A stretch of 64,000 nucleotides of DNA from Verrucomicrobiota bacterium (GTDB lineage Bacteria; Verrucomicrobiota; Verrucomicrobiia; Palsa-1439). How positions within the stretch are numbered: the stretch's first letter is position 1; each line of letters begins with the position of its first letter. The notes below the pieces were generated by a model. That model did no database searches. It had not been told where the DNA came from and was given only the letters and a program-made list of their open reading frames with translations. Made by a program: the position numbers and the translations under genes. Positions 1 through 64,000 of this stretch are shown here, piece after piece. Where the stretch lies: the NCBI GenBank assembly GCA_037127585.1, contig JBAXYB010000002.1:3701-67700 (forward strand). Direction: 5' to 3'.

Positions 1-854
1 GTTTCGTCCTCGGCACCGGTAAGCTCCTCTTGAAAGTGCCGGAAACGATGCGCTTCCGGCTCGAAGGCAAAATGCAAAAGGGCGTGATGGCCAAAGACAT
101 CATCCTCCACGTCATCGGCGACATCGGGTTCGACGGCGCGACGTACCGGGCGATGCAGTTTGATGGGCCGGGCGCGAGTTCATTGAACATGGACGACCGG
201 ATGACCATCGCCAACATGGCCATCGAAGCCGGGGGCAAGAACGGCATCTTCGAGCCTGACCAAACAACCTTCGACTACGTCAACGAACGCACGAAATTCA
301 ACGGCACTAAAACCGCCTACGACCCGATCTTCTGCGACAAAGTGCAGTCGTTCTTCTACGACAAAACCTTCGACCTCACCCAACTCGAACCGACCGTCGC
401 CTGCCACCCGAACCCCGGCGTGCGCAAGCTCGCCAAAGAACTCGGCAACATCACCCTCGACCGCGCCTACATCGGCTCATGCACGGGCGGAAAATCCAGC
501 GATTTTTTCGCTTTCGCGCAGATCGTCAAAGGCAAGAAGGTCAAGATCGACACGTTCGGCGTGCCGGCCACCCCCGAAGTCATCGCCGACCTCCACGCCG
601 GCAACATCTGGCAAATCCTCGTGGATGCCGGCGTGCAGATGTCGGAGAATCCCGGCTGCGCCGCCTGTCTCGGCGGACCGGCCGACACGTTTGGCCGCAT
701 GAACAAACCGATGAAATGCATCAGTGCGACCAACCGCAATTTCCCCGGCCGCATGGGCCATCTCGAATCGCAGGTATTCCTCGCCAGCCCCTACACCGTC
801 GCCGCCAGCGCATTAACCGGTAAGATTACGGATCCGCGCGAATACTTGAGTTGA
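1..854 (+). CDS. leuC: 3-isopropylmalate dehydratase / homoaconitase large subunit (aconitase family), 3' portion; the 5' end lies upstream of the window
   Basis: ORF 30..854 is in frame with the window start. Translation carries LeuC C-terminal hallmarks (IGSCTGG ... GCAACLGG, aconitase swivel-free large subunit). Stop at 852-854. Confidence 0.8.
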   Translation, partial: FVLGTGKLLLKVPETMRFRLEGKMQKGVMAKDIILHVIGDIGFDGATYRAMQFDGPGASSLNMDDRMTIANMAIEAGGKNGIFEPDQTTFDYVNERTKFNGTKTAYDPIFCDKVQSFFYDKTFDLTQLEPTVACHPNPGVRKLAKELGNITLDRAYIGSCTGGKSSDFFAFAQIVKGKKVKIDTFGVPATPEVIADLHAGNIWQILVDAGVQMSENPGCAACLGGPADTFGRMNKPMKCISATNRNFPGRMGHLESQVFLASPYTVAASALTGKITDPREYLS

Positions 855-1339
855 TGAAACTCTATTTCCTCCGGCACGCCACAGCGACCGACATCGCGCC
901 GACGGACGAAGCCCGTGCCTTGACGCCGCACGGCGAAGCCGAGGCCAAAAGCGCCGGTCTCGCGCTCGGCAAACTCGGCGCAAAATTGACGCACATCGGA
1001 TGCAGTCCACTCCTCCGCGCCCGGCAAACCGCGGCGATCGTCGCGACGACACTCCAGTTTGCCGGCAAGGTTGAGCCACTGGAGGAACTCGTCAACGGCG
1101 CGCCCACGCTGCTGTTGCTGCAAGCGATCAAAGCGCGGACTGGCGTCAAAGAAATGTTACTCGTCGGTCACATGCCGAGTCTGGCCGGCCATTTAAGCGA
1201 ACTGGTTTTCGAAATCCCGGCATCACGCGCCGGATTTACTCCCGCCGGCGCCGCGTGTGTTGAGTTGGCCCACCTGAAACTCAACGCCGGCCGGCTGCTC
1301 TGGTTCAAGCCGCACAGCGAGCTGGCGAAATCCGCCTGA
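854..1339 (+). CDS. sixA: phosphohistidine phosphatase SixA (histidine phosphatase superfamily)
   Basis: ORF 851..1339. ATG at 854 overlaps the leuC stop (ATGA). LYFLRHA (RHG-type) catalytic motif near the N-terminus; ~160 aa, as for SixA. Confidence 0.65.
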   Translation: MKLYFLRHATATDIAPTDEARALTPHGEAEAKSAGLALGKLGAKLTHIGCSPLLRARQTAAIVATTLQFAGKVEPLEELVNGAPTLLLLQAIKARTGVKEMLLVGHMPSLAGHLSELVFEIPASRAGFTPAGAACVELAHLKLNAGRLLWFKPHSELAKSA

Positions 1340-1488
1340 GCCAGAGCGCAACACCGACGGCTCAAGCATCGAGGACAATTGGGAATTGATATGCTCCCCG
1401 AAAACTGATCCATTCAAACACGAGCTGGGACTGACGAACCGTCAGATCGCTGCCTTAAACCACTCGGCCATCCCTCCTGCCGCGTGGA

Positions 1489-1514
1489 CGCGAGCCACTC
1501 GCGCGGGTTCTTTC
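1489..1514 (+). terminator. weak candidate intrinsic terminator between convergent sixA and arfB (CGCGAG-CCA-CTCGCG hairpin followed by GGGTTCTTTC)
   Basis: Hairpin read directly from the sequence. The T-tract is weak. Confidence 0.25.
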
Positions 1515-1524
1515 AAGACGAGAA

Positions 1525-1923
1525 CTACTCCCATGCGCCGGACCGGCGCGCTTGTTTCTTCGCGCCGTGCTTGGACTTGTCATCGAGCATCCGCGCTTTC
1601 GCGCGCCGACTGCGTTTGCGCTTTTGCCGGCGGATCCGTTCGCGCTCGGCAACCTCGGCGGCAACAAAACCTTTTTGTCGGCCTTCGATTTTGTCGAGCA
1701 ACAGCCGGCGCGCAAGAAACCGATTCAAACCTTGTTGCCGGGTTTCCTGACATTTGACCTGAATGCCGGTCGGACGATGGAGCAACATCACGCAGGATGA
1801 CACCTTGTTGACGTTCTGGCCGCCGTGACCACCGGAGCGGACGAAGGATTCTTCGATGTCCGCCTCCCGCACGCCGAGCGCGGCCATTCGCTGGGTGAGT
1901 TGGAGTTGTTTCTCGGGGTTCAT
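1525..1923 (-). CDS. arfB: alternative ribosome rescue factor ArfB (peptidyl-tRNA hydrolase, RF-1 domain with GGQ)
   Basis: 132-aa ORF with [12 protein letters not shown] (GGQ motif) and a basic C-terminal tail typical of ArfB/YaeJ. Confidence 0.85.
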
Positions 1924-2378
1924 CGAACGGAGATGATTTTATAATCCTGGGCGTGAAACTTGAACCGGTCGCCGACCTTCTTGCTGATGAGTTGCTGGCC
2001 GATCGGCGATTCGGGCGTGATGACGAACACGTCTTTGACTTCGATCCCCCCGGCTTTGGGACCGATGAAATACCACATCCGCTCGCCGCGCACTTCGAGT
2101 TCGACGAGGGCGGTGATGGCAATCGGCGACGCGGCGGTGAATTTTGCGAGCGTGAGCGCTTGATAAGCCGCCAACGCTTCTTCGGTCGCGGTGGCTTGCC
2201 GGGCTTGGGAACTGGCGAGGTAGGCGGTTTCGAGGCCGCGCGTGTCGTATTGGTCTTCGGCTTTGTTTTGTTCGTCCGAGGCGTCGGCGTGCATCGCGCG
2301 CGAGGCGCCGACCAACATCTCCAGCTCATCGCCGAGATGTTTGAAGACGTGTTGGAGGATGGCGTTTTTGGAAATCAT
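1920..2378 (-). CDS. GreA/GreB-family transcription elongation factor-like protein
   Basis: ORF 1920..2435. The internal Met at 2378 gives a ~152-aa product. The C-terminal [25 protein letters not shown] resembles the GreA FKBP-like domain. 4-nt overlap with rdgC upstream. Confidence 0.55.
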
Positions 2379-3445
2379 CGGCGGGTCGAGCGATCGGCGG
2401 CCCATTGGTGAATTTCTTTTTGAGCGGCGTTCCATTTTTTTGCGTCACTGCGTTCAGCCAGAAACCGGTCGAACAACTCCAAGAGTATACACCGGAACGC
2501 GTCGAGTTTGAGCAGCCGATCTTGGAAACGGGAAACGGGTTCGAGGACTTCCTTCGGCTCCGGCATCTTGAGCGACCGGAAGACGAACAGTTCGGTGTCA
2601 AACGACACCGACCACGCCTCATCGGCGCGGGCGATCAAGAGTTTGGCGCGGCGCAGTTTTTTGCCGCTGAGCAGCGCGGTCTTGGCTTCGGCGCTGACCG
2701 TCGGCAACCCTTTGCGCAATGTGATTTCGTGCGCGCCCGCGCCGGCCCGCGTGAACAGCAGCGGCCCTTCCAAAGCCACGCCGACGTCGCCAAATTCCTT
2801 GCTTTTGAAAATCCCGCCGCGCGCTTCGGAGACGAACCAGACCCACGTCAGGAAATCGAGGCCGGGCGCGTCTTCCATTTCTTCGTCCATCACCTCGGGC
2901 GAGAAACTGGTCCGCGCCCAATCCCGCACGTCCACCCGCTGGCGCTCGGCTGCCGCGGTGGCGACGCCGACCGGGATGAGTTTGATGCCGGTCGTGTTGT
3001 GAAAGTGAAAAGTGAAAACATCCGTCTGACTCTCCGACAACGCGCCGGCATACACCAAGCGGGCGCGCGCGTCGTAGACAAAGGGAATTCCTTTCAGCGT
3101 TGGCGGCATGTCCGGCAGGAGGCGGCTCAAGATTTGTTTGCGAATCTCGCTCCGGGTTTTGCGGTCGACGAACGGCTTGTTCTCCGCGCGCATGTAGGCG
3201 ACTTCTTCGAGCATGCACTCGGCGCGCAGCAACGACGTCGGCACCTTGCGTTCGGCTTTCAGCAAGACCAGGCGCAAATAGCCGGCGTAGATCGCATTGT
3301 CCTCTGTGATGGGTACGTCGAGTAAATGCCGGCCGCCAACCCAACCTTGGGCGACTTCGATGCCGATGGATTTCAACGGCGGCGCGGCGTGTTTGGCGAA
3401 CCGCTCCACCGCATCTTGCGGCAGCGGGTGCGCGAGATAAAACAT
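2375..3445 (-). CDS. rdgC: recombination-associated protein RdgC-like
   Basis: ORF 2375..3478. N-terminal region (MFYLAH ... AQGWV) and length fit the RdgC family. Start chosen at the Met corresponding to the RdgC N-terminus (3445); the longer start at 3478 is possible. Confidence 0.55.
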   Translation of the reverse strand: MFYLAHPLPQDAVERFAKHAAPPLKSIGIEVAQGWVGGRHLLDVPITEDNAIYAGYLRLVLLKAERKVPTSLLRAECMLEEVAYMRAENKPFVDRKTRSEIRKQILSRLLPDMPPTLKGIPFVYDARARLVYAGALSESQTDVFTFHFHNTTGIKLIPVGVATAAAERQRVDVRDWARTSFSPEVMDEEMEDAPGLDFLTWVWFVSEARGGIFKSKEFGDVGVALEGPLLFTRAGAGAHEITLRKGLPTVSAEAKTALLSGKKLRRAKLLIARADEAWSVSFDTELFVFRSLKMPEPKEVLEPVSRFQDRLLKLDAFRCILLELFDRFLAERSDAKKWNAAQKEIHQWAADRSTRR

Positions 3446-3547
3446 CCGGAATGCGACTGATCCTGATTCAAATGACATGCAAATTTCCTTCGGGTGAAGC
3501 GCGGCTTATACCACGAGATGCCCCGGGGACGAAAGGAAACGTGCCGG

Positions 3548-4075
3548 CTAGTCGACCGCGACGTAGACGATCCAGTTGGAGAAAATCAAGATCTGGTTGG
3601 CGCCCGCGTGGAATGGGACTTCCACCCGGTCCGCATCGGGATGATAACCGCGCAGTTCCTTGCCTTGCCACACGAGGTTGCCATTCACCCAGACCGCGAA
3701 TCCGGGCGAGCCCCCCAACTGTAAAGTCGCTTTCTTTTCGCTCGCCGCATTAACGATGGTGAGCGCGAAGGCGCCCGTCGTTGTCGAGGCCATGCCGGGG
3801 TGCGTGGGGACAACGACCTGCCCTAATGGCATGACGCCGCCGCGTTGAATCCAACATTCCTGCCACCAACTGGTCTGGGCGGCTTCCGATTCCCGGTCAA
3901 ACTTCCGCCAGCCGGCTTTGAGCAGATCCGTTTCAGCGGGAAGTTCCGGCACGGGTGGATAGGGCGTCCCGGCTTTCCAAGGTGTGGCCGGCGCGATGGA
4001 CCACTCGGTCAACATTCCCGGCTCGACGGAAACTTTCTCGATGAGCGGGGCCGAGCAACCGAGCGCATCGAGCAC
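3548..4075 (-). CDS. hypothetical protein, possibly a C-terminal fragment of a larger carbohydrate-binding protein; lies in a gene-decay region
   Basis: 175-aa ORF with protein-like composition (GAFALTIVNAASEKKATLQLGGSPGFAVWVNGNLVWQG) but no signal peptide or recognisable N-terminus. Flanked by stop-interrupted frames. Confidence 0.3.
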   Translation of the reverse strand: MLDALGCSAPLIEKVSVEPGMLTEWSIAPATPWKAGTPYPPVPELPAETDLLKAGWRKFDRESEAAQTSWWQECWIQRGGVMPLGQVVVPTHPGMASTTTGAFALTIVNAASEKKATLQLGGSPGFAVWVNGNLVWQGKELRGYHPDADRVEVPFHAGANQILIFSNWIVYVAVD

Positions 4076-4112
4076 CGCGCGACCCAGCGTCCGCCAGCCG
4101 TTCTTCGTATGA

Positions 4113-4715
4113 TGGACGCCGTCCGGTCCCCAGAGAATCTACGCCGACTCCGCCGGCGGCGTTCGCCGGTCGGAGACAGCGTTCGCCTCGGCGATTGACG
4201 CCGCGCGCGTCCCGAGTCGGATCTTTGGGGTCCAAGATGCCGGGCGGGATGGCGAGCATCTGGAGCAGATACCGGCGGACCAGGTGGCGTGGGAGTTGGC
4301 GGAAAGTCGGAAACAGTTGGAGGATTTATTCCAGCGCCCCATCCGCGGCTTCGCCTATCCGTACAGCACGTACAGTCCGTCTGTGAAAGAGGAAGTTCGC
4401 CGGTAAGGCTCCGTCTACGCGCGGACGGCTATTCCCGGCCCCGAGTACGCCGTCGCACCGATCAACGTCCCCTCGGTCTTTCCACCCACTGACCCCATGG
4501 AGTTTGGGACCACGACACATCGGTTGAACCCGCGCATTTGGGACGAGTTTAACCACACGAAGGTCACCGGCGGCGTGTTTCATTTCTGGGGACACAGTTA
4601 CGAATTCTTGAACGAAACGATGTGGAAAGAATTTGAAGCGAAGCGCGCCCGGCTCAGCGCCGATCCGGACGTTCGCTGGATGACCAACCTCGATCTCTTC
4701 AACGAACCGCGATAA
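4113..4715 (+). pseudogene. polysaccharide deacetylase-family gene remnant (C-terminal part only) interrupted by an in-frame TAA at ~4404-4406
   Basis: A single reading frame (phase of ORF 4497..4715) translates ...LEDLFQRPIRGFAYPYSTYSPSVKEEVRR*GSVYARTAIPGPEY...MEFGTT...GGVFHFWGHSYEF. FAYPYx...EEVRRaGY.yA.Tt.pG is the typical PF01522 C-terminal pattern. The stop falls where Ala/Gly-Tyr is expected. TGA at 4110-4112 closes the frame upstream, so no intact N-terminal catalytic half is present. Confidence 0.5.
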
Positions 4716-5688
4716 CGGTTTCCCGCTCCACCGACTCAATTGCCGCCGCCAAAACTTTCTGCGCCGCGAGTCCATCGGCACCGGAGCCATCGATCTGCTC
4801 AGGCGCCACACCGCCGGCAACCTCTTCCACGAACTTGTTGATCCGGTTGCGGAAGGTGTCTTCAAAATCGCGCATCCCCCCGAAAATCGGATTGGTGTAG
4901 ACGGTTTTTTCCAATGTCTCGGCCGGGTAGAGCGTGACTTCCCGGAACATATCGTCGAGGACGAAGCGGCCACCGGTGCCGGCCACTTCGCAGCGTTCCA
5001 TCGGATGGCCGCGCCCGATGTCGTAGCTGCCGGTCAGCGAGCCGACGACGCCATTCTTAAAACGCAAGTTGAACTGCGCCGTGGACCAGATCTTGCGTCC
5101 CGGCGCCTTGGTCGCGAAGCAGTGCACCGCGTCGATGTCGCCGCAGTAGTACCGCATGATATCGATGGTGTGCGGATGCAGCGCCTTGAGATGAAAGTAG
5201 GGCGAACTTTCGTTGGGGTTCATGATCCACATGCCCATGTTGATGAAGAGCAAGTGGCCGAGCCGTCCCTCCGTCACCCACTTCTTCGCGAGCACCGCGG
5301 CCGGGGTGAACCGGTGATTCAAATTCACCCCGAGCGAAAGGCCTTTGACGCGCGCCGTGGCCACCATCTCTTCCGCCTGCGCGATGTCATTGCTGATCGG
5401 TTTCTCACAGAGCACATGGCAACCGGCTTCGAGGGCCTGCAACGTCGGCGCGTAGTGCTCGCTGCCGTATTCGTAACCGCCGGTCGCCACACTACAAATG
5501 GCCGGCTTCAGTTTCGCCAGCATCTCCCGCGCATCGAGAAAATGCGGGACGTCAAACGACTTGCCGGCGGCGGCGGCGCGGTCGGGGCGCAGGTCGCAGA
5601 CGCCCGCCAATTCCGCCAGCGGATTCTCTTGATACAACTTCGCATGCCGGTTCCCAATCGGCCCCATCCCGATGACGCAGACTTTCAT
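4699..5688 (-). CDS. Gfo/Idh/MocA-family NAD(P)-dependent oxidoreductase
   Basis: 329 aa. N-terminal Rossmann VCVIGMGPIGNRHAKL and the family motif CEKPIS...LGVNLNHRF. Confidence 0.85.
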   Translation of the reverse strand: MKVCVIGMGPIGNRHAKLYQENPLAELAGVCDLRPDRAAAAGKSFDVPHFLDAREMLAKLKPAICSVATGGYEYGSEHYAPTLQALEAGCHVLCEKPISNDIAQAEEMVATARVKGLSLGVNLNHRFTPAAVLAKKWVTEGRLGHLLFINMGMWIMNPNESSPYFHLKALHPHTIDIMRYYCGDIDAVHCFATKAPGRKIWSTAQFNLRFKNGVVGSLTGSYDIGRGHPMERCEVAGTGGRFVLDDMFREVTLYPAETLEKTVYTNPIFGGMRDFEDTFRNRINKFVEEVAGGVAPEQIDGSGADGLAAQKVLAAAIESVERETVIAVR

Positions 5689-6398
5689 TTGTATTTGTAT
5701 GCCTGCAATGCCGGCGCGAAGAAATCAAAATCGTGCACGCCGGTATCGGTCTGCCACCGGCCAATCACGTCGGGACGCACCGGAATGCGGGCCAGCGGAA
5801 TCCCGAGAAACTTCTCCAGGCGCTTGAGCGTTTTCTCCTGGTGCAGGACAAAATCCTCGAAGCGCACTTCGATCCAGTGCGCCGGGCGCGGTGTGGCTTT
5901 CACGAGATCGTATTGATACTTCCAGGAAATCGCGCGCCGGCGCCGTTCGTCGTCCGTTACCGGGTACTTGATTCCGAAACCTCGCAGATCGTCCGTCACG
6001 TGGTGGCCGATGATGCAATCCCGTGGGTCACGAATCCAGAAGATATATTTGATGTCCGGGAACAAGCGTTGGATCCACGGATACGCCAGCGTCGTCTCCG
6101 GTATCTTCCAGCCCCGGTGATCCGCGGCACTTTTCAGGACGGACTTCAAATACGAGTCGATGAGGCGCTGGAACTTGGCCGGAATTCTCTTTTTGTGTAA
6201 CGCGCTGAAATCCCAGTTCAACTCGCCCAGCCATTTGACGTGGGGCGCGAGGACCCGGCAAGCGTCATACATTTCTTCCGGCGGGAGGAGATCGCCGGAC
6301 ACGTTCAGCGGTGCGCCCATGTCCACGCCGCTGGCCGACAGCGTGTGCGACATCGCGCGCGTGCCGGAATGGCCCCGGCCAATGACGGTGACCAGCAT
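5685..6398 (-). CDS. PAPS-dependent sulfotransferase (Sulfotransfer_3 / Stf-type)
   Basis: ORF 5685..6608. Internal ATG at 6398 abuts the stop of the upstream gene. 5'-PSB motif GRGHSGTRAM and 3'-PB motif WIRDPRDxIIGH are present. Confidence 0.8.
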   Translation of the reverse strand: MLVTVIGRGHSGTRAMSHTLSASGVDMGAPLNVSGDLLPPEEMYDACRVLAPHVKWLGELNWDFSALHKKRIPAKFQRLIDSYLKSVLKSAADHRGWKIPETTLAYPWIQRLFPDIKYIFWIRDPRDCIIGHHVTDDLRGFGIKYPVTDDERRRRAISWKYQYDLVKATPRPAHWIEVRFEDFVLHQEKTLKRLEKFLGIPLARIPVRPDVIGRWQTDTGVHDFDFFAPALQAYKYK

Positions 6399-6399
6399 C

Positions 6400-7818
6400 T
6401 CAGATCTTCGATCCGCGTTGGGTTTCGTGTTCCTTGCGGACGGCGTTCGCCTGCAACTTTTGCGCGGCGACCATCGAGCCGATGTACATCGAATCGTAGG
6501 CCTGCTGCGAGGTCTTGAATGGCCCGAATTCATTGCCGTGCCAGTTGAGGTTTGTGAACATCGGGTTCGGTCGGCCGGTCTCTTTCTCGCGCTTGGCGAT
6601 CCACGCATTCATCCGCGCATCGAGCAGCTTCACGATCTCCGGTTCCTTCTTGGCGAGGTTGTGATTTTCCAATGGATCGCGCACGAGGTCGTAGAGTTCG
6701 ACTTCCGGTTTGAAATGGAAGTCCGGTTCCAAGGCGCGGATGTATTTCCACTGCGGTGTCCGCCAACCGTGTTTCCGCATCCACGTGCATTCCGTGATGT
6801 AAAACTCCGGCTCCACCTCACGCACTTTACCGCGCATCACCGGCGCGAGACTCCGCCCGTTGTATTTGATGCCGGTTTTGACGCCCATCAGGTCGAGAAT
6901 CGTCGGCGTCGTGTCCTTGGCTTGCGTGATGTCGGCGAACCGTTTCCCCGCCGGCACCTTGCCTGGCCAGACAAACGCCAGCGGCAACACCAATGTCGGC
7001 TCATACAAACCGTGGTGATCAAAGTAGCATTCGTGTTCATCAAGCGTCTCGCCGTGGTCGGCGGTGATGACTACCAGCGTGTCTTCGGTCAACCCGAGCG
7101 CGGTGATCTGCGCGAACAGATTCGCAATGGCCGCGTCCATGTACGCGACCGCCCCATCGTACTGGGCGTTCACGTATTCCGCGTCGGTGCAACCCTCTGG
7201 CAACCAGCTCGTGATGTAATCGCGAAACGGCTTGAACGCCTTCATCTTGTCCAGCGAATGATTACCGGGGTCGCTCTCGTTACCTTGGTAGAACATCCGC
7301 TCGAACGGCAACGGCGGCAGATACGGCGAGTGCGGATCCATGTGGCGCAAGAAAAGGAAAAACGGCTTGTCGTCACCGGCGAGCCGCGTCAACTCCGGGA
7401 TTGTCACCTTGTTCAACTCTTCCGCCTTCGGACTCCGGCCGCCCTGCGTGCCGGGGCCCCAGCCGGGAAATTCGAGGTACTTCTGAAACCCGCGCGAAGC
7501 CGGGTTGCCGCCAAACCCGACGCACGTCGTCTGGTAACCGGCCTCGCCGAGAATTTCCGCCAGTGTTTTCACGTGCGCCCCCAGCGGGCCGGCATGCCGG
7601 AGCGCCACCACATCCGTCCCGAAACAATCCATCCCGGTAAACATCGAGCTGTAGCCCGGCGTCGTCGGGATGTGCGGACTGAAATGACTCTCAAACACCG
7701 TCCCTTGCGCCGCGAACTTGTCGATATGCGGCGTTGTCAGCCGGTGATACCCGTACAAACTCATGTGGTCCCGCCGCAGACTGTCGATCCCGAACAGAAT
7801 TAGATTTGGTTTTTTCAT
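6400..7818 (-). CDS. sulfatase-family (alkaline phosphatase superfamily) protein lacking the formylglycine motif (T-T-P-G-Y in place of C/S-x-P-S-R); cytoplasmic
   Basis: 472 aa. Sulfatase signatures GIDSLRRD, LFLRHMDPHSPY, VVITADHGE and YDLVRDPLENHNLA are present. No signal peptide. The nucleophile position carries Thr. Confidence 0.8.
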   Translation of the reverse strand: MKKPNLILFGIDSLRRDHMSLYGYHRLTTPHIDKFAAQGTVFESHFSPHIPTTPGYSSMFTGMDCFGTDVVALRHAGPLGAHVKTLAEILGEAGYQTTCVGFGGNPASRGFQKYLEFPGWGPGTQGGRSPKAEELNKVTIPELTRLAGDDKPFFLFLRHMDPHSPYLPPLPFERMFYQGNESDPGNHSLDKMKAFKPFRDYITSWLPEGCTDAEYVNAQYDGAVAYMDAAIANLFAQITALGLTEDTLVVITADHGETLDEHECYFDHHGLYEPTLVLPLAFVWPGKVPAGKRFADITQAKDTTPTILDLMGVKTGIKYNGRSLAPVMRGKVREVEPEFYITECTWMRKHGWRTPQWKYIRALEPDFHFKPEVELYDLVRDPLENHNLAKKEPEIVKLLDARMNAWIAKREKETGRPNPMFTNLNWHGNEFGPFKTSQQAYDSMYIGSMVAAQKLQANAVRKEHETQRGSKI

Positions 7819-8798
7819 AAACTGATTCGCTTTCCTTGTTTGTCCGATTCATAACACGCCAGCACCAGCCGCAACACCTCCCGGCCTTCCGCCGCCGTCG
7901 CGAGCGATGGTCGTTTACTCTGGAGAAACTCGAGCAGCGGCCCGGCCAGACCGCGGATCCGCTCCCCGTGATCCTTGATCTCCGGCAACTCACTGGCCGT
8001 CCACTTCTCATCGCGAAACCACTTCAACTGCGGTCCCGCGCCCGGCGGCCGCGGCCCATTGCAACTCGGCACATCGCCGTAGTTCTGGATGATCACGCCG
8101 CGCTCGCAAATCACTTCCGTGACATTCTCCCCAGCCAACGCCAAGAAACTGCACGACACCTCGCCGAGCGCCCCATCCGCATACCGGAATAACGCGATGC
8201 CGGTATCGTTCGCCAGCGACATTGTGCTCAACTCCGCGCTGACGCTGACCGGCAGACCTTTGAGCCAATAGAGAAAATCAATCGGATGCGCCGCGTCGTC
8301 GGCGAAAATGTCGCGATTCAATTCCGGTTGGACATGCCACGATTTGTCGAAATCCTTGAACGTCTGGGTTGGTAACCCATGCCGGCGGCGCACCATGTAA
8401 ACCTTGCCGAACTCCGGCAAGAGCGCCTTCAGTTGCAGGTTGTGCGGATCGACGCGCATCTGCCACGCGAGCGTGAACGGCACATTCTTTGTCGCCGCCA
8501 CAATCCGGTCAGCCTCCGCCAACGTCAGCGCGAGCGGTTTCTGCAAGATGATGGCCTTGCCGGCGGCGGCGGCTTGTTCGACCAGTTCCGCGTGCCGGGA
8601 AGTCTCGGAGGCGATGACGACCGCGTCCACTTGCCGGAGGACATCCGCGACGGAGTCGGCGACTGGAATGCCGGACTTTTTCGCGCGCTCGACATCATGA
8701 TCCCAACCGGCCACGAGTTGCACATCGTCACGCTTCCGCCATTCGCCGATGTACATCCCGACGTGACCGTGCGCGAAACCGAGGATGCCGAGATTCAT
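7815..8798 (-). CDS. Gfo/Idh/MocA-family oxidoreductase
   Basis: ORF 7815..8864. Start at the Met giving MNLGILGFAHGHVG (8798), which abuts the next gene's stop. QKPLALT family motif. Confidence 0.8.
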   Translation of the reverse strand: MNLGILGFAHGHVGMYIGEWRKRDDVQLVAGWDHDVERAKKSGIPVADSVADVLRQVDAVVIASETSRHAELVEQAAAAGKAIILQKPLALTLAEADRIVAATKNVPFTLAWQMRVDPHNLQLKALLPEFGKVYMVRRRHGLPTQTFKDFDKSWHVQPELNRDIFADDAAHPIDFLYWLKGLPVSVSAELSTMSLANDTGIALFRYADGALGEVSCSFLALAGENVTEVICERGVIIQNYGDVPSCNGPRPPGAGPQLKWFRDEKWTASELPEIKDHGERIRGLAGPLLEFLQSKRPSLATAAEGREVLRLVLACYESDKQGKRISL

Positions 8799-9568
8799 CG
8801 TGCTCCGCTGGCTTGGAGACAGGCTTGCATGTGACCGCGCGCTTCCGCCGCGATGGCGACGCACCGGGGAATGTCATACTCCTTTGCGCCGATGACTTCC
8901 AAGTCGACTGGGCCGGTATAACCCGCTTGATGCAACGTGCGGATGTAGCCGAGCAAATCAATCTCGCCCCGGCCGTTGGCTTGCATCTCGGGGGTGCCGG
9001 GATTTTGTTGTCGGCCCTTGCAGTCGCGGATGTGAACGTGCTTGATGCGCTTCACGACCGCGCTGAGCGCATCGACCGGGTTTTCGTTCGCGCGATGAAT
9101 GTGACTCGGATCCATATCCAGCCCGATGGCCGGGATCGCCTGCAAGGCGCGCAGCGTCGTCGGTGTGTTGTAGATCGCCGCGCCGACGTGAGCCTTGAAG
9201 CACAACGTAACGCCGTACTTGCCGGCTAGGGCGGCGAGTTTACCGAGGGAGTCGATGGATTGCTGGAACGTCGCCTCGTCGTTGCTCTTGCCGCCGGGGC
9301 CGCAGTTGACGATGGGGCAACCCATGGCGGCTGCGGCTTGGAAGGCGACCTCCATTGTGGCCGGGTCTTGCGACGGCTGTTCCATCGCGAGAATCGGGAC
9401 GTTGTACTTCGCCGACAGCTCCTTGAGCGCTACCGGCCCGATCATGTGGTCGCTCATGCCGTTGATGGCGGAAATCTCCAAGCCATCATAACCACAGATG
9501 GCCGCATACTTGAACGCGGTCTCGACATCGTGACCGCCAAAGAGAACAGAATTAAAGCCGATTTTCAT
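8795..9568 (-). CDS. sugar phosphate isomerase/epimerase (xylose isomerase-like TIM barrel)
   Basis: 257 aa. Typical AP endonuclease 2 / IolI-like pattern (GYDGLEIS ... HVHIRD). Confidence 0.8.
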   Translation of the reverse strand: MKIGFNSVLFGGHDVETAFKYAAICGYDGLEISAINGMSDHMIGPVALKELSAKYNVPILAMEQPSQDPATMEVAFQAAAAMGCPIVNCGPGGKSNDEATFQQSIDSLGKLAALAGKYGVTLCFKAHVGAAIYNTPTTLRALQAIPAIGLDMDPSHIHRANENPVDALSAVVKRIKHVHIRDCKGRQQNPGTPEMQANGRGEIDLLGYIRTLHQAGYTGPVDLEVIGAKEYDIPRCVAIAAEARGHMQACLQASGAR

Positions 9569-9580
9569 AGGGAACTCCGG

Positions 9581-10690
9581 TTATTGGTCGCGCGGGTCGC
9601 GGTTGAGCGACGGGAGCGGATGCGGGCGCACGAGCGTGCCGCCTTGTTCGTAGGACTCAATCGCCGCGAACGTGTATTCGAGCGTCGCCAACGCATCCCG
9701 CCCGGACGAGCGCAGGGCGTGTTTCGGCACGCGATTCGTCAGGTCTTCAAGATAGGCGTGGATGCGCGTCGGAAACGTCGCGCCGAAATCTTTGACGCCG
9801 GTATCCGTGACAACCGGGGTGGGTTGCTGGCCGAGGCCGAACGACTGGCCTGCCGCGGGGGCCGGGTAGTAGGTCAGTTTCTCGGTGACGTTCTCGATGC
9901 AGAACGTGCCTTTCGTGCCGCCGAGTTCAAAACTCCACCAACCGCCCAACCCCATAGTCGCGTCGCCGCGCGAACTAAAAAGATAGCCGATGGCGCCGCT
10001 CTGGAATTTCACGTGGACGCTGGCGATCGACACCATTAAATCCGCGGCATGCCGGCGCACGCTGGGGCGATCCATGAACGCCTGGATGTGCGTGATGTCG
10101 CCGCAGAAATGCCGGAGCAAACTGAACGGGTGCGCGAGAAACGCCTTGAGATGGGCGTAGGGGAAGCCGTCGAAATTCGGACCCGCGCCGGCTTTGTAGG
10201 TGTCTTCGCCGCCGACGAAGCCCGCCCGGTGCAGACAGTAAATCTGTTCACCGATCTTGCCGTCCGCCATCAACTGCTTCGCCTGCCGGGCCGGTTCGGT
10301 GAAAAAGTGGTTCAGGTTGCAGCCGAGGTACAAATCCTTTTCCGCGGCGAATTTCACCAAATCGCGCGCTTCCTGGATGTCATTGGAAATGGGTTTTTCC
10401 ACCAGCACATTCTTGCCGGCGGCGAGGGCAAGCATCGCGGGCGCGAAATGCCAACTGCCGTTTTCGCTGCCGCCCGTCGAAACATCGACGATGTCCAACT
10501 CGGGATGCGCGGCGAGCATGTCCTCGAGCCGGTAGTAGGCTTTGACTTTGTGCTTGGCGGCGACTTCATCCGCGCGGCTCTTGACCACATCGCAAACGGC
10601 GACAAGTTTCGCGAGCGCGTCCGTCGCATAACTCTGCGCGTGTGTCTGCCCGATGCCTTTTAATCCAACGACTCCGACGTTTAATGCCAT
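9581..10690 (-). CDS. Gfo/Idh/MocA-family oxidoreductase (paralog of 4699..5688)
   Basis: ORF 9581..10783. Start at Met32 (MALNVGVVGLKGIGQ). VEKPISNDI ... LGCNLNHFF closely parallels the 4699..5688 product. Confidence 0.85.
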   Translation of the reverse strand: MALNVGVVGLKGIGQTHAQSYATDALAKLVAVCDVVKSRADEVAAKHKVKAYYRLEDMLAAHPELDIVDVSTGGSENGSWHFAPAMLALAAGKNVLVEKPISNDIQEARDLVKFAAEKDLYLGCNLNHFFTEPARQAKQLMADGKIGEQIYCLHRAGFVGGEDTYKAGAGPNFDGFPYAHLKAFLAHPFSLLRHFCGDITHIQAFMDRPSVRRHAADLMVSIASVHVKFQSGAIGYLFSSRGDATMGLGGWWSFELGGTKGTFCIENVTEKLTYYPAPAAGQSFGLGQQPTPVVTDTGVKDFGATFPTRIHAYLEDLTNRVPKHALRSSGRDALATLEYTFAAIESYEQGGTLVRPHPLPSLNRDPRDQ

Positions 10691-10781
10691 GGTGATTTCC
10701 TTTGTTCGACGAGTCGCGACAGTAGCGGACAACCGGCGACGTGTCCTTGACAATCCCGCCAAACATCTGGACGATCCTGCC

Positions 10782-11645
10782 ATGGCTCAACACCTGCGTG
10801 GCGCGGACCTTTTTTCCGACCGGCATTTTCGGCTGCACGTCATGCGGCTGCCGCAACACGGTGCGTCGCGGGAACAACACACGCATGACTTCAATGAATT
10901 AGTGGTAATTCTGGCCGGCCACGGCCAACATGAAGTGGGCCGGGAAGTCTATGACATCAGTGCCGGCGATGTGTTCGCGCTTTTGGGCGACGCGAGTCAT
11001 TGCTACCCCGAGGTCAAAAACCTCTCGCTGATCAATATCCTGTACGATCCCGCCACCCTGCGTTTCCCCCGGGCCGACCTCGGCGCGGTGCCGGGATATC
11101 ACGCGCTGTTCGAGGTCGAACCGCGGCTCCGGCAACGCCAACGGTTCCAAAACCGGCTCAAGCTCAACATGACGGAACTCGGACAACTCGCGAAGTTGAT
11201 CGCTGATTTGGAAGCCGAGCTGCGCGCCAAGACGCCCGGCTCGCGCTTCCTCGCGACCGCACACTTGATGCGCATCATTGGTTTTTTGGCGCGGGCCTAC
11301 AGCCAGATTCCGGTCACGCAGCGCCGCCCGGTCACTCAACTCAGCGAACTGCTCGGTTATATGGAACAGCATTTCACCGAACCGTTGACCATCGGCAATC
11401 TGGCCCGCGCGGCGCACATGTCGGAGACGTCATTGTTTCGGCAATTCCGTCAGGTCATGGGCCGGTCGCCGATTGACTACTTGATCCGGTTGCGCATTCA
11501 CAAAGCCGCCCAACTGTTGCGCCGGGAACAGATGCGCGTGAAAGAGGCCAGCGCGGCGGTTGGTTTCACCGACAGCAACTATTTCACCCGGCAATTCGCC
11601 AAGGTCATGAGCGTCAGCCCCCGCGAATATCAGCGGCGGAAATAG
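10782..11645 (+). CDS. AraC-family transcriptional regulator with N-terminal cupin sensor domain
   Basis: ORF 10653..11645. Start chosen at Met44 (10782), divergent from the operon at 10690. C-terminal double HTH (SLFRQFRQVMGRSPIDYL ... NYFTRQFAKVMSVSPREYQ). Confidence 0.8.
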   Translation: MAQHLRGADLFSDRHFRLHVMRLPQHGASREQHTHDFNELVVILAGHGQHEVGREVYDISAGDVFALLGDASHCYPEVKNLSLINILYDPATLRFPRADLGAVPGYHALFEVEPRLRQRQRFQNRLKLNMTELGQLAKLIADLEAELRAKTPGSRFLATAHLMRIIGFLARAYSQIPVTQRRPVTQLSELLGYMEQHFTEPLTIGNLARAAHMSETSLFRQFRQVMGRSPIDYLIRLRIHKAAQLLRREQMRVKEASAAVGFTDSNYFTRQFAKVMSVSPREYQRRK

Positions 11646-11653
11646 TCTCGGCT

Positions 11654-12652
11654 TTACGGGGTGGATTTTTTTGCGGGCGCATTCGTGGCCGGGAAGGCGC
11701 CGCGCAAGAGCCAATGTTTTTTGAGGCCTTGCACGAGGTTGTCGGTGTCGACCACCAACGTCGAGATGCCGGTCAGGATTTGGTCGTTGGATTGGACTTG
11801 GGAATTCAGGTTGCCGGTGATCGAGGCGAGGTTGAGCAGGGTGGCGTTGAGGCCGAACACAAGCTCATTGATCTGCGCGGAGAGATTGGTGGTGATAAGC
11901 CAGTCGCCCAGCGAACCGGTGGGATTGGTGAGGTTGCCGGTGATGAGGGTGGCGTTGCTCAAGACCGGCGCGAGTTGCGCGGTTGTGCGGTCGAGACTGG
12001 CCATCAGGGTGGCGCTGTTGGTGACGAGAATATTGGCATTGTCGAGGACGACGTTGAGGCGATTGGTGAGCGCGAGGATGTTCGGCAAGGCGCCTTCGAC
12101 TTGGTTTAGCAGCTTCTCGGCGCGTTCGGTCACCCCGGCGGATTCGTCGGGCTGGAGGAAGACGCCTTTGGGCGCGAGGGTGAGCGCAACCATCTGGCTG
12201 TTGACGAGCACTTCGTGGGGCCGGTTGAGCCGGTCGGTCACAGTCGGGACGCCGGTCAGGCCCTTGGTGACTTCGAGTTGCCGGCCCATCAGACCGACGT
12301 TGACGACTTTGATTTTCGAGTCGGACAGGATGTAGCCGTAGTAGGGCCGCTTGATTTCGACGCCGACGAAGACGTTGTAGTACGCGCCGGGCGGTTCGGC
12401 CTCGATGACCGTGATGGCGCCGACGTCGAAGCCCATCAGCTTGACCGGCGCGCCGACTTCGAGACCGTCGGCTGTTTGGACGAACGTGAAGTAGGGGCAG
12501 CGCGGCACCCGCCAGCCGCGCCGTTCGGACAGGTGATAGAGGTAGTAGCCAAACCCCGCCAGCAACAGCAGCAGCGCCACCACCACAAACACACCCACGA
12601 CGCGCTGGGTGCGCTCGGGGGTCGTCTCATCCACTGTTCGTTGTTCGTTCAT
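11654..12652 (-). CDS. mlaD: MlaD / MCE-domain protein (outer-membrane lipid asymmetry ABC system substrate-binding component)
   Basis: ORF 11654..12964. Start at Met105 (12652) gives an N-terminal TM helix followed by an MCE domain (VKLMGFDVGAITVIE). Overlaps the mlaE stop. Confidence 0.8.
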   Translation of the reverse strand: MNEQRTVDETTPERTQRVVGVFVVVALLLLLAGFGYYLYHLSERRGWRVPRCPYFTFVQTADGLEVGAPVKLMGFDVGAITVIEAEPPGAYYNVFVGVEIKRPYYGYILSDSKIKVVNVGLMGRQLEVTKGLTGVPTVTDRLNRPHEVLVNSQMVALTLAPKGVFLQPDESAGVTERAEKLLNQVEGALPNILALTNRLNVVLDNANILVTNSATLMASLDRTTAQLAPVLSNATLITGNLTNPTGSLGDWLITTNLSAQINELVFGLNATLLNLASITGNLNSQVQSNDQILTGISTLVVDTDNLVQGLKKHWLLRGAFPATNAPAKKSTP

Positions 12653-13443
12653 CGTCCGAAATATCCGGCGAGAAATACCGCGTCGAGCACCACGCACAAC
12701 GCGAACGCTTCCACCACTGCGCGCGTCGTCGCCGCCGGGAACTGCTCGATCTTCAGCATTCCCTCCAACCCGTGATAGCAACTCACAAGACCGATGACGA
12801 TGCCAAACAACGCCGCCTTCAACCCGATCAACACGAAATCCATCCAGTGCATCGCTTCCGCGAGCTGCGCGCAATACGCGCTTGCCCGCAAGGGCACGTT
12901 CTGGATAAACGCCACGAGGTACCCACTGGCCAGCGCGATGGCGATCAGATAGATCGTCAAACAAAATACGGACACTCCCATCGCCACCACCCGCGGCGCC
13001 ACCACGTCGCGCATTGTCCGCCGACCGAGCCGGTCGACAGACTCCGCCTTCCCGCGCATCGCGACCGCGCCGAGTTCAACGACCGTGGCCGCCCCCGCCC
13101 GCGCCGTCACGAGAAACGCCGTCAGCAACGGGCCGAGTTCGCGCAACACCACCGTCACCATCACCGTTCCAATGTAGCGTTGCGCGCTGACTTGCCGGAG
13201 CAGCGCCACCGCTTGCCCGATCACCAACAACCCCAACGCCACGCCGATGAAGCCGGTCAGCGGTAATTGCCGGACCCCGCATCGCCAGATTTCCCGGCTT
13301 GTCGCCGCGCGCTGCATGGCCCGCAATGGTTTCGGCACCACGAGCGCCGCCGCCAACGTCGCGCGCGCAAACCGCCAGCGGTGCCCCAACCCCGACGGCG
13401 ATCGGAGCGCGCGCAGACCAACGTTACCTATCCAAGTTTGCAT
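12649..13443 (-). CDS. mlaE: MlaE-type ABC transporter permease
   Basis: 264-aa polytopic membrane protein with MlaE/Ttg2B family conservation. Confidence 0.85.
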   Translation of the reverse strand: MQTWIGNVGLRALRSPSGLGHRWRFARATLAAALVVPKPLRAMQRAATSREIWRCGVRQLPLTGFIGVALGLLVIGQAVALLRQVSAQRYIGTVMVTVVLRELGPLLTAFLVTARAGAATVVELGAVAMRGKAESVDRLGRRTMRDVVAPRVVAMGVSVFCLTIYLIAIALASGYLVAFIQNVPLRASAYCAQLAEAMHWMDFVLIGLKAALFGIVIGLVSCYHGLEGMLKIEQFPAATTRAVVEAFALCVVLDAVFLAGYFGR

Positions 13444-14288
13444 GTCGTGTCGAGCAGCGCGCCGTACCGGAGGTTGCGCGTGCTCACGGCCAACTCATAC
13501 ACGCTCAACGCTTCCATCGCAAATGCCAATGCGGCCCCGCCGGCCACAATGATGTCGGCCCGGTCGGCTGGCAGGCCGGGGACTTGCCGGCGTTCGGTGA
13601 GTGACATGGCGTTGAGCCGGGCGACAAGCGCTAGAACTTCGTCGAGTGTTTTGACGTTGCCGATTTTAACTAACGTGAGGTTGGCTCCGCCGGTCGCGAT
13701 GAACTTGCGGCCGGTGGCGTTGTAATCGCGCAGCGTTGACCGGTAGGTTGTGCGGAGAAATTCGGCGAGCGCCGGGAAGTCGCCGCCGAAGCGTTCGGTC
13801 ATCCGCACGGCGCCGAGCGGCAAGCTTTGGTGGCGCTCGATTTTGCCGACTGCGCCTTGGATGAATTCGACGCTGCCGCCACCAATATCCATCACGAGCA
13901 ACCGGCTCTTCGCCAAAGCCGGGTCGCTGGACACGCCGCGAAAGATCAACTCTGCTTCGCGTTCGCCGGTGATGACTTCGACTTCGAGTCCGCATTGCCG
14001 GCGGACGGCGTCGAGGAATTCTTGCTGGTTGTCAGCGTCGCGCACGGCACTGGTCGTGATGGCGCAGATACCGGTGACTGATTGTCCCCGGGCCTCGGTC
14101 ACGTAGTCGGCAATCGTCTGGACGGTGCGCGCGATGGCGGGGCCGGTGAGTTGGCGAGTTGCATTGACACTTTCGCCGAGGCGCGTGGTTTTGTCCTTAG
14201 CGACGAGGGAGACGACTTGACCGTCATTCACGTCGGCGATGAGGAGTTTGACGGTGTTCGTACCGATGTCGATGACGGCGCGGCGCAT
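13428..14288 (-). CDS. ppx: Ppx/GppA-family phosphatase (exopolyphosphatase N-terminal domain only)
   Basis: 286 aa. Actin-like ATPase fold motifs (VIDIGTNTVKLLIAD ... LVMDIGGGSVEF). Confidence 0.8.
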   Translation of the reverse strand: MRRAVIDIGTNTVKLLIADVNDGQVVSLVAKDKTTRLGESVNATRQLTGPAIARTVQTIADYVTEARGQSVTGICAITTSAVRDADNQQEFLDAVRRQCGLEVEVITGEREAELIFRGVSSDPALAKSRLLVMDIGGGSVEFIQGAVGKIERHQSLPLGAVRMTERFGGDFPALAEFLRTTYRSTLRDYNATGRKFIATGGANLTLVKIGNVKTLDEVLALVARLNAMSLTERRQVPGLPADRADIIVAGGAALAFAMEALSVYELAVSTRNLRYGALLDTTCKLG

Positions 14289-14370
14289 GGAGGGGAGGTT
14301 ACTCGGTTCACGGTTCGCGGTTCAAGGTTGTTGCTGTCAACCCTGAACCGAGAACTTCCTTGAAAAAAGT

Positions 14371-14405
14371 CTTGCCTGCCGGGGGGCTTGTGATATTTTT
14401 CACGA
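14371..14405 (+). promoter_or_regulatory. candidate sigma-70 promoter for the atp operon (TTGCCT -35, ~16-17 nt spacer, TGtGATATT extended -10)
   Basis: Read from the sequence upstream of atpZ. Also a 12-bp stem hairpin (GGTTCAAGGTTG/CAACCCTGAACC) at ~14310-14345 in the ppx/atp divergent region. Confidence 0.25.
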
Positions 14406-14464
14406 ACTTTGCGCCGCCCAAGTTTGCTTGCGAGTCGGTCCGGGTTGCATGGGATGTTTTCCAG

Positions 14465-14674
14465 ATGAAACTACCGGGCGCGGCGCGTTACATGGCCTTG
14501 GGCATCCAGATGGTCATTGTGACGGCGGTCAGTGCCGCCATTGGGTACTGGCTGGATTTGAAAACTGGGAAAGAGCCGATTTTTTTGATCGTGTTTTTCT
14601 TCCTCGGGTCGTTTGGCGGGATTGCGGTCGTTTGGCGGGCCATGGATCAGGGCGATGGCGCGAAGCGGCCCTGA
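14465..14674 (+). CDS. atpZ: AtpZ-like small membrane protein (putative F0F1-ATPase-associated subunit)
   Basis: ORF 14360..14674. Internal Met gives a 69-aa two-TM protein directly upstream of atpI/atpB, as in atpZ-I-B-E-F-H-A-G-D-C operons. Confidence 0.5.
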   Translation: MKLPGAARYMALGIQMVIVTAVSAAIGYWLDLKTGKEPIFLIVFFFLGSFGGIAVVWRAMDQGDGAKRP

Positions 14675-14686
14675 CCACATATATAT

Positions 14687-14965
14687 ATGGATAGCGCGGC
14701 ATGGTTGGGAGTCACAGAAGGGCTCGGCATCGGGTTGATTTACGGGCTGTGGCAGGCGTGGGATTTGCGCCGCGGACCGAGTGCGACGCCGACGTTGCAA
14801 CGGACGTTGTTTGCCGGCGCACGGATGTTGGTTTTGATGAGCTTGTTGTTGGTGGCGTTGAAGTACGGCGGCGCGGATAAGATTTGGTTGGTAGTGGGTG
14901 TGGCGGTAGGATTTACGGCGGTATTTGTGTGGCGGATGAAGACGGCGTTAGCGAAGAAAAAGTGA
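14687..14965 (+). CDS. atpI: ATP synthase protein I-like small membrane protein
   Basis: 92-aa hydrophobic protein immediately upstream of atpB. Confidence 0.45.
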   Translation: MDSAAWLGVTEGLGIGLIYGLWQAWDLRRGPSATPTLQRTLFAGARMLVLMSLLLVALKYGGADKIWLVVGVAVGFTAVFVWRMKTALAKKK

Positions 14966-14971
14966 ACGAGT

Positions 14972-16020
<1,049 letters not shown>

Positions 16021-16033
16021 CCGGGAGATTCAC

Positions 16034-16615
16034 GTGAAGAAATTTATCATCGCCGGTCTGGCGCTGAGTCCAGCGCTGGCATTTGCGGCCGAAGAAGCCG
16101 CCGAACATGCCGGCGGCGGCCCGCTCGAAATCAACTGGGGACTGCAAATCTGGGTCATCGCCACATTCGTGGTCATGATGGGTTTGCTCGCGAAACTCTC
16201 ATTCAAGCCCATCGGTGAGGCTCTCGAACGCCGCGGTTCGACCATCAAGGCTGCGCTCGACGAAGCTGAGAAGTCGCGCGCCGATGCGAAGAAGCTGATG
16301 GAAGATTACCAGAAGCAAATCGCCGAAGCCCGCGCCGAAGCCGCCAAAGTCATCGAAGAAGCCCGGCAACTCGGCGAAAAAGTCCGCAAGGATGTCGTCG
16401 ACAAGGCCACCGTTGAAGCTTCCGCCGTTGTCTCCCGCGCGCAGGAAGAGATCGTTCGCCAGAAGGACAAAGGCATCCAGGAAATGAAGGACACCATCGC
16501 GAATCTTTCCGTCCAGATTGCCTCCAAGGTCATCGAAAAAGAAGTCAACGAAGCCACGCACAAGCAGCTCGTTGAGAACCTGATCAAAGACCTCGCCAAA
16601 GTTCGGAAGCAGTAA
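16034..16615 (+). CDS. atpF: F0 ATP synthase subunit b
   Basis: 193 aa: N-terminal TM then a long charged coiled coil. Confidence 0.85.
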   Translation: MKKFIIAGLALSPALAFAAEEAAEHAGGGPLEINWGLQIWVIATFVVMMGLLAKLSFKPIGEALERRGSTIKAALDEAEKSRADAKKLMEDYQKQIAEARAEAAKVIEEARQLGEKVRKDVVDKATVEASAVVSRAQEEIVRQKDKGIQEMKDTIANLSVQIASKVIEKEVNEATHKQLVENLIKDLAKVRKQ

Positions 16616-17151
16616 TGGCTCACGACCCGATCAATACCGGCTACGCTCGCGCCCTCTTTGAGATGGCGCAAGCCGAAGGCGTGGTCAGCCGCGTCGAGGA
16701 AGAACTCTTCCGTCTCCGGGAACTCCTCAAAGCCAACCCGGAACTATTTCAGTTCCTCAAAGATCCGAACATCAAACCCGAAGGCAAGCGCACCGCGCTC
16801 GGCGATCTTTTCCAAGGCCGCGTCCATCCGCTCGTGCTTTCGACGCTCATTTCGCTCAGCGATCAAGACCGTGCCGGCCGCGTGCTTCACGTCATCGAAG
16901 ATTTCAGCAACATTGCCGCCGCGGCGCGCCAAACCATTACCGGCGAAGTTACCGTGGTCGTCACACTCGACGACGCCACGCTCGGCCGCATGGCCACCGA
17001 GCTCAGCCGCATCACCGGCAAGAACGTCAAACTCCTCCAGAAAATCGACCCGGCCATCCTCGGCGGCGCGATCATCACCGTCGGCGAACAAATCATCGAC
17101 GGCAGCCTGCGTCGCAAGCTCGATCAGCTTAAAGACAAGTTAGCGCAGTAA
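16615..17151 (+). CDS. atpH: F1 ATP synthase subunit delta (OSCP)
   Basis: 178 aa. [10 protein letters not shown]-terminus typical of delta. Confidence 0.85.
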
Positions 17152-17161
17152 GAGGTCAATC

Positions 17162-18712
17162 ATGCCCGACATACTCACACTCGACTCCAAACAAATCTCC
17201 GACGTCCTCCGCAAGAGCATCAGCGAATTCAAATCGGAAGTCACCGTTCAGGAAGTTGGCGAAGTCCTCGAATGCGGCGACGGTATCGCCCGCGTTTCCG
17301 GCCTGCCGAACTGCCTCTCCGAAGAAATGCTCGAATTCCCCGGCGGCAACTACGGCGTCGCGCTCAACCTCGAACGCGACAACGTCGGCGTCATGATTCT
17401 CGGCGATTACACGCAGATCGAAGAAGGCCAACTCGTCAAGCGCACCGGCCGCATCCTCAGCGTCCCGGTCGGCGACGCCTTGCTCGGTCGCGTCGTCAAC
17501 GCGCTCGGCCAGCCCATCGACGGCAAAGGTCCGATCAACACTTCCACGATGCGCCCGATCGAAGGCCGCAGCCCCAGCGTCATCGAACGCGAACCGGTCA
17601 AGCAGCCGTTGGCGACCGGCATCAAGTCCATCGACGCGATGATTCCGATTGGCCGCGGCCAACGCGAACTCATCATCGGCGACCGCCAGACCGGCAAGAC
17701 CGCCATCTGCGTCGACACGATCATCAATCAAAAAGGCGGCGACGTGATGTGTATCTACGTCGCCATCGGCCAGAAGAAGTCCACCGTCGTCAGCGTCGTC
17801 GAGATCTTGGAGAAGGCCGGCGCGATGCCGTACACCATCGTCGTCAGCGCCACTGCCAGCGACGCCGCTCCGATGCAGTTCGTCGCCCCCTACGCCGGCA
17901 CGGCGATGGGCGAATACTTCCGCGACCTCGGCAAGCACGCCCTCATCATTTACGACGATCTTTCCAAGCACGCGATTGCCTACCGGCAAATCTCGTTGCT
18001 GTTGCGTCGTCCGCCCGGCCGCGAAGCGTTCCCAGGTGACGTATTCAACGTCCACAGCCGGTTGCTCGAACGTTCTGCCAAGCTGAACATCGACGCTCCG
18101 AAGCTCAATCCGATTTATCCGAAGGGTGGCGGCTCGCTTACCGCGTTGCCGATCATCGAGACGCAGGAAGGAGACTTCTCGGCGTACATCCCGACGAACG
18201 TCATCTCGATCACCGATGGTCAGATTTACCTCGAATCCGACTTGTTCTACGCCGGTATTCGTCCCGCCGTCTCGGTTGGTCTCTCGGTCAGCCGCGTCGG
18301 TGGCGCAGCGCAAACCAAGGCGATGAAGAAGATCGCCGGTACGCTCCGTCTCAGTCTCGCGCAATACCGGGAACTCGCCGCATTCGCGCAATTGTCGAGC
18401 GACCTCGACAAAAACACGAAAGCGCAACTTGATCGCGGCCAGCGCATGGTCGAATTGCTCAAGCAGCCGCAATATCAGCCGATGACGAACGAAGATCAGG
18501 TCTCGGTTCTCTGGGCCGCGACCAACGGTTACCTCGACGGCGTGGCCGTCCCGTCGATCCGCAAGTTCGAAGTCGAGTTCCTGCAATTCCTCAAGAGCAA
18601 ATACGCTTCGACCGTGGAGCAGTTGCGCGCGAAGAAAGAATTGACCGACGAAATCGTCGCCGGCTTGAAGAAGGCTGCCGAAGAATTCAAAGGCATTTTC
18701 TCCGGTAACTAA
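17162..18712 (+). CDS. atpA: F1 ATP synthase subunit alpha
   Basis: 516 aa. Walker A GDRQTGKT and the alpha-specific sequence throughout. Confidence 0.95.
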
Positions 18713-18715
18713 GGA

Positions 18716-19582
18716 ATGGCCAGTCTCCGCGACATCCGCCGGCGCATCAAAGGCGTTAAGAACATCCGGCAGGTCACCAAAGCGATGAACATGATCGCTG
18801 CGGCCCGGTTGCGTCGCGCCCAGCAAAAGGCAGAGTCCGCCCGGCCGTACGCCGACCGGCTCGCCGAAATCTTGCAGGACGTGATGGCATCGAGCGGCGG
18901 TGCGGCCCGGCATCCGTTGATGGCGAAGCGCGAAGTGAAGAAGATCGCGCTCGTGATCATCACCGCTGACCGTGGCCTGTGCGGCGCGTTCAATGCCGGC
19001 ATCATCCGCGAAGCGCAGCGTTTTCTCCGGGAGCAGACGCAGCCGGTCGAGTTGATCACCGTCGGTCGCAAGGCGCGCGATCATTTTCAACGGCTCGATT
19101 ACAAAATCGCCCAGCATTTCACCCAGCCGTCGCGCGATATCCGGCTGGAAGAAGTCGGCGGCGTGAGCAAGCTGGTCATCGGTGAGTACGGCGGCGCGAA
19201 GTATGACCAGGTGTTTTTAGCGTACGCGAAATTTGTCAGTGTGTTGAAGTCGCAGCCGACCGTCGTGCAGTTGCTGCCCTTCGTAAAACCCGCCGACGCC
19301 GGCAAGGTCGGTAAGGCCGCGTATGAATTTGAGCCGAACGCCGAGGAACTACTGAACACATTGCTGCCGCAGTATGTCGAGGTGTTGATTTATCGGTCGA
19401 TTGTCGAATCGCTCGCGAGCGAACAAGCCGCGCGCATGGTCGCGATGAAAGCCGCCACCGACAGCGCGTCCGATATGATCACCGGGCTGACGCGCAAGTA
19501 CAACAACGCCCGGCAAGCCAGCATCACGAATCAATTGTTGGAAGTCGTATCCGGCGCCGACGCGCTGGCGAAAAAGGACTAG
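18716..19582 (+). CDS. atpG: F1 ATP synthase subunit gamma
   Basis: 288 aa. N-terminal MASLRDIRRRIKGVKNIRQVTKAM is the gamma hallmark. Confidence 0.9.
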   Translation: MASLRDIRRRIKGVKNIRQVTKAMNMIAAARLRRAQQKAESARPYADRLAEILQDVMASSGGAARHPLMAKREVKKIALVIITADRGLCGAFNAGIIREAQRFLREQTQPVELITVGRKARDHFQRLDYKIAQHFTQPSRDIRLEEVGGVSKLVIGEYGGAKYDQVFLAYAKFVSVLKSQPTVVQLLPFVKPADAGKVGKAAYEFEPNAEELLNTLLPQYVEVLIYRSIVESLASEQAARMVAMKAATDSASDMITGLTRKYNNARQASITNQLLEVVSGADALAKKD

Positions 19583-21003
<1,421 letters not shown>

Positions 21004-21004
<1 letters not shown>

Positions 21005-21417
21005 TGTCCTCGTTCGCCTTCGAAATTCTGACGTTGCAGAAAGCCTTCCTGAAAGAGGAAGTGGGCTTCGTGATCGCCCCCGGTCAGGAAGGCCAATTTG
21101 AAATCCTCGCGCACCATGCGCCCTATGTGTTCGCCCTCAAACCCGGTCCGCTTCGCATGCGCTTACCGGACGGCAAGGACAAGTATGTGGCTGTTGGGAC
21201 TGGTTTTCTCTGCGTCCAAAAAGATCGCACGACAGTCCTGACTCGGAGCGCCGAGCAGCCGCAGGATATTGACAAAGCCCGTGCCGAACGCGCCAAACAG
21301 CGTGCCGTTGAACGCCTCGCGAACAAGACCGGCACCATTGATACCGCGCGCGCGCAGGCGGCGCTGGGGCGCGCCCTTGCCAGATTGCAGGTTGCCGAGT
21401 ACCGTCCGGTGGAATGA
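21004..21417 (+). CDS. atpC: F1 ATP synthase subunit epsilon
   Basis: 137 aa. Start overlaps the atpD stop. Confidence 0.9.
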
Positions 21418-22154
21418 GCACGAACTCCCACGGGTGGGCGATGGCGAGCCTTGAGGCTCGAATCACCGCACACGTGCATGCGTGGGAAAAAGCTAAGGAA
21501 CGCGGTCAGCCACTCGCCCCCGAGACGTATCCGTTCGTTACCATCTCCCGCGAATTCGGCTGTGAAGGATCACTTCTCGCTTACCGGCTCCAGGAAATCC
21601 TGAACGAGCGGTGTCGGCCGTTCTTCCCCTGGGTCGCCTATGACCATCAACTCCTCGACAAGGTGGCCCGAGAGCTGCATTTGTCACGGGGCGTCGTGGA
21701 GGCCATTGATGGTCGCCGGCGCAACGAAATGAGCGCGATCTTCGATTCGATTCTCAACAACCGGGTGGAAGAATCCGTCATTGTCCGGAAGATGGCCGAA
21801 GTGATTCGCTCGCTCGCGATTCACGGCCACACGATCACCGTTGGCCGCGGCAGCCACCTGATTACCCAAGACCTGCGCAACGGCATGCACGTGCGCCTCG
21901 TCGCACCTCGCGGCTGGCGTGTGCACCAAGCCGCGGCCGACCGCGGCCTCACGGTTCATGAAGCGGAACAATTCATCGACCAAGGGGAACGCGAACGCCG
22001 GCAGTACTTGAAAACTTTCTTCGTGGAAGATGCCGCCCACCCCTTCCATCACGACCTGATTATCGACAACTCACGCTTCAACCTCGCGCAGATTGCCGAG
22101 ATCGTCTTCACCGCTCTCAGCGCGCGGTTTGGTGAAACATTGGTCGGCGCCTAA
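21414..22154 (+). CDS. cytidylate kinase-like family P-loop protein (PF13189-like)
   Basis: 246 aa. FVTISREFGCEGSLLAYRLQE is the characteristic N-terminus of the cytidylate-kinase-like family. Start overlaps the atpC stop by 4 nt (co-transcribed with the atp operon). Confidence 0.65.
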   Translation: MSTNSHGWAMASLEARITAHVHAWEKAKERGQPLAPETYPFVTISREFGCEGSLLAYRLQEILNERCRPFFPWVAYDHQLLDKVARELHLSRGVVEAIDGRRRNEMSAIFDSILNNRVEESVIVRKMAEVIRSLAIHGHTITVGRGSHLITQDLRNGMHVRLVAPRGWRVHQAAADRGLTVHEAEQFIDQGERERRQYLKTFFVEDAAHPFHHDLIIDNSRFNLAQIAEIVFTALSARFGETLVGA

Positions 22155-22158
22155 CCGG

Positions 22159-22680
22159 TCACTTCCGCCAGAACGTGTCTTTCTGCCCGGCTTTATAATT
22201 CACCCACCGCGCCAACACGAACAGCGCATCACTGAGTCGGTTCAGATACGGAACAGCGAGACCGTCCGGCTTGAGTCGCACACAAAACCGCTCCGCGCGC
22301 CGGCAAACCGTCCGCGCCACGTGAAGTTGAGCCGCCGCCGGTGTTCCGCCCGGTAAGATGAATTCCCGGAGCGGACCAAGCTTGGCGTTGCACGCGTCCA
22401 TTAATTTCTCCAACGCGTCAATCTGCGATTGCCGGACCATGCCCGGCGCGCCGGCCAGTTCAGCCCCGAGATCAAAGAGATCATTTTGGATTCCGGCGAG
22501 GATGGCGTCGGTCTTCTTGTCGAGCTTACCGGCCCGGGCGACGCCAATAACGGAATTCAATTCATCAACCGTCCCGTACGCCCAGAGGCGCGGCGAATCC
22601 TTGCTGACGCGTTCGCCGTCGACCAAACCGGTATCCCCGGCGTCACCGGTGCGCGTATAGATTTTTGTGAGGCGTGGCAT
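22159..22680 (-). CDS. cob(I)yrinic acid a,c-diamide / cob(I)alamin adenosyltransferase, PduO type
   Basis: 173 aa. MPRLTKIYTRTGDAGDTGL is the classic PduO-type signature. Confidence 0.85.
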   Translation of the reverse strand: MPRLTKIYTRTGDAGDTGLVDGERVSKDSPRLWAYGTVDELNSVIGVARAGKLDKKTDAILAGIQNDLFDLGAELAGAPGMVRQSQIDALEKLMDACNAKLGPLREFILPGGTPAAAQLHVARTVCRRAERFCVRLKPDGLAVPYLNRLSDALFVLARWVNYKAGQKDTFWRK

Positions 22681-23031
22681 TTAGCACTTCTGAAACTTAG
22701 CCGGGATCAGGCACATGAACTTAAACGGCTTCTCCCCGGTATTCTTGAACTGATGCTTTTCGTCTGACGGAATGTAGAGAATGTCACCGGCCTGCAGCGC
22801 AACTTCCTGCCCCTCGCGCCAGACGGTGCCCACGCCTTCGGTGATATAAATTTCGTGCTCGTACGGGTGGTTGTGCAGCGGCGTATTCCCACCGGGGGCA
22901 ACGTCAAAAAACCGCATCGCCATGCTGGGCGCGCCATCGCGGGCGGTGATCGCGACTTGATAATGACAATCCTTCACGCCGTCCATCTCCACCCGCTCCG
23001 CCGGTATGTCTTTGAGGCTCGTGATTTTCAT
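22681..23031 (-). CDS. cupin-domain protein
   Basis: 116 aa. The two-His cupin motif (PLHNHPYEHEIYITEG ... DILYIPSDEKH). Confidence 0.75.
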   Translation of the reverse strand: MKITSLKDIPAERVEMDGVKDCHYQVAITARDGAPSMAMRFFDVAPGGNTPLHNHPYEHEIYITEGVGTVWREGQEVALQAGDILYIPSDEKHQFKNTGEKPFKFMCLIPAKFQKC

Positions 23032-23046
23032 TTTGATTCCCCTGGC

Positions 23047-25221
23047 TTAGTACGGGAGGGGGAACCGGCCTGTCAGCGCTTTGACCTTGTCTTTCACCCG
23101 AGCTTGCACGGTCGTGTCAGCGGGGGCGAGGAGGACTTCGTCAATCAACGCGGCAATTTGTGTCATCTCGCCCACTTGCATCCCACGGGTCGTCATCGCG
23201 GGGGTGCCGATGCGGATGCCGCTGGTGACCGCGGGTTTTTCCGGGTCGAATGGGATCATGTTTTTGTTCACGGTGATGCCGGCGTGATCGAGGGCTTCTT
23301 GCGCGATCTTGCCGGTGAGTTTCTTCGGGCGCAGATCGACGAGCATCAGGTGATTATCGGTGCCGCCGCTGACGATCCGGTAGCCTTTTCCGGTCAGGGC
23401 CGCGGCGAGGGCCTGGGCATTCTTGACGACTTGCTGTTGGTAGGTCTTGAACTCCGGTTGCAGGGCTTCTTTGAAGCAAATGGCTTTGGCGGCAATGACG
23501 TGTTCGAGGGGGCCGCCTTGGATGCCGGGGAAGATTTGGGAGTTCACTGTTTTGGCGAGTCCTTCTTTGCAGAGTATCAACCCGCCGCGCGGGCCACGGA
23601 GGGTTTTGTGCGTCGTGGTCGTGACGATGTCCGCATACGGGACCGGGCTCGGATGGACTCCGGCCGCGACGAGGCCGGCAATGTGTGCCATGTCCACAAT
23701 CAAGGCTGCGCCGACTTCTTTGGCGATGGCAGCGAACGCGGCGAAATCGAGGATGCGCGGGTAAGCGCTGGCGCCGGCGATAATGATGCGCGGTTTTTCT
23801 GCGCGGGCAAGGCGCGCGAGTTCGTCCATGTCGATGCGTTCGTCCGTGGCGCTCAGGCCGTACGGGACGATGCGGAATAACTTGCCGGAGAAGTTGACCG
23901 GCGAACCGTGCGTCAGATGGCCGCCAAAATTCAGGCTCATCGCGAGAATGGTGTCGCCCGGTTTGGCGACGGCGAAGAACGCGGCCATGTTGGCTTGCGA
24001 ACCGGAGTGCGGCTGGACGTTGGCGTGTTCGGCGCCGAAGAGTTGTTTGGCGCGGTCGATGGCGAGCTGCTCGACGACGTCCACGCATTCACAGCCGCCG
24101 TAGTAACGCTTGCCGGGGTAGCCTTCGGCGTATTTGTTGGTGAGCACCGTGCCGGTGGCTTCGAGGATGGCCGGGGAGACGAAGTTCTCGCTGGCGATCA
24201 GTTCGATGTTGTCCTGCTGGCGTTGTTGCTCGTGCTGGATGGCGCCGAAGATCTCGGGGTCGACTTGCTCGATGGCTGAGGTTTTGTTTTTTAGTGGTGT
24301 GGGTGGGTTGTCCATTTTCTTTACGCGCCGCTCGTGGCGGCCTCCTTCAAATTCGGTTTTGAGCCAGGCTTCGAGTATCAATGTCGCCTTGGCGTCGTTC
24401 ATTTCCAAGGCGGAGAGGACGAGAATGTTGGCGTCGTTGTGTTCGCGGCTCAGTTTCGCCCAGTGCTCGTCGTTGACCAGCGCCGCGCGGGCGCCGATGA
24501 CGCGGTTGGCGGCGATGCTCATGCCGATGCCGCTTTTGCAGATGAGCACGCCGCGGTCGAAGTTGCCGGTGGCCACTTCGCGGGCGACGACGAACGCGTA
24601 ATCGGGATAGTCCACAGCATCCGTCGAGTGGGTGCCGAAATCGGCGAATTGATATCCGTGTTGCACGAGCCAGTCTTTGACGGTTTCTTTCATCGCGACG
24701 CCCCCATGGTCGGCGGCGACGGCCACGCGGGTGACTTGCCGGGGCTTGGGGGATTCGCGGTGCACTTCGGTGCCTTTGATGAATTCCAAAATGCTCGGCA
24801 ACGCCTGCTGGATCTGGTCACGGGTGCGCCGATAGACGTCGAGCGATTGGCCAATCGGATCGGACACGTCTCGGCCAATGACTTCGGCGTCCTCGAATTC
24901 CCGCAGCAGAAAAGTTTTTTCGGCCGCGCTCGGATAAAACGCTTGGATCGTGTCCTGTTGTTGCCGGGTCATCGTAAAGATGAAGTCAGCGGCTTCGACC
25001 AACGGGACACGCAACGACTGGCTGACGTGGCTGGCAATGTCCAACCCGATTTCAGCCATCGCTTGCACGGACTCCGGGCTGGCCAGTTGGCCATCGAGCG
25101 CGCCAATGCCGGCGGACGCGACCCGGTAGTTTGGATTATTACCCAACGCAGCGCGCAACAACCCCTCCGCCATCGGGCTGCGACAGACGTTGCCGGTGCA
25201 GATAAAGAGGATCGTTTTCAT
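23047..25221 (-). CDS. glyA: tri-domain fusion protein: low-molecular-weight protein tyrosine (arginine) phosphatase + ribose-5-phosphate isomerase B + serine hydroxymethyltransferase
   Basis: Single uninterrupted 724-aa ORF. aa 1-~155: LMW-PTP with P-loop CTGNVCRS and DP general-acid motif. aa ~160-~305: RpiB/LacAB ([10 protein letters not shown] ... [15 protein letters not shown]). aa ~310-724: SHMT (IASENF ... [14 protein letters not shown] with the PLP lysine). Domains are joined by short linkers with no intervening stops. Confidence 0.85.
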
Positions 25222-26468
25222 CGCCAGGACAAGAGCACGCGAATGCCTTTCAAAATATCGACCGCCCGCTGCAACACGATGTCGCGGACCGTCTGCAAGT
25301 CGCCATCTTCCTCAGTCGTGCCGAGCGCCAACGCGTTCGTCGCCAGACCGGATTGTCCGCCGAGCTTGAGGGCCGGCGACTCGATGCGGTCGCCGCGAAA
25401 AGCCTTCACCAGTTCCGCCTCGGAATAGCCCTTCTTCTTCACGCGCGCCTGCAAGCTGGCGGTCAGCGTCATGTTCGTTTGCAAATTAAACACCACCTCG
25501 TGCTCGGTCTGCGGATCGATCTTCACCATGATATCGGGAATCAATCCGCCGGGAAAAGTCGCGCCGCCTTTGGGAAACGAAATCTTTGCCGTGGCCAGCC
25601 GGAGCACGCGGCCGTCGGACAGCTTCACATCTTCCCAAGCGACCGGTAAGCCCGAGGTCGGTCCGCCAATCACAATCCCGCGATCCTGAGCGCGTAACGC
25701 GCCGACGAGGACTTCGGCGCTGCCGCGCGTGTCCCCGTTGACCAACAACATCAACGGCGCGTTCGCCAATTCGCTGGCCAACGTCTTGGGCGCCTCGACG
25801 GTGTGAAACACTTGCGGTTCGCCAGTGGATTGCTTCAGTTGGAACACCTCCACGCCCGCCGTCAGAAACCGGCTCGCGACGATGGCCGCCGCGGCATAAT
25901 TCGTTCCGTCAGCAAACCGCAGATCGAGAATGTAGCCGGTCACCTTGGCATCGGCGAATTTCTTAAACTCGGTATCCAACGCCAGCGCTGTCTCCGGCGT
26001 CACGTCGACGAGGCGAATGTAGCCGATGTCCGGCTGAATGGCCTCGACCCGCGCCAGCGGCTCGTGTGTGAGATCGACAGTCGGCGTGACCACAGTGGAA
26101 TTCGAGGCCGCTTCCTCCGCGGTGAGCAACTTCGCCCCCGCCCCGAGCATCTGCAGCAGGCCGGCCACCGAAGCAGCATTCAGCTTCTTCGCATCCAGCG
26201 TCTCGCGGTCAACATAGTGTTGCTTGAGCACGTCGATGAGTTCACCCGCCGGCAAGCCTGGCGTTTCCGCGATCAGTCCGAACCCTTTTGTCGGCACGGG
26301 TGGCTCATCGGTAATCGCACGCGGTTTGCCATCACGACTCTTGAGAACATCCATCGGTCCGATTTTTGCCGGCATCTGCGGTGTCTCAGGAGTCACACTG
26401 GGCTCGTCTCCATGACCGGTAACGGTCAGCAGCAGTGCCAATAGGCTAAGGAAAAGTTTATGTTTCAT
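25218..26468 (-). CDS. S41-family (C-terminal processing / tail-specific-like) peptidase, secreted
   Basis: 416 aa with an N-terminal signal peptide. S41 catalytic-region motif [33 protein letters not shown]. Confidence 0.75.
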
Positions 26469-27697
26469 TTATGTCGTGCCGCGATGTCGCGGCGATAATG
26501 CGCGCCCTCGAAGTGAATCAACTCCACGCCCGCATACGCGCGCTGCACCGCTTCCGTAATGTTCGCGCCGAGGCCGGTCACGCCGAGGACCCGGCCGCCG
26601 TCAGTCACCAACGTGTCGCCAACCTGCTTCGTGCCGGCGTGAAACACGGTGACGTTAGCCAACTTACCGGCCTCTTTCAACCCGTCAATCACTTTCCCGC
26701 GTTCATAGTTACCGGGATAACCGCCGGCCGTCATGACCACGCACGCCGCCGCCCCGGGCTTCCATTTCACCGTAAATTTATCGAGCGTCCCGGCCGCCGT
26801 CGCGAGACAGGCTTCCACGAGATCAAAATCCATCCGCGGCACCACCACTTGCGTCTCCGGGTCGCCGAACCGGCAGTTGAACTCAATGACCTGCGGCCCC
26901 GTCTTCGTCAACATCAGCCCGGCATAGAGCACGCCCCGGTAATCAATGCCGTCGGCTTTCAACCCGGCCAATGTGCGCGCGAAAATATCTGTGGCATCCA
27001 CCGGTATCCCCATCGGCGAATACGCCCCCATCCCCCCGGTATTCAACCCGGTATCATTGTCGCCGACGCGTTTGTGATCTTGGGCCGGCACGAGGATCTT
27101 GAAGTTCTGACCGTCCACCAACGCCATCACGCTGGCTTCTTCGCCGACGAGACAATCTTCGATGACGACCTGCGCGCCGGCATCGCCGAACACGCGTTTC
27201 TCCATGATGTCGGTAATGGCTTGTTCGGCTTCCGCCACGGTCTTGGCAACGATGACGCCTTTGCCGGCGGCGAGACCGTCGGCTTTGACGACAATCGGCG
27301 CACCGTGTTGGCGGACGTAAGCGCGGGCGGCGGCCGGTTGGTCGAAGATGCCGGCGGCGGCGGTTGGGATGCCGTGTTTTAAGAGGAAGCGTTTCGAGAA
27401 AACTTTACTGCCTTCGAGTTGCGCTGCGGCTTGGGTCGGGCCGAAAATCCGGAGTCCGCGAGCGTGAAATGCGTCGGCGATGCCGGCGCAGAGGGGCACT
27501 TCGGGGCCGACGACGGTAAGATCAATTTGGTTTTCGGCAGCGAAGGCGACCGGATCGGTCAGGGTCACGCATTCGGCAAGTTGCGCGATACCGGGGTTAC
27601 CGGGGGCGCAGTATAGTTTTGTGTCGTGCCGGCTTTGGGCCAGCTTCCACACCAAAGCATGTTCGCGGCCGCCGCCGCCAATAACCAAAACCTTCAT
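26465..27697 (-). CDS. purD: phosphoribosylamine--glycine ligase
   Basis: 410 aa. ATP-grasp PurD conserved throughout (MKVLVIGGGGREHAL...). Confidence 0.9.
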   Translation of the reverse strand: MKVLVIGGGGREHALVWKLAQSRHDTKLYCAPGNPGIAQLAECVTLTDPVAFAAENQIDLTVVGPEVPLCAGIADAFHARGLRIFGPTQAAAQLEGSKVFSKRFLLKHGIPTAAAGIFDQPAAARAYVRQHGAPIVVKADGLAAGKGVIVAKTVAEAEQAITDIMEKRVFGDAGAQVVIEDCLVGEEASVMALVDGQNFKILVPAQDHKRVGDNDTGLNTGGMGAYSPMGIPVDATDIFARTLAGLKADGIDYRGVLYAGLMLTKTGPQVIEFNCRFGDPETQVVVPRMDFDLVEACLATAAGTLDKFTVKWKPGAAACVVMTAGGYPGNYERGKVIDGLKEAGKLANVTVFHAGTKQVGDTLVTDGGRVLGVTGLGANITEAVQRAYAGVELIHFEGAHYRRDIAARHK

Positions 27698-27740
27698 AAA
27701 CTCGCGGCGGCACTGTAGGAGAGTGCAGCAACTGGGTCAA

Positions 27741-28466
27741 CTACTTGGTTTTTGGTTTCTCAGCTTGGAGCGTGGTGCCTTTGTCGTTTTCGTCTTTGCC
27801 ACGGAGAACCAGCCGATTGGCCTTCTTGGAGACTTTGCCGATGAAGGCGGCTTGCAAGGTGCTTGTCCCAAAATTACTGATCGTGTAACCGGCGGCGTTG
27901 CGGTCGGTGGTGACGAGCACGGCACCGGACAGCGCGAACGAGCCGTTGTTGTCGATGCCGTTGCCGTTGAGATCGAACCAGCCCGGCACGTTGTTCGTTG
28001 AGGGCGTGAGGGTGAATGTTTCGAGAGTCTTTTTGCCGTCAGATTCGACGGAGGCGGTCCAACTGCCGCTTAGGTCCGGGATAGGGCCGGGGGCGGGCGC
28101 TTTGAATTTCTGCGGGCCATGCGTGGTTTTAACGTGGCCGACAAATCCGCCATTGCCGCGCACGCGGCCTTCAATGATGCCGGCTTGGCTGCCGCCTTCG
28201 ACGAATTCGGTGAAGCCGCCGACGATGTCGCCGTTGGCGTCGTTGTCCCAGGTTCCGGCAATGGTAAACGGGCCGAGCGCATCGAGCGAGATCCCGTAGC
28301 CGGTCGAGGTGAAGTCATTCGCAAAGGTCAGAAAGATCACGCCGCGATCTTGACCGAGAACGGTGATTTGCCACGGGGCGGCGGGTGCCACACCGGCAAT
28401 TGATTGTGCGGTCACCAATAAACTAACCGCGGTCCCCAAAACTAATCCATAAATATATTTACGCAT
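27741..28466 (-). CDS. secreted hypothetical protein
   Basis: 241 aa. N-terminal signal peptide, G/T/N-rich. No recognised domain. Confidence 0.5.
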   Translation of the reverse strand: MRKYIYGLVLGTAVSLLVTAQSIAGVAPAAPWQITVLGQDRGVIFLTFANDFTSTGYGISLDALGPFTIAGTWDNDANGDIVGGFTEFVEGGSQAGIIEGRVRGNGGFVGHVKTTHGPQKFKAPAPGPIPDLSGSWTASVESDGKKTLETFTLTPSTNNVPGWFDLNGNGIDNNGSFALSGAVLVTTDRNAAGYTISNFGTSTLQAAFIGKVSKKANRLVLRGKDENDKGTTLQAEKPKTK

Positions 28467-28532
28467 CTGTTGCTGGCCTCCATTCCAGCGAAGACAGTCG
28501 TAAAAAAGCCGATTTTGGGGGCAATTGCAATC

Positions 28533-28568
28533 TCAAAAACAACAAACCCCGAGCTAGGCCCGGGGTTT
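28533..28568 (-). terminator. intrinsic terminator downstream of nrdJ (AAACCCCG-loop-CGGGGTTT hairpin followed on the minus strand by GTTGTTTTTGAG)
   Basis: Perfect 8-bp GC-rich stem plus a U-tract in the minus-strand transcript, ~25 nt after the nrdJ stop. Confidence 0.55.
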
Positions 28569-28592
28569 GTGTGTTGGGATTGTGCTGGGTGT

Positions 28593-31500
28593 TTAGGAAC
28601 AGCCCATGGAGTTGCCACAGTTCAGGCACTTGTAGCACGCGCCGTTGCGGACGGTGATCGCGCCGCAGGTGTCGCAGGTCGGGGCATCGGTCATGAAGTG
28701 CGCGATGGTTTTGCTCAGGGCTTGGACGCTGGTCAACGGCCGGGCGGCGACTTCGCCGGTCTGTTCCAGATCCTGGACGGGCCGGTTGACGGCTTTTTGC
28801 TCTTGTTCGGCGACTTCTTTGAGTGGCAATTCGGTCTGGCCGGCGTTGGGCGAGTTGGCTTCGCGGTAGCCGGGGATGAACTGGCAAGCCAGCCAACGGA
28901 AGAGGTAGTCGGTGATCGACTTGGCAATCGGAATGTCCGGGTTCTTCGTGAAGCCGGACGGTTCGAACCGTTGGTGGGCGAATTTTTTGACGAGCGTTTC
29001 GAGCGGCACGCCGTATTGAAACGCCATGCTGACGAGGGTGCCGATGGTGTCCATGAGGCCGCCGATGGTCGAGCCTTCTTTGGCCATGGTGATGAACAAC
29101 TCGCCGGGGGTGCCGTCTTCGTAGAGCCCGACGGTGATGTAGCCTTCGTGGCCGGCAATGTCGAATTTGTGCGTGACCGCCTGCCGCGTGTCCGGCAACC
29201 GATGGCGCAGGGGCGCGGCGGCGCGGGTGCGCAGTTCGTTAATTTCGGAATCGAGTTCGAGGATGCGCGATTTGAGTTCGTCCGTTTCCTGAACGGTCGG
29301 GGCGGGCTTGCCGCTGTTGGTCTTGGACGTGTTGAGAGGCTGGGAACGTTTCGAGCCGTCCCGGTAGATCGCAACCGCCTTGAGGCCGAGCTTCCAGCCT
29401 TCAATGTACGTCTGCATGATGTCGTCAACCGTGGCGTCCTGGGGCATGTTGACGGTCTTGGAGATGGCGCCGCTGAGGAACGGTTGCGCCGCGGCCATCA
29501 TCTTGAGGTGCGCCAGATAATGGATGGTGCGTTTGCCTTTGGCGGGTTTGAACGCGCAGTCGAACACCGGCAGGTGTTTGTCTTGCAGATCCGGCGCGCC
29601 TTCGATGGTGTCGTTCGCGTCGACGAACTTCACAATGTCGGTGATCTGGGACTCGCTGTAGCCGAGTTTGCGCAAGGCCATCGGCACGGTCCGGTTGACG
29701 ATTTTCAGCATCCCGCCGCCGGCGAGGAGTTTGTATTTCACGAGCGCGATGTCGGGTTCGACGCCGGTGGTGTCGCAGTCCATCATGAACGCGATCGTGC
29801 CGGTCGGCGCGAGGACGGTGACTTGGGAGTTGCGATAGCCGTACCGGCGACCGAGCTCGACGGCTTCGTCGCCACAACGTTGCGCGGCAGCCCGGAGGTA
29901 GTCGGGGCAGCTCGGGTGAATGCGTTTCACGGAGTCGCGATGTTGTTCCATGACTTGGAGCATCGGCTCGCGGTTCTTCTCGAAGCCTTCAAACGCGCCG
30001 AGCTTCTCGGCGATCCGTGCGGATTGCACGTAGGCTTGGAGGTGGATGATGGCCGTCAACGCGCCGGCAATGGAGCGTCCTTCGTCGCTGTCGTAGGGCA
30101 GACCGAGCGCCATGAGCAGCGAACCGAGGTTCGCGTAGCCGAGACCGAGCGGGCGGAAGAGATGGCTGTTCTGCGCGATGTCATTGGTCGGATAACTCGC
30201 GTTATCGACCATGATTTCCTGGGCGGTAATGAAGATTTCAGCGGCGGCTTTGTAGCGTTCGACATCAAAGGTGCCGTCGTCGCGGAGGAACTTCATCAAA
30301 TTCAGCGAGGCGAGGTTGCACGCGCTGTTGTCGAGGAACATGTACTCGGAGCACGGGTTGCTGGAGTTGATCGGTGCGGTGTTTTTGCAGGTGTGCCAGC
30401 GTTGGATGGTGTCCTCGTACTGGACGCCGGGATCGCCGCAGGTCCACGTGCCTTCGGCGATGCCTTGCATCAACTCGCGGGCTTTGTACGTCGGGCCGGG
30501 CTTGCTGGGGTCGGTGACCCAGTGGGTCGTCCAATCCTTGTCGTCGATGACGGCGCGCATGAACTCGTCGGTCACGCGGACGCTGAGGTTTTCATTTTGG
30601 AACGAGACGGAGCCGTAGGCGTCCCCGTTGAAGTCGCCCGAATAGCCGGCTTCAATCAACGACCACGCTTTCCGCTCTTCCTTCGGCTTGGCTTCGATGA
30701 AGTCCTTGATGTCCGGATGCCAGACTTTCAAGGTGTTCATCTTCGCCGCGCGCCGGGTCTTGCCGCCCGATTTCACCACGCTGGCGATCGAATCGAACAC
30801 GCGCAGGAACGACATCGGCCCGCTCGGCCGGCCGCCGCCGGACAGTTTCTCGCGCCGGCTGCGCAACGTGGAGAGATCGGTGCCGGTGCCGCTGCCATAC
30901 TTGAAGAGCATCGCTTCGGCCCGCGCCAATTCCATGATGTCTTCCATCGTGTCGCCCACCGATTGGATGAAACAGGCTGAGCACTGCGGATACTCGTATT
31001 GCGTGGTGGCCTGTTTGATCTGGTTTGTCTGGCGGTCGAAGCAGAAGTTACCGGGGCCGCTGTTTTTCCCGATGTGATATTCGTGATAGAGACCGCAGTT
31101 GAACCAGACCGGCGAGTTAAACGAGCCGTACTGGTTGACGCACAACCAGGTCAACTCGTCATAGAACGCATCGGCGTCCTTATCGCTGGCGAAATAGCCC
31201 TGCGCGCGACCCCAGTCTGAGACGGTGTTAGTGACGCGGTGGACGAGTTGCCGGACGCTGTGCTCGCGTTCGCTGGTGCCGTTCTCGCCGTAGAAATATT
31301 TTGAGACCACGACCTTCGTCGCGAGAATCGACCAGTTCTTCGGCACTTCGACGTTGTCCTGTTTGAAGATCGTCTTGCCGGCGTCATCGGTAATCTCGGC
31401 TTTGCGGCGTTCCCATTCGAGTTCGTCGAACGGTTTCACGCCGGCCCGACTGAAAACGCGCGGCACAATTAGCCCATTTTTCTTGGCGCTCGGTTTGGAT

Positions 31501-31607
31501 CGTTTACTCGGACTGCTGATGGTGGGAATATCGGCTTCAACTTCTTTACGGCTTAACTTTGTTTTATGCACAGAAAATACTCCTGTGCTCTGCTTCAGAT
31601 TGATCAC
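28593..31607 (-). CDS. nrdJ: class II adenosylcobalamin-dependent ribonucleotide reductase
   Basis: 1004 aa. B12-dependent RNR conserved core plus a C-terminal Cys-rich Zn-ribbon (CDTCGAITVRNGACYKCLNCG). GTG start preceded by AGGAGG at a 5-nt spacing. Confidence 0.9.
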   Translation of the reverse strand: MINLKQSTGVFSVHKTKLSRKEVEADIPTISSPSKRSKPSAKKNGLIVPRVFSRAGVKPFDELEWERRKAEITDDAGKTIFKQDNVEVPKNWSILATKVVVSKYFYGENGTSEREHSVRQLVHRVTNTVSDWGRAQGYFASDKDADAFYDELTWLCVNQYGSFNSPVWFNCGLYHEYHIGKNSGPGNFCFDRQTNQIKQATTQYEYPQCSACFIQSVGDTMEDIMELARAEAMLFKYGSGTGTDLSTLRSRREKLSGGGRPSGPMSFLRVFDSIASVVKSGGKTRRAAKMNTLKVWHPDIKDFIEAKPKEERKAWSLIEAGYSGDFNGDAYGSVSFQNENLSVRVTDEFMRAVIDDKDWTTHWVTDPSKPGPTYKARELMQGIAEGTWTCGDPGVQYEDTIQRWHTCKNTAPINSSNPCSEYMFLDNSACNLASLNLMKFLRDDGTFDVERYKAAAEIFITAQEIMVDNASYPTNDIAQNSHLFRPLGLGYANLGSLLMALGLPYDSDEGRSIAGALTAIIHLQAYVQSARIAEKLGAFEGFEKNREPMLQVMEQHRDSVKRIHPSCPDYLRAAAQRCGDEAVELGRRYGYRNSQVTVLAPTGTIAFMMDCDTTGVEPDIALVKYKLLAGGGMLKIVNRTVPMALRKLGYSESQITDIVKFVDANDTIEGAPDLQDKHLPVFDCAFKPAKGKRTIHYLAHLKMMAAAQPFLSGAISKTVNMPQDATVDDIMQTYIEGWKLGLKAVAIYRDGSKRSQPLNTSKTNSGKPAPTVQETDELKSRILELDSEINELRTRAAAPLRHRLPDTRQAVTHKFDIAGHEGYITVGLYEDGTPGELFITMAKEGSTIGGLMDTIGTLVSMAFQYGVPLETLVKKFAHQRFEPSGFTKNPDIPIAKSITDYLFRWLACQFIPGYREANSPNAGQTELPLKEVAEQEQKAVNRPVQDLEQTGEVAARPLTSVQALSKTIAHFMTDAPTCDTCGAITVRNGACYKCLNCGNSMGCS

Positions 31608-31686
31608 AGCTGCCTCCTAATTCTGCCCCGCGTCGTAATTCTGCAATTTCTGGGAAAGAGGAAACGTGCCCCAAACCCCCTCTAAT

Positions 31687-31723
31687 AGTGACGTGCACCA
31701 CTGTAAGACCCCACATATGGTGT
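31687..31723 (-). promoter_or_regulatory. candidate operator pair in the nrdJ leader: NrdR-box-like ACACCATATGTGGGGT plus imperfect palindrome AGTGGTGCACGTCACT, centres ~21 nt apart
   Basis: Read on the minus strand of the der-nrdJ intergenic region. Matches the NrdR box consensus acaCwAtATaTwGtgt at ~12/16. Confidence 0.25.
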
Positions 31724-31745
31724 TTCAAGAAAAAAGTGTTCCGGA

Positions 31746-33191
31746 TCACAACTTTTTTTCAAAGTGACGTTTTTGTGGCGGTTTTGCGACGAAATCTTTT
31801 CGCTCACGCGCCCGGAGTTCGAGCACGACCGGGCAACTGGTGAAGCTGTACGTCGCCCGGACTTTGTCCGTGAGGAAGCGTTCGTAGTGTTTCGTCAAAC
31901 AATCCACATCATTGACGAATAAAAGGAACCGCGGCGGCCGTGTGGACTTCTGGAAAGCATAATAAATTTTGAATCGCCGGCCGCCCACGTACGACGGTGG
32001 ATACGCGTCGATGGCGCGGGCGAGCAACCGGTTCAACGCCGGCGTCTCGATCTCTTTCTCCATCTCGCTGTCGATAACGCCAATGGCTTTGAATAACTCG
32101 TTCACCCCTTGGCCGGTCTTCGCCGACGTGAATAACACCGTTGCCCAATCCAAAAAGAACAATTCCTTGTGCAGCGCCTCGATGTATTCATCGCGAAAAT
32201 CTTTCTGGCGCTTGCCGGCAGCTTTCATATGGCGCGTTTTCGCGTCCAATTCAGCGGCGAGATCCCACTTGTTGACCAAGATCACGCAGGCGCGTTTGGC
32301 TTCCGCGATTTGGCCGCCGATCTTCTGATCCTGTTTCGTCACGCCGGCCACGGCATCGAGCACGAGCACGGCCACGTCGCATTCCCGGATCGAGCGTTCC
32401 GCGCGCATCAACCCAAATTGATCCACCGACGTATTAATCTTGCTCCGGTGCCGCAACCCGGCCGTGTCGATGAGCATGTATTCCTTGCCGGCGAGCCTGA
32501 ACGGCACGTCCACCGAATCGCGCGTCGTCCCGGCCACCTCGCTCACGATGGTCCGGTCGCTCTTCAAGAGAGCATTCACCAGCGACGATTTACCGACGTT
32601 GGGGCGGCCCACAATCGCAATGCGCGTGGGGCGGACCGCGACTTCGACTTCGCCGACCGGGAAATCCGCTGTCGCCGTTTCCACGAGACCTTCAACGCCC
32701 TGCCCGTGAATCGCCGCGATGGCGAACGTCGCCTCGAATCCCAGTTCGCTGAACTCCGCCACATCTTTGGCGCGTTGCTCGTTATCAACCTTGTTCACCG
32801 CGAGAAAGACCGGCTTACCGCTCCGCCGCAATTTCTTCGCGATCTCCAAATCCAACGGCGTCACCCCGGCCGTCACGTCGACAACCATCACCAATGCGTT
32901 GGCCATCTCGATCGCGACTTCCGCCTGGCGTTTCGACGCGATGGCGATCAAGTCGCCGCCCTTCTCCTCGTCCATGAACGCGATCCCGCCGGTATCCACC
33001 ACCTCAAAATGTTTATTCCCACTCTCCGCCGGCGCGCTGACCCGGTCGCGCGTCACGCCGGGTTCTTCGTGGACAATGGCAATGCGCCGCCCGGCAATGC
33101 AATTGAAGAGCGCACTCTTCCCGACATTGGGGCGGCCGACGATGGCCAAGATGTGTTTTTTCGCAGTCACAACGGAAACTCGCACGCGCAT
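31746..33191 (-). CDS. der: ribosome biogenesis GTPase Der (EngA), two tandem GTPase domains + KH-like domain
   Basis: ORF 31746..33278. Start at Met30 (33191). Two G1 motifs GRPNVGKS and two G-domains. Confidence 0.85.
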   Translation of the reverse strand: MRVRVSVVTAKKHILAIVGRPNVGKSALFNCIAGRRIAIVHEEPGVTRDRVSAPAESGNKHFEVVDTGGIAFMDEEKGGDLIAIASKRQAEVAIEMANALVMVVDVTAGVTPLDLEIAKKLRRSGKPVFLAVNKVDNEQRAKDVAEFSELGFEATFAIAAIHGQGVEGLVETATADFPVGEVEVAVRPTRIAIVGRPNVGKSSLVNALLKSDRTIVSEVAGTTRDSVDVPFRLAGKEYMLIDTAGLRHRSKINTSVDQFGLMRAERSIRECDVAVLVLDAVAGVTKQDQKIGGQIAEAKRACVILVNKWDLAAELDAKTRHMKAAGKRQKDFRDEYIEALHKELFFLDWATVLFTSAKTGQGVNELFKAIGVIDSEMEKEIETPALNRLLARAIDAYPPSYVGGRRFKIYYAFQKSTRPPRFLLFVNDVDCLTKHYERFLTDKVRATYSFTSCPVVLELRARERKDFVAKPPQKRHFEKKL

Positions 33192-33263
33192 CCTAGCCGC
33201 GCGAAACTTTTTGTCCAGCCCCGGACTCGCTTCGGCGCAAAATATTATGCTAGCTTTTCCGAA

Positions 33264-34436
33264 ATGACTGCCCGGCAAATCGCTCTTGAACTTCTCGACG
33301 CCTGGCCGCGCGCGCGCCAGTTCGCCGACGAGCTGCTCGACGAACGGGCGAAACTACCGGCGCAAGACCGCGCTTTCGTGCAGGAACTCTTCTACGGCTG
33401 TCTCCGGCACCGGCTCGAGCTCGATTATCTAATCGAGTCCGTCGCCGGCAAGAAACCGCGCCCGGTCGTGGCCAATCTGCTCCATCTCGGCCTCTACCAA
33501 CTTCACTACCAGAAGACCGCCCCGCACGCTGCCGTGCATGAAACCGTCGAACTCGCGAAACAGCACGTCAGCCCGGCCGAAGTGCGCTTCATCAATGCCG
33601 TGCTCCGCCGGACCGACCCGGCCGCGCTGGAACGCGCCGAACCGTGGGTGCGGCTGTCGCATCCGCGCTGGTTGTATGACCGGCACGGTGCCGCGTGGTG
33701 CGAATGGAACAATCAACCGCCCTCCATATATATACGGATCAATACGCTCCGAACCGGCGGCACAACCTCGCCTCTAGCGGCTGAGCCGACCGCTCATCCG
33801 TTGGCGTGGCGCGTTACTGACTCAGCCGGCATGTTTAGCTCACCGGCCTGGAAGAATGGCGAGTTCTATGTGCAAGATCCGTCCACGTTGCTTGCGGTAG
33901 ATGCGCTTGACCCGCAACCGGGCGAGGCCATTCTTGATATGTGCGCCGCGCCGGGCGGTAAGACCACCTACATCGCCGCAAAAATGCAGAACCGCGGCCA
34001 GATCATCGCCGCCGATTCGTCGAATGTCCGGCTGGGTTTGGTGACGGAGAATTGCCGGCGGCTTGGGATTACCATCGTCGCGACCTTGGCCTGCGCGAAT
34101 GGCCGGTGTCTGCGCGGCCGGCAATTCGATCGGGTGCTCGTTGATGCGCCGTGCTCAAATACCGGCGTCATGCGGCGGCGGGTGGACTTACGGTGGCGGC
34201 TCCAACCGGCGGAAATCACCCGGTTGGCCGCGATCCAGAAAAAGTTGCTCACGGATGCCGGTCAGTTTGTGAAGCCGGGCGGGGTGCTTGTCTACAGCAC
34301 GTGCAGTGTCGAGGCGCAGGAAAACGAGCAGGTGGTCACGCAGCTACCGGGGTTTGTGATCGAAGCCCAGCGCGCCGTGGTGCCGCCGCGCGATCAGATG
34401 GACGGCGCGTTTATCTGTAAATTGCGCGCGCCGTAA
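33264..34436 (+). CDS. rsmB: 16S rRNA (cytosine967-C5)-methyltransferase RsmB/Sun
   Basis: ATG at 33264 within long ORF 32169..34436. NusB-like N-terminal domain and SAM-MTase core with catalytic DAPCSNTG and TCS motifs. Confidence 0.85.
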   Translation: MTARQIALELLDAWPRARQFADELLDERAKLPAQDRAFVQELFYGCLRHRLELDYLIESVAGKKPRPVVANLLHLGLYQLHYQKTAPHAAVHETVELAKQHVSPAEVRFINAVLRRTDPAALERAEPWVRLSHPRWLYDRHGAAWCEWNNQPPSIYIRINTLRTGGTTSPLAAEPTAHPLAWRVTDSAGMFSSPAWKNGEFYVQDPSTLLAVDALDPQPGEAILDMCAAPGGKTTYIAAKMQNRGQIIAADSSNVRLGLVTENCRRLGITIVATLACANGRCLRGRQFDRVLVDAPCSNTGVMRRRVDLRWRLQPAEITRLAAIQKKLLTDAGQFVKPGGVLVYSTCSVEAQENEQVVTQLPGFVIEAQRAVVPPRDQMDGAFICKLRAP

Positions 34437-34503
34437 TGTGGGAGCGGCCTCAGTGCCGCGACCGACAACTCAACATCTGTCGCGGCGCTGAGGCCGCTCC
34501 CAC
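34437..34503. repeat. palindromic REP/MITE-like element, family 2 (TGTGGGAGCGGCC ... GGCCGCTCCCAC), copy 1
   Basis: ~23-nt arms that are near-perfect reverse complements around a 20-nt loop, between convergent rsmB and the LTXXQ gene. Shares termini with the copies at 46230 and 54406. Confidence 0.7.
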
Positions 34504-34568
34504 GTTCTTAAAATAGAACGGCTCTCGTCCGTTGCCGAACGAGAGCCGCCTGGAAGGATCAACGTCAA

Positions 34569-35060
34569 TTACTCAGCGGGAGCAGGCTTCGGAGACTTCT
34601 TTTCGCCCTGATCGCCGCGCGGGCCTTTGCCCATGCGTTCGCGAATTTCTGCCAGTCCCTTGTCGAGGGTGGCTTTCTGCTCGTCCGTGAGCGAGGCGCG
34701 AAGCTGTTCGACGTAGCCCTTGCGGGTATCCATCAACGGCTTGCGTTGTTCCAACAGCTTTTTAATCGCGTCTTTATCCTTGGCGGCATGGGCTTTTTGC
34801 ATCTCTTCTTTGAAGCCCGGGTGCGTCTTGTCCCACGCGTCCGCGTCTTTCTTGAACGCGGTTTCGAGGCCGTCGTATTTTGTCTTCTGATCGGCGGTGA
34901 GCTTCAGGTCATCGAGGATGGGGGGAGGCAACAGATGCTCCATCATCTTCGCGGCGCCGCGGTGGATATCGCCTTTGGCGGGGGCCTTGTCGTCCGCATA
35001 CGCGTACGACGTGACCAAGCCAATGATGGCTAGGGCGGTGAGTGCTTTCAGTAACTTCAT
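34569..35060 (-). CDS. periplasmic LTXXQ-motif protein (CpxP/Spy-like)
   Basis: ORF 34569..35171. Start at Met38 gives a signal peptide. Two LTxxQ motifs (LTADQKTKY, LTDEQKATL). Confidence 0.6.
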   Translation of the reverse strand: MKLLKALTALAIIGLVTSYAYADDKAPAKGDIHRGAAKMMEHLLPPPILDDLKLTADQKTKYDGLETAFKKDADAWDKTHPGFKEEMQKAHAAKDKDAIKKLLEQRKPLMDTRKGYVEQLRASLTDEQKATLDKGLAEIRERMGKGPRGDQGEKKSPKPAPAE

Positions 35061-35533
35061 GGGTTCTCCTTTTGGGGGTTCTCGGTTTTGGTTTCTCGGT
35101 TCTCGGCTGGCGGCGGCTTGTGACCACGCGGCGGGAACGGGGGTTCTTCGCCGGGATGTTCCTGCCGCCACTTATCTTCAAATTCTTTGCGCTGTTGCCG
35201 GAATTGTTCCCGGGCTTTCTCGCGTTGCTCGGGTGACATTTTTTTCCACCGGTCGCCATTCTCTTTCAAGCGCTGCCGCTCTTCCGGAGTCATCTCCACA
35301 AACCGTTTGATGCGTTCATGAATGAATTGCCGTTCCTCCGGCGGCATCTGATTGAGTGCGCTGTGTAACCGGAGAACTTGCATCTTCGCTTCTGGCGGCA
35401 ACTTGCTCCAGTTCTCGTTGGCGCGTTGCTCCATCTGCGCCTTCTGTTCGTCAGTTAATGGCTGCCGGTCGCGCGGCGGCTCTTGCGCCGCGGCGCCAAC
35501 TGCTATCAGCAATGCGAGCACGAGCCATTTCAT
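35057..35533 (-). CDS. periplasmic DUF3106-like protein (charged, QR/EER-rich repeats)
   Basis: ORF 35057..35725. Start at Met65 gives a signal peptide. Repeated PPEERQ/PEERQRL/PEQREKAREQFRQQ segments. Confidence 0.5.
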   Translation of the reverse strand: MKWLVLALLIAVGAAAQEPPRDRQPLTDEQKAQMEQRANENWSKLPPEAKMQVLRLHSALNQMPPEERQFIHERIKRFVEMTPEERQRLKENGDRWKKMSPEQREKAREQFRQQRKEFEDKWRQEHPGEEPPFPPRGHKPPPAENRETKTENPQKENP

Positions 35534-35868
35534 AGCCTGTTGTCGTCCTCCAATTGATCGAGCGCGGCAATCACATCGTAATCTTCGAGCGTATCCTGAT
35601 GGGCTGCGGCATAAACCTCCGCGTTGTGCCGTGCGATTGCGCGCCGTTGAATCACGAGACCGCTGATGCTGATCATGGCCACACAACTCAACGCCGTCGC
35701 CCACCGAAACACCGGCAACTGCCAAAACCGGCGGGCCGGCGCCTCGTGCAAACGGCGGATGGTGCGCTGCGCAAAACCAAACGAAGGCTCAATCCCGCGC
35801 TGCCGGCCCAATAACTCCCAGGCGGCTTGCGCGTCTTTGTCTTCGTATTCATCGCGGTTCATATTCAC
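35530..35868 (-). CDS. putative anti-sigma factor (single TM)
   Basis: 112 aa, one TM helix, located directly downstream of an ECF sigma gene with a 4-nt overlap to the next gene. Confidence 0.45.
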   Translation of the reverse strand: MNMNRDEYEDKDAQAAWELLGRQRGIEPSFGFAQRTIRRLHEAPARRFWQLPVFRWATALSCVAMISISGLVIQRRAIARHNAEVYAAAHQDTLEDYDVIAALDQLEDDNRL

Positions 35869-35898
35869 TTCAACACCGGCCCTTCCGAAAGGTTGCGG

Positions 35899-36471
35899 TC
35901 AATAACAACCGCGCAATTTCTCCTTCAACGCTTCCCGGGCCCGATTCAGCAACGATTTCACCGCCGACACCGAACACCCCAGCACCACGGCGATTTCCTC
36001 ATACGCCAGACCCTCGAATCGGCAGAGAATCACCGCCGTCCGTTGCGCCTCCGGCAACGTCTGGATGGCGGCGTGAATCGTGTCCTGCAACTCCCGCTCG
36101 ACAACTTCCTGCGCCGGATCCGCTGTCCGCGCATCGGCAAACTGGCGAGCACTTTCCTCGTTTTCGGTGAGCGCGTCGAGCGACTCCGTCGCCCGTCGGC
36201 CGCGGCGCCGGTATTCATTGAGAACCGTATTGCGCGTGATGGTGAATAGCCACGTCGTGAATTTCGCCGTCGCTTGATACCGGCCCGCCGACCGGAAGAC
36301 TTGGATGAAGACGCGCTGCGCGAGGTCTTCAGCTTCCCAGGCGTCGCCGATACTCCGGTAAATCATGTTGATGACGGGCCGCTGGTAGCGCTCGATCAAT
36401 TCGCGAAAAGCATCCTCATCGCCCTCTTTGACACGGGTCATGAGGACGAGATCGGTATCGTTGGAAGCCAT
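35899..36471 (-). CDS. ECF-subfamily RNA polymerase sigma-70 factor
   Basis: ORF 35899..36567. Start at Met33. Region 2 (FRELIERYQRPVINMIYRSIGDAWEAEDLAQRVFIQVF) and region 4 HTH (AQRTAVILCRFEGLAYEEIAVVLGCSVSAVKSLLNRAR). Confidence 0.8.
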   Translation of the reverse strand: MASNDTDLVLMTRVKEGDEDAFRELIERYQRPVINMIYRSIGDAWEAEDLAQRVFIQVFRSAGRYQATAKFTTWLFTITRNTVLNEYRRRGRRATESLDALTENEESARQFADARTADPAQEVVERELQDTIHAAIQTLPEAQRTAVILCRFEGLAYEEIAVVLGCSVSAVKSLLNRAREALKEKLRGCY

Positions 36472-36544
36472 CGCCAGCAAGATTAGCTGAAGGACTCCAA
36501 CACCGCAACGCCGGCAAGGTTGCGCGACGATAGGTTCGATCACG

Positions 36545-37339
36545 TCAACGAGAAGCGGGGTTAACAACCGGCAGTGTATCTATACAATAGCGGATGCTTT
36601 CTTCTAGGACTGGACCTGAACGAGCATTGATGTGGATTGAACGGACGCTATTCCACCAAAGGATTTCGTTGGTTTGCCCATCTACCAAGGCCACGATATT
36701 TTGCACTTGGCCGGGGGATTCGTAGAGCGGTGTCACCGCAACGCCAGTGGCGATGCCTGTGGCCACACCGATAAGGATTCCGAGTGCCATCTTGCCACGG
36801 CGCTTGTTACGTGCCATACGCGATTCGAGAAATACGGAACTATCCATCAAGAGGATCGCTGGAGCGTCTTGCAGGCCGAGAGCGATCTTCAGTTCCGTCA
36901 AACATTCGCCCATCTGATAATGAAATGGCACGGGCTGTTTACGTTGACGATCTTGCAAAATCTTAAAGCTCAGGAGCCAAAATTCATCCTGTACTGCCTG
37001 TAATGTTGTAGCTGTGTTTATATCAAATTGTGCCCAGTCCTCGTTCAGGCAAAGGGGTTGCGGTGAAGCGCGGAACGAGTAACCCCTCTCCGAAAAAACT
37101 TTCTCTACGGCAGCCGCAAGATTGGTCTTAACCAAATGCCCCTGGCGATCCATGTCGAGCGCATTCTGGGTTTTATCGGAATTACCTTTGATGGACAGTC
37201 GCGATGGAACTGCGGCAATTTCGCGATAGGCTGCAGGGTTCGTTCGAAACGACTCGTTAATTCGCAGTGGCGGCGCTTTGCAGCCAATCCAAAGACAAGC
37301 CGAAAGTAAAAAAAACACGCTGAACAGGATTCTTTTCAT
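36545..37339 (-). CDS. lipoprotein with C-terminal glycine-zipper segment, unknown function; lower GC than the surroundings
   Basis: 264 aa. Lipobox LLSAC. GILIGVATGIATGVAV glycine zipper near the C-terminus. By eye ~50 % GC. Confidence 0.55.
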   Translation of the reverse strand: MKRILFSVFFLLSACLWIGCKAPPLRINESFRTNPAAYREIAAVPSRLSIKGNSDKTQNALDMDRQGHLVKTNLAAAVEKVFSERGYSFRASPQPLCLNEDWAQFDINTATTLQAVQDEFWLLSFKILQDRQRKQPVPFHYQMGECLTELKIALGLQDAPAILLMDSSVFLESRMARNKRRGKMALGILIGVATGIATGVAVTPLYESPGQVQNIVALVDGQTNEILWWNSVRSIHINARSGPVLEESIRYCIDTLPVVNPASR

Positions 37340-37348
37340 AAAAAAAGC

Positions 37349-37891
37349 CTATTCCATCTGCCACTTCACTTTGACGCCGCGCTTCTGACCGAAACGATCG
37401 ACATAGAACACTTCACCGGCCGCCTTGCCGTATTCATGGAGTTCTTTCGTGATCTTCACGTCGAAACAGCAGTACTCGGCGATCTCCATGATCCGGCCTT
37501 CCTTCCACCACTTCAAAGCGGCCATGCCATCAGCGACTTTCGGAGCGCCGAGCGTCGGCACAGCGCACGATTCGAGGGACACGCGATGACCGAGCGTGCC
37601 TTCGAGGTCTTTCATCAAATCCAGCGTCGGGACTTCATGAAAATCAAACAACGTGTAGTGCGTCAACACATCGTAATCGAAGTTGATGATGTTGAAGCCG
37701 ACGACCAAGTCCGCCCGGCGCAGTTGCTTGATCAAATCCTCGACCTGCGACTCGGGGAAAATCCGGTATTGCCCCTCGCCGGTGCTATACGTAACTCCGA
37801 CCGAGACGAGCATGTCAGCCTTCTTGTTCCAGCCGCCGACTTCCGCCGCGCTCTTCTGCGTTTCCAGGTCGAAATAGACGATATTTTTCAT
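37349..37891 (-). CDS. DEDDy-type 3'-5' exonuclease (DnaQ-like fold, standalone 180 aa)
   Basis: Exo I YFDLETQ, Exo II VVGFNIINFDYDVL and Exo III YCCFD (Y-x3-D) motifs. Confidence 0.7.
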   Translation of the reverse strand: MKNIVYFDLETQKSAAEVGGWNKKADMLVSVGVTYSTGEGQYRIFPESQVEDLIKQLRRADLVVGFNIINFDYDVLTHYTLFDFHEVPTLDLMKDLEGTLGHRVSLESCAVPTLGAPKVADGMAALKWWKEGRIMEIAEYCCFDVKITKELHEYGKAAGEVFYVDRFGQKRGVKVKWQME

Positions 37892-37902
37892 TTTGATTCC
37901 CT

Positions 37903-37962
37903 GCGCTGTGCAGAAGCGCAGCTACAACGGCTCTTGGTGTAGCGGCGCTTCTGTGAAGCGCC
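37903..37962. repeat. palindromic element family 1: two hairpin units (GCGCTGTGCAGAAGCGC-AGCTACAAC and GTGTAGC-GGCGCTTCTGTGAAGCGCC) facing each other
   Basis: Read from the sequence; related to the units at 45611-45686 and 55311-55337. Lies 12 nt upstream of the exonuclease start and just downstream of the 37971 gene stop. Confidence 0.65.
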
Positions 37963-37970
37963 GTTCGATG

Positions 37971-38984
37971 TCATGCGGCAATCCTTGGCAACCCCAGCGT
38001 CCGCATCGTGTGCAAACCCGCCCGCGCTTCCATCAAGAGCGGCAAAGAATTCACCAGCAAGGCCGGCGTCGCAATGTCACCGGGCGTCCCGCCGTCGAGC
38101 ACGAGTTTCATCGGCGGATCGCCGGCAATCTCGATTTGGTCGCGCGGATTCTCTGCGCCGGCATACATCTGCAACTCCAACCGCAAAACTTCCTTACCCT
38201 TCAACGCGCCGACCGCGACCTGACGCACGCCGGCCACTTGACCGGGCGCCGCCGTGAAATATTTCGTCTTGATTGGCTTAACGGCGAGGACAGGTCCGAT
38301 GCTCTCGTCCACTTTTTCCAACTTCCAACCCAACGCATCCGCCAAAAACACCAACGACTCCGTCAACCCGACATGCCGGATCTTCTTGTCGCTCGCGAGC
38401 TTCGTAAATTCCGCCTCGCTGATGCCGACGCCGACCTTGCGCTGCAACGCCTCGCGTCGCGTCGCGGCATCCACCACGCGGGTGACATGAATCGTGTCGA
38501 TCTTCCGGCACGCTCCTGTCAACGCCAACGCCAGCGTGTCCATCACAAAGCCAGGATTCACGCCGGTGCCGACCACTGCGCAACTTTTCTTGACGCACAT
38601 GTCGTCGAGTTCGCCGGCCAAAACGGGATTCCGGTATTTCGGAAACATCGCCTCTTCGCAGGACGTCACGCAATGCAGCCCGGCTCGCACGATCTCGACC
38701 AGTTGCGGGTACACATCCGCAAAACTCGACCCGGTACAATGAATCACCGCATCTGCCTGCGTCTGCCCGAACAACACCACCGCCTTGTCCGTGACCTTGA
38801 AGCCGAGTTGTCGGCCAATGCCCAGCACATCGCCGAAATCGCGCCCGACCGCCTGCGGATTCAGATCAACCGCGCCGACCAGTTGCATGTTGGATTTTTG
38901 GAGGACCAGTTCCGCCGCCGCGCGACCAATCGCTCCCAGCCCATACGAGATAACACGAATAGGTTTGCTCATCGTGTCCGCCAT
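37971..38984 (-). CDS. DapB-like NAD(P)-binding oxidoreductase (dihydrodipicolinate reductase / amine dehydrogenase family)
   Basis: ORF 37971..39056. N-terminal Rossmann IRVISYGLGAIGRAAAEL. Start placed at an internal Met (38984 or 38972). Confidence 0.55.
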   Translation of the reverse strand: MADTMSKPIRVISYGLGAIGRAAAELVLQKSNMQLVGAVDLNPQAVGRDFGDVLGIGRQLGFKVTDKAVVLFGQTQADAVIHCTGSSFADVYPQLVEIVRAGLHCVTSCEEAMFPKYRNPVLAGELDDMCVKKSCAVVGTGVNPGFVMDTLALALTGACRKIDTIHVTRVVDAATRREALQRKVGVGISEAEFTKLASDKKIRHVGLTESLVFLADALGWKLEKVDESIGPVLAVKPIKTKYFTAAPGQVAGVRQVAVGALKGKEVLRLELQMYAGAENPRDQIEIAGDPPMKLVLDGGTPGDIATPALLVNSLPLLMEARAGLHTMRTLGLPRIAA

Positions 38985-40138
38985 ATTAACACAGCGCCTG
39001 CGGCAAAGAGAACTGTTGAGTAACCAAACGCCACCGCCGGCGAGCACGTCGTCCACAACACGCCCACCACGATGCTCGACAGAAAATCGCCGACGCCGTT
39101 CACCGTCGCCAACACGCCGAATCCCATCCCGTGATGTTCCTTGTCCACCAACTCCGCCGCGAGCGAATCCTCCACCGCCTCCTCCGTCGCCACAAAGATG
39201 CCGGCGAGCACAAACACGAGCACCAGCACCGGCAAGTTCATCGGCGCAAACACCAACACCAACCCGGTCACTGCCGCCAGCCCATACCCACCGGCCAGCA
39301 GCGCGCGCTTATTCATATGATCCGCCAGCCATCCGGCCACAAACGCAAAACCGGCATAGAGCACGTTATGTAGCACGTACAACGCAACCGCGATGCTCGC
39401 CGCCTTGGCCTGACCGTATTGCGGCGTCAGCTTCTGCGTTGCGAGCAGGATTAACATTGAGTGTGCAAAGTCACCGGCCCCAAACAAACCCACCGCCAGC
39501 AAAAACCGCTGAAACGATTTCGGCAACGCCGCCAACCGGGCCCGAAACGAAATGTACTTCACGTGAACCCGGTCCTGTTCCTTCACCAACAACGCAATCG
39601 CCGCTGCCGCCAGCAATCCCGGGATGAGTGTCACCAACAACACCCGCGAGAAATTATTGTGGAACGCCACCAACAACAGCGTCGCCGTAATCGGCCCGAC
39701 GATCGCCCCGCACGTATCCATCATCCGCTCAAACCCAAACGCGCGTCCGTACGTCTCCGGTGTGACCGCCGCCGCCAACAACGCCTTGCGCACCGGCGTC
39801 CGCACCCCGCGCCCAAGCCACGCCCCTGCGCGACACAACAAAATGTGCCAAGCCTGCGTCGCCAACCCGATGCACGCCGTGCCGGTCGCCGTCACGAGGT
39901 AGCCGACCACCGCAATGGGTTTCCGCCGTCGCATCTGATCGGTGTAATACCCCGACCCCATCTTCGCAAAACTCGCCAACCCATCCGACACCCCTTCGAT
40001 GATCCCGAGCCACGCCGCCGCCGCCCCCATCGTCGCCAGAAACGCCGGCATCACCGCCGTTGCAATTTCGTGTGACCAATCACTCAACAATGATGCCAGC
40101 CCGATACCCAGCACCGTCCGATTAAGCCAACGCGCCAT
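38969..40138 (-). CDS. MFS transporter
   Basis: 389 aa, 12 predicted TM segments, MFS-like loop motif between TM2 and TM3. Confidence 0.8.
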   Translation of the reverse strand: MARWLNRTVLGIGLASLLSDWSHEIATAVMPAFLATMGAAAAWLGIIEGVSDGLASFAKMGSGYYTDQMRRRKPIAVVGYLVTATGTACIGLATQAWHILLCRAGAWLGRGVRTPVRKALLAAAVTPETYGRAFGFERMMDTCGAIVGPITATLLLVAFHNNFSRVLLVTLIPGLLAAAAIALLVKEQDRVHVKYISFRARLAALPKSFQRFLLAVGLFGAGDFAHSMLILLATQKLTPQYGQAKAASIAVALYVLHNVLYAGFAFVAGWLADHMNKRALLAGGYGLAAVTGLVLVFAPMNLPVLVLVFVLAGIFVATEEAVEDSLAAELVDKEHHGMGFGVLATVNGVGDFLSSIVVGVLWTTCSPAVAFGYSTVLFAAGAVLIWRTR

Positions 40139-40213
40139 ACCGGCGTCGTAACAGAATCGCCTCTGCCTGTCACGGTTGTTTACCGGAAACAGTTTTGTTA
40201 TCGTGCCGGCGCT

Positions 40214-41155
40214 TTGAGGAAGCTCATCATTATTATCGTGCTGGCCTTAATTGCTGTTGCGGCGTGGTGGCTGTCGCGTCGCAACGGGGTCGCCACGACG
40301 GTTTCCGGCACGATCGAAACCGACGAAGTCCACGTCGCCTCCCGCTACGGCGGCCGGGTCATCAAACTCCACGCGCAAGAAGGCGACGCTCTCAAAGCCG
40401 GCCAGCCTATCGCCGAACTCGACGCCACCGAACTCACCTCCCAGCGCGATTACGCCGCCGCCGTTCTTGCCGAGCTCGAACACGGCCCGCGTACCAACGA
40501 GATCGCCGCCGCAAAACACACGTGGGAATCTCTTACCGCGCAACTGACTTCGACGCGCGCCGATGCTGACCGCGCCCGGCAATTATTCGCCAGCAAGACT
40601 ATCTCCGAATCCGAAATGCAGAACACCGTCAGCAAAGCTGACGCGTTGGCACAAAGTGCGGATGCGGCCCGCAAGCAATTCGAACTCCTCGCCGAAGGCA
40701 CGCGCCCCGAACGCATCGACCAAGCCCGCGCGCAGTTGGCGACGATCGAAGCCCAACTCCGCGAAATGCGAATCGTCGCGCCGAGTGATTGTGTGCTCGA
40801 AGTCCTCAGCGTCAAAGTCGGCGACGTCTTACCGGCAAATCGTGAAGTGGCGACGCTGTTGCTGACTCAACATCTCTGGGTGCGCGTGTTCGTACCGGAA
40901 ACGTGGCTCGGATTGATCCAAGTCGGCCAGACACCCAAAGTGCGGACCGACTCCACGCCCGACCGGGAATTCACCGGCACCGTCGAACAGATCAACCGGC
41001 AGGCCGAGTTCACACCACGCAATGTCCAAACCGTTGAGGACCGCATCCGGCAAGTCTTCGGCGTCAAAGTCCGGCTACCCACCGATACCGGCCTGTTGCG
41101 CGCCGGTATGTCGGTGGATGTTTTGTTCCCCAACGTCCCGCCGCCGCCCCGGTAA
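40214..41155 (+). CDS. HlyD-family membrane fusion / secretion protein
   Basis: 313 aa. N-terminal TM, coiled coil, HlyD barrel motifs. Precedes the ABC-2 ATPase and permease. Confidence 0.8.
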   Translation: MRKLIIIIVLALIAVAAWWLSRRNGVATTVSGTIETDEVHVASRYGGRVIKLHAQEGDALKAGQPIAELDATELTSQRDYAAAVLAELEHGPRTNEIAAAKHTWESLTAQLTSTRADADRARQLFASKTISESEMQNTVSKADALAQSADAARKQFELLAEGTRPERIDQARAQLATIEAQLREMRIVAPSDCVLEVLSVKVGDVLPANREVATLLLTQHLWVRVFVPETWLGLIQVGQTPKVRTDSTPDREFTGTVEQINRQAEFTPRNVQTVEDRIRQVFGVKVRLPTDTGLLRAGMSVDVLFPNVPPPPR

Positions 41156-41159
41156 GCCG

Positions 41160-42107
41160 ATGATCGAGTGCGCCAATCTGACGAAGAAGTTTGGCGATTT
41201 CACGGCGGTCGACAACGTGAGTTTTCGTGTCGAGAAACAATCTATCTTCGGCTTCCTCGGCCCGAACGGCTCCGGCAAGACGACGGTTATCCGGATGCTC
41301 TGCGGCATTCTCGAACCGACCAGCGGTGACGCGCGCATCGGCGGCGTGGATGTGGTGCGCGACACGGAACGCGTCAAGGGCAGCATTGGTTACATGTCGC
41401 AGAAGTTCTCGCTCTACGATGAGTTGACGGTGAATGAGAATCTTTTGTTCTACGCGCAACTCTACGGGCTGCGCGGGACGGTGGCGAAGCAACGCCGGGA
41501 TGAACTCGTCGCGCTCACACATCTCGAACCTTATCTCGACCGGCGCGCGGCGTTGTTGTCCGGCGGCTGGCGGCAACGATTGGCGATGGCGTGCGCGTTG
41601 GTGCACAAGCCGAGTGTGTTGTTTCTGGATGAGCCGACCGCCGGTATCGATCCGGTGGCGCGCCGGGAGTTGTGGGATTTGCTCTTCGAGCTTTCCAGTA
41701 ACGGCATGACGCTATTTGTGACGACGCACTATATGGACGAGGCGGAACGCTGTTCGCATGTCGGCTATATCTTCATGTCGAAGCTCATCATCTGCGGCGA
41801 GCCGGATGATCTGAAACAGTTGGCGGACGTCAATCCGCCCGGCACGCGTCGGCTCGACGTGACGTGCGATCATGTGACCGTCGGGTTGCAGGCGGTGCGG
41901 AAACTGGCCGGCGTGCAAGCGGCGACCGTGTTTGGGCAGTCGATGCATCTGCTGGTGGATGAATCGCTGCCGGAGGCGAGTTTGCGGGAGACGTTGGTGA
42001 AAGTGAATGTTCACGCGACGGACATCCGGCCGATTGCGCCGTCGTTGGAAGATGTGTTCGTGGCGTTGACGTCCAAGCATTCCAACAACAACGGAGGTGC
42101 CGCATGA
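41160..42107 (+). CDS. ABC transporter ATP-binding protein (ABC-2 type)
   Basis: ORF 41022..42107. Start at Met47 (MIECANLTKKFGDF). Walker A GPNGSGKTT, signature LSGGWRQRL, Walker B LFLDEPT. Confidence 0.85.
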   Translation: MIECANLTKKFGDFTAVDNVSFRVEKQSIFGFLGPNGSGKTTVIRMLCGILEPTSGDARIGGVDVVRDTERVKGSIGYMSQKFSLYDELTVNENLLFYAQLYGLRGTVAKQRRDELVALTHLEPYLDRRAALLSGGWRQRLAMACALVHKPSVLFLDEPTAGIDPVARRELWDLLFELSSNGMTLFVTTHYMDEAERCSHVGYIFMSKLIICGEPDDLKQLADVNPPGTRRLDVTCDHVTVGLQAVRKLAGVQAATVFGQSMHLLVDESLPEASLRETLVKVNVHATDIRPIAPSLEDVFVALTSKHSNNNGGAA

Positions 42108-43222
42108 ATCCGTTCCGTGGCTTTCGCGCGATTCTCTACAAAGAGTTCAAGGTCATCTTTCGCGACCGTGGGACGCTGTTCTTCATGTTCTTCCCGCCGC
42201 TGCTGCAGATCATCGCGTTTGGCTTCGTGCTCGACAACGACGTGAAACACATGGCGATGGCGGTGTTCAACGAAGACCGCACCGTCGAAAGCCGGCAACT
42301 CATCGATGCGTTCGTCAACACGCAGACGTTTCGCGTCGTAGCCGAAGTGAACAGTCAGGCGGAGTTGGAAGAAATGGTGCGGCGCGGTAAAGCCTACGTG
42401 GGCCTGCAGATCCCGCCCGACTTCACCCGCAAACTCCACGCCAATCAGAAAACCACGTTGCAAGTGCTCATCGATGGCTCGAACTCGACGACGGCATTGC
42501 AGGCGCTCAACACCGCTCTCGGTATTGCAATGCGTAAATCGATCGATGTGTTGTTGGGACAGACTGGCCGGCGTGAACTACCCATCGAGATGCGCCCACA
42601 GGTTCTTTACAACCCGGCCATGCGTGCCCCGAACTTCTTCGTGCCCGGCGTCATCGGTACGGCGTTGCAGATTGCGACCGTGTTCGCAGTGGCAATGGCC
42701 ATCGTGCGCGAACGGGAACGCGGCACGTTGGAGAATCTCATGGTCAGCCCCCTCAGCCGGTGGGGCTTGATGCTCGGCAAGCTCGTACCGTACGTCTGCG
42801 TGTCGATGACAATGGCACTGTTCCTCTTCACGATTCTCCGCTGGGTGTTTCTCGTCCCGATTCAGGGCAGCTTGGTGATGCTCTTTATGGCGGCGCTGCT
42901 GTACGTTTTCGCGCTCGCGTGTCTTGGGTTGCTCATATCGACGAAAGCAAAATCGCAGAACGAAGCGATGCAGATGAGCATGACGATCATGTTGCCGTCG
43001 ATTTTCTTCAGCGGCTTTATCTTCCCGCGTGAAACGATGCCGGCAATCTTCTATTGGCTCAGCACGCTCTTGCCGGCGACGTACTTCATTGAGTTGATGC
43101 GCGCGATCATTCTGCGCGGCGCGACTTTCTTCGAGTTCTGGCGGCACCTCTTGATTCTCGCGGTGATGGGCGTGGTCCTCTTCGCCCTGTGCGCCCTGCG
43201 TTTTAAGAAGAAGTTGGCGTAG
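42104..43222 (+). CDS. ABC-2 type transporter permease
   Basis: 372 aa polytopic membrane protein. 4-nt overlap with the ATPase gene. Confidence 0.8.
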   Translation: MNPFRGFRAILYKEFKVIFRDRGTLFFMFFPPLLQIIAFGFVLDNDVKHMAMAVFNEDRTVESRQLIDAFVNTQTFRVVAEVNSQAELEEMVRRGKAYVGLQIPPDFTRKLHANQKTTLQVLIDGSNSTTALQALNTALGIAMRKSIDVLLGQTGRRELPIEMRPQVLYNPAMRAPNFFVPGVIGTALQIATVFAVAMAIVRERERGTLENLMVSPLSRWGLMLGKLVPYVCVSMTMALFLFTILRWVFLVPIQGSLVMLFMAALLYVFALACLGLLISTKAKSQNEAMQMSMTIMLPSIFFSGFIFPRETMPAIFYWLSTLLPATYFIELMRAIILRGATFFEFWRHLLILAVMGVVLFALCALRFKKKLA

Positions 43223-44657
43223 TATGCTTCTCGATGTACGCCTTCACCGTGCGCCGGTCGAGGTTCGTACGCCGGGCGACTTCCTCGTACGTGGCGTGCC
43301 GCTCGTGCAAGAGTTTGCAGTACCCGGCCAGCAACGCATCCGCATCGAGCGAACCATCGACTATCCCTGCTTGTAATCGGCCGGTCAGGTTAGGCGCAAT
43401 GGCGCGGGGGTCGCCGGTGTATTGCCGGGTCAGCAGGATGCGCCGGACGGCTTGCTCCAATTCACGGACGTTGCCGGGCCACGCATATTTTGCCGGTAGG
43501 GCTTCGCGCAGTAATGCGATAATCTCCGGCGCCACCTGCCCGGTCAGTCGGCGCACGATCAGACGGAGGAGATCGTCGAGTTCAGCGGGCTCTTCCCGGA
43601 TGCGTTGCCGAAGCGGCGGGACGGTGATGACGTCGGAACACAGCCGGTAAAAGAAGTCGTCACGGAATTGACCGGCGCCGCGCAATTTCTCGATAGGTTT
43701 GTTCGTCGCGCCAATCACCCGGCCCCGAAACCGCAGTTTCTCGTGGCTGCCGACCGGCGCGAACGTCCGTTCCTGGAGCACGTGCAGCAGTTTGATTTGA
43801 ACTGGGACACTCACGTCGCCGATTTCGTCGAGGAAGATCGCGCCGTACGGGCTGCACCGGGCGAACACGCCGTCGTGGTCGGCAATCGCGCCGGTAAAAG
43901 CGCCCTTGCGATGGCCGAATAGCTCTGACTCAATCAGCGTTTCCGGGAATTGCGACAGGTTCAGCGCAAGGAATGTCTTGGTGAAACTCTCAGCAAAACA
44001 GCCGCGTTTCTCGTCGAAGGGGATGAACCCCGACCGGCCGATGGCCGCCGCGGCCGCGCCTTTGCCGGTGCCGGTCTCGCCGAGCAGTAGTGTCGAGAAA
44101 TCTTCCATCCGGTTCCAGAGATGCCGCTCGTAGAGGCGGATATCGTGGGTGAAGACGTTGTTCCAGAGATGCCGGCGGAGTTCCTTCATGCACTCGCTAT
44201 GGCCGACCAGGCCGTGGTGGATAAAGTAGAACGCGCGGCGGACTTGGAAGATGACGGCGAAATACCGGCGCGCTTCGTCCGCCGTGAAACCGCGGCGCGT
44301 AAACAACGTCAGCGCCTTCTTCGCGAACGGTACCGGGACCGAGCGATCGCCGGCCGCGATCTGGTCGGCAATGAGTTGGTCGAAGGCGCTGAGATACCGG
44401 TGGTAGATTTCGTAGAGACACGCCGACCGGAGAATCTCGCGGTCCGCGTCGTCGACCTGCTTGAAGTTGGTGAGACCGGCGGCGTGGAGTTTGTGGAGTT
44501 CTTCATTCCAACGCTCGACCGGTGACACATCCTTGCCGCCGATAATCTGAAGCTGCAACTGATCGAACTCATCGCTGAAGGGATTACAAGCCGCCGCCCG
44601 GGTGACGAGGATGAGGAACTCGCGTTGGGCAGCCGGGAGGAGTTTTACGCTAGCCAT
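43203..44657 (-). CDS. sigma-54-dependent transcriptional activator (AAA+ NtrC-family central domain, C-terminal HTH; N-terminal sensory domain unassigned)
   Basis: 484 aa. Walker A GETGTGKG, GAFTGA sigma-54 contact motif, Walker B IFLDEIGD. Confidence 0.8.
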   Translation of the reverse strand: MASVKLLPAAQREFLILVTRAAACNPFSDEFDQLQLQIIGGKDVSPVERWNEELHKLHAAGLTNFKQVDDADREILRSACLYEIYHRYLSAFDQLIADQIAAGDRSVPVPFAKKALTLFTRRGFTADEARRYFAVIFQVRRAFYFIHHGLVGHSECMKELRRHLWNNVFTHDIRLYERHLWNRMEDFSTLLLGETGTGKGAAAAAIGRSGFIPFDEKRGCFAESFTKTFLALNLSQFPETLIESELFGHRKGAFTGAIADHDGVFARCSPYGAIFLDEIGDVSVPVQIKLLHVLQERTFAPVGSHEKLRFRGRVIGATNKPIEKLRGAGQFRDDFFYRLCSDVITVPPLRQRIREEPAELDDLLRLIVRRLTGQVAPEIIALLREALPAKYAWPGNVRELEQAVRRILLTRQYTGDPRAIAPNLTGRLQAGIVDGSLDADALLAGYCKLLHERHATYEEVARRTNLDRRTVKAYIEKHTTPTSS

Positions 44658-44680
44658 ACATTATTTGTAGCATGGCTAGT
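44641..44680. promoter_or_regulatory. 8-bp inverted repeat CTAGCCAT-N14-ATGGCTAG in the divergent region between the sigma-54 activator and the membrane-protein/rSAM cluster
   Basis: Read directly from the sequence; it overlaps the activator start codon region. Confidence 0.3.
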
Positions 44681-44784
44681 CATTTACTGTCCATCACTGG
44701 GATCGCACCTGACCGGAACTCGTGCAAATTCACCATTTCCGACACTGGCACGGCGGCAGCGTAAGGGTTTGAGTGGAGAACATC

Positions 44785-45270
44785 ATGAAGAGGCAAAATC
44801 CAATCAACCCGTTTGACCTCCTTGCGTTGGTCCTTGCCGGTGCGATGATTGAATGCCGAAGCCGGCCAGCGTGGGCGGTATTGATCGCGGTGTCCGCGCT
44901 AGCGGTCGGGCTGGGCACGTTCAGCTTCGCGACGGCCATCACGCAATTTGGCGGATTGTCCGGTATCGCCTGCGCGGCCATTGGATACATAGCACTACTA
45001 TGTATCAGGCAATCCGGCGCTGGCCGGTACGTGATGCTGGGCGCGCTGCTCCTGCTGGCCGGCAAGATCCTCTGGGAATGCGCCACTCACCGCGCACTCT
45101 TTGTCGCCAGCGATAGCCGGTTAGTCGTCTTCCCACTCGCCCATGCCATTGGGCTGGCCAGTGCATTTGGGCTTTGGCTTGGGACCAGCACTTTTCAACA
45201 ACGTCGGCGCATCCATCAAACCGAAAGGCGCGATCGTTCCGTGGCAACGACCGTCACAGTTATCCCATGA
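44785..45270 (+). CDS. small polytopic membrane protein, rhomboid-like (GxSG and AHxxG motifs), rhombosortase-like candidate
   Basis: ORF 44773..45270. FGGLSGIACAAIGY and PLAHAIGLASAFGL resemble rhomboid TM4 Ser and TM6 His motifs. Short (~161 aa). Confidence 0.4.
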   Translation: MKRQNPINPFDLLALVLAGAMIECRSRPAWAVLIAVSALAVGLGTFSFATAITQFGGLSGIACAAIGYIALLCIRQSGAGRYVMLGALLLLAGKILWECATHRALFVASDSRLVVFPLAHAIGLASAFGLWLGTSTFQQRRRIHQTERRDRSVATTVTVIP

Positions 45271-45695
45271 ACGCGACCCCGGTAACACTGAACTGGTTTG
45301 TCGGCTGGTGGTTGATCCTGGCCGGCTTTGCCAGTGGTGCGGTGATTGGATTGTTCTTTCACCAGGAAAAATTTCTCGGCGGGTACGGCTCGTTTCGGCG
45401 GCGGCTGTTGCGGCTGGGCCACATCGCGTGCGCAGCGTTGGGGATGTTGAACTTGATAGTCGCCGTGGCGCCGGTGATGTCGCCGTTGCTGGCGGTTGGC
45501 GGGGTCTTGATGCCGACGGTTTGTTTTCTGACGGCGTGGAAGGCGCAATGCCGGCACTTGTTTGCGATACCGGTGCTGGCGTTGGTGGCAGGAGTGGTGG
45601 TGGTGATGTGGTGTAGTGGCGCTTCTGTGAAGCGCCCCGTCGTGGCGGGACAACTGCCCGCGCTTCACAGAAGCGCGGCTACAACCGGAGATTGA
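45267..45695 (+). CDS. small membrane protein (4 TM); C-terminal ~30 aa encoded by a palindromic repeat element
   Basis: ORF 45174..45695. Start at Met32. The C-terminus VVVVMWCSGASVKRPVVAGQLPALHRSAATTGD is the translation of the family-1 repeat. Confidence 0.4.
   Translation: MNATPVTLNWFVGWWLILAGFASGAVIGLFFHQEKFLGGYGSFRRRLLRLGHIACAALGMLNLIVAVAPVMSPLLAVGGVLMPTVCFLTAWKAQCRHLFAIPVLALVAGVVVVMWCSGASVKRPVVAGQLPALHRSAATTGD
45611..45686. repeat. palindromic element family 1: GTGTAGT-GGCGCTTCTGTGAAGCGCC ... CGCGCTTCACAGAAGCGC-GGCTACAACC (two hairpin units in opposite orientation, 22-nt spacer)
   Basis: The two 17-nt cores are perfect reverse complements and are each self-complementary (GCGCTTC-TGT-GAAGCGC). 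Confidence 0.7.
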
Positions 45696-45697
45696 CG

Positions 45698-47119
45698 ATG
45701 AAAATTGGTTTTTTGGCGATGAGCGGGATCCGGGCGCATGACCCGGAATTGTTGAAACTCGGATTGACGTTGCCGGGGTTTGTCGAGCGCAGCAAGGCGA
45801 TTGCGTCGCTGCCAAGTCTGGGGTTGCTCTATCTCGCGGCGGTGACGCCGGCCGGACACGAACTCGAATACTTCGAGGCCGAGGCGGACGGGAAGGAGTC
45901 GGTCGCGCTGTACGATTGCGATCTCGTGGCGATCAGCACGTTCTCGGCGCAGGTGTTCGAAGCGTACGCGATTGCGGATCGGCTCCGGCTGGCCGGCGTG
46001 AAGGTGGCGTTGGGCGGGTTGCATGTGACGGCGTTGCCGGCCGAGGCGTTCGCGCACGCGGACTATGTGGTGACCGGCGAAGGCGAGAACGTGTGGCCGG
46101 AAGTTGTGCGATCCGCGGAACGTGACGCGCCGCCGCGGACGTTCGCAGCGCAAATGTATCCGGCGGTCGATGTGACGCGCTTGCCGGTGCCGCGCTATGA
46201 TTTGTTGGGCGTCCGAACAGGAGAATCGATGTGGGAGCGGCGTCATTCCCCTCAGCCGGTTGCGGCGGGGACGCCGCTCCCACAACAACCGCCCGCTATC
46301 CGGTACAACCGGTTCACAGTGCAAACGACGCGCGGGTGTCCGTGGCGGTGCGAGTTCTGCGCGTCGAACGTCATGCTCGGCCAGCCGTACCGGAAGCGGC
46401 CGGTGTGGGACGTGGTCCGCGACATCGGCACGATCCAGCAAGTGCGCGAACGTCCATTCATCGAGTTTGCCGATGACAATACGTTCGTCGATAAAACGTG
46501 GGGCAAGCAGTTGTGCCGGGCGCTCGCGCCGCTGCACTTGAAATGGTTTACCGAGACCGACATCTCGGTGGCTGAGGATGGGGAGTTGCTCGAGCTGATG
46601 CACGCGGCGGGTTGCCGGCAGATTCTGATTGGGCTGGAGAGTCCGAACGCGTCGCCGTTGCATGGACTGGAGATGAAGGCGGATTTCAAGGCGCGGTGGT
46701 TTACCCGCTACGCCAACGCCATCGAACGCATCCAGTCGCACGGCATCACGGTGAATGGTTGTTTCATCCTCGGCCTCGATGGTCACGACACCGGTATCTT
46801 CGAGCAGGTGCTCGACTTTGCCCGGCAAGTGTCGCTCTACGACGTGCAGATCACGGTGCTGACGGCGTTTCCCGGTACGCCGCTGTATGCACGACTGCTC
46901 CGGGAAGGCCGCGTGATCGAGCCGGGCCGGTGGGATTTGTGCACGCTCTTTGACGTGAATTACCGGCCGGTCGGGATGAGTGCGGACGAACTGCGCGCCG
47001 GCATGCGGTGGTTGACGGAGCGACTTTACAACGACGAATGCACGCAAGCACGGAGGGCGGGATTTTTATCTTCCTTTCGGCGGGCGACGGGAACAGAATT
47101 ACAGACGAAAGCCGCATGA
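45698..47119 (+). CDS. B12-binding domain radical SAM protein (class B rSAM)
   Basis: ORF 45692..47119 (TTG). ATG at 45698 gives MKIGFLAMSG. N-terminal cobalamin-binding domain, CPWRCEFC (CxxxCxxC) cluster motif. Carries a ~19-aa in-frame insertion derived from a palindromic element. Confidence 0.85.
   Translation: MKIGFLAMSGIRAHDPELLKLGLTLPGFVERSKAIASLPSLGLLYLAAVTPAGHELEYFEAEADGKESVALYDCDLVAISTFSAQVFEAYAIADRLRLAGVKVALGGLHVTALPAEAFAHADYVVTGEGENVWPEVVRSAERDAPPRTFAAQMYPAVDVTRLPVPRYDLLGVRTGESMWERRHSPQPVAAGTPLPQQPPAIRYNRFTVQTTRGCPWRCEFCASNVMLGQPYRKRPVWDVVRDIGTIQQVRERPFIEFADDNTFVDKTWGKQLCRALAPLHLKWFTETDISVAEDGELLELMHAAGCRQILIGLESPNASPLHGLEMKADFKARWFTRYANAIERIQSHGITVNGCFILGLDGHDTGIFEQVLDFARQVSLYDVQITVLTAFPGTPLYARLLREGRVIEPGRWDLCTLFDVNYRPVGMSADELRAGMRWLTERLYNDECTQARRAGFLSSFRRATGTELQTKAA
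46230..46284. repeat. palindromic element family 2 copy 2 (TGTGGGAGCGGCGTC ... GACGCCGCTCCCACA), located in frame inside the rSAM CDS
   Basis: 15-nt perfectly complementary arms plus a 26-nt loop. Translated as MWERRHSPQPVAAGTPLPQQ between the rSAM YDLL and TTRGCPWRCEFC motifs. Confidence 0.7.
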
Positions 47120-48402
47120 AGCCTTCCAAACAAATCCAATGGTTGTACGAGGAACTTCCCAAACTCACCCAAGCCGGAGTGGTACCGGCGGAGGTGGCGG
47201 AGAAACTCCGGCAACATTACGGCGCCGCCGAGTGTGGCGGGCGCCGGTGGGCCATTGTGTTGTTCGGCATTTTGGGCGGGGCGCTCATCGGGGCCGGAAT
47301 CATTTTGTTGCTGGCGCATAACTGGGATGAGTTGTCGCGGCCGGTGCGGGCGGTGATTTCGTTTCTGCCATTGGTGATTGCGGTGGCGTTGGCGGCGTTC
47401 GTGATTTGGAAGCGGGCCGGGAGCACGGCGTGGAGCGAGAGCGTCGGGATATTTTGGGCGTTGGCAATCGGCGCGACGATTTCGCTGGTGGCGCAGACGT
47501 ATCATATCAGCGGGGATTTCCCGGCGTTCATCCTGACGTGGTCGCTGGCCGGGTTGCCGATTGTGTATCTGTTGAACTGTAGTTCGGCGGCGCTGTTGTT
47601 TTGGGTTGGCGCAACGGTGTGGGCGGGACACGCGTGCTGGAATCGCGACGAGGCGATGTGGTTCTGGCCGTTGGCGGCGTTGGCGGTACCGCATCTGTGG
47701 CTAGTGGCTCGAACAAACCGGTACCGGCCGAGGGTGGCGATGCTGATCTGGGGGCTGGCCGGGTGCGCGGCGTTTGGGATTGGGTTTGGCCTGACGCACC
47801 GGATCGAACACGCTTGGATCCCGGTCTTCACAAGTTATTTTGCGGTGTTGTACATGATCGGCAGCCGGTGGTTCGATGAGGGGCGCACTTTCTGGCAGCG
47901 GCCTCTCCAAACTATCGGGGCGTTGGGCGTCATCGCGCTCGGGGTGGCGCTGACGTTTGGGGATGCGTGGCGCGGCACGTTCCGGCAGGGGGACTGGCCG
48001 GGTCTTTTTCAGTCGCCCTTGGTGGTGTTGCCTGTGGCGGCGGTGGTGTTGTGGGTTTACACGTGGACCCGGCAGGATCCGGTGGCGTTGCTTTTCGGTG
48101 GGTTACCGGTGGTGGGGATGATTGGGACCGCACTGGCGGCCGGGCACGCTGGGGTGGTGGTGCTGGTGTTAATGAACGTGTACGTGTTGGGATTAGGCGT
48201 GGCGCTGATTACGTTGGGGGTGCGCGATCAGCGGTTGGGCGTGGTGAATCTGGGGATGCTGGTGACGTCGGTGCTCATCATCGCGCGGTTCTTCGACAGC
48301 GACATGGGGTTTGTGCTGCGCGGACTGGCGTTCATCGCGGTGGGGATCGGTTTCTTGGTGACGAATGTGATGCTGATTCGACGGAAGGGAGGCGCTCAAT
48401 GA
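47116..48402 (+). CDS. DUF2157-like polytopic membrane protein (soluble N-terminal domain plus ~10 TM)
   Basis: ORF 47008..48402. Start at the Met giving MKPSKQIQWLYEEL (47116), overlapping the rSAM stop by 4 nt. Confidence 0.5.
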   Translation: MKPSKQIQWLYEELPKLTQAGVVPAEVAEKLRQHYGAAECGGRRWAIVLFGILGGALIGAGIILLLAHNWDELSRPVRAVISFLPLVIAVALAAFVIWKRAGSTAWSESVGIFWALAIGATISLVAQTYHISGDFPAFILTWSLAGLPIVYLLNCSSAALLFWVGATVWAGHACWNRDEAMWFWPLAALAVPHLWLVARTNRYRPRVAMLIWGLAGCAAFGIGFGLTHRIEHAWIPVFTSYFAVLYMIGSRWFDEGRTFWQRPLQTIGALGVIALGVALTFGDAWRGTFRQGDWPGLFQSPLVVLPVAAVVLWVYTWTRQDPVALLFGGLPVVGMIGTALAAGHAGVVVLVLMNVYVLGLGVALITLGVRDQRLGVVNLGMLVTSVLIIARFFDSDMGFVLRGLAFIAVGIGFLVTNVMLIRRKGGAQ

Positions 48403-48968
48403 ACTGGCGCAAGAGTGTTTTGATTGTGGTGGCGGCCGGACAGTTGGCGATCCCGGCGTATCTGATTCACCGGCAGGAGACGACGTTGCGGGAGGGGCGG
48501 GCGTACAAGTTCAAGACGGCGCCGGTCGATCCGTACGACGCGTTTCGCGGCCGGTATGTGGCGTTGCGGTATGAACAAGACCACGCGCCATGGCCGGGGA
48601 CGAACCAAGTCCTGCGTCAGCAGCGAGCCTATGCGCGGGTTGAAGAGGGCGTGGACGGGTTCGCCTTGGTGCGTGAAGTCACGCCGCGGCCGCCGGTGAC
48701 AGGGGATTTCTTCAAGGTCCAGGCGAATTACGCGGGCTGGGGCACGAATGCCGGGACGGTCTACTTCACAATGCCGTTTGACCGGTATTATATGGAGGAG
48801 ACGAAAGCTCCGAAAGCCGAGCAAGTTTACAGGGCCAACAACCGGCGCGGTCAGACCAATCAGAACACGTATGCCGTCGTGCGCATCCGGCAGGGCCACG
48901 CGGCGCTGGAAAATCTCTTCGTTGCCGGCCAACCGATCACCGAGATGTTGCGCGAGAAGCAACCGTAG
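48392..48968 (+). CDS. membrane-anchored GDYXXLXY-family-like protein
   Basis: ATG at 48392 within ORF 47967..48968. N-terminal TM then a soluble domain containing a degenerate GDFFKVQANY motif. Overlaps the upstream gene's end. This family typically partners DUF2157 proteins. Confidence 0.45.
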
Positions 48969-49034
48969 TTTTTTTGGCATTTGACGGTGGGGGGTGGGGT
49001 CGGTATTCTCGGCCACTTTCTTAAGGAATTTCTT

Positions 49035-50690
49035 ATGTTTATTGCTCATGGCGAAAAAGTTCGGAAACACGCGCGGTGGATCATGTTTGGCGTGCTGGTG
49101 CTGTTGATCCCCGGGTTCGTGGCGTTATTCACGACCACGGGCAGCAAGTCGGACCGGCAGGCGGGCGATGTGCCGACCGTGCGCGGCAAGCCGGTGGTGG
49201 CGGCTGAGTTTGACCAGATGAAGGAATTGGTGCGCGCACAATACGTGGTGATGCGCGGCCGGGATCAGTCGCGGACGATGCAGATGCAGGATCAGATCAA
49301 GCAGGAAGCGGTCGTCCAGATGTTGATGCTGCAGAAAGCGAAGGAAATGGGCGTTGTGGTCAGCGAGCCGGAGTTGCAAGTCGCGCTCATGTCCCAGCCA
49401 GTCTTCCTCAACAGCGCCGGCCAGTTCGACCGGGAACGCCTCCGCCAGTTCATGATTCTGTTGAATAACAATGGCGTCAGCGAAGCGATGTTCGAAGAAG
49501 TGATGCGGCAACGGTTGTTGATTGAGAAATTGCAGGGGCTCATCACCGCCGCCGCCAAGGCCACGCCGGCCGCCGTCCAACAGGCGTACCTGCCATTGCA
49601 CGAAAAACTTTCGATCGATCTCGTGCAATTCGACATGGCCGACAACAAAGTTCCGATCACTGTTTCCAACGCCGAAGTCCGCGCGTTCTACGAGCAGAAC
49701 AAGGAATCGTTCCGCGTGCCGGCCAAAGTCAAAGTGCAGTATGCGGAGTTCACCGCGGCCGCCGCGAAGAAGACCGTTCAGTTGACCGAGGAGGAAATCG
49801 CGGAGTTCTACAACCGCAACAAATTCCGCTATGCCGGCACGAACAGCGTGCCGCAACCGCTCGATGCCGTGAAGGCGGAAGTGAATGCCGAACTGCTCAC
49901 CCTGCGCGCCGACCGCGCCGCCGCCGACCGGGCCACGGAGTTTGGCGTGAAACTGTCGCAGTCACCCAAACCGGAGTTCGCCAAAGTTTGCGCCGAGTTC
50001 GGCGTGACGCCGCTCACCACGGACTTCATCGCGGCCGTCGACAAAGTTCCCGGCGTGACGGACTTGCCGGATTTTGCGACAAAAGCGAATCGCCTCTCCG
50101 CCGACATGCCGGTCAGCGATCCGATTGGCGGGTCGAACACCTACTACATTCTCGAATTCGTGGCCGGCCAACCGAGCGCCGTCCCGCCATTCGAGCAAGT
50201 CGAAGCCGAAGTCACCAAGCAAGTCACGCAAATCCGCACGTACGGCGTGACCCTCGAACGCGCGGAGGCGACCATTGGCCAACTCAAGAAGTTGATCGCC
50301 GCCGGCAAGACCTTCGCGCAGGCCTGCGCCGAATTGAAACTCAAAATCGAAACGCCACCGGCGTTCACAGTCGCCGAAGAAAAACTAAAGTTGCCGGCGG
50401 CCGGCCAAATCCAACAGGCATCGCTTGAGATGCCGGTGAACGCGGTCAGCGAATTGATCGGCACCCCGACCGGTGGGCTGGTGTTCCACGTCCGCGAACG
50501 CCAACCGGCAGACTTGGCGGAGTTTGAGAAGGATCGCGAGCGCATCACCCGGCAAGTCTTGCAGCGCGACCGGCAAGCGTTGTTCAGCGATTGGATTCAG
50601 GCGCTCGTCCACGGTGAGCAAGTGGACTTCAAAATCCCGCGCCGCCAGCCGGAAGCCGAAGAAGTTACGGCTACCGAGTCGACGAACTAA
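49035..50690 (+). CDS. periplasmic chaperone PpiD-like protein (SurA N-terminal-like domain plus inactive/atypical parvulin region), N-terminal membrane anchor
   Basis: ORF 48981..50690. Start at Met19 gives an N-terminal TM (WIMFGVLVLLIPGFVALF). Overall PpiD-like architecture and length. Confidence 0.55.
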   Translation: MFIAHGEKVRKHARWIMFGVLVLLIPGFVALFTTTGSKSDRQAGDVPTVRGKPVVAAEFDQMKELVRAQYVVMRGRDQSRTMQMQDQIKQEAVVQMLMLQKAKEMGVVVSEPELQVALMSQPVFLNSAGQFDRERLRQFMILLNNNGVSEAMFEEVMRQRLLIEKLQGLITAAAKATPAAVQQAYLPLHEKLSIDLVQFDMADNKVPITVSNAEVRAFYEQNKESFRVPAKVKVQYAEFTAAAAKKTVQLTEEEIAEFYNRNKFRYAGTNSVPQPLDAVKAEVNAELLTLRADRAAADRATEFGVKLSQSPKPEFAKVCAEFGVTPLTTDFIAAVDKVPGVTDLPDFATKANRLSADMPVSDPIGGSNTYYILEFVAGQPSAVPPFEQVEAEVTKQVTQIRTYGVTLERAEATIGQLKKLIAAGKTFAQACAELKLKIETPPAFTVAEEKLKLPAAGQIQQASLEMPVNAVSELIGTPTGGLVFHVRERQPADLAEFEKDRERITRQVLQRDRQALFSDWIQALVHGEQVDFKIPRRQPEAEEVTATESTN

Positions 50691-51366
50691 CCAACGCGCG
50701 GAACAGCCGCCGGAACCGCGGCGCGACATGGATCAAGCGTTCGGGGTGAAATTGGACACCCCAAAAGAAACGCGCGGACTTGTGCTCGACCGCTTCGATC
50801 ACGCCATCCCCAGCTCGCGCGACGACGCGCAGTGGTCGCGCCACCGCATCAAGCGCCTGATGGTGCGACGTGTTGACCTTACCGGCGGCCGAACCGAGCA
50901 AGGTGCGCATCTGCGAATCAGCCGCCCACGTTATCGTCTGGCATAAAGCGTCGGGTTGTGGATTCCGGTGACCCGTGAGATCCGGTATCAGTGTGCCGCC
51001 GAGGGCGACGTTCATTACCTGAATCCCCCGGCAAATCCCCAAGACCGGCCAGTCGCGTTTCAGGGCGGCGCGGACCAGATAGATTTCCATTTCGTCGCGC
51101 TGTTCATCAACGCCGCTGATTTTCGCCGTTTGGCGAGGCGTGTAGAACTTGAAACTCACATCGCCACCACCGGCCAGCAGTAAGCCATCACAGTTTTTGA
51201 CGAAGTGGTTGAGGACGCTCCGGTCGTCGGTCAGCGGCAAGATCACCGGTATGCCGCCGGCCAGTTCGATGGCTTGCGAATACGAGATGCCGCAAAATGC
51301 GCCCCGGCCATCCTGCCGGGACGGCAAGCGAATCGCTTCGGGAGTGACCGCAATAACCGGCTTCAT
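50671..51366 (-). CDS. class I glutamine amidotransferase-like hydrolase (peptidase C26 / PuuD gamma-glutamyl-GABA hydrolase family)
   Basis: ORF 50671..51438. Start at Met25. Catalytic GICRG and HH..D region (VQFHPE). Confidence 0.75.
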   Translation of the reverse strand: MKPVIAVTPEAIRLPSRQDGRGAFCGISYSQAIELAGGIPVILPLTDDRSVLNHFVKNCDGLLLAGGGDVSFKFYTPRQTAKISGVDEQRDEMEIYLVRAALKRDWPVLGICRGIQVMNVALGGTLIPDLTGHRNPQPDALCQTITWAADSQMRTLLGSAAGKVNTSHHQALDAVARPLRVVARAGDGVIEAVEHKSARFFWGVQFHPERLIHVAPRFRRLFRALVSSSTR

Positions 51367-52211
51367 TCGCCTCGGGCGAGCAGGACCGGCACGCGGGCTT
51401 TGCGGAGAATGTGCGTCGTCGTCGAGCCGAGAATCCATTCCCGGATCCGGGTATGACCGTAGGCGCCCATCACGATCAAGTCCGCCGCGACTTCCATGGC
51501 GACTTGGAGAATCGCTTGTTCGGGATCGAGGTGGAGTAGTTGGGCGTGCGTTTTGAGGCCCCGCGCCAAGGCGAGTTCGCGGGCTTGGTTGAGAATGTTG
51601 GCCGAGCTTACTTCCTGCTCATGCGGGCCGGCGGTCACGATCGTCACGGCGGCTTCGAGCGCGACCGCGAGATTGAGTCCGCGATGCAGCGCCTTGGTGG
51701 ATTCGTCGCTGCCGTCGTGGGCGATTAACACGTTCCGTGTTTCCCGAAAAGTTTCCGGCGCGATCAAACACGGTTTCTTGGAAGCGCGCACCATGCGCTC
51801 GACGCTGGCCCCGAGCATGTCGCCGTGCCACTGGGCATGTTCGCCGCGTTGCCCGAGCACGACCAGATCGGCGCGCGGCTCGTACTCCAACAACGTATGC
51901 ACCAGACTGCCGGTCGCGTGGGCGACTTCGCACGCGACACCGTTATCGTGACAAAGCTGCGCCGCGGCGGCTAAAATCGTTTGGGCGCGGGTCGTCTGAA
52001 TCTCACGCACTTGGGACAGCAGCGCTGAGTACGGTTGGGCGCCGAGCGCGCCCGAGAGATCGGCGAGCCACGGACCTTCGAGCAGGCGGATATCCGTGAC
52101 ATGCAGCGCCAGGATGCGCGAGTGAAGTTTCTGCGCGAGCCAGACCGCGTGCCGGGCGGCACCATCGGCTCCCGGTGAGCCATCAATCCCTAAGAGAATA
52201 TTCTTAAACAT
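51363..52211 (-). CDS. universal stress protein, tandem USP domains
   Basis: ORF 51363..52349. Start at Met47 (MFKNILLGIDGS). Two UspA domains each with the G-x2-G-x9-G(S/T) ATP motif. Confidence 0.75.
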   Translation of the reverse strand: MFKNILLGIDGSPGADGAARHAVWLAQKLHSRILALHVTDIRLLEGPWLADLSGALGAQPYSALLSQVREIQTTRAQTILAAAAQLCHDNGVACEVAHATGSLVHTLLEYEPRADLVVLGQRGEHAQWHGDMLGASVERMVRASKKPCLIAPETFRETRNVLIAHDGSDESTKALHRGLNLAVALEAAVTIVTAGPHEQEVSSANILNQARELALARGLKTHAQLLHLDPEQAILQVAMEVAADLIVMGAYGHTRIREWILGSTTTHILRKARVPVLLARGE

Positions 52212-52351
52212 ACCAACTCCTTTCGTTTGACCTTCCCACGCAACATACGCCAAGCCACCACCCCCGGCCAGTGCAATGAATGACACAGTACAAAGCGCAC
52301 CGGGTAGTGATTCGGATTGCGAGGCGGCACACCTTCCGGTATAAGCCACGC

Positions 52352-53188
52352 ATGACTTCCCGCAGTATCGCGTTCGCGAACCAAAAAGGGGGCGTCGGCA
52401 AAACCACCACGGCAGTTAGCATGGCTGCGTGTCTCGCCGAACGCGGACAGCGCACGTTGCTCATCGACTTGGATCCACAGGCGAACGCCACCAGCGCCCT
52501 CGGCCTGGAGAAACTTACCGGCGGGAGTATCTATCAAGCGTTGCTGGGGCCGGCCGCGCTTGCGGATTCGATTCGTCCCAGCGGCATTGAACATCTCGAC
52601 GTCATTCCCAGCGAAGTTGATTTGGCTGTGGCCGAAGTGGATGTCGCGCGCACCGAAAACTACCTTCAGCGACTGCGCACCGCCGTGAACCCAATCCGGG
52701 CCCTGAACCGGTACGACTTTATTCTCATCGACTGCCCACCGTCGCTCGGCATCCTGACCATGAACGCCTTGGCGGCCGTTGACCGCGTGATTGTGCCTAT
52801 TCAATGCGAATACTTCGCGCTCGAAGGGTTGGCGGTCATCATGCGCGTCATCGGCCAGATCAAGACGAGCGGCGCGAATCCCGAACTCGACATCCTCGGC
52901 GTGATCATGACGATGTACGATGGCCGGACGAATCTGGCGCAGCAAGTGGTTGGCGAAGTCCGCCGGCATCTGGGCGATAAAGTTTTTAAGACGCTCGTGC
53001 CGCGCACGGTCCGGTTGGCCGAAGCGCCCAGTTTCGGCAAACCGATCAACATCTATGATTCCGGCTCGTATGCGGCCGCGGTTTACCGGTCGTTGACGGA
53101 AGAATTGTTAGCGCGGAATGCGCCCCCGGCAGCCGCGCCGGTCGTCCCCCCAATAAAAAAAGCGGACGTTAAGCCCAGTTTGAAGTAG
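52352..53188 (+). CDS. parA: ParA/Soj-family partition ATPase (no parB follows)
   Basis: ORF 52280..53188. Start at Met25. Deviant Walker A KGGVGKTT. Ala/Pro-rich C-terminal tail. Confidence 0.85.
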   Translation: MTSRSIAFANQKGGVGKTTTAVSMAACLAERGQRTLLIDLDPQANATSALGLEKLTGGSIYQALLGPAALADSIRPSGIEHLDVIPSEVDLAVAEVDVARTENYLQRLRTAVNPIRALNRYDFILIDCPPSLGILTMNALAAVDRVIVPIQCEYFALEGLAVIMRVIGQIKTSGANPELDILGVIMTMYDGRTNLAQQVVGEVRRHLGDKVFKTLVPRTVRLAEAPSFGKPINIYDSGSYAAAVYRSLTEELLARNAPPAAAPVVPPIKKADVKPSLK

Positions 53189-53197
53189 GCGGGAAAC

Positions 53198-53218
53198 TGG
53201 TGCAGCCGGAGGATTCGA
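53198..53218. repeat. degenerate direct repeat of the tRNA-Arg 3' end (TGGTGCAGCCGGAGGATTCGA vs TGGTGCGGCCGGCGGGAGTCGA at 54235-54255): putative attR-like remnant
   Basis: 17 of 22 positions identical to the tRNA 3' end in the same orientation, ~1.04 kb away; the intervening DNA is low-GC. Confidence 0.45.
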
Positions 53219-53435
53219 CGCAGTCTCAACACGGCGAACAGAGACGTGGCCTCGGACCGCCCCTAAAAAACCCGGAGGGAGATTCTCACCACCGCCCCTC
53301 GTCGCCGCCCGCAGCAAGGAAACCCGCCGGACACCTACCGGACTGCGTAAATCATCGGCAGTACCGCCTTGCTGTGCACCCGCAACCGGTTCTGGAGCAT
53401 TGCCAACGGACATAACCCGGCGTTAGCATAAAGCT

Positions 53436-54044
53436 ATGAGCGCATCCAATCGCCAGAAGAAGATCCTCGCTTTTTTCAAAGTTCCTTTTTCTCCAAAAAT
53501 TTCCGTCGGTGCCGCAGGGTGGGAGATTGCCGAACTAATGGAGGACGACGCATGTCGCGAACGATGGCGTCGCTACCTTTATCTGACAAAAGACTTTGGT
53601 TCCACCTCCGACCAATTGATTCCGGTCAGTGAGAAAGAAATTGAGGCAGTAACTATTCCTGAGGGGTGGAGTTCTTCGGAGGCAATCAAAGAATTTCAGA
53701 GTGAGGTAGTCGCTCAAGAGCTAGTTGACCACTCGCCATTTGACCAGCCGCAGCCGGTTGTTGAGTTTCCGCACCGTAGTTTCATTTTCACAGGCAAATT
53801 CGCTTTTGGTTCCCGTAATGCTTGCCAAGCAGCTGTGATTGAACGCGGCGCGTTCGCGCCAGACCAGAAATCCATAACGCACGAAATTAACTATCTAGTT
53901 ATCGGCGCGGAGGGAAGCAAGGCGTGGAAGCGCGGTTCATACGGCAACAAGATTGAGGCAGCAATTCTGGCTCGCCGTGAATACGGCTCGCCTGCGATTA
54001 TTTCCGAGAAGCATTGGACCGCATCTCTAACAAGAACATCCTAA
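53436..54044 (+). CDS. BRCT-domain protein (C-terminal BRCT, N-terminal domain unknown), low-GC gene
   Basis: 202 aa. C-terminal FIFTGKFAFGSRNACQAAVIERGAFAPDQKSITHEINYLVIGAEGSKAWKRG ... AIISEKHW aligns with the LigA-type BRCT pattern. By eye ~48-50 % GC. Confidence 0.6.
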   Translation: MSASNRQKKILAFFKVPFSPKISVGAAGWEIAELMEDDACRERWRRYLYLTKDFGSTSDQLIPVSEKEIEAVTIPEGWSSSEAIKEFQSEVVAQELVDHSPFDQPQPVVEFPHRSFIFTGKFAFGSRNACQAAVIERGAFAPDQKSITHEINYLVIGAEGSKAWKRGSYGNKIEAAILARREYGSPAIISEKHWTASLTRTS

Positions 54045-54234
54045 GCCAGCCTCCACCACCGGCACCCTGAGCCGCCGGCCCGGGGCTTGAGCAAGCCACC
54101 ACTGGGGCGATAATCCCGGGCGCAGGACTTTGGGTGATAACTTGGGTGATAACTCGGTTTTTGCGCATTTGGGGAGCGTCGCGACTGCTTGGGCGCAGTT
54201 CGCACAAGTTGCTTACTGGCAGGACTAAATCGAG

Positions 54235-54311
54235 TGGTGCGGCCGGCGGGAGTCGAACCCACAACCTTTGCCTTCGGAGGGCAACGCTCTATCCAGTTGA
54301 GCTACGGCCGC
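54235..54311 (-). tRNA. tRNA-Arg (anticodon CCG), 77 nt, with encoded CCA
   Basis: Minus-strand sequence GCGGCCGTAGCTCAACTGGATAGAGCGTTGCCCTCCGAAGGCAAAGGTTGTGGGTTCGACTCCCGCCGGCCGCACCA folds as a cloverleaf (7-bp acceptor, D, anticodon stem TTGCC/GGCAA with loop CTCCGAA, T-arm GTGGG/CCCGC). Confidence 0.9.
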
Positions 54312-54405
54312 ACTTGTCAAACGCGGCGCACTCTAGCGGCGCCCGCGCCGCTGTTCAACCTCGAAAAAAGTGCGGCAAGTTTGGGGCGCTACTGGACGCT
54401 GTTAC

Positions 54406-54477
54406 TGTGGGAGCGCCCTTCCGGGCGCGATTTGCTCGAATGACCAACCCGGTCGCGCCCGGAAGGGCGCTCCCACA
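54406..54477. repeat. palindromic element family 2 copy 3 (TGTGGGAGCGCCCTTCCGGGCGCGA ... TCGCGCCCGGAAGGGCGCTCCCACA)
   Basis: 25-nt perfectly complementary arms and a 22-nt loop, between tRNA-Arg and rph. Confidence 0.7.
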
Positions 54478-54578
54478 ACTGGCCAGCCGGATTTTGATGG
54501 TGGTGTCAAAAGGCCCAAGCTAGGGATCGACCCAGAAATAACTTGCCGCTACTCGGCGCGCCGGTCATCCTTCGCGCC

Positions 54579-55301
54579 ATGAAACGTTTTGATGGTCGCT
54601 TGGTGGATCAACTGCGGACACTGAAAATCCAGCCGAATTATCTCGCCACGCCGGCCGGCTCGGTGCTCATCGAAATGGGGAAGACACGCGTCATCTGCGC
54701 CGCGTCGATCGAGGACGGGGTGCCGCGGTGGATGAAGGAACAGAAGGTCGTCGGCGGGTGGGTGACGGCGGAGTATTCGATGTTGCCCTATTCGACTTCG
54801 CCCCGGAAATCCCGGGAAGTCGCCAAGGGCAAGGTCGAGGGGCGGACGCAGGAGATTCAGCGGCTCATCGGCCGGTCCATACGGGCGGTGACGGATATGA
54901 CGAAGCTCGGGGAGCGAACGGTGTGGGTCGATTGCGATGTGCTCGAAGCCGATGGCGGGACGCGGACGGCGTCGATTACCGGGGCGTATGTGGCGATGCA
55001 GTTGGCGATGCAGAAGTTGATGGCGCTGAGTTTGGTGAAGGAGAATCCGGTCACGGCGGCGGTGGCGGCGGTGAGCGTGGGAGTGATCGAGGGGACGCCG
55101 TTGTTGGATTTGAATTATGTCGAGGACGTGGCGGCGGCGGTGGACATGAATGTGGTGATGACGGATGCCGGGCGGTTTGTGGAGGTGCAGGGGACGGGCG
55201 AGGAGTCAACGTTCAGCCGGGAGGAGTTGAACGAATTGCTCCGGTTGGGCGAGCGCGGGATTCAGGAGTTGCTCGCGGCGCAGCAGCAGGCGCTGAAGTA
55301 A
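54579..55301 (+). CDS. rph: ribonuclease PH
   Basis: ORF 54543..55301. Start at MKRFDGR. RNase PH conserved motifs ([17 protein letters not shown] ... [18 protein letters not shown]). Confidence 0.9.
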
Positions 55302-55310
55302 AAACACCAT

Positions 55311-55337
55311 CGCGGCTCACAGAGCCGCGGCTACACC
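55311..55337. repeat. palindromic element family 1, single unit (CGCGGCTC-ACA-GAGCCGCG-GCTACACC); possible bidirectional terminator between convergent rph and trxA
   Basis: Same architecture as CGCGCTTC-ACA-GAAGCGCG-GCTACAACC at 45659-45686, with compensatory stem substitutions. On the minus strand the hairpin is followed by ATGGTGTTTTT. Confidence 0.55.
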
Positions 55338-55343
55338 GGCTGG

Positions 55344-55676
55344 TTAGCCGATGTGGGCGGCTAACTTCTTTTCGAGGTCTTTCTTGCCGACCATGCCGAC
55401 GAGTTGCTCTTTCACGACGCCGCCTTTGAAGATGAGCAGGGTCGGGATTGCGCGCACGTTGAACTTGGTCGCGAGATCTTGATTTTCGTCGACGTTAATC
55501 TTGGCAATTTTGACCTTGCCGACTTTTTCGTCGGCGATTTCGTCGAGGACCGGCGCGATGGCTTTGCAGGGGCCGCACCATTCCGCCCAGAAATCCACAA
55601 GGACCGGCACGGTGGACTTCACGACTTCTTGATCGAAATTACTGCCGCTGATTGTGACAATATTGGCGCTGGCCAT
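55344..55676 (-). CDS. trxA: thioredoxin
   Basis: 110 aa with a WCGPC active site. Confidence 0.9.
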   Translation of the reverse strand: MASANIVTISGSNFDQEVVKSTVPVLVDFWAEWCGPCKAIAPVLDEIADEKVGKVKIAKINVDENQDLATKFNVRAIPTLLIFKGGVVKEQLVGMVGKKDLEKKLAAHIG

Positions 55677-55736
55677 AAAAGGGTCTCCAGTTGGTTGATC
55701 GGTTAGATGCCGTTCGGTGTGGAACGGTTCAAAATT

Positions 55737-56231
55737 CTATTGGACTTGGCCTAATGAGAATAGGTAGCCGGCCACCGCCAGCGCCACAAGCATCGCGGCA
55801 ATGGCCAAGCCGACGTCGATGCCACTGATGGTTGCGGCTGCGGCCACCGGGCGAGCGGCCGGTGCAGGAGCCACGGTTGGGGCCGCGGCCGCCGGAGTCG
55901 CTGACGAAATTTGGGACGTGCCTTCTTCGCGCTTGAGTTTGACGGTCGGGCGCGGGGTTTCGGGCAGACCGGGCTTGGCGGCCGGCACTTGCACGCGCGA
56001 GGTGTCTTTCTTTGGCTTTGGTGTGGCCACGGGCATGCCCATGACGGCGGTCTCTTTCTTGGATTCGTCGTCAGTCGGGGCCGCGCCGGGCGCGGTGGCG
56101 GCTTTCAACCGGACGGTAGGCGTCGGTGAGCCAGCCGGTTTGACGGTCCCGGCTTGCGGTAAGTTAATGCGGACGGTGTCCTTCTTGGAATCGTCGTCAG
56201 GAACATTTTGAATCGGTTGCTCGTCAGCCAT
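55737..56231 (-). CDS. tail-anchored repetitive Pro/Lys/Thr-rich protein
   Basis: 164 aa. Internal repeats (SKKDTVRINLP / SKKETAVMGMP / KKDTSRVQVP; PTPTVRLK / PRPTVKLK). Single C-terminal TM. Confidence 0.45.
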   Translation of the reverse strand: MADEQPIQNVPDDDSKKDTVRINLPQAGTVKPAGSPTPTVRLKAATAPGAAPTDDESKKETAVMGMPVATPKPKKDTSRVQVPAAKPGLPETPRPTVKLKREEGTSQISSATPAAAAPTVAPAPAARPVAAAATISGIDVGLAIAAMLVALAVAGYLFSLGQVQ

Positions 56232-56317
56232 GGGATATATCCTCCGAAGTGCGGCGGCAGAATACGCGGCGGCAGGGCGGGCGTCAACTTCTTTGACGGT
56301 ATCCCGAAATGACCGGC

Positions 56318-57589
56318 TCAGGCTTTTTTGACGCAGCAGTGCAGGATGTCGTAGGGCTTGATGTCTTTGAGTTGTGGGCCGGTAACGAGATAGATGCTAT
56401 CGGTCAGCCGTTCGACGCTGCGGTGGTAGTCCCACCGGAGCATCGCGGTGTGTTGGACGACGAACCGCGGATCGTCATCCCGGAAACACGAGACGCAACT
56501 CGGGTCCGGCAGGCCAACGAGGAATTGGTCGGCGCTGAGGTTGTGCGCGGTCGTCTCATAGAAATCGGCAAACATGATGAACGACGCCGCAAATGGATGA
56601 TCGACGTAGCTGATGGCGCGGGTTTCGCCTTCGTCATCGCGCAAGCCGCGCGGCGCGGTGGGCGGGATGGCGTAGAGGTTTTCCAGAAGGTCGTTGCGGA
56701 TGGCGGCGAGCGAATCAATGCCCCAGGATTTGAGGCGTTCGCCATTGACGCCGTAGTTGAACACGGTGCCTTGGATCACCGCCCCGAGCGCCAGGCCCGG
56801 CCAGAGTTTCAACCGATGCGCCGGTAACGCGCCGCTGCCGGTACGAAAAAGTTTCGGGAACAACAGCGGTTTGACCGATTTGAGGCAAGTGAGATCCGGC
56901 ACGTCGTCGCCGCAGTAGTCGAGCAAGCCCATGTGGGACTCGATCAATTCATCCATGCGCTCCGGCTCCTGGAGGTAGTGGTTGAAAAGATGTTCGAGCA
57001 GGATTGTCTGGCCGTCGGCAAGAGTCAGGGAGAGGCCGGTCGGGGGTTGGTTGACGAGTTGCGGGCGGTGCCGTTTCAACAAGCAGTAGTAATAATTTGT
57101 GAAACTATTGGCGTCGAGGTGATGGATATTGGTCAGCAAGAGGGAATTGATAATGCCGTCCAAATCCTCGTCATCCACTCCTGCATCGGTGCTCCGGCAC
57201 CGGTAGAGGCCGCGCACTTGCGTATCGCCCCGCGTGAACACCCACGCCCGCGTATGGCCAAAATCCGTCGCATGCGCCTCGTCCTTCGGTTCGATCCGCG
57301 TGTAGGTCGTGTACGCGAAATTCATGTAATCGCGACTGCGGCGTTGAATGTGAGGCTCGCCGATTTGCGCCCAGGTGCGGCGTTCGGCTTCGGTCAACGT
57401 GCGGAGCGTTTTCTCGGGGCGCAATTCGTCCACATTCGGCTGGTCAAATTCGTACGCCTCAATTTTGAGATAGCCGCCCGTGGTGAGGCTCGCCAAACTC
57501 ACGTGTTGCGAGCCTTCATGCGTCAGCGGTAACCACCCCTCGGGGTAGTCCAGCGTATAAAGGCTCTCGGGATCGCTGTATTCAGGCAT
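56318..57589 (-). CDS. hypothetical protein (423 aa, soluble)
   Basis: Long ORF with protein-like composition and a 3-periodic codon pattern. No domain recognised. Confidence 0.5.
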   Translation of the reverse strand: MPEYSDPESLYTLDYPEGWLPLTHEGSQHVSLASLTTGGYLKIEAYEFDQPNVDELRPEKTLRTLTEAERRTWAQIGEPHIQRRSRDYMNFAYTTYTRIEPKDEAHATDFGHTRAWVFTRGDTQVRGLYRCRSTDAGVDDEDLDGIINSLLLTNIHHLDANSFTNYYYCLLKRHRPQLVNQPPTGLSLTLADGQTILLEHLFNHYLQEPERMDELIESHMGLLDYCGDDVPDLTCLKSVKPLLFPKLFRTGSGALPAHRLKLWPGLALGAVIQGTVFNYGVNGERLKSWGIDSLAAIRNDLLENLYAIPPTAPRGLRDDEGETRAISYVDHPFAASFIMFADFYETTAHNLSADQFLVGLPDPSCVSCFRDDDPRFVVQHTAMLRWDYHRSVERLTDSIYLVTGPQLKDIKPYDILHCCVKKA

Positions 57590-57648
57590 GCCAACCCTTT
57601 AAGCAGAAGCCTTGCCAGCCCGATTTCGATGCGCTACTTTGCCCGCCT

Positions 57649-58197
57649 ATGAGCAAGATCATCCGTGGTCGGGCCTACGTGGTTCGCGACAATATTGACA
57701 CTGACCAAATCATCCCGGCCCAATATCTGGCACTGGTGCCGACGATTCCCGACGAATACGAAAAACTCGGCAGCTACGCGTTGTGTGGCCTCCCCAAAGA
57801 CCAATACCCGACTCCCTACGTTGCCGCCGGTACCACAAAGACCACGTACCCAATTGTCATTGCGGGTCGCAATTTTGGTTGTGGCAGCTCCCGCGAACAC
57901 GCGCCCATCGCGCTCGGGGCGACCGGTTGCACCGCCGTAGTCTCGGAAGGATTTGCCCGGATCTTCTTTCGCAATTGCGTGGCGACCGGCGAACTCTACC
58001 CCGTCGAAAGCACCCAACGCCTGTGCGATTTGGTGCAGACCGGTGACGAAGTTGAACTCGATCTCGATGCCAACACAGTCACGCTCCTCAAGTCCGGCCA
58101 GGTAGTGGCCACGAAACCACTCGGCGATGCACGGCCCGTCATTGATGTCGGCGGCATTTTCGAGTACGCCCGCGCCACCGGGATGATCAAGCGCTAG
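57649..58197 (+). CDS. leuD: 3-isopropylmalate dehydratase / homoaconitase small subunit (short archaeal-type LeuD)
   Basis: 182 aa. YVVRDNIDTDQIIP ... GRNFGCGSSREHAP are the aconitase swivel-domain signatures. Confidence 0.85.
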   Translation: MSKIIRGRAYVVRDNIDTDQIIPAQYLALVPTIPDEYEKLGSYALCGLPKDQYPTPYVAAGTTKTTYPIVIAGRNFGCGSSREHAPIALGATGCTAVVSEGFARIFFRNCVATGELYPVESTQRLCDLVQTGDEVELDLDANTVTLLKSGQVVATKPLGDARPVIDVGGIFEYARATGMIKR

Positions 58198-58201
58198 CCG
58201 C

Positions 58202-59251
58202 TTACCGGCCCATCAGCCGGTGGACGAGCCACACGCCCACCACCGCGACCCCGGCAAGGATCATCCAGTACTTGTCCCACCACGATGCCGTGTCCTGTAA
58301 AATATCCGTGGACACCGGCGCCCCATCACTCGCCGCCGCGACAGCCGGTGCAGCGGGCGTGAGCCGGCGGTTTATCTCCGCCAGTTGGGCGCGCATCTTC
58401 TCCACCTGCGGGCGCAACTTCTTCAATTGCGATTCAGCGGCCGTCAATTCAGTTTGGGCGCGCAACCGATTGCTGCTTTCGACCCCGAGTTTGCCGTCAC
58501 CGGGAGACGGATTGGCCTTCGCCGGCTTCGCCGAGCCCTGCGCTCTCTCCAACCGGTGTTGCGCGGCGGCGAGTTCGGGCTCGAGTTGCTCGAGCTGCGG
58601 CTGCAAGACGACCCGCCACGCCGTCAACGCCTCCGTCGCTTGCCGGTTGGCGAGGGCTTCCGTCACCCCGCTGGGACGCAGCGCGAGCAAGGCGTCGTAA
58701 GCGCGCACGGCCTGCGGCCATTGTTTGGCTGCGAACGCGTCGTTTCCTTGTTTCATCAAGGTCTGGATATTGTCGCGCAGTTGCCGCTTCTCGCGTTCCT
58801 CCTTCGTGAGCCACGTGCCGTCGACTTTGACCATGCCGGCAGCGACCTTCTGGCGCTCTGCTTGCCACTGCGCGAGCCGGTCAGTGACCTCTTGTTCGTA
58901 CGACGAACCGGGATAGGTCGTCAGGAAGTTTTGCAATTCGCCAATCGCTTTATCATAGGCCACCACCGAAGCACTCGTGTCCGGATCCGGTCCAGTTTTG
59001 GCCAACGTCTGGTACGCCCGCTGCATGGCCACGACTCGCTTTTGTTCCGGGGTCCACCGCGCGAAAGTGGTCACGGTCGATTTGGGGATGACCTGGTTCT
59101 GCAAAATCGTGCCGCCAGCGATGGCCACCTCGATGGTGAGGTTGGACTCGGTCTCGCCGACGATGGTTCCTTCCACCGTCTTGCCGTCGTGGAGTTGGAT
59201 CGTGTCCGCCGACACGGTGGCCACCAACACGAATAGCCAACGCCACTTCAT
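58202..59251 (-). CDS. hypothetical secreted coiled-coil protein with C-terminal TM anchor
   Basis: 349 aa. N-terminal signal peptide, long Ala/Gln/Leu-rich coiled coil, C-terminal hydrophobic helix. Confidence 0.5.
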   Translation of the reverse strand: MKWRWLFVLVATVSADTIQLHDGKTVEGTIVGETESNLTIEVAIAGGTILQNQVIPKSTVTTFARWTPEQKRVVAMQRAYQTLAKTGPDPDTSASVVAYDKAIGELQNFLTTYPGSSYEQEVTDRLAQWQAERQKVAAGMVKVDGTWLTKEEREKRQLRDNIQTLMKQGNDAFAAKQWPQAVRAYDALLALRPSGVTEALANRQATEALTAWRVVLQPQLEQLEPELAAAQHRLERAQGSAKPAKANPSPGDGKLGVESSNRLRAQTELTAAESQLKKLRPQVEKMRAQLAEINRRLTPAAPAVAAASDGAPVSTDILQDTASWWDKYWMILAGVAVVGVWLVHRLMGR

Positions 59252-59598
59252 CGTTGCGTCCGGTAAATCTCGATCGCCACGTACTGCGAGCCGGGAATGC
59301 TGAATTTCTTCACTTCGACCGTTACCGCCACCGCGAGGCGCTTTTGCAGAATCGCCCCGGCAATTTCGTCGGCCACCGCTTCCACTAATTTGCGCGGCCG
59401 TTGCGCCACGACTTGTTTAACGAGGTCCGTGACGACGTCGTAGCCGGTGGTGGACGCTTCCATGTCGGTGCGGCCGGCCTCAGCGAGATCGCGTTCCATG
59501 ATCACCGTGACCAAGAGCCGTTGCGTGTGGGCCCGTTCGGCCGCCGTTACGCCGATGTTGGTTTGGACTTCTAAATCCTTGATTGTGATTTTATCCAT
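59248..59598 (-). CDS. folB: dihydroneopterin aldolase
   Basis: 116 aa. IKDLEVQTNIGVTAAERAHTQRLLVTV is the FolB N-terminal signature. Confidence 0.85.
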   Translation of the reverse strand: MDKITIKDLEVQTNIGVTAAERAHTQRLLVTVIMERDLAEAGRTDMEASTTGYDVVTDLVKQVVAQRPRKLVEAVADEIAGAILQKRLAVAVTVEVKKFSIPGSQYVAIEIYRTQR

Positions 59599-60223
59599 GG
59601 TCGCTCAAACGTTGCTGCAATTCCCCGAGGTGCTCACAAATCCAGTCCGGCTGCGTCGCCTGAAGTGTCTCGCAATGATTGTACCCCGTCAAGACCGCGC
59701 ACGTGTGGACGCCGCCCGCCTTACCGGCGGCGATGTCGTGCTCCATGTCGCCCACGAAAACCGCTTCACCCGGCACGATCTGATTCTCCGCGAGGATCTG
59801 ATGAATCGCCTGCGTCTTATCCTCGATGCCGATGTACGCCTTCGTGACGTACCGGTCGACGCCGAACCGCCGGGCTTGCTGGTCATACGTGTGTTGGTCC
59901 ACCGTGCTGGCGATGAACACGCCAAGCTGCTGTTGCCGGCAAAACTCCAAAAACCCGAGCGTGTGCGGCAGCAATGTGATGGTGCCGAGCAGTTGGTGAT
60001 ACTCCGCGAGAAAGACTTCTTCCAGTTTCGCCTGCGGCACCTGCGGGATCCGGCGCTCGTAAAAACGGCGGACCGGCAAACAAAAATCCCGGCGAAACTC
60101 ATCCAGCGTCAACGCCGGCAACCCGAACATTTGAAAAACGTGATTAGTCGTTGCGAACACCGGCGGCAAGTCGTCCACCAGCGTGCCGGACCAGTCGAGG
60201 ATGACGTGCCGGATGTGCATCAA
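59591..60223 (-). CDS. HAD-superfamily hydrolase (phosphoglycolate phosphatase-like)
   Basis: 210 aa. Motif I ILDWSGTL, motif III/IV VFVGDMEHD. Confidence 0.75.
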   Translation of the reverse strand: MMHIRHVILDWSGTLVDDLPPVFATTNHVFQMFGLPALTLDEFRRDFCLPVRRFYERRIPQVPQAKLEEVFLAEYHQLLGTITLLPHTLGFLEFCRQQQLGVFIASTVDQHTYDQQARRFGVDRYVTKAYIGIEDKTQAIHQILAENQIVPGEAVFVGDMEHDIAAGKAGGVHTCAVLTGYNHCETLQATQPDWICEHLGELQQRLSDHG

Positions 60224-60558
60224 GCTTTTTCACGGGCGCGCGGCGACCGCCGGTTGCGGTTGGCGAGTTCGTTGGTCTTGCGTTTGCGCAATTGCCGCTC
60301 AATTTTCTCCGCCACGATGTCCAGCGCCAGCCGCGGCTCCGGCCCGATTTGTTCCGCGCTCAAGTCCCGCCCCGGTAACTCGATCAAGACCCGCACGACA
60401 TATTGGGCCTGATTCGCATGTGCGCTGGATTTCCGAAACCGGACCCGGGCCCGGATGGCGCGCGGCGCGTACTGTTCGACGCGCCCGATTTTTTCCTCGA
60501 CTGCCTCGCGCAAAGCTTCCGTCAAAACAACGCCGTCGGTGTGAATGAGAATATCCAT
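60220..60558 (-). CDS. hpf: ribosome hibernation promoting factor (short HPF/RaiA)
   Basis: 112 aa. S30AE-family pattern (MDILIHTDGVVLTEALREAVEEKI ... AEQIGPEPRLALDIVAEKIERQLRK). Confidence 0.8.
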   Translation of the reverse strand: MDILIHTDGVVLTEALREAVEEKIGRVEQYAPRAIRARVRFRKSSAHANQAQYVVRVLIELPGRDLSAEQIGPEPRLALDIVAEKIERQLRKRKTNELANRNRRSPRAREKA

Positions 60559-60621
60559 ATGCCGGCATGCTAACAGCCGGCGCGCCGAGACTCAAGCGGG
60601 CAAACAGTCCACGGTTTGCCC

Positions 60622-61759
<1,138 letters not shown>

Positions 61760-61763
<4 letters not shown>

Positions 61764-63037
61764 GCGATGCGGTCGGTGATCAATTGTGGGCGGCCGGCGA
61801 CGGGTTCGTCTTTGAGCTGATAGGCGTGTTGGACGAGGTGCTCGGCGGCAGCGATATGGGCGGGATTGTTGTAGTGCATGAACAGGAGTGGTTCGCCGGC
61901 TTCGACGCGATCGCCGATCTTTTTCGGGTGTTCGAAGCCGACGGCGAAATCGATTTTGTCGGCGGCGATTTTCCGGCCGCCGCCAAGAGCGATGACGGCG
62001 TAGCCGATTTGCGAGCAGTGGATGCCGTGAACGTAGCCGGCCTGCGGGGCGACGATGGGTTTTTGGTGCTGCGCGACCGGCAGGTGGCTTGCGTCACCGC
62101 CTTGAGCGCGGATCATTTCGTGAAACTTCGCGAGGCCGGCTCCGCTGGCGAGGTGTTCTTCGAGATCGTTCGGCTGACCGGCCAACTTGAGCATCTCCGC
62201 CGCGAGCGCGAGCGAGACTTCGACGAGATCATGTGGCCGAGTCTTGCCGGCGAGGATGTCGAGGCATTCCTGGATTTCGAGGGCGTTCCCGATTTTGTCG
62301 CCGAGCGGTTGGTTCATGTCGGTCTGGAGGGCGACGACTTTTTTGCCGTAACGCTTGCCGACTTCGACCATCGCGCGGCCGAGTTCAAGCGAGGATTCCC
62401 GGGTTCGCATGAACGCGCCGGTGCCCCATTTTACGTCGAGCACGAGGCCATCGACATTTTCGGCGAGCTTCTTGGACATGATGCTGGCCACGATAAGCGG
62501 TAGACAGGAGACGGTCGCGGTCACATCGCGAAGCGCGTAGAGTTTTTTGTCGGCGGGCGCGATTTCGGGCGTCGCGCCAATCAGGCAACAGCCGACTTGG
62601 TCGGTGATGCGCTGGAATTCTTCGAGGGCGAGGCCGGTCCTAAAGCCGGGAATGCTTTCCAACTTGTCGAGTGTCCCGCCGGTCGGGCCGAGGCCGCGGC
62701 CGGAGATCATCGGCACGCGCATGCCGCAGCAGGCGATGAGGGGCGCGATGAGCAGGGAAGTTTTGTCGCCGATGCCGCCGGTACTGTGTTTGTCGGCGAG
62801 GAAGTTGCCGGGTTTCCAGTCGACGACCTGGCCGGATTCGACCATGGCGCGGGTGAGCCACATGGTTTCGTCGAAGTTCATGCCTTGGAAGCAAACGGCC
62901 ATCGCGAGCGCGGCCATCTGGTAGTCCGGCAAGTCGCCGCGGGTGAAGCCGTCGATGAAGAAACGGATCTCAGCTTCGGTCAGTGGTTGACCGTCGCGCT
63001 TCTTCTGGATGACTTGCGCTGGAAGCATCAGTCCCAT
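61760..63037 (-). CDS. deoA: thymidine / pyrimidine-nucleoside phosphorylase
   Basis: 425 aa. DKHSTGGIGDKTSL phosphate-binding signature. Confidence 0.9.
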
Positions 63038-63138
63038 CGTATCACTTGCAGGCGATTTGGGAAGTCAACTGTCGTTAGCAAAGGACTGGAGTTACCGGGC
63101 TCGGCTGCCTATGATGCGAACACTTTGGAGGAATGAGT

Positions 63139-64000
63139 ATGATGAAATCTTTGGCTATCGTGGGTGTGGCGGGGGCGTTGTTCGCTCAAGCCAGTCGCGC
63201 GGAAATTTCCGTCACCGAACCTAACCCGCCGCCGCCACGGTCGAGCGGGACGATGACCACGGCGGATGCTCCGACTACTATACCAGTCGCCGTCGTCGTG
63301 GATGGGGATGTGTTGAAATTTCGCAATGGCGATAATCTCCACGGCACCGTGCTCGGGGCGACGCCAACTGGCGGGATGCGGTGGCGGCGCAGCGATGTGA
63401 AGGAGCCGGTGGTTTTCAATTTGGAGAATGTCGGGGACGTGCTGTTGGCGCCGCGGGTCAAAGCGAGCGTGGGACACCGGGTGATTGCGGAGTTGACCAA
63501 TGGCGATGCGTTGGCCGGTGATTTGGTGGGGCTCGTTGAGAAGACGCTGACGTTGAAGACGTGGTATGCGGGGACGTTGGCGATCAAGCGGTCGATGTTG
63601 CAGCGGGTGGCGTTTGTCGGTGAGCTGACGGATGCGACGTATAGCGGGCCGAACAGTCTGGAGGAGTGGAAGGGCGACGGAAACCGCGGGGCGTGGACGT
63701 TCAAGAAGGGCGCGTTGTACGGAGTCGGCGGGGGTGGCATTGGCCGGGATGTGAAGTTGCCGGAGGTCGCGAATATTGAGTTTGATCTGGCGTGGCGCGG
63801 GCAGCTGTACTGCAACGTCGGGTTTGGTTTTGACGACGTGCGGCAGATGCACCAAGCGGGCGGGTATATGGTGCAGATGAGTTACACCCAGATTTATCTG
63901 CAACGGTACCGCCCCAACCAAGGCAGTGGCAATCTCGGCGGGAATGTCGAGATGCAGGAACTCCAGCGGAAGACGAAGATGCACGTCTCGATCCGCATCA
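63139..64000 (+). CDS. secreted hypothetical protein, 3' end beyond the window
   Basis: GGAGG 7 nt upstream of ATG 63139. Signal peptide MMKSLAIVGVAGALFAQASRA. Open frame to the window end (not in the ORF track because it has no stop). Confidence 0.5.
   Translation, partial: MMKSLAIVGVAGALFAQASRAEISVTEPNPPPPRSSGTMTTADAPTTIPVAVVVDGDVLKFRNGDNLHGTVLGATPTGGMRWRRSDVKEPVVFNLENVGDVLLAPRVKASVGHRVIAELTNGDALAGDLVGLVEKTLTLKTWYAGTLAIKRSMLQRVAFVGELTDATYSGPNSLEEWKGDGNRGAWTFKKGALYGVGGGGIGRDVKLPEVANIEFDLAWRGQLYCNVGFGFDDVRQMHQAGGYMVQMSYTQIYLQRYRPNQGSGNLGGNVEMQELQRKTKMHVSIRI

Follow-up and report, generated by a model that had tools for sequence, protein, structure and literature searches.

A probable sigma-54-controlled mosaic envelope operon with a B12-binding radical SAM enzyme and its four-helix membrane partner in a Verrucomicrobiota bacterium

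Five closely packed genes beside a divergent sigma-54 activator in a Verrucomicrobiota genome raise the question of whether they encode one pathway or a set of separable parts. A preliminary description of the window (the whole stretch of 64 kb that was analysed) had joined them into one system coupling rhomboid processing and C-methylation to a DUF2157/GDYXXLXY pair. The reading favoured here, with somewhat better than even confidence, is that of a mosaic envelope operon under sigma-54 control. Its core enzyme would probably act on a lipid embedded in the membrane, a substrate that we infer. The genes were read from the open reading frame listing together with inspection of start codons, and the locus is laid out as follows.

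43203-44657, minus strand: activator (sigma-54 EBP), 484 aa
44650-44679, no strand: perfect 8-bp inverted repeat CTAGCCAT-N14-ATGGCTAG, unique in the window
44658-44669, no strand: box 1, centre of the inverted repeat, ACATTATTTGTA, dyad ACA-N6-TGT
44680-44693, no strand: box 2, TCATTTACTGTCCA, consensus CAwTTTaTGTCTA
44746-44760, plus strand: sigma-54 -24/-12 promoter TGGCACGGCGGCAGC, a GG-N10-GC site conserved across loci
44785-45270, plus strand: gA, rhombosortase-like membrane protein, N-terminally truncated, 161 aa
45267-45695, plus strand: gB, orphan 4-TM protein, 142 aa
45698-47119, plus strand: gC, class B (B12-binding) radical SAM enzyme, 473 aa
47116-48402, plus strand: gD, membrane protein with an N-terminal DUF2157 domain, 428 aa
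48399-48968, plus strand: gE, GDYXXLXY-family protein, 189 aa
48947-48963, plus strand: weak terminator-like hairpin and T-rich tail, end of gE

The listing bears out a divergent activator beside five tightly packed plus-strand genes, and the cluster can still be called membrane-associated. The 4-nt overlaps described for the whole series are found as ATGA at three junctions (gA/gB, gC/gD and gD/gE), but gB and gC are separated by a 2-nt gap because gC homologues begin with MKIGFLAMSG, which corresponds to the ATG at 45698; an overlap of 4 nt would be possible only with a TTG start at 45692. The operon may end at the weak hairpin that closes gE, although terminator-like sites are no more frequent here than in shuffled sequence, which makes this weak evidence.

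The regulatory part of the locus is conserved in related genomes. The AAA+ core of the EBP matches Pfam Sigma54_activat (140 bits against a cut-off of 20.2, E 7.6e-41) and carries the motifs GETGTGKG and GAFTGA; the protein also matches AAA_lid_14, has a weak HTH at its C-terminus, lacks a receiver domain and reaches no equivalog cut-off in the NCBIfam search. Residues 1-185 are a conserved domain at the N-terminus, for which no family match was found. This domain is full-length in 26 EBP ORFs from related loci, a few near-duplicate contigs included, and is recovered at E ~1e-12 in four Phycisphaerales EBPs adjoining gB-gC; other EBPs encoded at these related loci gave no match to it. By this distribution the domain is family-specific, and a sensor-like role is proposed for it.

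The inverted repeat noted earlier upstream of the genes is found at this one place in the window, 100 shuffles gave no copy of it, and its left arm contains the EBP start codon (CAT, 44655-44657). When the intergenic regions of seven loci are aligned (alignment A4), three blocks, the two boxes and the promoter, are kept in otherwise diverged sequence. Box 1 is invariant at columns C6, A7, C10, A11, A14, G18, T19 and A20 and abuts the EBP start codon, as it also does in L088, L089, L091, L092 and L094. Box 2, about 22 bp away, is invariant at C32, T39, G40, T41, C42 and A44. Box 1 is a putative EBP binding site and box 2 a putative second one.

The search for a sigma-54 promoter gave a site that precedes the gA start codon by 39 nt and follows the boxes by about 80 nt. 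Taken alone it is a weak match, with three mismatches to TGGCAC-N5-TTGCW and with CAGC in the -12 region against the canonical TTGC, but the columns TGGCA.G......GC are invariant in alignment A4 and the clade consensus is TGGCACG-N4-nAGC. Exact matches number only two in the window, the other being inside a coding region. About 15 further loci have the element next to the same EBP family, whatever genes come after; in L008, L014, L088, L089, L091 and L094 it precedes the first gene by 29-41 nt, and in L092, L093, L102, L106, L108, L110, L131, L141 and L152 it stands beside the EBP. It is by this conservation that the promoter is validated, and the proposal that the genes share a sigma-54 promoter gains support from the same source. 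Across the clade the activator, the two upstream boxes and the promoter are, on these comparisons, the constants, while the cargo varies. The dedicated EBP would bind the two boxes, which overlap its own start codon, and would activate the promoter some 80 bp downstream of them, giving a transcript of the gA remnant, the gB-gC core and the DUF2157/GDYXXLXY pair.

Judged by its distribution, gB-gC is a conserved unit and the only widely conserved part of the locus. gB adjoins gC in 78 non-duplicate related loci, in the order gB then gC in 72 and with a 4-nt overlap in 58, and the pairing spans at least four phyla (Planctomycetota, Verrucomicrobiota, Acidobacteriota and Sumerlaeota). Both the B12-binding (51.8 bits, cut-off 32.1) and the Radical_SAM (46.2 bits, cut-off 29.5) domains of gC are above the Pfam cut-offs, which confirms it as a B12-radical SAM enzyme; it also has a weak DUF4070 match and the cluster motif CxxxCxxC in the form RGCPWRCEFC, and hydropathy gave no strong TM segment. 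There are more than 8000 homologues, and the 120 matches listed are 69-85% identical and come from phyla including Verrucomicrobiota, Acidobacteriota and Planctomycetota. On this evidence gC belongs to a highly conserved, uncharacterised subfamily. Its best NCBIfam equivalog is HpnJ (99 bits, cut-off 578), and the top matches also include HpnR (70 against 650), the ladderane enzyme (56 against 360), BchE and PhpK, all far under their cut-offs. The structure model of gC is only moderate (pLDDT 66). Among solved structures, MgmA/QCMT (9CCB), AprD4 and TsrM come nearest, with an identity of about 16%. MgmA, the nearest of these, methylates a protein and not a lipid, and was counted against the lipid reading.

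The partner gB, first described as a 4-TM protein, does have four helices in the AlphaFold model (pLDDT 83). It has no family in Pfam or NCBIfam, and no relative of known function, significant PDB fold match or similarity to DUF2157 was detected. At 50% identity its own family comprises 594 representatives, almost all between 70 and 250 aa long, with two conserved Arg-rich loops (FHRExFLGGYxSFRRRLxRLGH and AWRxxFRH) that are predicted to lie in the cytoplasm on one face, and with invariant residues that include Cys, His and Tyr. From its conserved adjacency, gB is an obligate partner of the radical SAM enzyme. Translationally coupled to the cytoplasmic gC, it would use the two loops to dock the enzyme on the cytoplasmic side of the inner membrane. 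There it would present a substrate embedded in the membrane, in all likelihood a lipid or lipid anchor, on which gC would act by B12-dependent radical chemistry. The reaction is guessed by default to be C-methylation of an unactivated carbon, with rearrangement or C-C coupling as possibilities.

The remaining genes are less firmly attached to this core. The assignments of gD to DUF2157 (106.5 bits, cut-off 32.4, E 1.3e-30) and of gE to GDYXXLXY (89.5 bits, cut-off 27, E 2.5e-25) stand well above the Pfam cut-offs; gD has about 11 TM segments in all as predicted by hydropathy, and gE has one N-terminal TM and reads GRYVALRY at the name motif. In GDYXXLXY-centred loci gD is always paired with gE. 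The pair follows gB-gC in about seven of twelve close Verrucomicrobial loci (the window, L014, L093, L094, L090, L088 and L105) and is mostly found without gB-gC. Among 80 loci compared from GDYXXLXY, 23 extend 5 kb or more upstream; roughly half of these lack both the activator and any rSAM, and none has a true gC orthologue, which occurs in only one of the 80 (L105, with shorter upstream sequence). The pair is accompanied by the EBP without gB-gC in L108 and L141, and by a paralogous rSAM without gB in L099-L102, L106, L110, L131 and L152. Many of the compared loci are MAG or metagenome contigs, with near-duplicates in L099-L101 and L141/L142. About 70 loci have gB-gC without gD-gE, and outside one Verrucomicrobial clade DUF2157, GDYXXLXY and rhomboid proteins are found in none of about 67 rSAM loci. 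The co-occurrence of the rSAM with the pair and with a rhombosortase holds in related Verrucomicrobia and fails in those other loci; the genes around gB-gC are conserved only in Verrucomicrobia and a few Phycisphaerales, and elsewhere they offer no clue to function. In comparative terms, the DUF2157/GDYXXLXY pair is an independent add-on and the locus is three separable modules behind one sigma-54 promoter.

The rhomboid assignment of gA does not reach the HMM cut-offs. It scores 15.8 bits against Pfam Rhomboid (cut-off 22.6) and 53.8 bits against the NCBIfam rhombosortase TIGR03902 (cut-off 84), aligning to model positions 34-153 of 154. It lacks about the first 40-50 residues, which would hold TM1, loop L1 and the His/Asn region of TM2, and its alignment to the full-length 199-aa rhombosortase of L008 begins mid-TM2. 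GGLSG and the AH of TM6 are kept and the ORF and the Ser/His dyad are intact; Ser+4 is Cys, and the rhombosortase signature His is missing. No close homologue was found among 5.8 billion proteins searched, the sole match being gA itself. Because of this truncation and orphan status, and not because of a frameshift or stop codon, gA is probably an inactive, decaying relic of a rhombosortase gene. The GlyGly-CTERM substrates that might have been expected nearby are not encoded within the window.

These features of gA, and the absence of a GlyGly-CTERM protein from the window, tell against an integrated five-gene pathway, in which a rhomboid-type protease, a B12-rSAM methylating the substrate or its lipid anchor and the DUF2157/GDYXXLXY pair complete a sorting or modification machine. 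The promoter common to all five tightly packed genes speaks for such a machine, as do the three Verrucomicrobial loci with a rhombosortase-family gene immediately ahead of gB-gC and the seven loci in which the pair follows gB-gC, but every module is also found without the others, and none of the roughly 67 non-Verrucomicrobial gB-gC loci has any of the three families. The coupling first proposed is thus improbable.

The mosaic operon with a lipid-directed core agrees with the cargo found under the same EBP, which differs greatly among close relatives. It includes Lgt paralogues above the TIGR00544 cut-off, ceramidase-family proteins (36.4 bits against a cut-off of 32.5), HMG-CoA reductase, UbiA prenyltransferase and a PEP-utilising protein carrying DUF3419, and in the clade further B12 enzymes as well. 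The operons of L089 and L091 start with short secreted ORFs of 44-96 aa. Directly upstream of gB-gC, L008 has a rhombotarget lipoprotein with a rhombosortase, and L090 a VIT-VWA protein ending in GlyGly-CTERM with a rhombosortase; the two rhombosortases are distantly related (27 bits) and both have targets. A lipid substrate for gC is suggested because this interchangeable cargo is lipid-themed and because the top NCBIfam matches include lipid-modifying B12-rSAMs, albeit far under their cut-offs.

Alternatively, gB-gC might modify a protein, methylating or cross-linking a lipoprotein or membrane protein; the target might be gB itself, or else a lipoprotein that the neighbouring Lgt or rhombosortase genes produce. 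This reading is given the same low probability as the five-gene pathway. The nearest solved relative is a protein glutamine C-methyltransferase (MgmA/QCMT), but the likeness, at about 16% identity, is generic to class B enzymes. Lipoproteins, Lgt, targets of rhombosortase and short secreted ORFs are among the accessory genes and speak for it, but no precursor or target gene is kept with gB-gC across phyla. The invariant Cys, His and Tyr of gB would suit a modified protein, but the conservation of gB, with whole loops invariant, looks like that of a subunit and not of a substrate. Mere co-transcription of unrelated membrane genes from a strong regulated promoter, with gB-gC in a housekeeping role such as cofactor or quinone tailoring, would fit the variable cargo and the standalone gB-gC of most phyla but is less probable still, given that two phyla have the EBP divergent to an adjacent gB-gC, with promoters that can be recognised, and that the cargo is not random but tied throughout to membranes or lipids.

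Among known systems, gC resembles the lipid-modifying B12-rSAMs (the HpnP/HpnR hopanoid methylases, HpnJ, GrsA/B, Gmm and the ladderane B12-rSAM; PMC13459092) in its N-terminal B12-binding domain, radical SAM core, weak DUF4070 C-terminal region and presumed membrane-embedded substrate. It differs in scoring far under the family cut-offs of HpnJ, HpnR and the ladderane enzyme, and in having no hopanoid, GDGT or ladderane genes nearby. A membrane or TM partner for these enzymes is unmentioned in that review (PMC13459092), whereas gC has the nearly invariant gB. The best sequence and fold matches, MgmA/QCMT (9CCB), AprD4 (6FD2) and TsrM (6WTE), share the class B architecture with gC but have no membrane subunit, and their substrates differ, being a protein Gln, an aminoglycoside and free Trp respectively. 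The gA protein is homologous to the rhombosortases of the GlyGly-CTERM sorting system (Haft 2011, PMC3237569; Gadwal 2018, PMC6219818), unlike which it is N-terminally truncated, has Cys and not His at Ser+4 and has no target encoded nearby. PspF-type sigma-54 envelope-stress regulons are similar in having a receiver-less EBP, a divergent promoter and membrane proteins under control; the present EBP has an N-terminal domain of about 185 aa that PspF lacks, and no PspA, PspB or PspC genes are present at the locus. In the Lia system the LiaI/LiaF TM domain has been linked to DUF2157, which the TM region of LiaF is reported to match (PMC11237479).

The noteworthy element of this region is an uncharacterised B12-binding radical SAM enzyme (gC) with a small four-transmembrane (4-TM) partner (gB), which occurs across phyla and has a dedicated activator family. 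The five plus-strand genes that the preliminary description joined into one membrane system are real, but they appear to be three modules assembled lineage-specifically behind one sigma-54 promoter. Inspection of the open reading frames gives the following layout:

43203-44657, minus strand: sigma-54 activator (enhancer-binding protein, EBP), divergent
44785-45270, plus strand: gA, rhomboid candidate
45267-45695, plus strand: gB, small 4-TM gene
45698-47119, plus strand: gC, B12-binding radical SAM gene
47116-48402, plus strand: gD, DUF2157 gene
48399-48968, plus strand: gE, GDYXXLXY gene

The 4-nt overlaps reported for all five genes are seen, as ATGA, at three of the four junctions, but a 2-nt gap separates gB from gC. 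The window is from a Verrucomicrobiota MAG, and its radical SAM protein is 100% identical to NCBI MEI6082783.1. On the other side of the activator, an operon with an HlyD-like adaptor, an ABC ATPase and an ABC-2 permease (40214-43222, plus strand) converges on it with an overlap of 20 nt (43203-43222). This synteny is conserved, because ABC-2 transporter genes adjoin the activator also in the related loci L089 (full set) and L092 (permease fragment at the contig edge). An Rfam scan of the window found no cobalamin or other riboswitch; the sole match was a single tRNA gene (54238-54311, minus strand).

The pairing of gB and gC was evaluated in 80 genome loci with gC relatives, in which six-frame ORFs were searched with the window proteins. 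In these related loci, all of them MAG or metagenome contigs with a few near-duplicates and with gene starts partly called in this analysis, gB adjoins gC in essentially every case with enough flank; the order is gB then gC in 72 of 78 loci, with a 4-nt overlap in 58 of the 78. Besides the window's own contigs (L001, L002), gD and gE accompany the pair only in L014 and a gA-like gene only in L008, and the activator is present in a minority of the 80 loci. All-against-all clustering of 82 loci gave no other widely conserved neighbour of gB-gC than the EBP. The unit is 55-85% identical across deeply separated phyla. For gC, more than 8000 homologues were matched; identity is 69-85% among the 120 listed, which include Verrucomicrobiota, Acidobacteriota and Planctomycetota. 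Judging from gene order, the 4-TM protein is the obligate partner predicted for gC. No literature on the gB-gC pair was found, and searches combining GDYXXLXY with DUF2157, rhombosortase with radical SAM, and B12-binding radical SAM with Planctomycetes did not return a description of the module.

Clustered at 50% identity, the gB family has 594 representatives. Nearly all of them are stand-alone proteins of 70-250 amino acids, and the annotation is hypothetical almost everywhere; gB itself matches no Pfam or NCBIfam family. One homologue, CA13_37520, belongs to the culturable Planctomycetes bacterium CA13. Four transmembrane helices are modelled with confidence (pLDDT 83). A Foldseek comparison of the model with PDB gave no match below E = 1, and MAPEG proteins were dismissed as structural relatives (TM about 0.45, not significant). 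Pfam searches for remote homology in 27 members gave weak and scattered hits only (DUF2784 in 10 of 27, best E 0.008), so the NCBI label "LapA family protein" is unsupported; LapA_dom matched in just 2 of the 27. Conservation is concentrated in two arginine-rich loops (FHRExFLGGYxSFRRRLxRLGH and AWRxxFRH) and not in the third, which varies. The positive-inside rule would put the two conserved loops on the cytoplasmic side, facing the soluble radical SAM enzyme. One homologue of 471 amino acids (P0307) carries at its C-terminus a fused region of helical-repeat-like, possibly TPR, type and not a radical SAM domain; an apparent gB-gC fusion in L087 was rejected as a frameshift artefact.

Profile searches bore out the family assignments proposed for DUF2157, GDYXXLXY, the B12-binding and Radical_SAM domains and the AAA+ domain of the activator. 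For gD and gE the scores are 106.5 for PF09925 (cut-off 32.4) and 89.5 for PF14345 (cut-off 27). The motif that names the latter family reads GRYVALRY in gE; in five Verrucomicrobial GDYXXLXY proteins (window, L014, L090, L093 and L094) an arginine or lysine replaces the aspartate, giving G[RK]YVALxY/F. Among close Verrucomicrobial relatives, those with a radical SAM protein 72-85% identical, gD and gE come after gB-gC in the window, L014, L093, L094, L090 and L105, and L088 has a DUF2157 gene at the contig end. They do not follow gB-gC in L007, L008, L089 and L091.

A reverse test started from 80 metagenome loci with gE relatives, 23 of which have at least 5 kb upstream. gD and gE occur together in every locus. 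No true gC orthologue is found in these 23; the activator family is shared by 11 of them, and about 12 lack both the activator and a radical SAM gene. The sole true gC orthologue in the 80 loci is that of L105, a locus with only 3.3 kb of upstream sequence, and eight loci have a paralogous B12-binding radical SAM gene (about 180 bits to gC) with no gB. In L108 the order is VIT-VWA protein, rhombosortase, ceramidase-family protein, gD and gE, and in L141 and L142 a ceramidase-family protein precedes gD and gE. On these counts and arrangements gD/gE is an independent module, often but not necessarily placed on the same regulated promoter.

The rhomboid assignment of gA fared less well, with scores below the cut-offs of both TIGR03902 (53.8, cut-off 84) and PF01694 (15.8, cut-off 22.6); the homologue in L008 reaches 110.5 and 42.2 with the same models. 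The alignment spans only positions 34-153 of the 154 in TIGR03902, and against the full-length 199-amino-acid rhombosortase of L008 it begins in the middle of TM2. Thus gA is without TM1, the WR motif of the L1 loop and the His/Asn region of TM2, and the region 5' of it is promoter and not coding sequence. A GlpG sequence, relative to which gA likewise starts in mid-TM2, served only as a guide in this comparison; what is concluded here comes from the alignment with the L008 protein and from the coordinates of the HMM match. The catalytic serine and histidine are retained, in GGLSG (TM4) and in PLAHAIGLASAFG (TM6), with GxxxG changed to GxxxA. The residue at Ser+4 is a cysteine (SGIAC); the rhombosortase of L090 has SGMAH. 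A histidine at this position is a rhombosortase signature found in nearly all members (PMC3237569).

A large protein search for gA homologues returned gA itself only. The GlyGly-CTERM substrate expected nearby is not encoded in the 64 kb window, where no ORF ends in a Gly/Ser-rich stretch followed by a transmembrane segment and a basic tail; matches to the pattern are limited to an ABC-2 permease and a 92-amino-acid protein. Because gA is truncated, below threshold, altered at Ser+4, matched only by itself and without a GlyGly-CTERM tail in the window, it is read as a remnant, plausibly of a decaying rhombosortase, with its ORF intact. What the locus once held can probably be seen in L007, L008 and L090. 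In L008 a rhombotarget lipoprotein (TIGR04179, 296.8, cut-off 150) is followed by the rhombosortase (110.5, cut-off 84), gB and gC. L007 keeps just a fragment of this type of lipoprotein (59.8 bits), and the 165-amino-acid ORF at the gA position, considered as a rhomboid, was rejected since it is this fragment. L090 has a VIT-VWA protein with a textbook GlyGly-CTERM end and then a canonical rhombosortase.

The activator matches PF00158 with 140 bits, and GETGTGKG (Walker A) and GAFTGA are readable in its translation. Residues 1-185 match no Pfam or NCBIfam family, and the NCBIfam NtrC model scores 170, from the AAA+ region only, against a cut-off of 559. The term "NtrC-type" used earlier is accurate for the AAA+ core only, since the receiver domain is absent. 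The 185-residue N-terminus is full-length in all Verrucomicrobial copies and detectable in the Phycisphaerales copies, and it was not detected in the unrelated EBPs that these loci also encode. An intergenic alignment of seven loci sharing the activator shows three conserved blocks in otherwise diverged sequence:

44658-44669: box 1, ACAtaatTTGTA, directly after the activator start codon and at the exact centre of the inverted repeat noted earlier
44680-44693: box 2, CAwTTTaTGTCTA, about 22 bp beyond box 1
44746-44760: sigma-54 -24/-12 element, TGGCA[CT]G-N4-nAGC, 29-41 nt 5' of the first gene

The inverted repeat itself (CTAGCCAT-N14-ATGGCTAG) is present at 44650-44679 and occurs once in the window. 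A search for the GG-N10-GC promoter that the preliminary description suggested led to the site at 44746-44760. Its key columns are invariant in the alignment, about 15 further loci have the element next to the same activator, and four Phycisphaerales loci have the variant TGGCATGAcATTTGAA. The spacing of the two putative sites is about two helical turns, and they lie roughly 80 bp 5' of the -24/-12 element, a layout consistent with a classical EBP-activated promoter at which the EBP would bind. The activator thus represents a sigma-54 activator family that is new and has a recognisable promoter and putative operator.

The promoter pattern has one more exact match, at 36802, which was discarded because it is inside a coding region. 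This match (TGGCAYG-N5-AGC, 36802-36816, minus strand) lies within a 264-amino-acid lipoprotein ORF (region 35899-37339) next to a gene resembling an ECF sigma factor, and is probably due to chance. In Phycisphaerales a conserved hairpin, CTCCTTCTGCGGC...GCCGCAGGAG, follows the -24/-12-like element and precedes the start of gB (L055, about 9572-9625; likewise in L057, L058 and L059). Since the GGAG ribosome-binding site would be paired in it, the hairpin may be a translational control element.

In the Verrucomicrobial clade the activator, the boxes and the sigma-54 promoter are constant; the cargo is a mosaic. It includes gB-gC, further B12-binding radical SAM genes with GNAT-like and GH3-like genes, Lgt paralogues, ceramidase-family proteins, HMG-CoA reductase, UbiA, a PEP-utilising protein with DUF3419, rhombosortases with their targets, small lipoproteins and DUF2157/GDYXXLXY. 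Nearly all of these gene products work in or at the membrane, and several have lipids or lipid anchors as their targets. The gB-gC unit is tied to the same activator family in Phycisphaerales too.

In L007 (9395-16296) and L088 (7335-12700), gB-gC is followed by two more B12-binding radical SAM genes, a GNAT-like gene, a protein of unknown type and a GH3-like adenylating enzyme; L007 additionally has DUF4345 and a Rieske protein. This region resembles a small-molecule or lipid tailoring cluster on the same promoter. In L089 (7387-11722) and L091 (7349-12893), HMG-CoA reductase and a UbiA-family prenyltransferase come after gB-gC. L091 also encodes a PigC/Rph-like PEP-utilising protein of 1125 amino acids carrying DUF3419, a domain linked to BtaA-type lipid enzymes; the counterpart ORF in L089, of 725 amino acids, is unannotated and ends at the contig edge. 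With these genes, the same regulon may extend to prenyl-lipid chemistry.

The membrane and lipid cargo, the activator link in Phycisphaerales and the membrane partner gB together are the circumstantial grounds on which gC is proposed to act on a membrane-embedded substrate, probably a lipid. Taken by itself, the claim that the substrate is a lipid has about even chances, and methylation specifically is a somewhat doubtful choice of reaction. Class B radical SAM enzymes also include non-methylating members such as AprD4, OxsB, HpnJ and BchE. It is a long shot that gB-gC is an unrecognised, phylum-spanning enzyme modifying membrane-lipid tails in soil and freshwater bacteria, for example the missing mid-chain C-methylase or the oxygen-tolerant tail coupling behind lipids that are branched or span the membrane, such as iso-diabolic acid and those of brGDGT type. 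Soil and freshwater carriers of the unit are Vicinamibacterales, Tepidisphaeraceae, Gemmataceae and relatives of Chthoniobacter. Most examined Acidobacteria that produce iso-diabolic acid are without Mss and Tes homologues (PMC13159169).

What was a vague membrane cluster is now a defined and testable unit of a B12-binding radical SAM enzyme and an obligate 4-TM partner. Lipid-acting class B radical SAM enzymes underlie geochemical biomarkers such as methylhopanoids, GDGT rings and GDGT methylations. Orphan lipid structures could find an explanation in a new membrane-tethered member that is widespread in soil lineages. The activator, driving swappable lipid and surface-anchoring genes in Verrucomicrobia, gives tractable access to how the envelope is remodelled in this little-studied phylum.

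Comparisons with known enzymes place gC in class B of the radical SAM enzymes, with predicted cobalamin binding. The N-terminal B12-binding domain (PF02310, 51.8, cut-off 32.1) and the Radical_SAM domain (PF04055, 46.2, cut-off 29.5) both score above their cut-offs, and C214, C218 and C221 of the CxxxCxxC motif (RGCPWRCxFC) are invariant in the gC alignment. A Pro/Gln-rich insert of about 28 residues (about 173-201, window about 46214-46300) is absent from the family consensus and has low model confidence. The model is of moderate quality (pLDDT 66), and its fold matches MgmA, AprD4 and TsrM at E of about 1e-13; these nearest solved relatives (MgmA/QCMT, 9CCB, for the first) have about 16% identity. 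The best NCBIfam equivalog is HpnJ (99.3, cut-off 577.6), followed by BchE, the uncharacterised archaeal TIGR04013, PhpK-type P-methylases, HpnR and the ladderane enzyme. All 22 NCBIfam matches are far under their cut-offs, so gC is assigned to a separate subfamily without a name. The lipid radical SAM enzymes reviewed up to 2025 (PMC13459092) do not include it. Mss, Tes and Gms, weighed by their published descriptions, were set aside as the probable identity of gC: Gms is described as a SPASM/Twitch radical SAM enzyme, and the papers mention no B12-binding domain for Mss or Tes.

Follow-up and report, generated by a model that had tools for sequence, protein, structure and literature searches.

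An in-frame REP doublet in the interdomain linker of a verrucomicrobial B12-binding radical SAM enzyme, at a site that carries inserts in several orthologs

A B12-binding radical SAM gene from a Verrucomicrobiota bacterium carries a short palindromic insert between its two domains. Our preferred reading, to which we give a probability of about 80%, is that this insert is a REPIN, i.e. two inverted GTGG-headed REP units, lodged in a permissive linker of an intact gene and kept there as a tolerated selfish insertion. REP doublet insertions are already known, this phylum included, and the present case reveals neither a new kind of element nor a new mechanism; what it adds is recurrence at one spot. 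Coordinates refer to the window, the whole 64-kb stretch of DNA that was analysed.

An insert expands the interdomain linker of a radical SAM gene

The host gene and its altered linker are located as follows.

45698-47119, plus strand: B12-binding radical SAM gene; ATG at 45698, stop at 47119, 473 aa; the ORF extends to a TTG at 45692
46208-46303, plus strand: expanded interdomain linker; 32 codons (GVRTGESMWERRHSPQPVAAGTPLPQQPPAIR) against 4 (G-D-R-P) in orthologs, from the alignment and the empty-site DNA of ortholog locus L001

The ORF (45692-47119) is intact and encloses an inverted repeat at 46230-46284. Its product combines an N-terminal B12-binding domain (PF02310, residues 40-138) and a radical SAM domain (PF04055, residues 211-377; both Pfam) whose CxxxCxxC core reads RGCPWRCEFC (C216-x3-C220-x2-C223), the combination that defines class B (cobalamin-binding) radical SAM enzymes. 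The top Foldseek matches are AprD4, MgmA, TsrM and CysS; a comparison with the NCBIfam equivalogs gave no match at cut-off that would point to a substrate. The protein is strongly conserved (mean column identity 63%), and dN/dS of the gene against L001 is 0.078 upstream of the insert and 0.073 downstream of it. The operon is conserved too, comprising genes for two small membrane proteins, the radical SAM gene, DUF2157 and GDYXXLXY.

The preliminary description had placed a palindromic element in frame within this coding sequence, between the RYDLL and CxxxCxxC landmarks. Both points are borne out: the 15-nt arms at 46230-46244 and 46270-46284 (TGTGGGAGCGGCGTC and GACGCCGCTCCCACA) are 100% complementary across a gap of 25 nt, the ORF stays open, and alignment and empty-site comparison confirm the position and the frame. 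The repeat itself translates as MWERRHSPQPVAAGTPLPQQ, in the context ..GESMWERRHSPQPVAAGTPLPQQPPAIRYNRF.. of the host ORF. The linker between PRYDLL and YNRF has four residues, usually G-D-R-P, in 126 of 137 close homologs and 32 in the window; it joins the cobalamin-binding domain to the radical SAM barrel, with the insertion point 11 residues before the first cluster cysteine. The nearest ortholog, P0002, is 91% identical and lacks the insert, its empty site reading GGAGACCGGCCG|TACAAC, in agreement with the proposal of a lineage-specific insertion. The proposed sizes require revision. The RYDLL-to-TTRGC spacing is 39 aa in the window and 11 in orthologs (~36 and ~10-15 in the preliminary description), and the net gain is 28 codons, or 84 nt; the ~19-aa segment first described corresponds to the 55-nt palindrome only, and ~29 nt of the insert lie outside the REPIN consensus. 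The peptide HSPQPVAAGTPLPQQPPAIR is a predicted tryptic product of the protein.

At the level of RNA, the segment 46220-46295 folds at -44.4 kcal/mol (z = -4.76; none of 200 shuffles was as good), and an Rfam search of 45500-46500 returned chance matches only (mir-935, E = 0.54). The element is flanked by ..GAATCGA|T and A|ACAACC.., with no duplication; ACAACCG was considered as a target-site duplication and rejected, as its two copies (46285-46291 and 46305-46311) both stand on the right-hand side and the left side has none. None of the six reading frames of the GC-rich repeat contains a stop, and the added 84 nt are divisible by three, which explains how the gene could remain intact and be read through the element. 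In an AlphaFold2 model built from 28 close sequences (moderate quality, mean pLDDT 67.5), pLDDT falls below 50 for residues 175-207, and the insert lies between a helix (169-172) and a strand (207-209). The structure prediction suggested earlier for an exposed loop thus yielded a segment without confident structure; the model supports nothing finer than this, low pLDDT being no proof of disorder or exposure. The most likely effect of the insert is a tolerated, disordered surface loop.

Short repeats can misassemble metagenomes, and a repeat might have been misjoined into the gene during assembly or binning. We regard such an artefact as extremely improbable. The host protein is 100% identical to P0001, a Verrucomicrobiota protein from an NCBI MAG, and the identical insert-bearing gene occurs in two more assemblies; the three contigs concerned (NCBI MAG, 85 kb; ENA ERZ4222710 NODE_244, 62 kb; Logan SRR12676966) may share reads. 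Colinearity with orthologs also extends to either side of the insert, whose length is exactly divisible by three.

The insert belongs to a dispersed REP family

REPINs are non-autonomous, and their mobilization by a REP-associated tyrosine transposase (RAYT) is presumed. The window holds ~5 REP loci, belonging to two families that we call A and B; elements without a strand are inverted pairs.

46230-46284: family-A REP doublet (REPIN) in the host gene; core GTGGGAGCG...CGCTCCCAC at 46231-46283, with an outer T and A; architecture as in 48 metagenomic doublets
46231-46244, plus strand: left REP, truncated; head GTGGGAGCGGCGTC only, ~9 nt of hairpin missing relative to the GTGGGAGCGGCGTCCCCGCCGCGA doublets on contigs L148 and L161
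46255-46283, minus strand: right REP, complete and inverted; minus strand GTGGGAGCGGCGTCCCCGCCGCAACCGG, a GTGG head plus hairpin GCGGCG-TCCC-CGCCGC
34437-34504: second family-A REPIN; extragenic, 1 nt past the stop of ORF 32169-34436
54406-54477: third family-A REPIN, with 25-nt perfect arms; extragenic, between tRNA-Arg(CCG) (54235-54311, minus strand) and ORF 54543-55301
45612-45683: family-B REPIN (TGTAGTGGCGCTTCTGTGAAGCGC...GCGCTTCACAGAAGCGCGGCTACA); read as the C-terminal tail of a small membrane-protein ORF ending at 45695
37901-37962: family-B REP pair with heads facing; intergenic

The three family-A doublets share the termini TGTGGGAGCG...CGCTCCCACA, which places the host-gene element in a repeat family; the preliminary description had called it a family-2 element. 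A terminator-like hairpin (34519-34548) lies downstream of the second, and the ORF beside the third resembles RNase PH by eye. The REP unit of the third is identical to a single REP inserted in an ortholog of the host gene (P0023). Family B is found at 37939 in the window and in eight copies in ortholog loci. Its REPIN at 45612-45683, absent from the first reading, forms the tail of the gene directly upstream of the radical SAM gene, the stop of the former (45695) preceding the start codon of the latter by 2 nt.

Beyond the window, the exact family-A 24-mer GTGGGAGCGSCCTTCCGGSCGCGA occurs at at least 120 metagenome loci, with many contigs from the same samples. Family-A units occur there both as singles and as inverted doublets; 48 head-to-head doublets measure 51-84 nt, most often 70-73 nt, with variable spacers, and the gene copy measures 53 nt. 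The unit has the form GTGG-GA-GCGSCC-TTCC-GGSCGC-GA, which the gene copy matches on its minus strand as GTGGGAGCGGCGTCCCCGCCGCAA. From one subfamily to another the sequence of the hairpin stem varies while its complementarity is kept, the host-gene copy falling into the GCGGCG-TCCC-CGCCGC subfamily. The gene copy thus has the GT[AG]G head at one end of a GC-rich stem-loop of 20-40 nt that marks a REP, and the inverted pairing that marks a REPIN, its left unit being truncated. In the flanks of 46 distinct family-A doublets, conservation is confined to positions -1 (T/C) and +1 (A/G), and no target is duplicated. A degenerate 14-base pattern (GTGGGAGCG-N10-CGCGA) proved too unspecific for searching genome contigs; among the matches listed, most were single chance ones in GC-rich genomes.

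Family A is associated with a RAYT gene on a related contig. An ORF on L225, one of the metagenome contigs that contain the 24-mer, matches the NCBIfam model NF047646, 'REP-associated tyrosine transposase', at 111.9 bits (cut-off 80) over positions 1-146 of 146. A family-A REPIN (187-259) precedes this ORF, and its 3' end carries a family-A REP (796-819). We infer that a RAYT likewise mobilized the element in its source genome. In the window and the ortholog loci a tblastn search found no RAYT, a weak test with a RAYT-like consensus as query. On L251 this query did match a Y1-transposase-like ORF, which was not used: it is cut off by the contig end, the nearest REP is 1.6 kb away, and the repeat in front of it is a different one.

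In-frame family-A copies inside real genes are common, with at least eight other Pfam-checked genes carrying one. A single Pfam match spans the copy in four of these (an AcrB/CusA-type pump, an LplA-type ligase, a type I phosphodiesterase and MnmA), and a domain-free segment holds it in another four (an enoyl-CoA hydratase / 3-hydroxyacyl-CoA dehydrogenase fusion, an FAD oxidase / Fe-S protein, a MetH fragment and a RACo-like protein).

The same linker is occupied in other orthologs

Seven of the 137 orthologs, the window protein included, carry differing inserts, 14-42 aa long, in the four-codon linker; the six further cases had escaped the first reading. All seven carriers lie within the 23 best matches to the window protein (~75% identity or more), and the 28 aligned proteins show no REP-like insert at any other position. 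A second homolog search, with P0014 as query, recovered nearly the same proteins, and its 17 new ones included none with a long insert.

The inserts are of several kinds. Family A supplies doublets in the window and P0012 and a single unit in P0023; the right REP encodes PVAAGTPLP in the window, in the same frame as the REP-coded PVAGRSPLP of P0012 and PIAPGRALP of P0023. The insert of P0006 belongs to family B. Those of P0009, P0013 and P0014 are GTGGGACAA-headed hairpins, for which membership of a repeat family was not found in the DNA examined and which we call REP-like only. Six of the seven carriers have a closest sampled relative with an empty site, e.g. P0006, whose relative P0010 is 97% identical. 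For P0012 the closest relative, P0014, carries an unrelated element and the next, P0029, is empty; P0013 and P0014 are 81% identical and have similar inserts, both in frame. In every insert the right boundary is the TAC codon of YNRF, and the distance from REP end to TAC is 1, 19 and 25 nt in the three family-A inserts.

As judged from these alignments, the recurrence points either to strong permissiveness of the site or to a true hot spot of insertion. In the latter case features of the local DNA, be they of sequence or of structure, would target REP/REPIN insertion to this spot; the small palindrome GACCGG..CCGGTTC, which surrounds the empty site, is one candidate. Such targeting is compatible with our preferred reading. 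Occupation of the same four codons in 7 of 137 orthologs by differing element types, the empty closest relatives of six carriers and the constant TAC boundary all speak for it. We nevertheless hold such targeting to be unlikely, if worth keeping in view: the 46 family-A doublet flanks show no target motif past one base per side, the REP end-to-TAC distance varies, and in so conserved a protein (63%; dN/dS 0.07) selection alone could confine surviving inserts to one loop. Moreover, at ~5 REP loci per 64 kb any permissive slot may often be occupied in these genomes. That the G-D-R-P linker is a genuine hot spot drawing REP units of several families in independent lineages is, to our mind, rather doubtful. 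If it were true, the set of filled and empty orthologs would be a natural experiment on target choice by RAYT-mobilized REPINs, on the insertion mechanism and on co-inserted non-repeat DNA.

Is the gene broken, or the insert put to use?

A different reading is that the gene is broken or split, either as a young pseudogene or with the radical SAM half made separately from an internal ATG at 46229. This ATG stands at the left edge of the element with a GGAG (46220-46223) 5 nt before it, the hairpin of -44 kcal/mol lies within the coding region, and the insertion is recent (the 91%-identical ortholog is empty), so that later purifying selection is not demonstrable. The frame is nevertheless open across the element and both domains, and dN/dS is 0.07-0.08 in both halves. 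Six other orthologs, P0013 and P0014 among them, have in-frame inserts here, as do the other Pfam-checked genes with family copies. We therefore consider a broken or split gene improbable.

The insert might instead have been co-opted, as a flexible linker altering domain motion or partner binding, or as an RNA hairpin regulating translation or mRNA decay in the operon. In its favour, inserts have been acquired recurrently at this one site in several lineages, the operon around the element is conserved, and REP hairpins are known to influence the stability of mRNAs. Yet the inserted peptides resemble one another neither in sequence nor in length, the non-repeat flanks of the family-A inserts are unrelated between orthologs, and 126 of 137 homologs do without any insert. 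The occurrence of the same repeats in unrelated proteins also argues against a specific function, a line of reasoning like that in PMC3733652. Co-option appears quite improbable on these grounds.

With a tolerated REPIN as the preferred reading, the course of events would be as follows. A REPIN together with ~29 nt of non-repeat DNA would have entered the four-codon G-D-R-P linker; this was not a clean cut-and-paste of the REPIN alone, because ~29 of the 84 nt lie outside the consensus and the doublet flanks are conserved at -1/+1 only. The gene would then be translated through the element with its frame kept, giving rise to a Pro/Gly/Ala-rich segment, probably disordered and surface exposed. 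Such an insertion would be tolerated because the linker is structurally permissive, and its most likely status is that of a selfish insertion, predicted to be neutral or mildly deleterious. The insertion is younger than the split from the nearest sampled ortholog, which leaves function of the enzyme with the insert in place without evolutionary proof.

Comparison with known elements

REPs are by definition mostly extragenic. RPE-1 is ~100-150 bp long, and MITEs have IS-derived terminal inverted repeats, lengths of 100-300 bp and target-site duplications (TA for Correia). The closest match is to GTAG-type REPs and REPINs (Nunvar et al. 2010; Bertels & Rainey 2011, PMC3116915; PMC3733652). Like these, the elements described here have a GT[AG]G head and a GC-rich hairpin, occur as singles and inverted doublets with variable spacers, dispersed over at least 120 metagenome loci, and keep stem complementarity across subfamilies; several REP families coexist in a genome, and on the related contig L225 a RAYT gene is flanked by the same REP. 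Unlike them, the copy in the radical SAM gene sits in the middle of a coding sequence and is predicted to be translated; it also has a truncated left unit and came with ~29 nt of added non-repeat DNA.

The preliminary description held in-frame insertion of this kind to be unreported for the lineage, which is wrong at the level of the phylum. Intragenic GTAG/GTGG REPs have been described in Opitutus terrae (Verrucomicrobia), where they are most numerous and dimers encode 20-30 aa; neutral insertion in flexible linkers or loops was proposed for such cases (Di Nocera et al. 2013, PMC3733652). The O. terrae elements (PMC3733652, Additional file 3) come from the same phylum, have the GTGG head variant and occur as in-frame singles and dimers. 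They differ in REP family and host gene, with no radical SAM enzyme in the PMC3733652 table. In that study, different REPs at about the same site in orthologs were reported in one case, Xanthomonas recB; the recurrence seen here is denser, with a single four-codon site filled in seven orthologs and at least two proven families represented.

The comparison with Rickettsia palindromic elements drawn in the preliminary description is apt as a phenomenon: these are also in-frame palindromes in probably functional genes that add a surface peptide (Ogata et al. 2000, cited in PMC3733652). The lineage is an unrelated one, however, and the sequence families are presumably unrelated too; the two are set apart by head type as well, Rickettsia intragenic REPs carrying CGTC rather than GTAG/GTGG heads (PMC3733652). 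The parallel with Correia-type insertions does not stand. Correia/NEMIS elements and other MITEs are likewise small, non-autonomous and palindromic and can fuse with coding regions; a Correia-type MITE (terminal inverted repeats plus TA duplication, ~100-155 bp) was rejected here, the element being 53-55 nt long and composed of two GTGG-headed REP units, with a RAYT-flanked copy on L225 and no flanking duplication, TA included.

Significance

These data show that conserved enzymes of this verrucomicrobial clade routinely harbour REP doublets, which are predicted to be translated; in the present case the doublet lies 11 residues ahead of an Fe-S cluster motif. Low-complexity loops of this kind are to be expected by annotation and structure pipelines, and should be taken neither for errors nor for lineage-specific functional motifs. 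The linker inserts also mark a place at which B12-radical SAM enzymes accept an extra 10-38 residues. Overall, the occupation of one linker in seven orthologs makes a compact data set that could help to part target preference from selective tolerance in REPINs.

Insertion in the linker of a B12-binding radical SAM protein

The palindrome at 46230-46284 lies within a gene for a B12-binding radical SAM protein, in the linker between the PRYDLL and YNRF motifs that joins the B12-binding domain to the radical SAM core.

45692-47119, open reading frame of the radical SAM gene, the only long one of its strand around the palindrome; publicly annotated from ATG 45698 (473 aa, "radical SAM protein", Verrucomicrobiota MAG; P0001, 100% identity)
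Residues 40-138, B12-binding domain (PF02310)
Residues 211-377, radical SAM core (PF04055)
RGCPWRCEFC, cluster motif of the protein
46230-46284, perfect inverted repeat with arms TGTGGGAGCGGCGTC and GACGCCGCTCCCACA, 25 nt between them

The element is translated as MWERRHSPQPVAAGTPLPQQ, exactly as the preliminary description had read it. Among 137 close homologs (69-100% identity), the linker comprises four residues in 126, nearly always G-D-R-P, 5-9 residues in four, and 14-42 in seven; that of the window protein has 32. The site is empty in the nearest ortholog (P0002 on locus L001, 91% identical), where TTGGGAGACCGGCCG is joined to TACAACCGG, and relative to L001 the window carries 84 additional nucleotides preceding the shared TAC. 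The insertion thus comprises 28 codons, exceeding the 55-nt palindrome, and postdates the split from P0002. An identical gene, insert included, is carried by the 62-kb contig NODE_244 of ENA assembly ERZ4222710 and by a Logan contig from SRR12676966.

No NCBIfam equivalog scored above cut-off for the protein; the folds nearest to its model are AprD4, MgmA, TsrM, and CysS (Foldseek). In the AlphaFold2 model (mean pLDDT 67.5), residues 175-207 score below 50 and sit between the PRYDLL-bearing helix and the barrel's first strand, which weakly suggests an unstructured loop. Compared with L001, the B12 half of the window gene shows a dN/dS of 0.078 and its radical SAM half one of 0.073 (dS ~0.65). 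These ratios point to strong constraint on the gene overall, not datable to the period after insertion.

A 76-nt stretch including the repeat is predicted to fold at -44.4 kcal/mol (shuffle mean -28.3; z -4.76; none of 200 shuffles equal), and an effect of this hairpin at the RNA level is possible. The left edge of the element also carries GGAG, five nucleotides, and ATG (46220-46231), in frame with the gene; this could possibly act as an internal start, so that the radical SAM domain would be made without its B12 partner. The surroundings (43203-49070) are conserved in four ortholog loci (L006, L007, L008, and L010), including an opposite-strand sigma-54 activator: two small membrane proteins precede the radical SAM gene, and DUF2157 and GDYXXLXY proteins follow it, except in L006, where two further radical SAM genes, a Rieske protein, and a GH3-like protein lie downstream.

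The element is a REP doublet

The in-gene element belongs to a repeat family, here family A, whose unit runs from GTGG-GA through a hairpin with a 6-bp stem and a 4-nt loop to CGCGA, e.g. GTGGGAGCGCCCTTCCGGGCGCGA. Two further doublets in the window share its termini, and a second family, B, occurs at two window positions (45612-45683 and 37939) and in eight copies in the ortholog loci.

34437-34504, family-A doublet, its first base one after the stop codon of the ORF at 32169-34436
54406-54477, family-A doublet, between a tRNA-Arg gene and the ORF at 54543-55301
37901-37962, two family-B units with facing heads (..CTACA acggctcttgg TGTAG..), in the gap between minus-strand ORFs 37349-37891 and 37971-39056
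45612-45683, family-B doublet, encoding the C-terminal tail (..WCSGASVKRPVVAGQLPALHRSAATTGD*) of a small membrane-protein ORF ending at 45695

A separate terminator-like hairpin (34519-34548) directly follows the first of these doublets.

Exact matches to GTGGGAGCGSCCTTCCGGSCGCGA were found at no fewer than 120 loci in public metagenome contigs, many of them distinct contigs of the same samples; by rough arithmetic, far less than one chance match is expected for a pattern of this length. Among the matches listed (0.69 Mb), 48 head-to-head doublets span 51-84 nt, most commonly 70-73 nt, with variable spacers. The stems vary yet remain complementary (GCGCCC/GGGCGC, GCGGCC/GGCCGC, GCGGCG/CGCCGC, GCGACA/TGTCGC); the in-gene copy is of the GCGGCG-TCCC-CGCCGC subfamily, as are doublets on metagenome contigs L148 and L161. 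Its right unit is complete, and its left unit lacks ~9 nt of the hairpin. Across 46 doublets, conservation outside the repeat is limited to the adjacent base (T/C left, A/G right), so the other ~29 of the 84 inserted nucleotides are not part of it.

Such an architecture is characteristic of GTAG-type REPs and of REPINs, the doublets that they form. The preliminary description had likened the insertion to Correia-type elements, a comparison that we reject: the architecture is not that of Correia-type MITEs, and the in-gene element shows no target duplication. GTAG-tagged REP families were defined by Di Nocera, De Gregorio and Rocco (BMC Genomics 2013, PMC3733652), who found them strongly enriched in the verrucomicrobium Opitutus terrae, also inside genes; most GTAG-20 units there are headed by GTGG. 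The earlier claim that such insertions are unreported in this lineage therefore fails at the level of the phylum, and the doublet belongs to an already known kind of element. The same paper reports REP dimers coding for 20-30 aa and cites the Rickettsia RPEs, the classic parallel; its table of ~70 O. terrae rows contains no radical SAM enzyme.

A transposase and further in-frame copies

A related contig, L225, carries an ORF that matches the whole NCBIfam profile NF047646, "REP-associated tyrosine transposase" (RAYT; 111.9 bits, cut-off 80, E = 2e-32), and more weakly Pfam Y1_Tnp (22 bits, slightly under the 23-bit cut-off). With its family-A REPs, the gene spans 187-821.

L225 187-259, family-A doublet upstream of the RAYT ORF
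L225 498-521, family-A unit inside the RAYT ORF, in frame, read as RSRPEGRSH
L225 796-819, single family-A unit at the end of the RAYT ORF

This layout on a contig other than the source genome is a REPtron, the defining arrangement of REP-RAYT systems. A search of the 64-kb window, a weak test, found no RAYT. On another contig (L251:5700-6300), a Y1 (IS200-like) transposase gene reaches past the contig end, preceded by tandem GGTACCAGGGGGGTC-type repeats rather than family-A REPs.

In-frame copies are common in family A. The unit is open in all six frames, and the peptides WERPSGRD, CGSALPGAT, VGAPFRAR, VAPGRALPQ, SRPEGRSH, and RARKGAPT recur. A mechanical screen of 152 distinct elements, requiring open frames of at least 80 codons on each side, returned many candidates, ten of which were checked against Pfam. 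One domain match spans the element in four proteins (an AcrB/CusA-type pump, an LplA-type ligase, a type I phosphodiesterase, and MnmA). In four others it falls in a domain-free, mostly interdomain segment (an enoyl-CoA hydratase/3-hydroxyacyl-CoA dehydrogenase fusion, an FAD oxidase/Fe-S protein, a methionine synthase fragment, and a RACo-like protein). The gene after the RAYT on L225 is an enoyl-CoA hydratase/3-hydroxyacyl-CoA dehydrogenase, with an in-frame doublet at 1401-1458. On L148 (Ga0247727_10003629), an AcrB/CusA-type pump holding a doublet of the in-gene subfamily (read as ..GAASPPRPGGMGNRGGDAAPT..) shares the contig with radical SAM ortholog P0023.

Recurrent insertion at the linker

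The seven long-linker orthologs, the window protein included, hold differing elements at one spot, always immediately 5' of the TAC of YNRF, and all rank in the top 23 hits for the window protein.

Window protein and P0012, family-A doublets (64 nt in P0012)
P0023, single family-A unit of 30 nt, its core identical to the window unit at 54407
P0006, family-B doublet TGTAGCGGCG...CGCCGCTACA
P0009, P0013, and P0014, GTGGGACAA-headed hairpins, not demonstrable as a repeated family in the DNA examined

With the linker masked, the closest sampled relative is empty for six of the seven, e.g. P0006/P0010 (97.0%), P0001/P0002 (90.9%), and P0013/P0026 (90.6%). The exception is P0012, whose closest relative, P0014, holds an unrelated element and whose next, P0029, is empty. 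The inserts of P0013 and P0014 resemble each other, but the two proteins are just 81% identical, and each has nearer empty relatives. By parsimony, these empty relatives suggest that inserts were gained on about six or seven separate occasions.

The 3' end of the membrane-protein gene directly upstream is a second slot of rapid REP turnover, like the linker: the window and L005 have a family-B tail there, L001, L006, and L007 one from a GTAGGG-headed family, and L003 one from another palindrome; L008 and L009 have none. In Xanthomonas recB genes, differing REPs similarly occupy roughly one site (PMC3733652).

The recurrence may reflect targeting to the linker in addition to tolerance. Around seven events within 12 nt favor some preference, or else very high REP turnover in the genomes concerned (the 64-kb window has five REP loci); the lack of a conserved flank across the 46 doublets is contrary to a sequence-specific target. 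REP inserts may be neutral owing to their location in flexible linkers or loops (PMC3733652). The best-supported reading is that a selfish REP doublet landed in the interdomain linker of this radical SAM enzyme, where it would have survived because the reading frame was kept and the linker tolerates extra residues.

Follow-up and report, generated by a model that had tools for sequence, protein, structure and literature searches.

Islands and prophage remnants that target tRNA genes leave marks that are also found at the locus described here: entry into the tRNA gene at its 3' end, direct repetition of a tRNA 3' segment, the displaced original end at the far boundary, absence from syntenic relatives, and, with less certainty, an atypical composition, here of the cargo gene. 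The locus lies beside tRNA-Arg(CCG) in a 64,000-nt stretch of a Verrucomicrobiota genome, the whole of which we will call the window. It differs from its better-known counterparts in being an islet of 1,037 bp with one gene, no integrase, a degenerate distal repeat (18/22) and arms of host-like GC content.

The cargo gene encodes a protein with a C-terminal BRCT domain, and it has described counterparts in temperate phages. The gene order in Vibrio phage K139, a well-known phage of cholera, is PL, cI, orf2 (BRCT), glo (exclusion), int, and attP; in Pseudomonas phage Marin, the BRCT gene follows CI. The K139 orf2 and Pseudomonas phage proteins are of similar size to the window protein and likewise have two domains, with 35-38% identity in the BRCT domain over window-protein aa 101-198. 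Their genes, as in the window, have a lower GC content than nearby DNA, and the K139-type orientation toward int and attP resembles that of the window gene relative to the tRNA. The differences are an unrelated N-domain, of the type DELIGICKG..DG..E..FL..WL in the Proteobacteria phages versus NRQKK/GAAGWEI here, the lack of a repressor beside the window gene, and the lack of a PDC-S48 match in its product.

Two other comparisons should be kept in mind. Integron cassettes and CALIN arrays also present a single promoter-poor ORF of about 1 kb among variable neighbors, and one homologue of our gene (at locus L017) is bounded, as cassettes are, by GTTAGGC and an attC-like hairpin; the window islet, in contrast, has no attC-like structure, and a 22-nt target duplication is no integron signature. 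The BRCT domains of LigA and RFC1 have the same fold as the window BRCT and are its nearest solved structures, though the window domain is too divergent for Pfam models and comes with an extra N-domain.

With somewhat better than even confidence, we read the islet as all that is left of an integrating temperate element (most likely a prophage), which entered the 3' end of tRNA-Arg(CCG) site-specifically. It is an element of a known kind with a cargo family that is uncharacterised.

Architecture and Composition of the Islet

The features of the locus, in window coordinates, are as follows.

52352-53188: parA, ending 9 nt 5' of the repeat; ParA domain AAA_31 (E=9e-58)
53185-53197, no strand: ancestral flank of the tRNA 3' end, GTAGGCGGGAAAC; matches the flanks in relatives L160 and L159 and overlaps the parA stop codon TAG (53186-53188)
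53198-53218, minus strand: distal att-like repeat TGGTGCAGCCGGAGGATTCGA, degenerate, T-loop to CCA; displaced original tRNA-Arg 3' end
53219-53435, no strand: left non-coding arm, 62% GC; promoter-like site at 53400-53429 (TTGCCA-18 nt-TAGCAT) and GTTAGC 9 nt 5' of the ATG
53436-53750, plus strand: cargo N-terminal domain, about 105 aa, predicted all-helical, family-specific (NRQKK..GAAGWEI..W..Y..T.D)
53751-54044, plus strand: cargo C-terminal BRCT domain of phage type, including the stop codon (PHROG 3989, profile of alignment A1, Foldseek)
54045-54234, no strand: right non-coding arm, 62% GC, with a tandem TTGGGTGATAAC x2 at 54130-54153
54235-54311, minus strand: functional tRNA-Arg(CCG) (ARAGORN; Rfam tRNA, 70.1 bits), whose last 22 nt (3') form the proximal att-like repeat

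The cargo ORF (53436-54044, plus strand) encodes 202 aa and is transcribed toward the tRNA. An earlier note, made from the letters of this DNA, had described a single low-GC gene between the repeat and the tRNA, and this description holds: the GC content of the ORF is 50.2% compared with 60.1% for the window, which places it in the lowest 0.4% of all 609-nt windows in this stretch. The insert arms are host-like (62%), unlike the ORF. The note's statement that no integrase is present was also borne out, as the BRCT gene is the sole plausible ORF of the islet, and neither blastn nor tblastx with the two arms as queries gave anything meaningful among the loci fetched, be it an integrase or another pseudogene fragment. 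No integrase, excisionase, repressor, or other phage gene is left in the islet. The left arm has no similarity to any fetched locus. The right-arm tandem has no second copy in the window, where chance would give 0.05, and might conceivably represent recombinase arm-type sites.

The gene parA should not be counted as part of the islet. The earlier note had called it an orphan next door; an origin in the element is contradicted by parA orthologues, 79-91% identical, that occupy the same place in genomes without the islet, and, judged by this synteny, parA is a conserved chromosomal gene outside it. The note was right that there is no parB, with no ParB box motif in the window (regular expression on the six-frame translation), and slightly off in the distance to the repeat, which is 9 nt rather than 10. 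None of the five relatives inspected (L157, L158, L159, L161, and L216) has a parB adjoining parA.

The Repeat and the Empty Sites

The last 22 nt of the tRNA gene (54235-54256) match positions 53198-53218 in direct orientation in 18 of 22 columns, with one gap and an edit distance of 4; the match and its orientation were noted earlier, with a count of 17/22 that needs this correction. Aligning the full tRNA locally against the window is of little help here, since the repeat does not stand out and equal scores occur elsewhere; an anchored edit-distance test with simulations was therefore used instead. At up to four edits, no other match occurs in the window, whichever the strand. Order-2 Markov simulations give an expectation of 0.52 such matches per 64 kb on both strands, or about 0.004 per kb per strand, so the match by itself is no more than weakly significant.

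These figures invite the explanation that the repeat arose by chance and that the BRCT gene is ancestral at this site and was deleted in the relatives. An expectation of 0.52 for the 22-mer and the equal scores of the full-tRNA alignment both speak for it. We nevertheless find it scarcely credible, because the repeat is oriented and placed, in side and distance, as an att duplicate would be, because it sits where the tRNA sits in relatives with an empty site, and because of what flanks it.

Informative relatives were found through the protein database and contig look-ups; a metagenome scan with ParA returned only relatives of 54% identity or less, which were of no use for an empty-site test. 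In L159 (ParA 79% identical), the order is parA, 151 nt, tRNA-Arg(CCG), rph, trx, and genes for proteins of 164 and 423 aa, with no BRCT gene; the orthologues of the window genes are 51-79% identical. In L160 (ParA 91% identical), the 3' end of the tRNA comes directly after parA, and the BRCT gene is again absent. The comparison of the tRNA-Arg locus with relatives proposed in the earlier note thus came out in favor of an insertion.

The flank 5' of the window repeat, GTAGGCGGGAA / GTAGGCGGGAAAC, is matched next to the genuine tRNA end of each relative, by GGCGGGAAG in L160 and by GTAGGCGGG in L159. Beside the functional tRNA of the window stands GGACTAAATCGAG, which is unrelated to either. 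By our own estimate, an exact match of 8-9 nt at a fixed position has a chance probability of roughly 1e-4 or less. Because this flank is shared with a real tRNA end in two independent relatives, the repeat is the ancestral 3' end of tRNA-Arg(CCG), moved away from its gene by an insert of about 1,037 bp. The remnant shares 82% identity with the tRNA, compared with only 58% for the third codon positions of parA when the window is set against L160, and the insertion thus seems younger than the split of these two lineages.

The remnant spans CCA to the T-loop, a block that is reportedly classic for tyrosine integrases that target tRNA genes. On the reading that we favor, site-specific recombination would have crossed over in the T-loop, the element would have supplied the 3' end of the present functional tRNA, and the original 3' end (53198-53218) with its flank would have been pushed against parA. 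All genes but one of a lysogeny operon would have been deleted afterwards. We infer the involvement of an integrase and the prophage origin of the islet from this pattern and from the phage relatives of its gene. The element that the earlier note called decayed is thus a real insertion with an att-like duplicate and no integrase; the low GC content that the note also cited is another matter, to which we return below.

Counting against a prophage remnant, the gene lies just 190 nt from the tRNA, a spacing that would have required a clean removal of int. It was also observed that no phage gene is left, that the arms have host-like GC, and that members of the family are rarely near a tRNA.

One could also do without a recombinase altogether and invoke homology-facilitated illegitimate recombination, in which the conserved tRNA gene would anchor one end by homology and the other would be joined illegitimately. 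The module is indeed flanked by target duplications whose length varies (22 nt here, 34 nt and imperfect in the ligA of L024, 300 nt at L008), and in LigA fusions a low-GC3 tract begins 60-250 codons upstream of the module, as if donor ligA sequence had come along. The remnant, however, ends exactly in the T-loop and includes CCA, a 22-nt repeat of the corresponding 3' end bounds a tmRNA island in L216, and no donor with a tRNA-Arg-linked copy was found. We give this mechanism little credence.

The Cargo Protein

The assignment of a BRCT domain in the earlier note is upheld by fold and profile searches and not by Pfam, in which no family, including PF00533 and related BRCT models, matches the window protein at E<=0.1. 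Residues 88-200 match positions 185-294 of the 296-position PHROG 3989 profile (E=8.9e-26); the N-terminal two thirds of that profile have no match in the window protein. A profile built from alignment A1 finds the BRCT domains of LigA (9vse_A, E=5e-5) and RFC1 (E=5e-3), and the structural model of the region (pLDDT 89) is matched by Foldseek to the BRCT domains of RFC1, XRCC1, and LigA with a probability of 1.0 and a TM score (target) of about 0.5. The phage relatives score 13-27 bits against Pfam BRCT, around the cut-off of 21.3. T119, G120, and R127 are invariant in alignment A1. The lysine aligned with the SKKT motif of RFC1 is not conserved, and for this reason we do not claim 5'-phosphate binding from sequence.

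The N-domain, about 105 aa long, is predicted to be helical (AlphaFold pLDDT 84-89) and new as modeled: the best match in the PDB has E=3. It occurs in only 80 representative clusters among 1.84 billion proteins. The proteins listed with it are mostly about 100-260 aa long, with one of 1017 aa in which the domain lies at residues 807-910.

In the JGI annotation, several homologues carry the name NAD-dependent DNA ligase. This is a misnomer, since the 202-aa protein has none of the adenylation, OB, Zn-finger, or HhH domains of a ligase. NCBIfam LigA models score 13-16 bits on it against cut-offs of more than 369, and there is no ligA in the window. With PADLOC, the window protein matches no family at E<=1, PDC-S48 included; weak matches to PDC-S48 are seen in phage relatives (3.5e-6 for L169 and 3e-8 for K139 orf2).

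Relatives in Temperate Phages

The BRCT subtype of PHROG 3989 occurs in cultured temperate phages of Vibrio and Pseudomonas as well as in over 50 viral contigs, and full-length homologues form 170 clusters. The view that stand-alone bacterial BRCT proteins are rare, which the earlier note had expressed, does not survive these counts for proteins of this type.

A same-strand CI-like repressor is the upstream gene in 6 of the 10 IMG/VR loci tested (five with an S24 domain and one with HTH only), and likewise at L169. In all, a co-oriented upstream repressor is found in K139, Marin, L169, L173, L174, L181, L185, L187, and L190, and one gene removed in L189. The last is a prophage in which a full-length homologue of the PVC type follows an S24 repressor and an SNase nuclease. 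In temperate phages, the relatives of the cargo gene are co-transcribed with the repressor toward int and attP, much as the window gene points toward the tRNA. The cargo protein is probably an accessory or exclusion factor expressed by lysogens. A role in defense or anti-defense is plausible, as suggested by the lysogeny operon, a cassette array (see below), and the weak PDC-S48 matches of the phage relatives. The literature searched (BRCT with prophage or defense) holds no functional data for any member of the family, K139 orf2 included; one apparent match turned out to be the text artefact Brc_T12A.

Genomic Contexts of the Family

Stand-alone copies have no conserved context. A tRNA gene lies within about 1.3 kb of the gene in only 2 of the 34 genome-collection loci scanned (L028 and L023), which rules out tRNA association as a trait of the family; at a few other family loci, a tRNA is 2.6-4.4 kb away. 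Family members also adjoin toxin-antitoxin, PDDEXK, or YopA genes. The GC content of the gene is below that of its surroundings in 34 of 37 genomic loci, and this extends to copies inside prophages and in in-frame LigA fusions. As the low GC is family-wide and found in every context, it provides no evidence for a recent arrival at the tRNA site.

Some of these contexts suggest a miniature single-gene cassette without its own recombinase, inserted in trans. It would have been captured integron-fashion, with a GTT in the T-loop as the secondary site, or else mobilized as a CIME-like unit between att sites by an integrase whose gene lies elsewhere. The L017 homologue is the first unit of four tandem attC-like sites (GCCTAAC ... 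GTTAGGC, 103-104 nt, hairpin z about -4), and probable attC-like sites abut the homologues in L019, L016, and L027. GTTAGC precedes the window ATG by 9 nt, and GTTAG(C/G) is also found shortly 5' of the ATG in L001, L005, L017, L019, and L020. The insert is cassette-sized at 1,037 nt, as is the 1,048-nt spacing of the 300-nt flanking repeats at L008. Verrucomicrobia are known to carry integrons, and insertion at secondary sites can give rise to CALINs (PMC4889954). The L216 island, 5.1 kb long and bounded by identical copies of the last 22 nt of the tmRNA gene, likewise has no recognizable integrase; a 378-aa ORF beside it was considered for that role and is not recognizable as one.

We regard insertion in trans as unlikely all the same. 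There is no attC-like imperfect hairpin (RYYYAAC ... GTTRRRY) in or around the window islet (scans; fold z about 0.3-0.7, positive), and no intI was seen near any locus inspected. To our knowledge, IntI-mediated insertion does not duplicate 22 nt of its target. The repeat is moreover degenerate, which makes it unlikely that the unit is mobile now.

Fusions to LigA

At 12 PVC loci, LigA carries the module as an in-frame C-terminal fusion; fusion and adjacency to ligA together account for 17-18 of 37 loci. In six fusion loci, the alignment of LigA with the L002 reference runs no further than residues 677-684, short of the BRCT domain, and the canonical BRCT was absent from the two fused ORFs tested with Pfam (L014 and L010). 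Canonical BRCT ORFs are found downstream of the fused gene in L007, L014, and L024. LigA-C-like ORFs follow the module in L009, L021, L025, and L035 and were considered as products of Campbell-type integration; they are 40-53% identical to one another and about 30% identical to LigA, and are a family of their own rather than displaced remnants.

Module and LigA identities partly co-vary (r=0.51), and their identity matrices give the same clades, so that much of the history of the family is vertical and a purely phage-cargo view is weakened. This is what one would expect if the protein were a vertically inherited housekeeping accessory subunit of LigA, merely relocated here, with no mobile biology and with low GC as an intrinsic constraint. 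Such a subunit would also fit the one full-length copy at most per genome in the genome-collection scan, the many loci fused or adjacent to ligA, and the low GC3 in every context. The displaced tRNA end and the empty sites, however, record an insertion event and not a conserved position. Copies are also found in the immunity region of the L189 prophage, in the L017 cassette array, and beside toxin-antitoxin, PDDEXK, or YopA genes; in other phyla, phages carry the BRCT subtype. We consider plain vertical inheritance quite improbable.

From the LigA fusions, some of which lack the canonical BRCT, we infer that the protein may act with LigA at ligatable DNA nicks or ends. A bolder proposal, speculative and in our judgement rather unlikely, would make the module a mobile, phage-derived partner domain of LigA that binds ligatable 5'-phosphate nicks or ends and that lysogens, cassettes, and islets express. 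Through such binding it could regulate sealing by LigA, preventing for instance the circularisation of superinfecting phage DNA, and it would have replaced the native BRCT in the ligA of several Verrucomicrobiota lineages, with a coding remnant left downstream.

Implications

The islet is an example of how small a tRNA-targeted insertion can get, namely one gene and a decayed att scar. For those who inspect such loci, it also illustrates how relatives with an empty site can, through the flank, confirm a repeat that is weak in itself. As to the family, it may link a phage gene expressed by lysogens to nick sealing in the host and offers a testable candidate for a new function in exclusion or defense, and its LigA fusions are a possible case of natural domain replacement in an essential enzyme.

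The tRNA-Arg(CCG) locus

The 1,046 nt between the parA stop codon and the 3' end of tRNA-Arg(CCG), the sole tRNA of the window (ARAGORN; Rfam, 70 bits), contain a single convincing ORF.

Features of the locus
53186-53188, parA stop codon
53189-53435, non-coding arm on the parA side
53198-53218, repeat of the tRNA end, TGGTGCAGCCGGAGGATTCGA
53436-54044, plus strand, ORF of 202 aa
54045-54234, non-coding arm on the tRNA side
54130-54153, tandem duplication, TTGGGTGATAAC twice
54235-54311, minus strand, tRNA-Arg(CCG)
54403-54481, perfect 22-nt inverted repeat, GGGAGCGCCCTTCCGGGCGCGA

The ORF has a GC content of 50.2% against 60.1% for the window, which places it in the lowest 0.4% of equal-length windows, and the non-coding arms stand at 62%. 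Two further stretches of the window, at about 31200-31650 and about 36400-37000, equal the gene with GC values of 0.48-0.52. The tandem duplication, 82 nt away from the 3' end of the tRNA, has no second such site in the window and may provide candidate arm-type protein-binding sites of a lost element. The inverted repeat folds into a long hairpin in the tRNA-rph interval; it has no further copy in the window, and the relative L159, whose tRNA-rph spacer is shorter, lacks it. It resembles a REP- or MITE-like insertion, or else a bidirectional terminator.

The repeat matches the first 22 nt of the tRNA gene, in plus-strand writing, at 18 of 22 columns with one gap, and copies the CCA end, acceptor stem, T-stem, and part of the T-loop. 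When the whole tRNA is aligned freely, equal or better local scores occur elsewhere in the window; when the search is anchored to the 3' 22-mer, this site is the only match at ≤4 edits on either strand. In order-2 Markov simulations, 64 kb yield 0.52 such sites over the two strands; the probability of a chance match is ~0.004 for 1 kb of the correct strand and ~0.4 if the search space is the whole window. Taken alone, the repeat is barely beyond chance.

Empty sites in related genomes

What decides the reality of the repeat is the comparative evidence, for which the contigs of close ParA relatives were inspected. In the 249-kb JGI contig L159 (ParA 79% identical), parA is followed after 151 nt by tRNA-Arg(CCG) on the minus strand, rph, trx, a 164-aa gene, and a 423-aa gene, the last four being orthologous to window genes at 64, 78, 51, and 72% identity, respectively. 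No BRCT gene lies between parA and the tRNA there. In a closer relative, L160 (ParA 91% identical), parA reaches the tRNA 3' end directly.

Junctions of flank and tRNA end
Window, flank ...GTAGGCGGGAAAC, then repeat TGGTGCAGCCGGAGGATTCGAC
L159, flank ...GTAGGCGGG, then tRNA end TGGTACGCCCGGTGGGAGTTGAACC
L160, flank ...GGCGGGAAG, then tRNA end TGGTGCGGCCGGCGGGAGTTGAACC

The bases 5' of the window repeat are homologous to those beside the genuine tRNA end in both relatives, and the bases beside the functional window tRNA (GGACTAAATCGAG) are unrelated to them. The repeat is therefore the original tRNA 3' end, which has kept its ancestral place and is cut off from the rest of the gene by an insert of ~1,037 bp. 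The earlier note had proposed an att-like repeat and an insertion at the tRNA 3' end, and these two empty sites bear it out. Since the remnant retains 82% identity to the tRNA and the third codon positions of parA only 58% between the window and L160, the insertion appears younger than the split of these two genomes.

The window parA encodes a ParA/Soj-type ATPase (AAA_31, E=9e-58), and no ParB box motif was found in a six-frame translation of the window. No parB adjoins the orthologue in L157, L158, L159, L161, or L216, five relatives in which its neighbours vary, so the parB-less state is a property of the lineage. The earlier note's claim about an orphan parA does not stand: the gene is a chromosomal neighbour of the insertion site and does not belong to the islet.

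The 202-aa protein and its family

The protein has no significant match in Pfam, NCBIfam, or PADLOC and is 100% identical to an NCBI MAG protein from Verrucomicrobiota. It is the founding member of a well-conserved family of 170 clusters of ~200 aa at 55-72% full-length identity, and >50 IMG/VR contigs encode ~210-aa proteins with the same BRCT subtype and a different N-domain; the earlier note's claim that stand-alone bacterial BRCT proteins are rare does not hold for this type. AlphaFold models are confident, with a pLDDT of 89 for the full-length protein and 84 for the isolated N-domain. The C-terminal half has a BRCT fold, matched by Foldseek to the RFC1, XRCC1, and LigA BRCTs at probability 1.0, and the family profile matches the LigA BRCT 9vse (E=5e-5) and the RFC1 BRCT (E=5e-3). 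The first ~105 aa fold into a helical domain for which the PDB holds no similar fold (best E=3) and which occurs in only 80 representative clusters among 1.84 billion proteins, with listed lengths mostly of ~100-260 aa. In one listed protein of 1017 aa it spans residues 807-910, consistent with the LigA fusions described below. We refer to the N-domain and phage-type BRCT together as the module.

Phage lysogeny operons

The C-terminal half of the 202-aa protein belongs by profile match to PHROG 3989 (E=8.9e-26), a phage family whose function is unknown. In the viral contig L189, a full-length PVC-type homologue (42% identity) follows an S24 repressor and then an SNase nuclease. Of 10 IMG/VR loci tested, six have a CI-like repressor (five HTH with S24, one HTH alone) as the gene directly preceding the BRCT gene on its strand, an arrangement shared by L169. 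Among cultured phages, a BRCT protein comes after the CI-like repressor in Pseudomonas phage Marin (L215, 3153-3803), and the record of Vibrio phage K139 (L214, NC_003313, 2841-3746) gives the lysogenic promoter PL, cI, orf2 (BRCT), glo (phage exclusion), int, and attP. In both phages the BRCT gene is of PHROG 3989 and stands directly behind the repressor gene. The cargo gene belongs to a family habitually located in temperate-phage lysogeny operons and transcribed towards int and attP, which agrees with the direction of the window gene towards the tRNA. The phage proteins weakly match the PADLOC candidate PDC-S48, and no function for the K139 or Marin gene is reported in the literature searched.

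Fusions to DNA ligase

The 200-aa module is an in-frame C-terminal extension of the NAD-dependent DNA ligase in 12 genome-collection loci, and the next gene after ligA in five more.

LigA-module loci
Fused ORFs (940-1100 aa), with coordinates: L007 2-1843; L009 3436-6636; L010 3772-6669; L011 994-4101; L024 265-3708
Fused ORFs (940-1100 aa), further loci: L012-L015, L018, L021, L025
Separate canonical BRCT ORFs: L024 3807-4082 (Pfam E=2e-17); L007 1889-2104; L014 6570-6800 (partly decayed)
"LigA C-terminal half" ORFs: L009 6623-7561; L021 6752-7414; L025 6660-7073; L035 3676-4452

By Pfam, the L009 ORF joins a full LigA with canonical BRCT to the module, and L014 and L010, the two fused ORFs tested for absence, join the module to a LigA without canonical BRCT. 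The match to the LigA reference locus L002 ends at residues 677-684, before the BRCT, in L010, L014, L015, L018, L007, and L024; in L007, L014, and L024 the canonical BRCT persists, partly decayed, as a separate ORF just 3' of the module stop codon. In the case of L024, an insertion of ~776 nt in ligA lies between 34-nt imperfect direct repeats of the ligA linker with a 14-nt perfect core, ACAATTACTCACC. The "LigA C-terminal half" proteins (Zn finger, HhH, BRCT) are a conserved family encoded directly after the module, with 40-53% mutual identity, only ~30% identity to LigA, and host-like GC3.

In 34 of 37 genomic loci the module gene is poorer in GC than the DNA around it, by 0.05-0.17, with GC3 near 0.5 in hosts of 60% GC, and its GC is also low inside prophages and in LigA fusions. 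In fused ligA genes, GC3 drops from ~0.8 to ~0.5 starting 60-250 codons upstream of the module, within ligA (L007, L010, L013, L014, L015, L018, L024), which may reflect recombinational replacement or some constraint. Since low GC accompanies the module in every context, and module and LigA identities give the same clades, it is a family trait, useless for dating arrival in the window. A purely vertical "LigA subunit" history is a less likely explanation of the islet.

Stand-alone copies and cassettes

Stand-alone copies have no conserved gene context (neighbours include BrnT/BrnA, PDDEXK_3, YopA, and DUF6602), and a tRNA is nearby in only 2 of 34 loci scanned. In the homologue locus L017, GTTAGGC precedes the module gene and GCCTAAC ... 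GTTAGGC follows it as a 104-nt imperfect hairpin (z about -4). The gene is the first cassette of an integron-like array (5975-8556) with four attC-like hairpins of 103-104 nt at 6598, 7343, 7928, and 8454 (spacings 745, 585, and 526 nt) and no integrase nearby, a structure that fits a cassette array without nearby integrase (CALIN; PMC4889954). Probable attC-like sites adjoin the gene in L019, L016, and L027. The attC-like scan also returned a strongly folding 115-nt palindrome in the window, GCTCAAC ... GTTGAGC, at 13503-13617 (dG -58.6 kcal/mol, RNA parameters).

At L008, a stand-alone module gene (4822-5412) lies between 300-nt direct repeats (4420-4719 and 5468-5767; 80% identical, spacing 1,048 nt) within a host gene that is rich in repeats (Asp/Gly-rich). 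In L072, the closest stand-alone homologue (72% identity) precedes an ORF of 444 aa (1483-2817) that neither Pfam nor PADLOC recognises and whose R-x4-H motif (RNQIIH) recalls HEPN nucleases.

Origin of the islet

The window carries an insertion at a tRNA 3' end with a T-loop-to-CCA duplicate, relatives have empty sites, and there is a single cargo gene. We infer that the islet is what is left of a temperate integrative element: the element would have integrated at the tRNA, and int and everything else would then have been deleted, leaving one cargo gene. The main weaknesses of this reading are that no int fragment was detected in the islet arms and that the right arm is only 190 nt. Small units moved in trans are a possible alternative, favoured by the cassette evidence at L017 and by a 5.1-kb island in the relative L216 (ParA 80%). 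That island, at the 3' end of the tmRNA (region 9894-15388; tmRNA 15033-15388, minus strand), has at each edge an identical copy of the final 22 nt of the tmRNA gene. It encodes an AEP-TOTE/DEAD/DUF559 helicase, a DUF3368/UPF0175 pair, and an ORF of 378 aa without Pfam hit, and likewise no recognisable integrase. Recombinase-free, homology-anchored insertion is less likely. The earlier note's observation is confirmed, and its core reading of a decayed, tRNA-integrated element without integrase stands. As an element the islet is of an already known kind; the uncharacterised part is its cargo family.

Possible function

No experimental data on family members were found in the literature searched. 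That the module has been fused to LigA repeatedly, at times to a ligase lacking a canonical BRCT, suggests by Rosetta-stone reasoning that it works with LigA on nicked or 5'-phosphorylated DNA. As a neighbour of cI and of the exclusion gene glo, it may have a lysogen-expressed accessory or exclusion role. The function we propose is that of a DNA-nick or end-binding partner of LigA used by temperate elements, with low confidence in the specific mechanism. One uncharacterised family thus occurs in phage lysogeny modules, in a cassette array, and fused to DNA ligase, and that link is worth testing.
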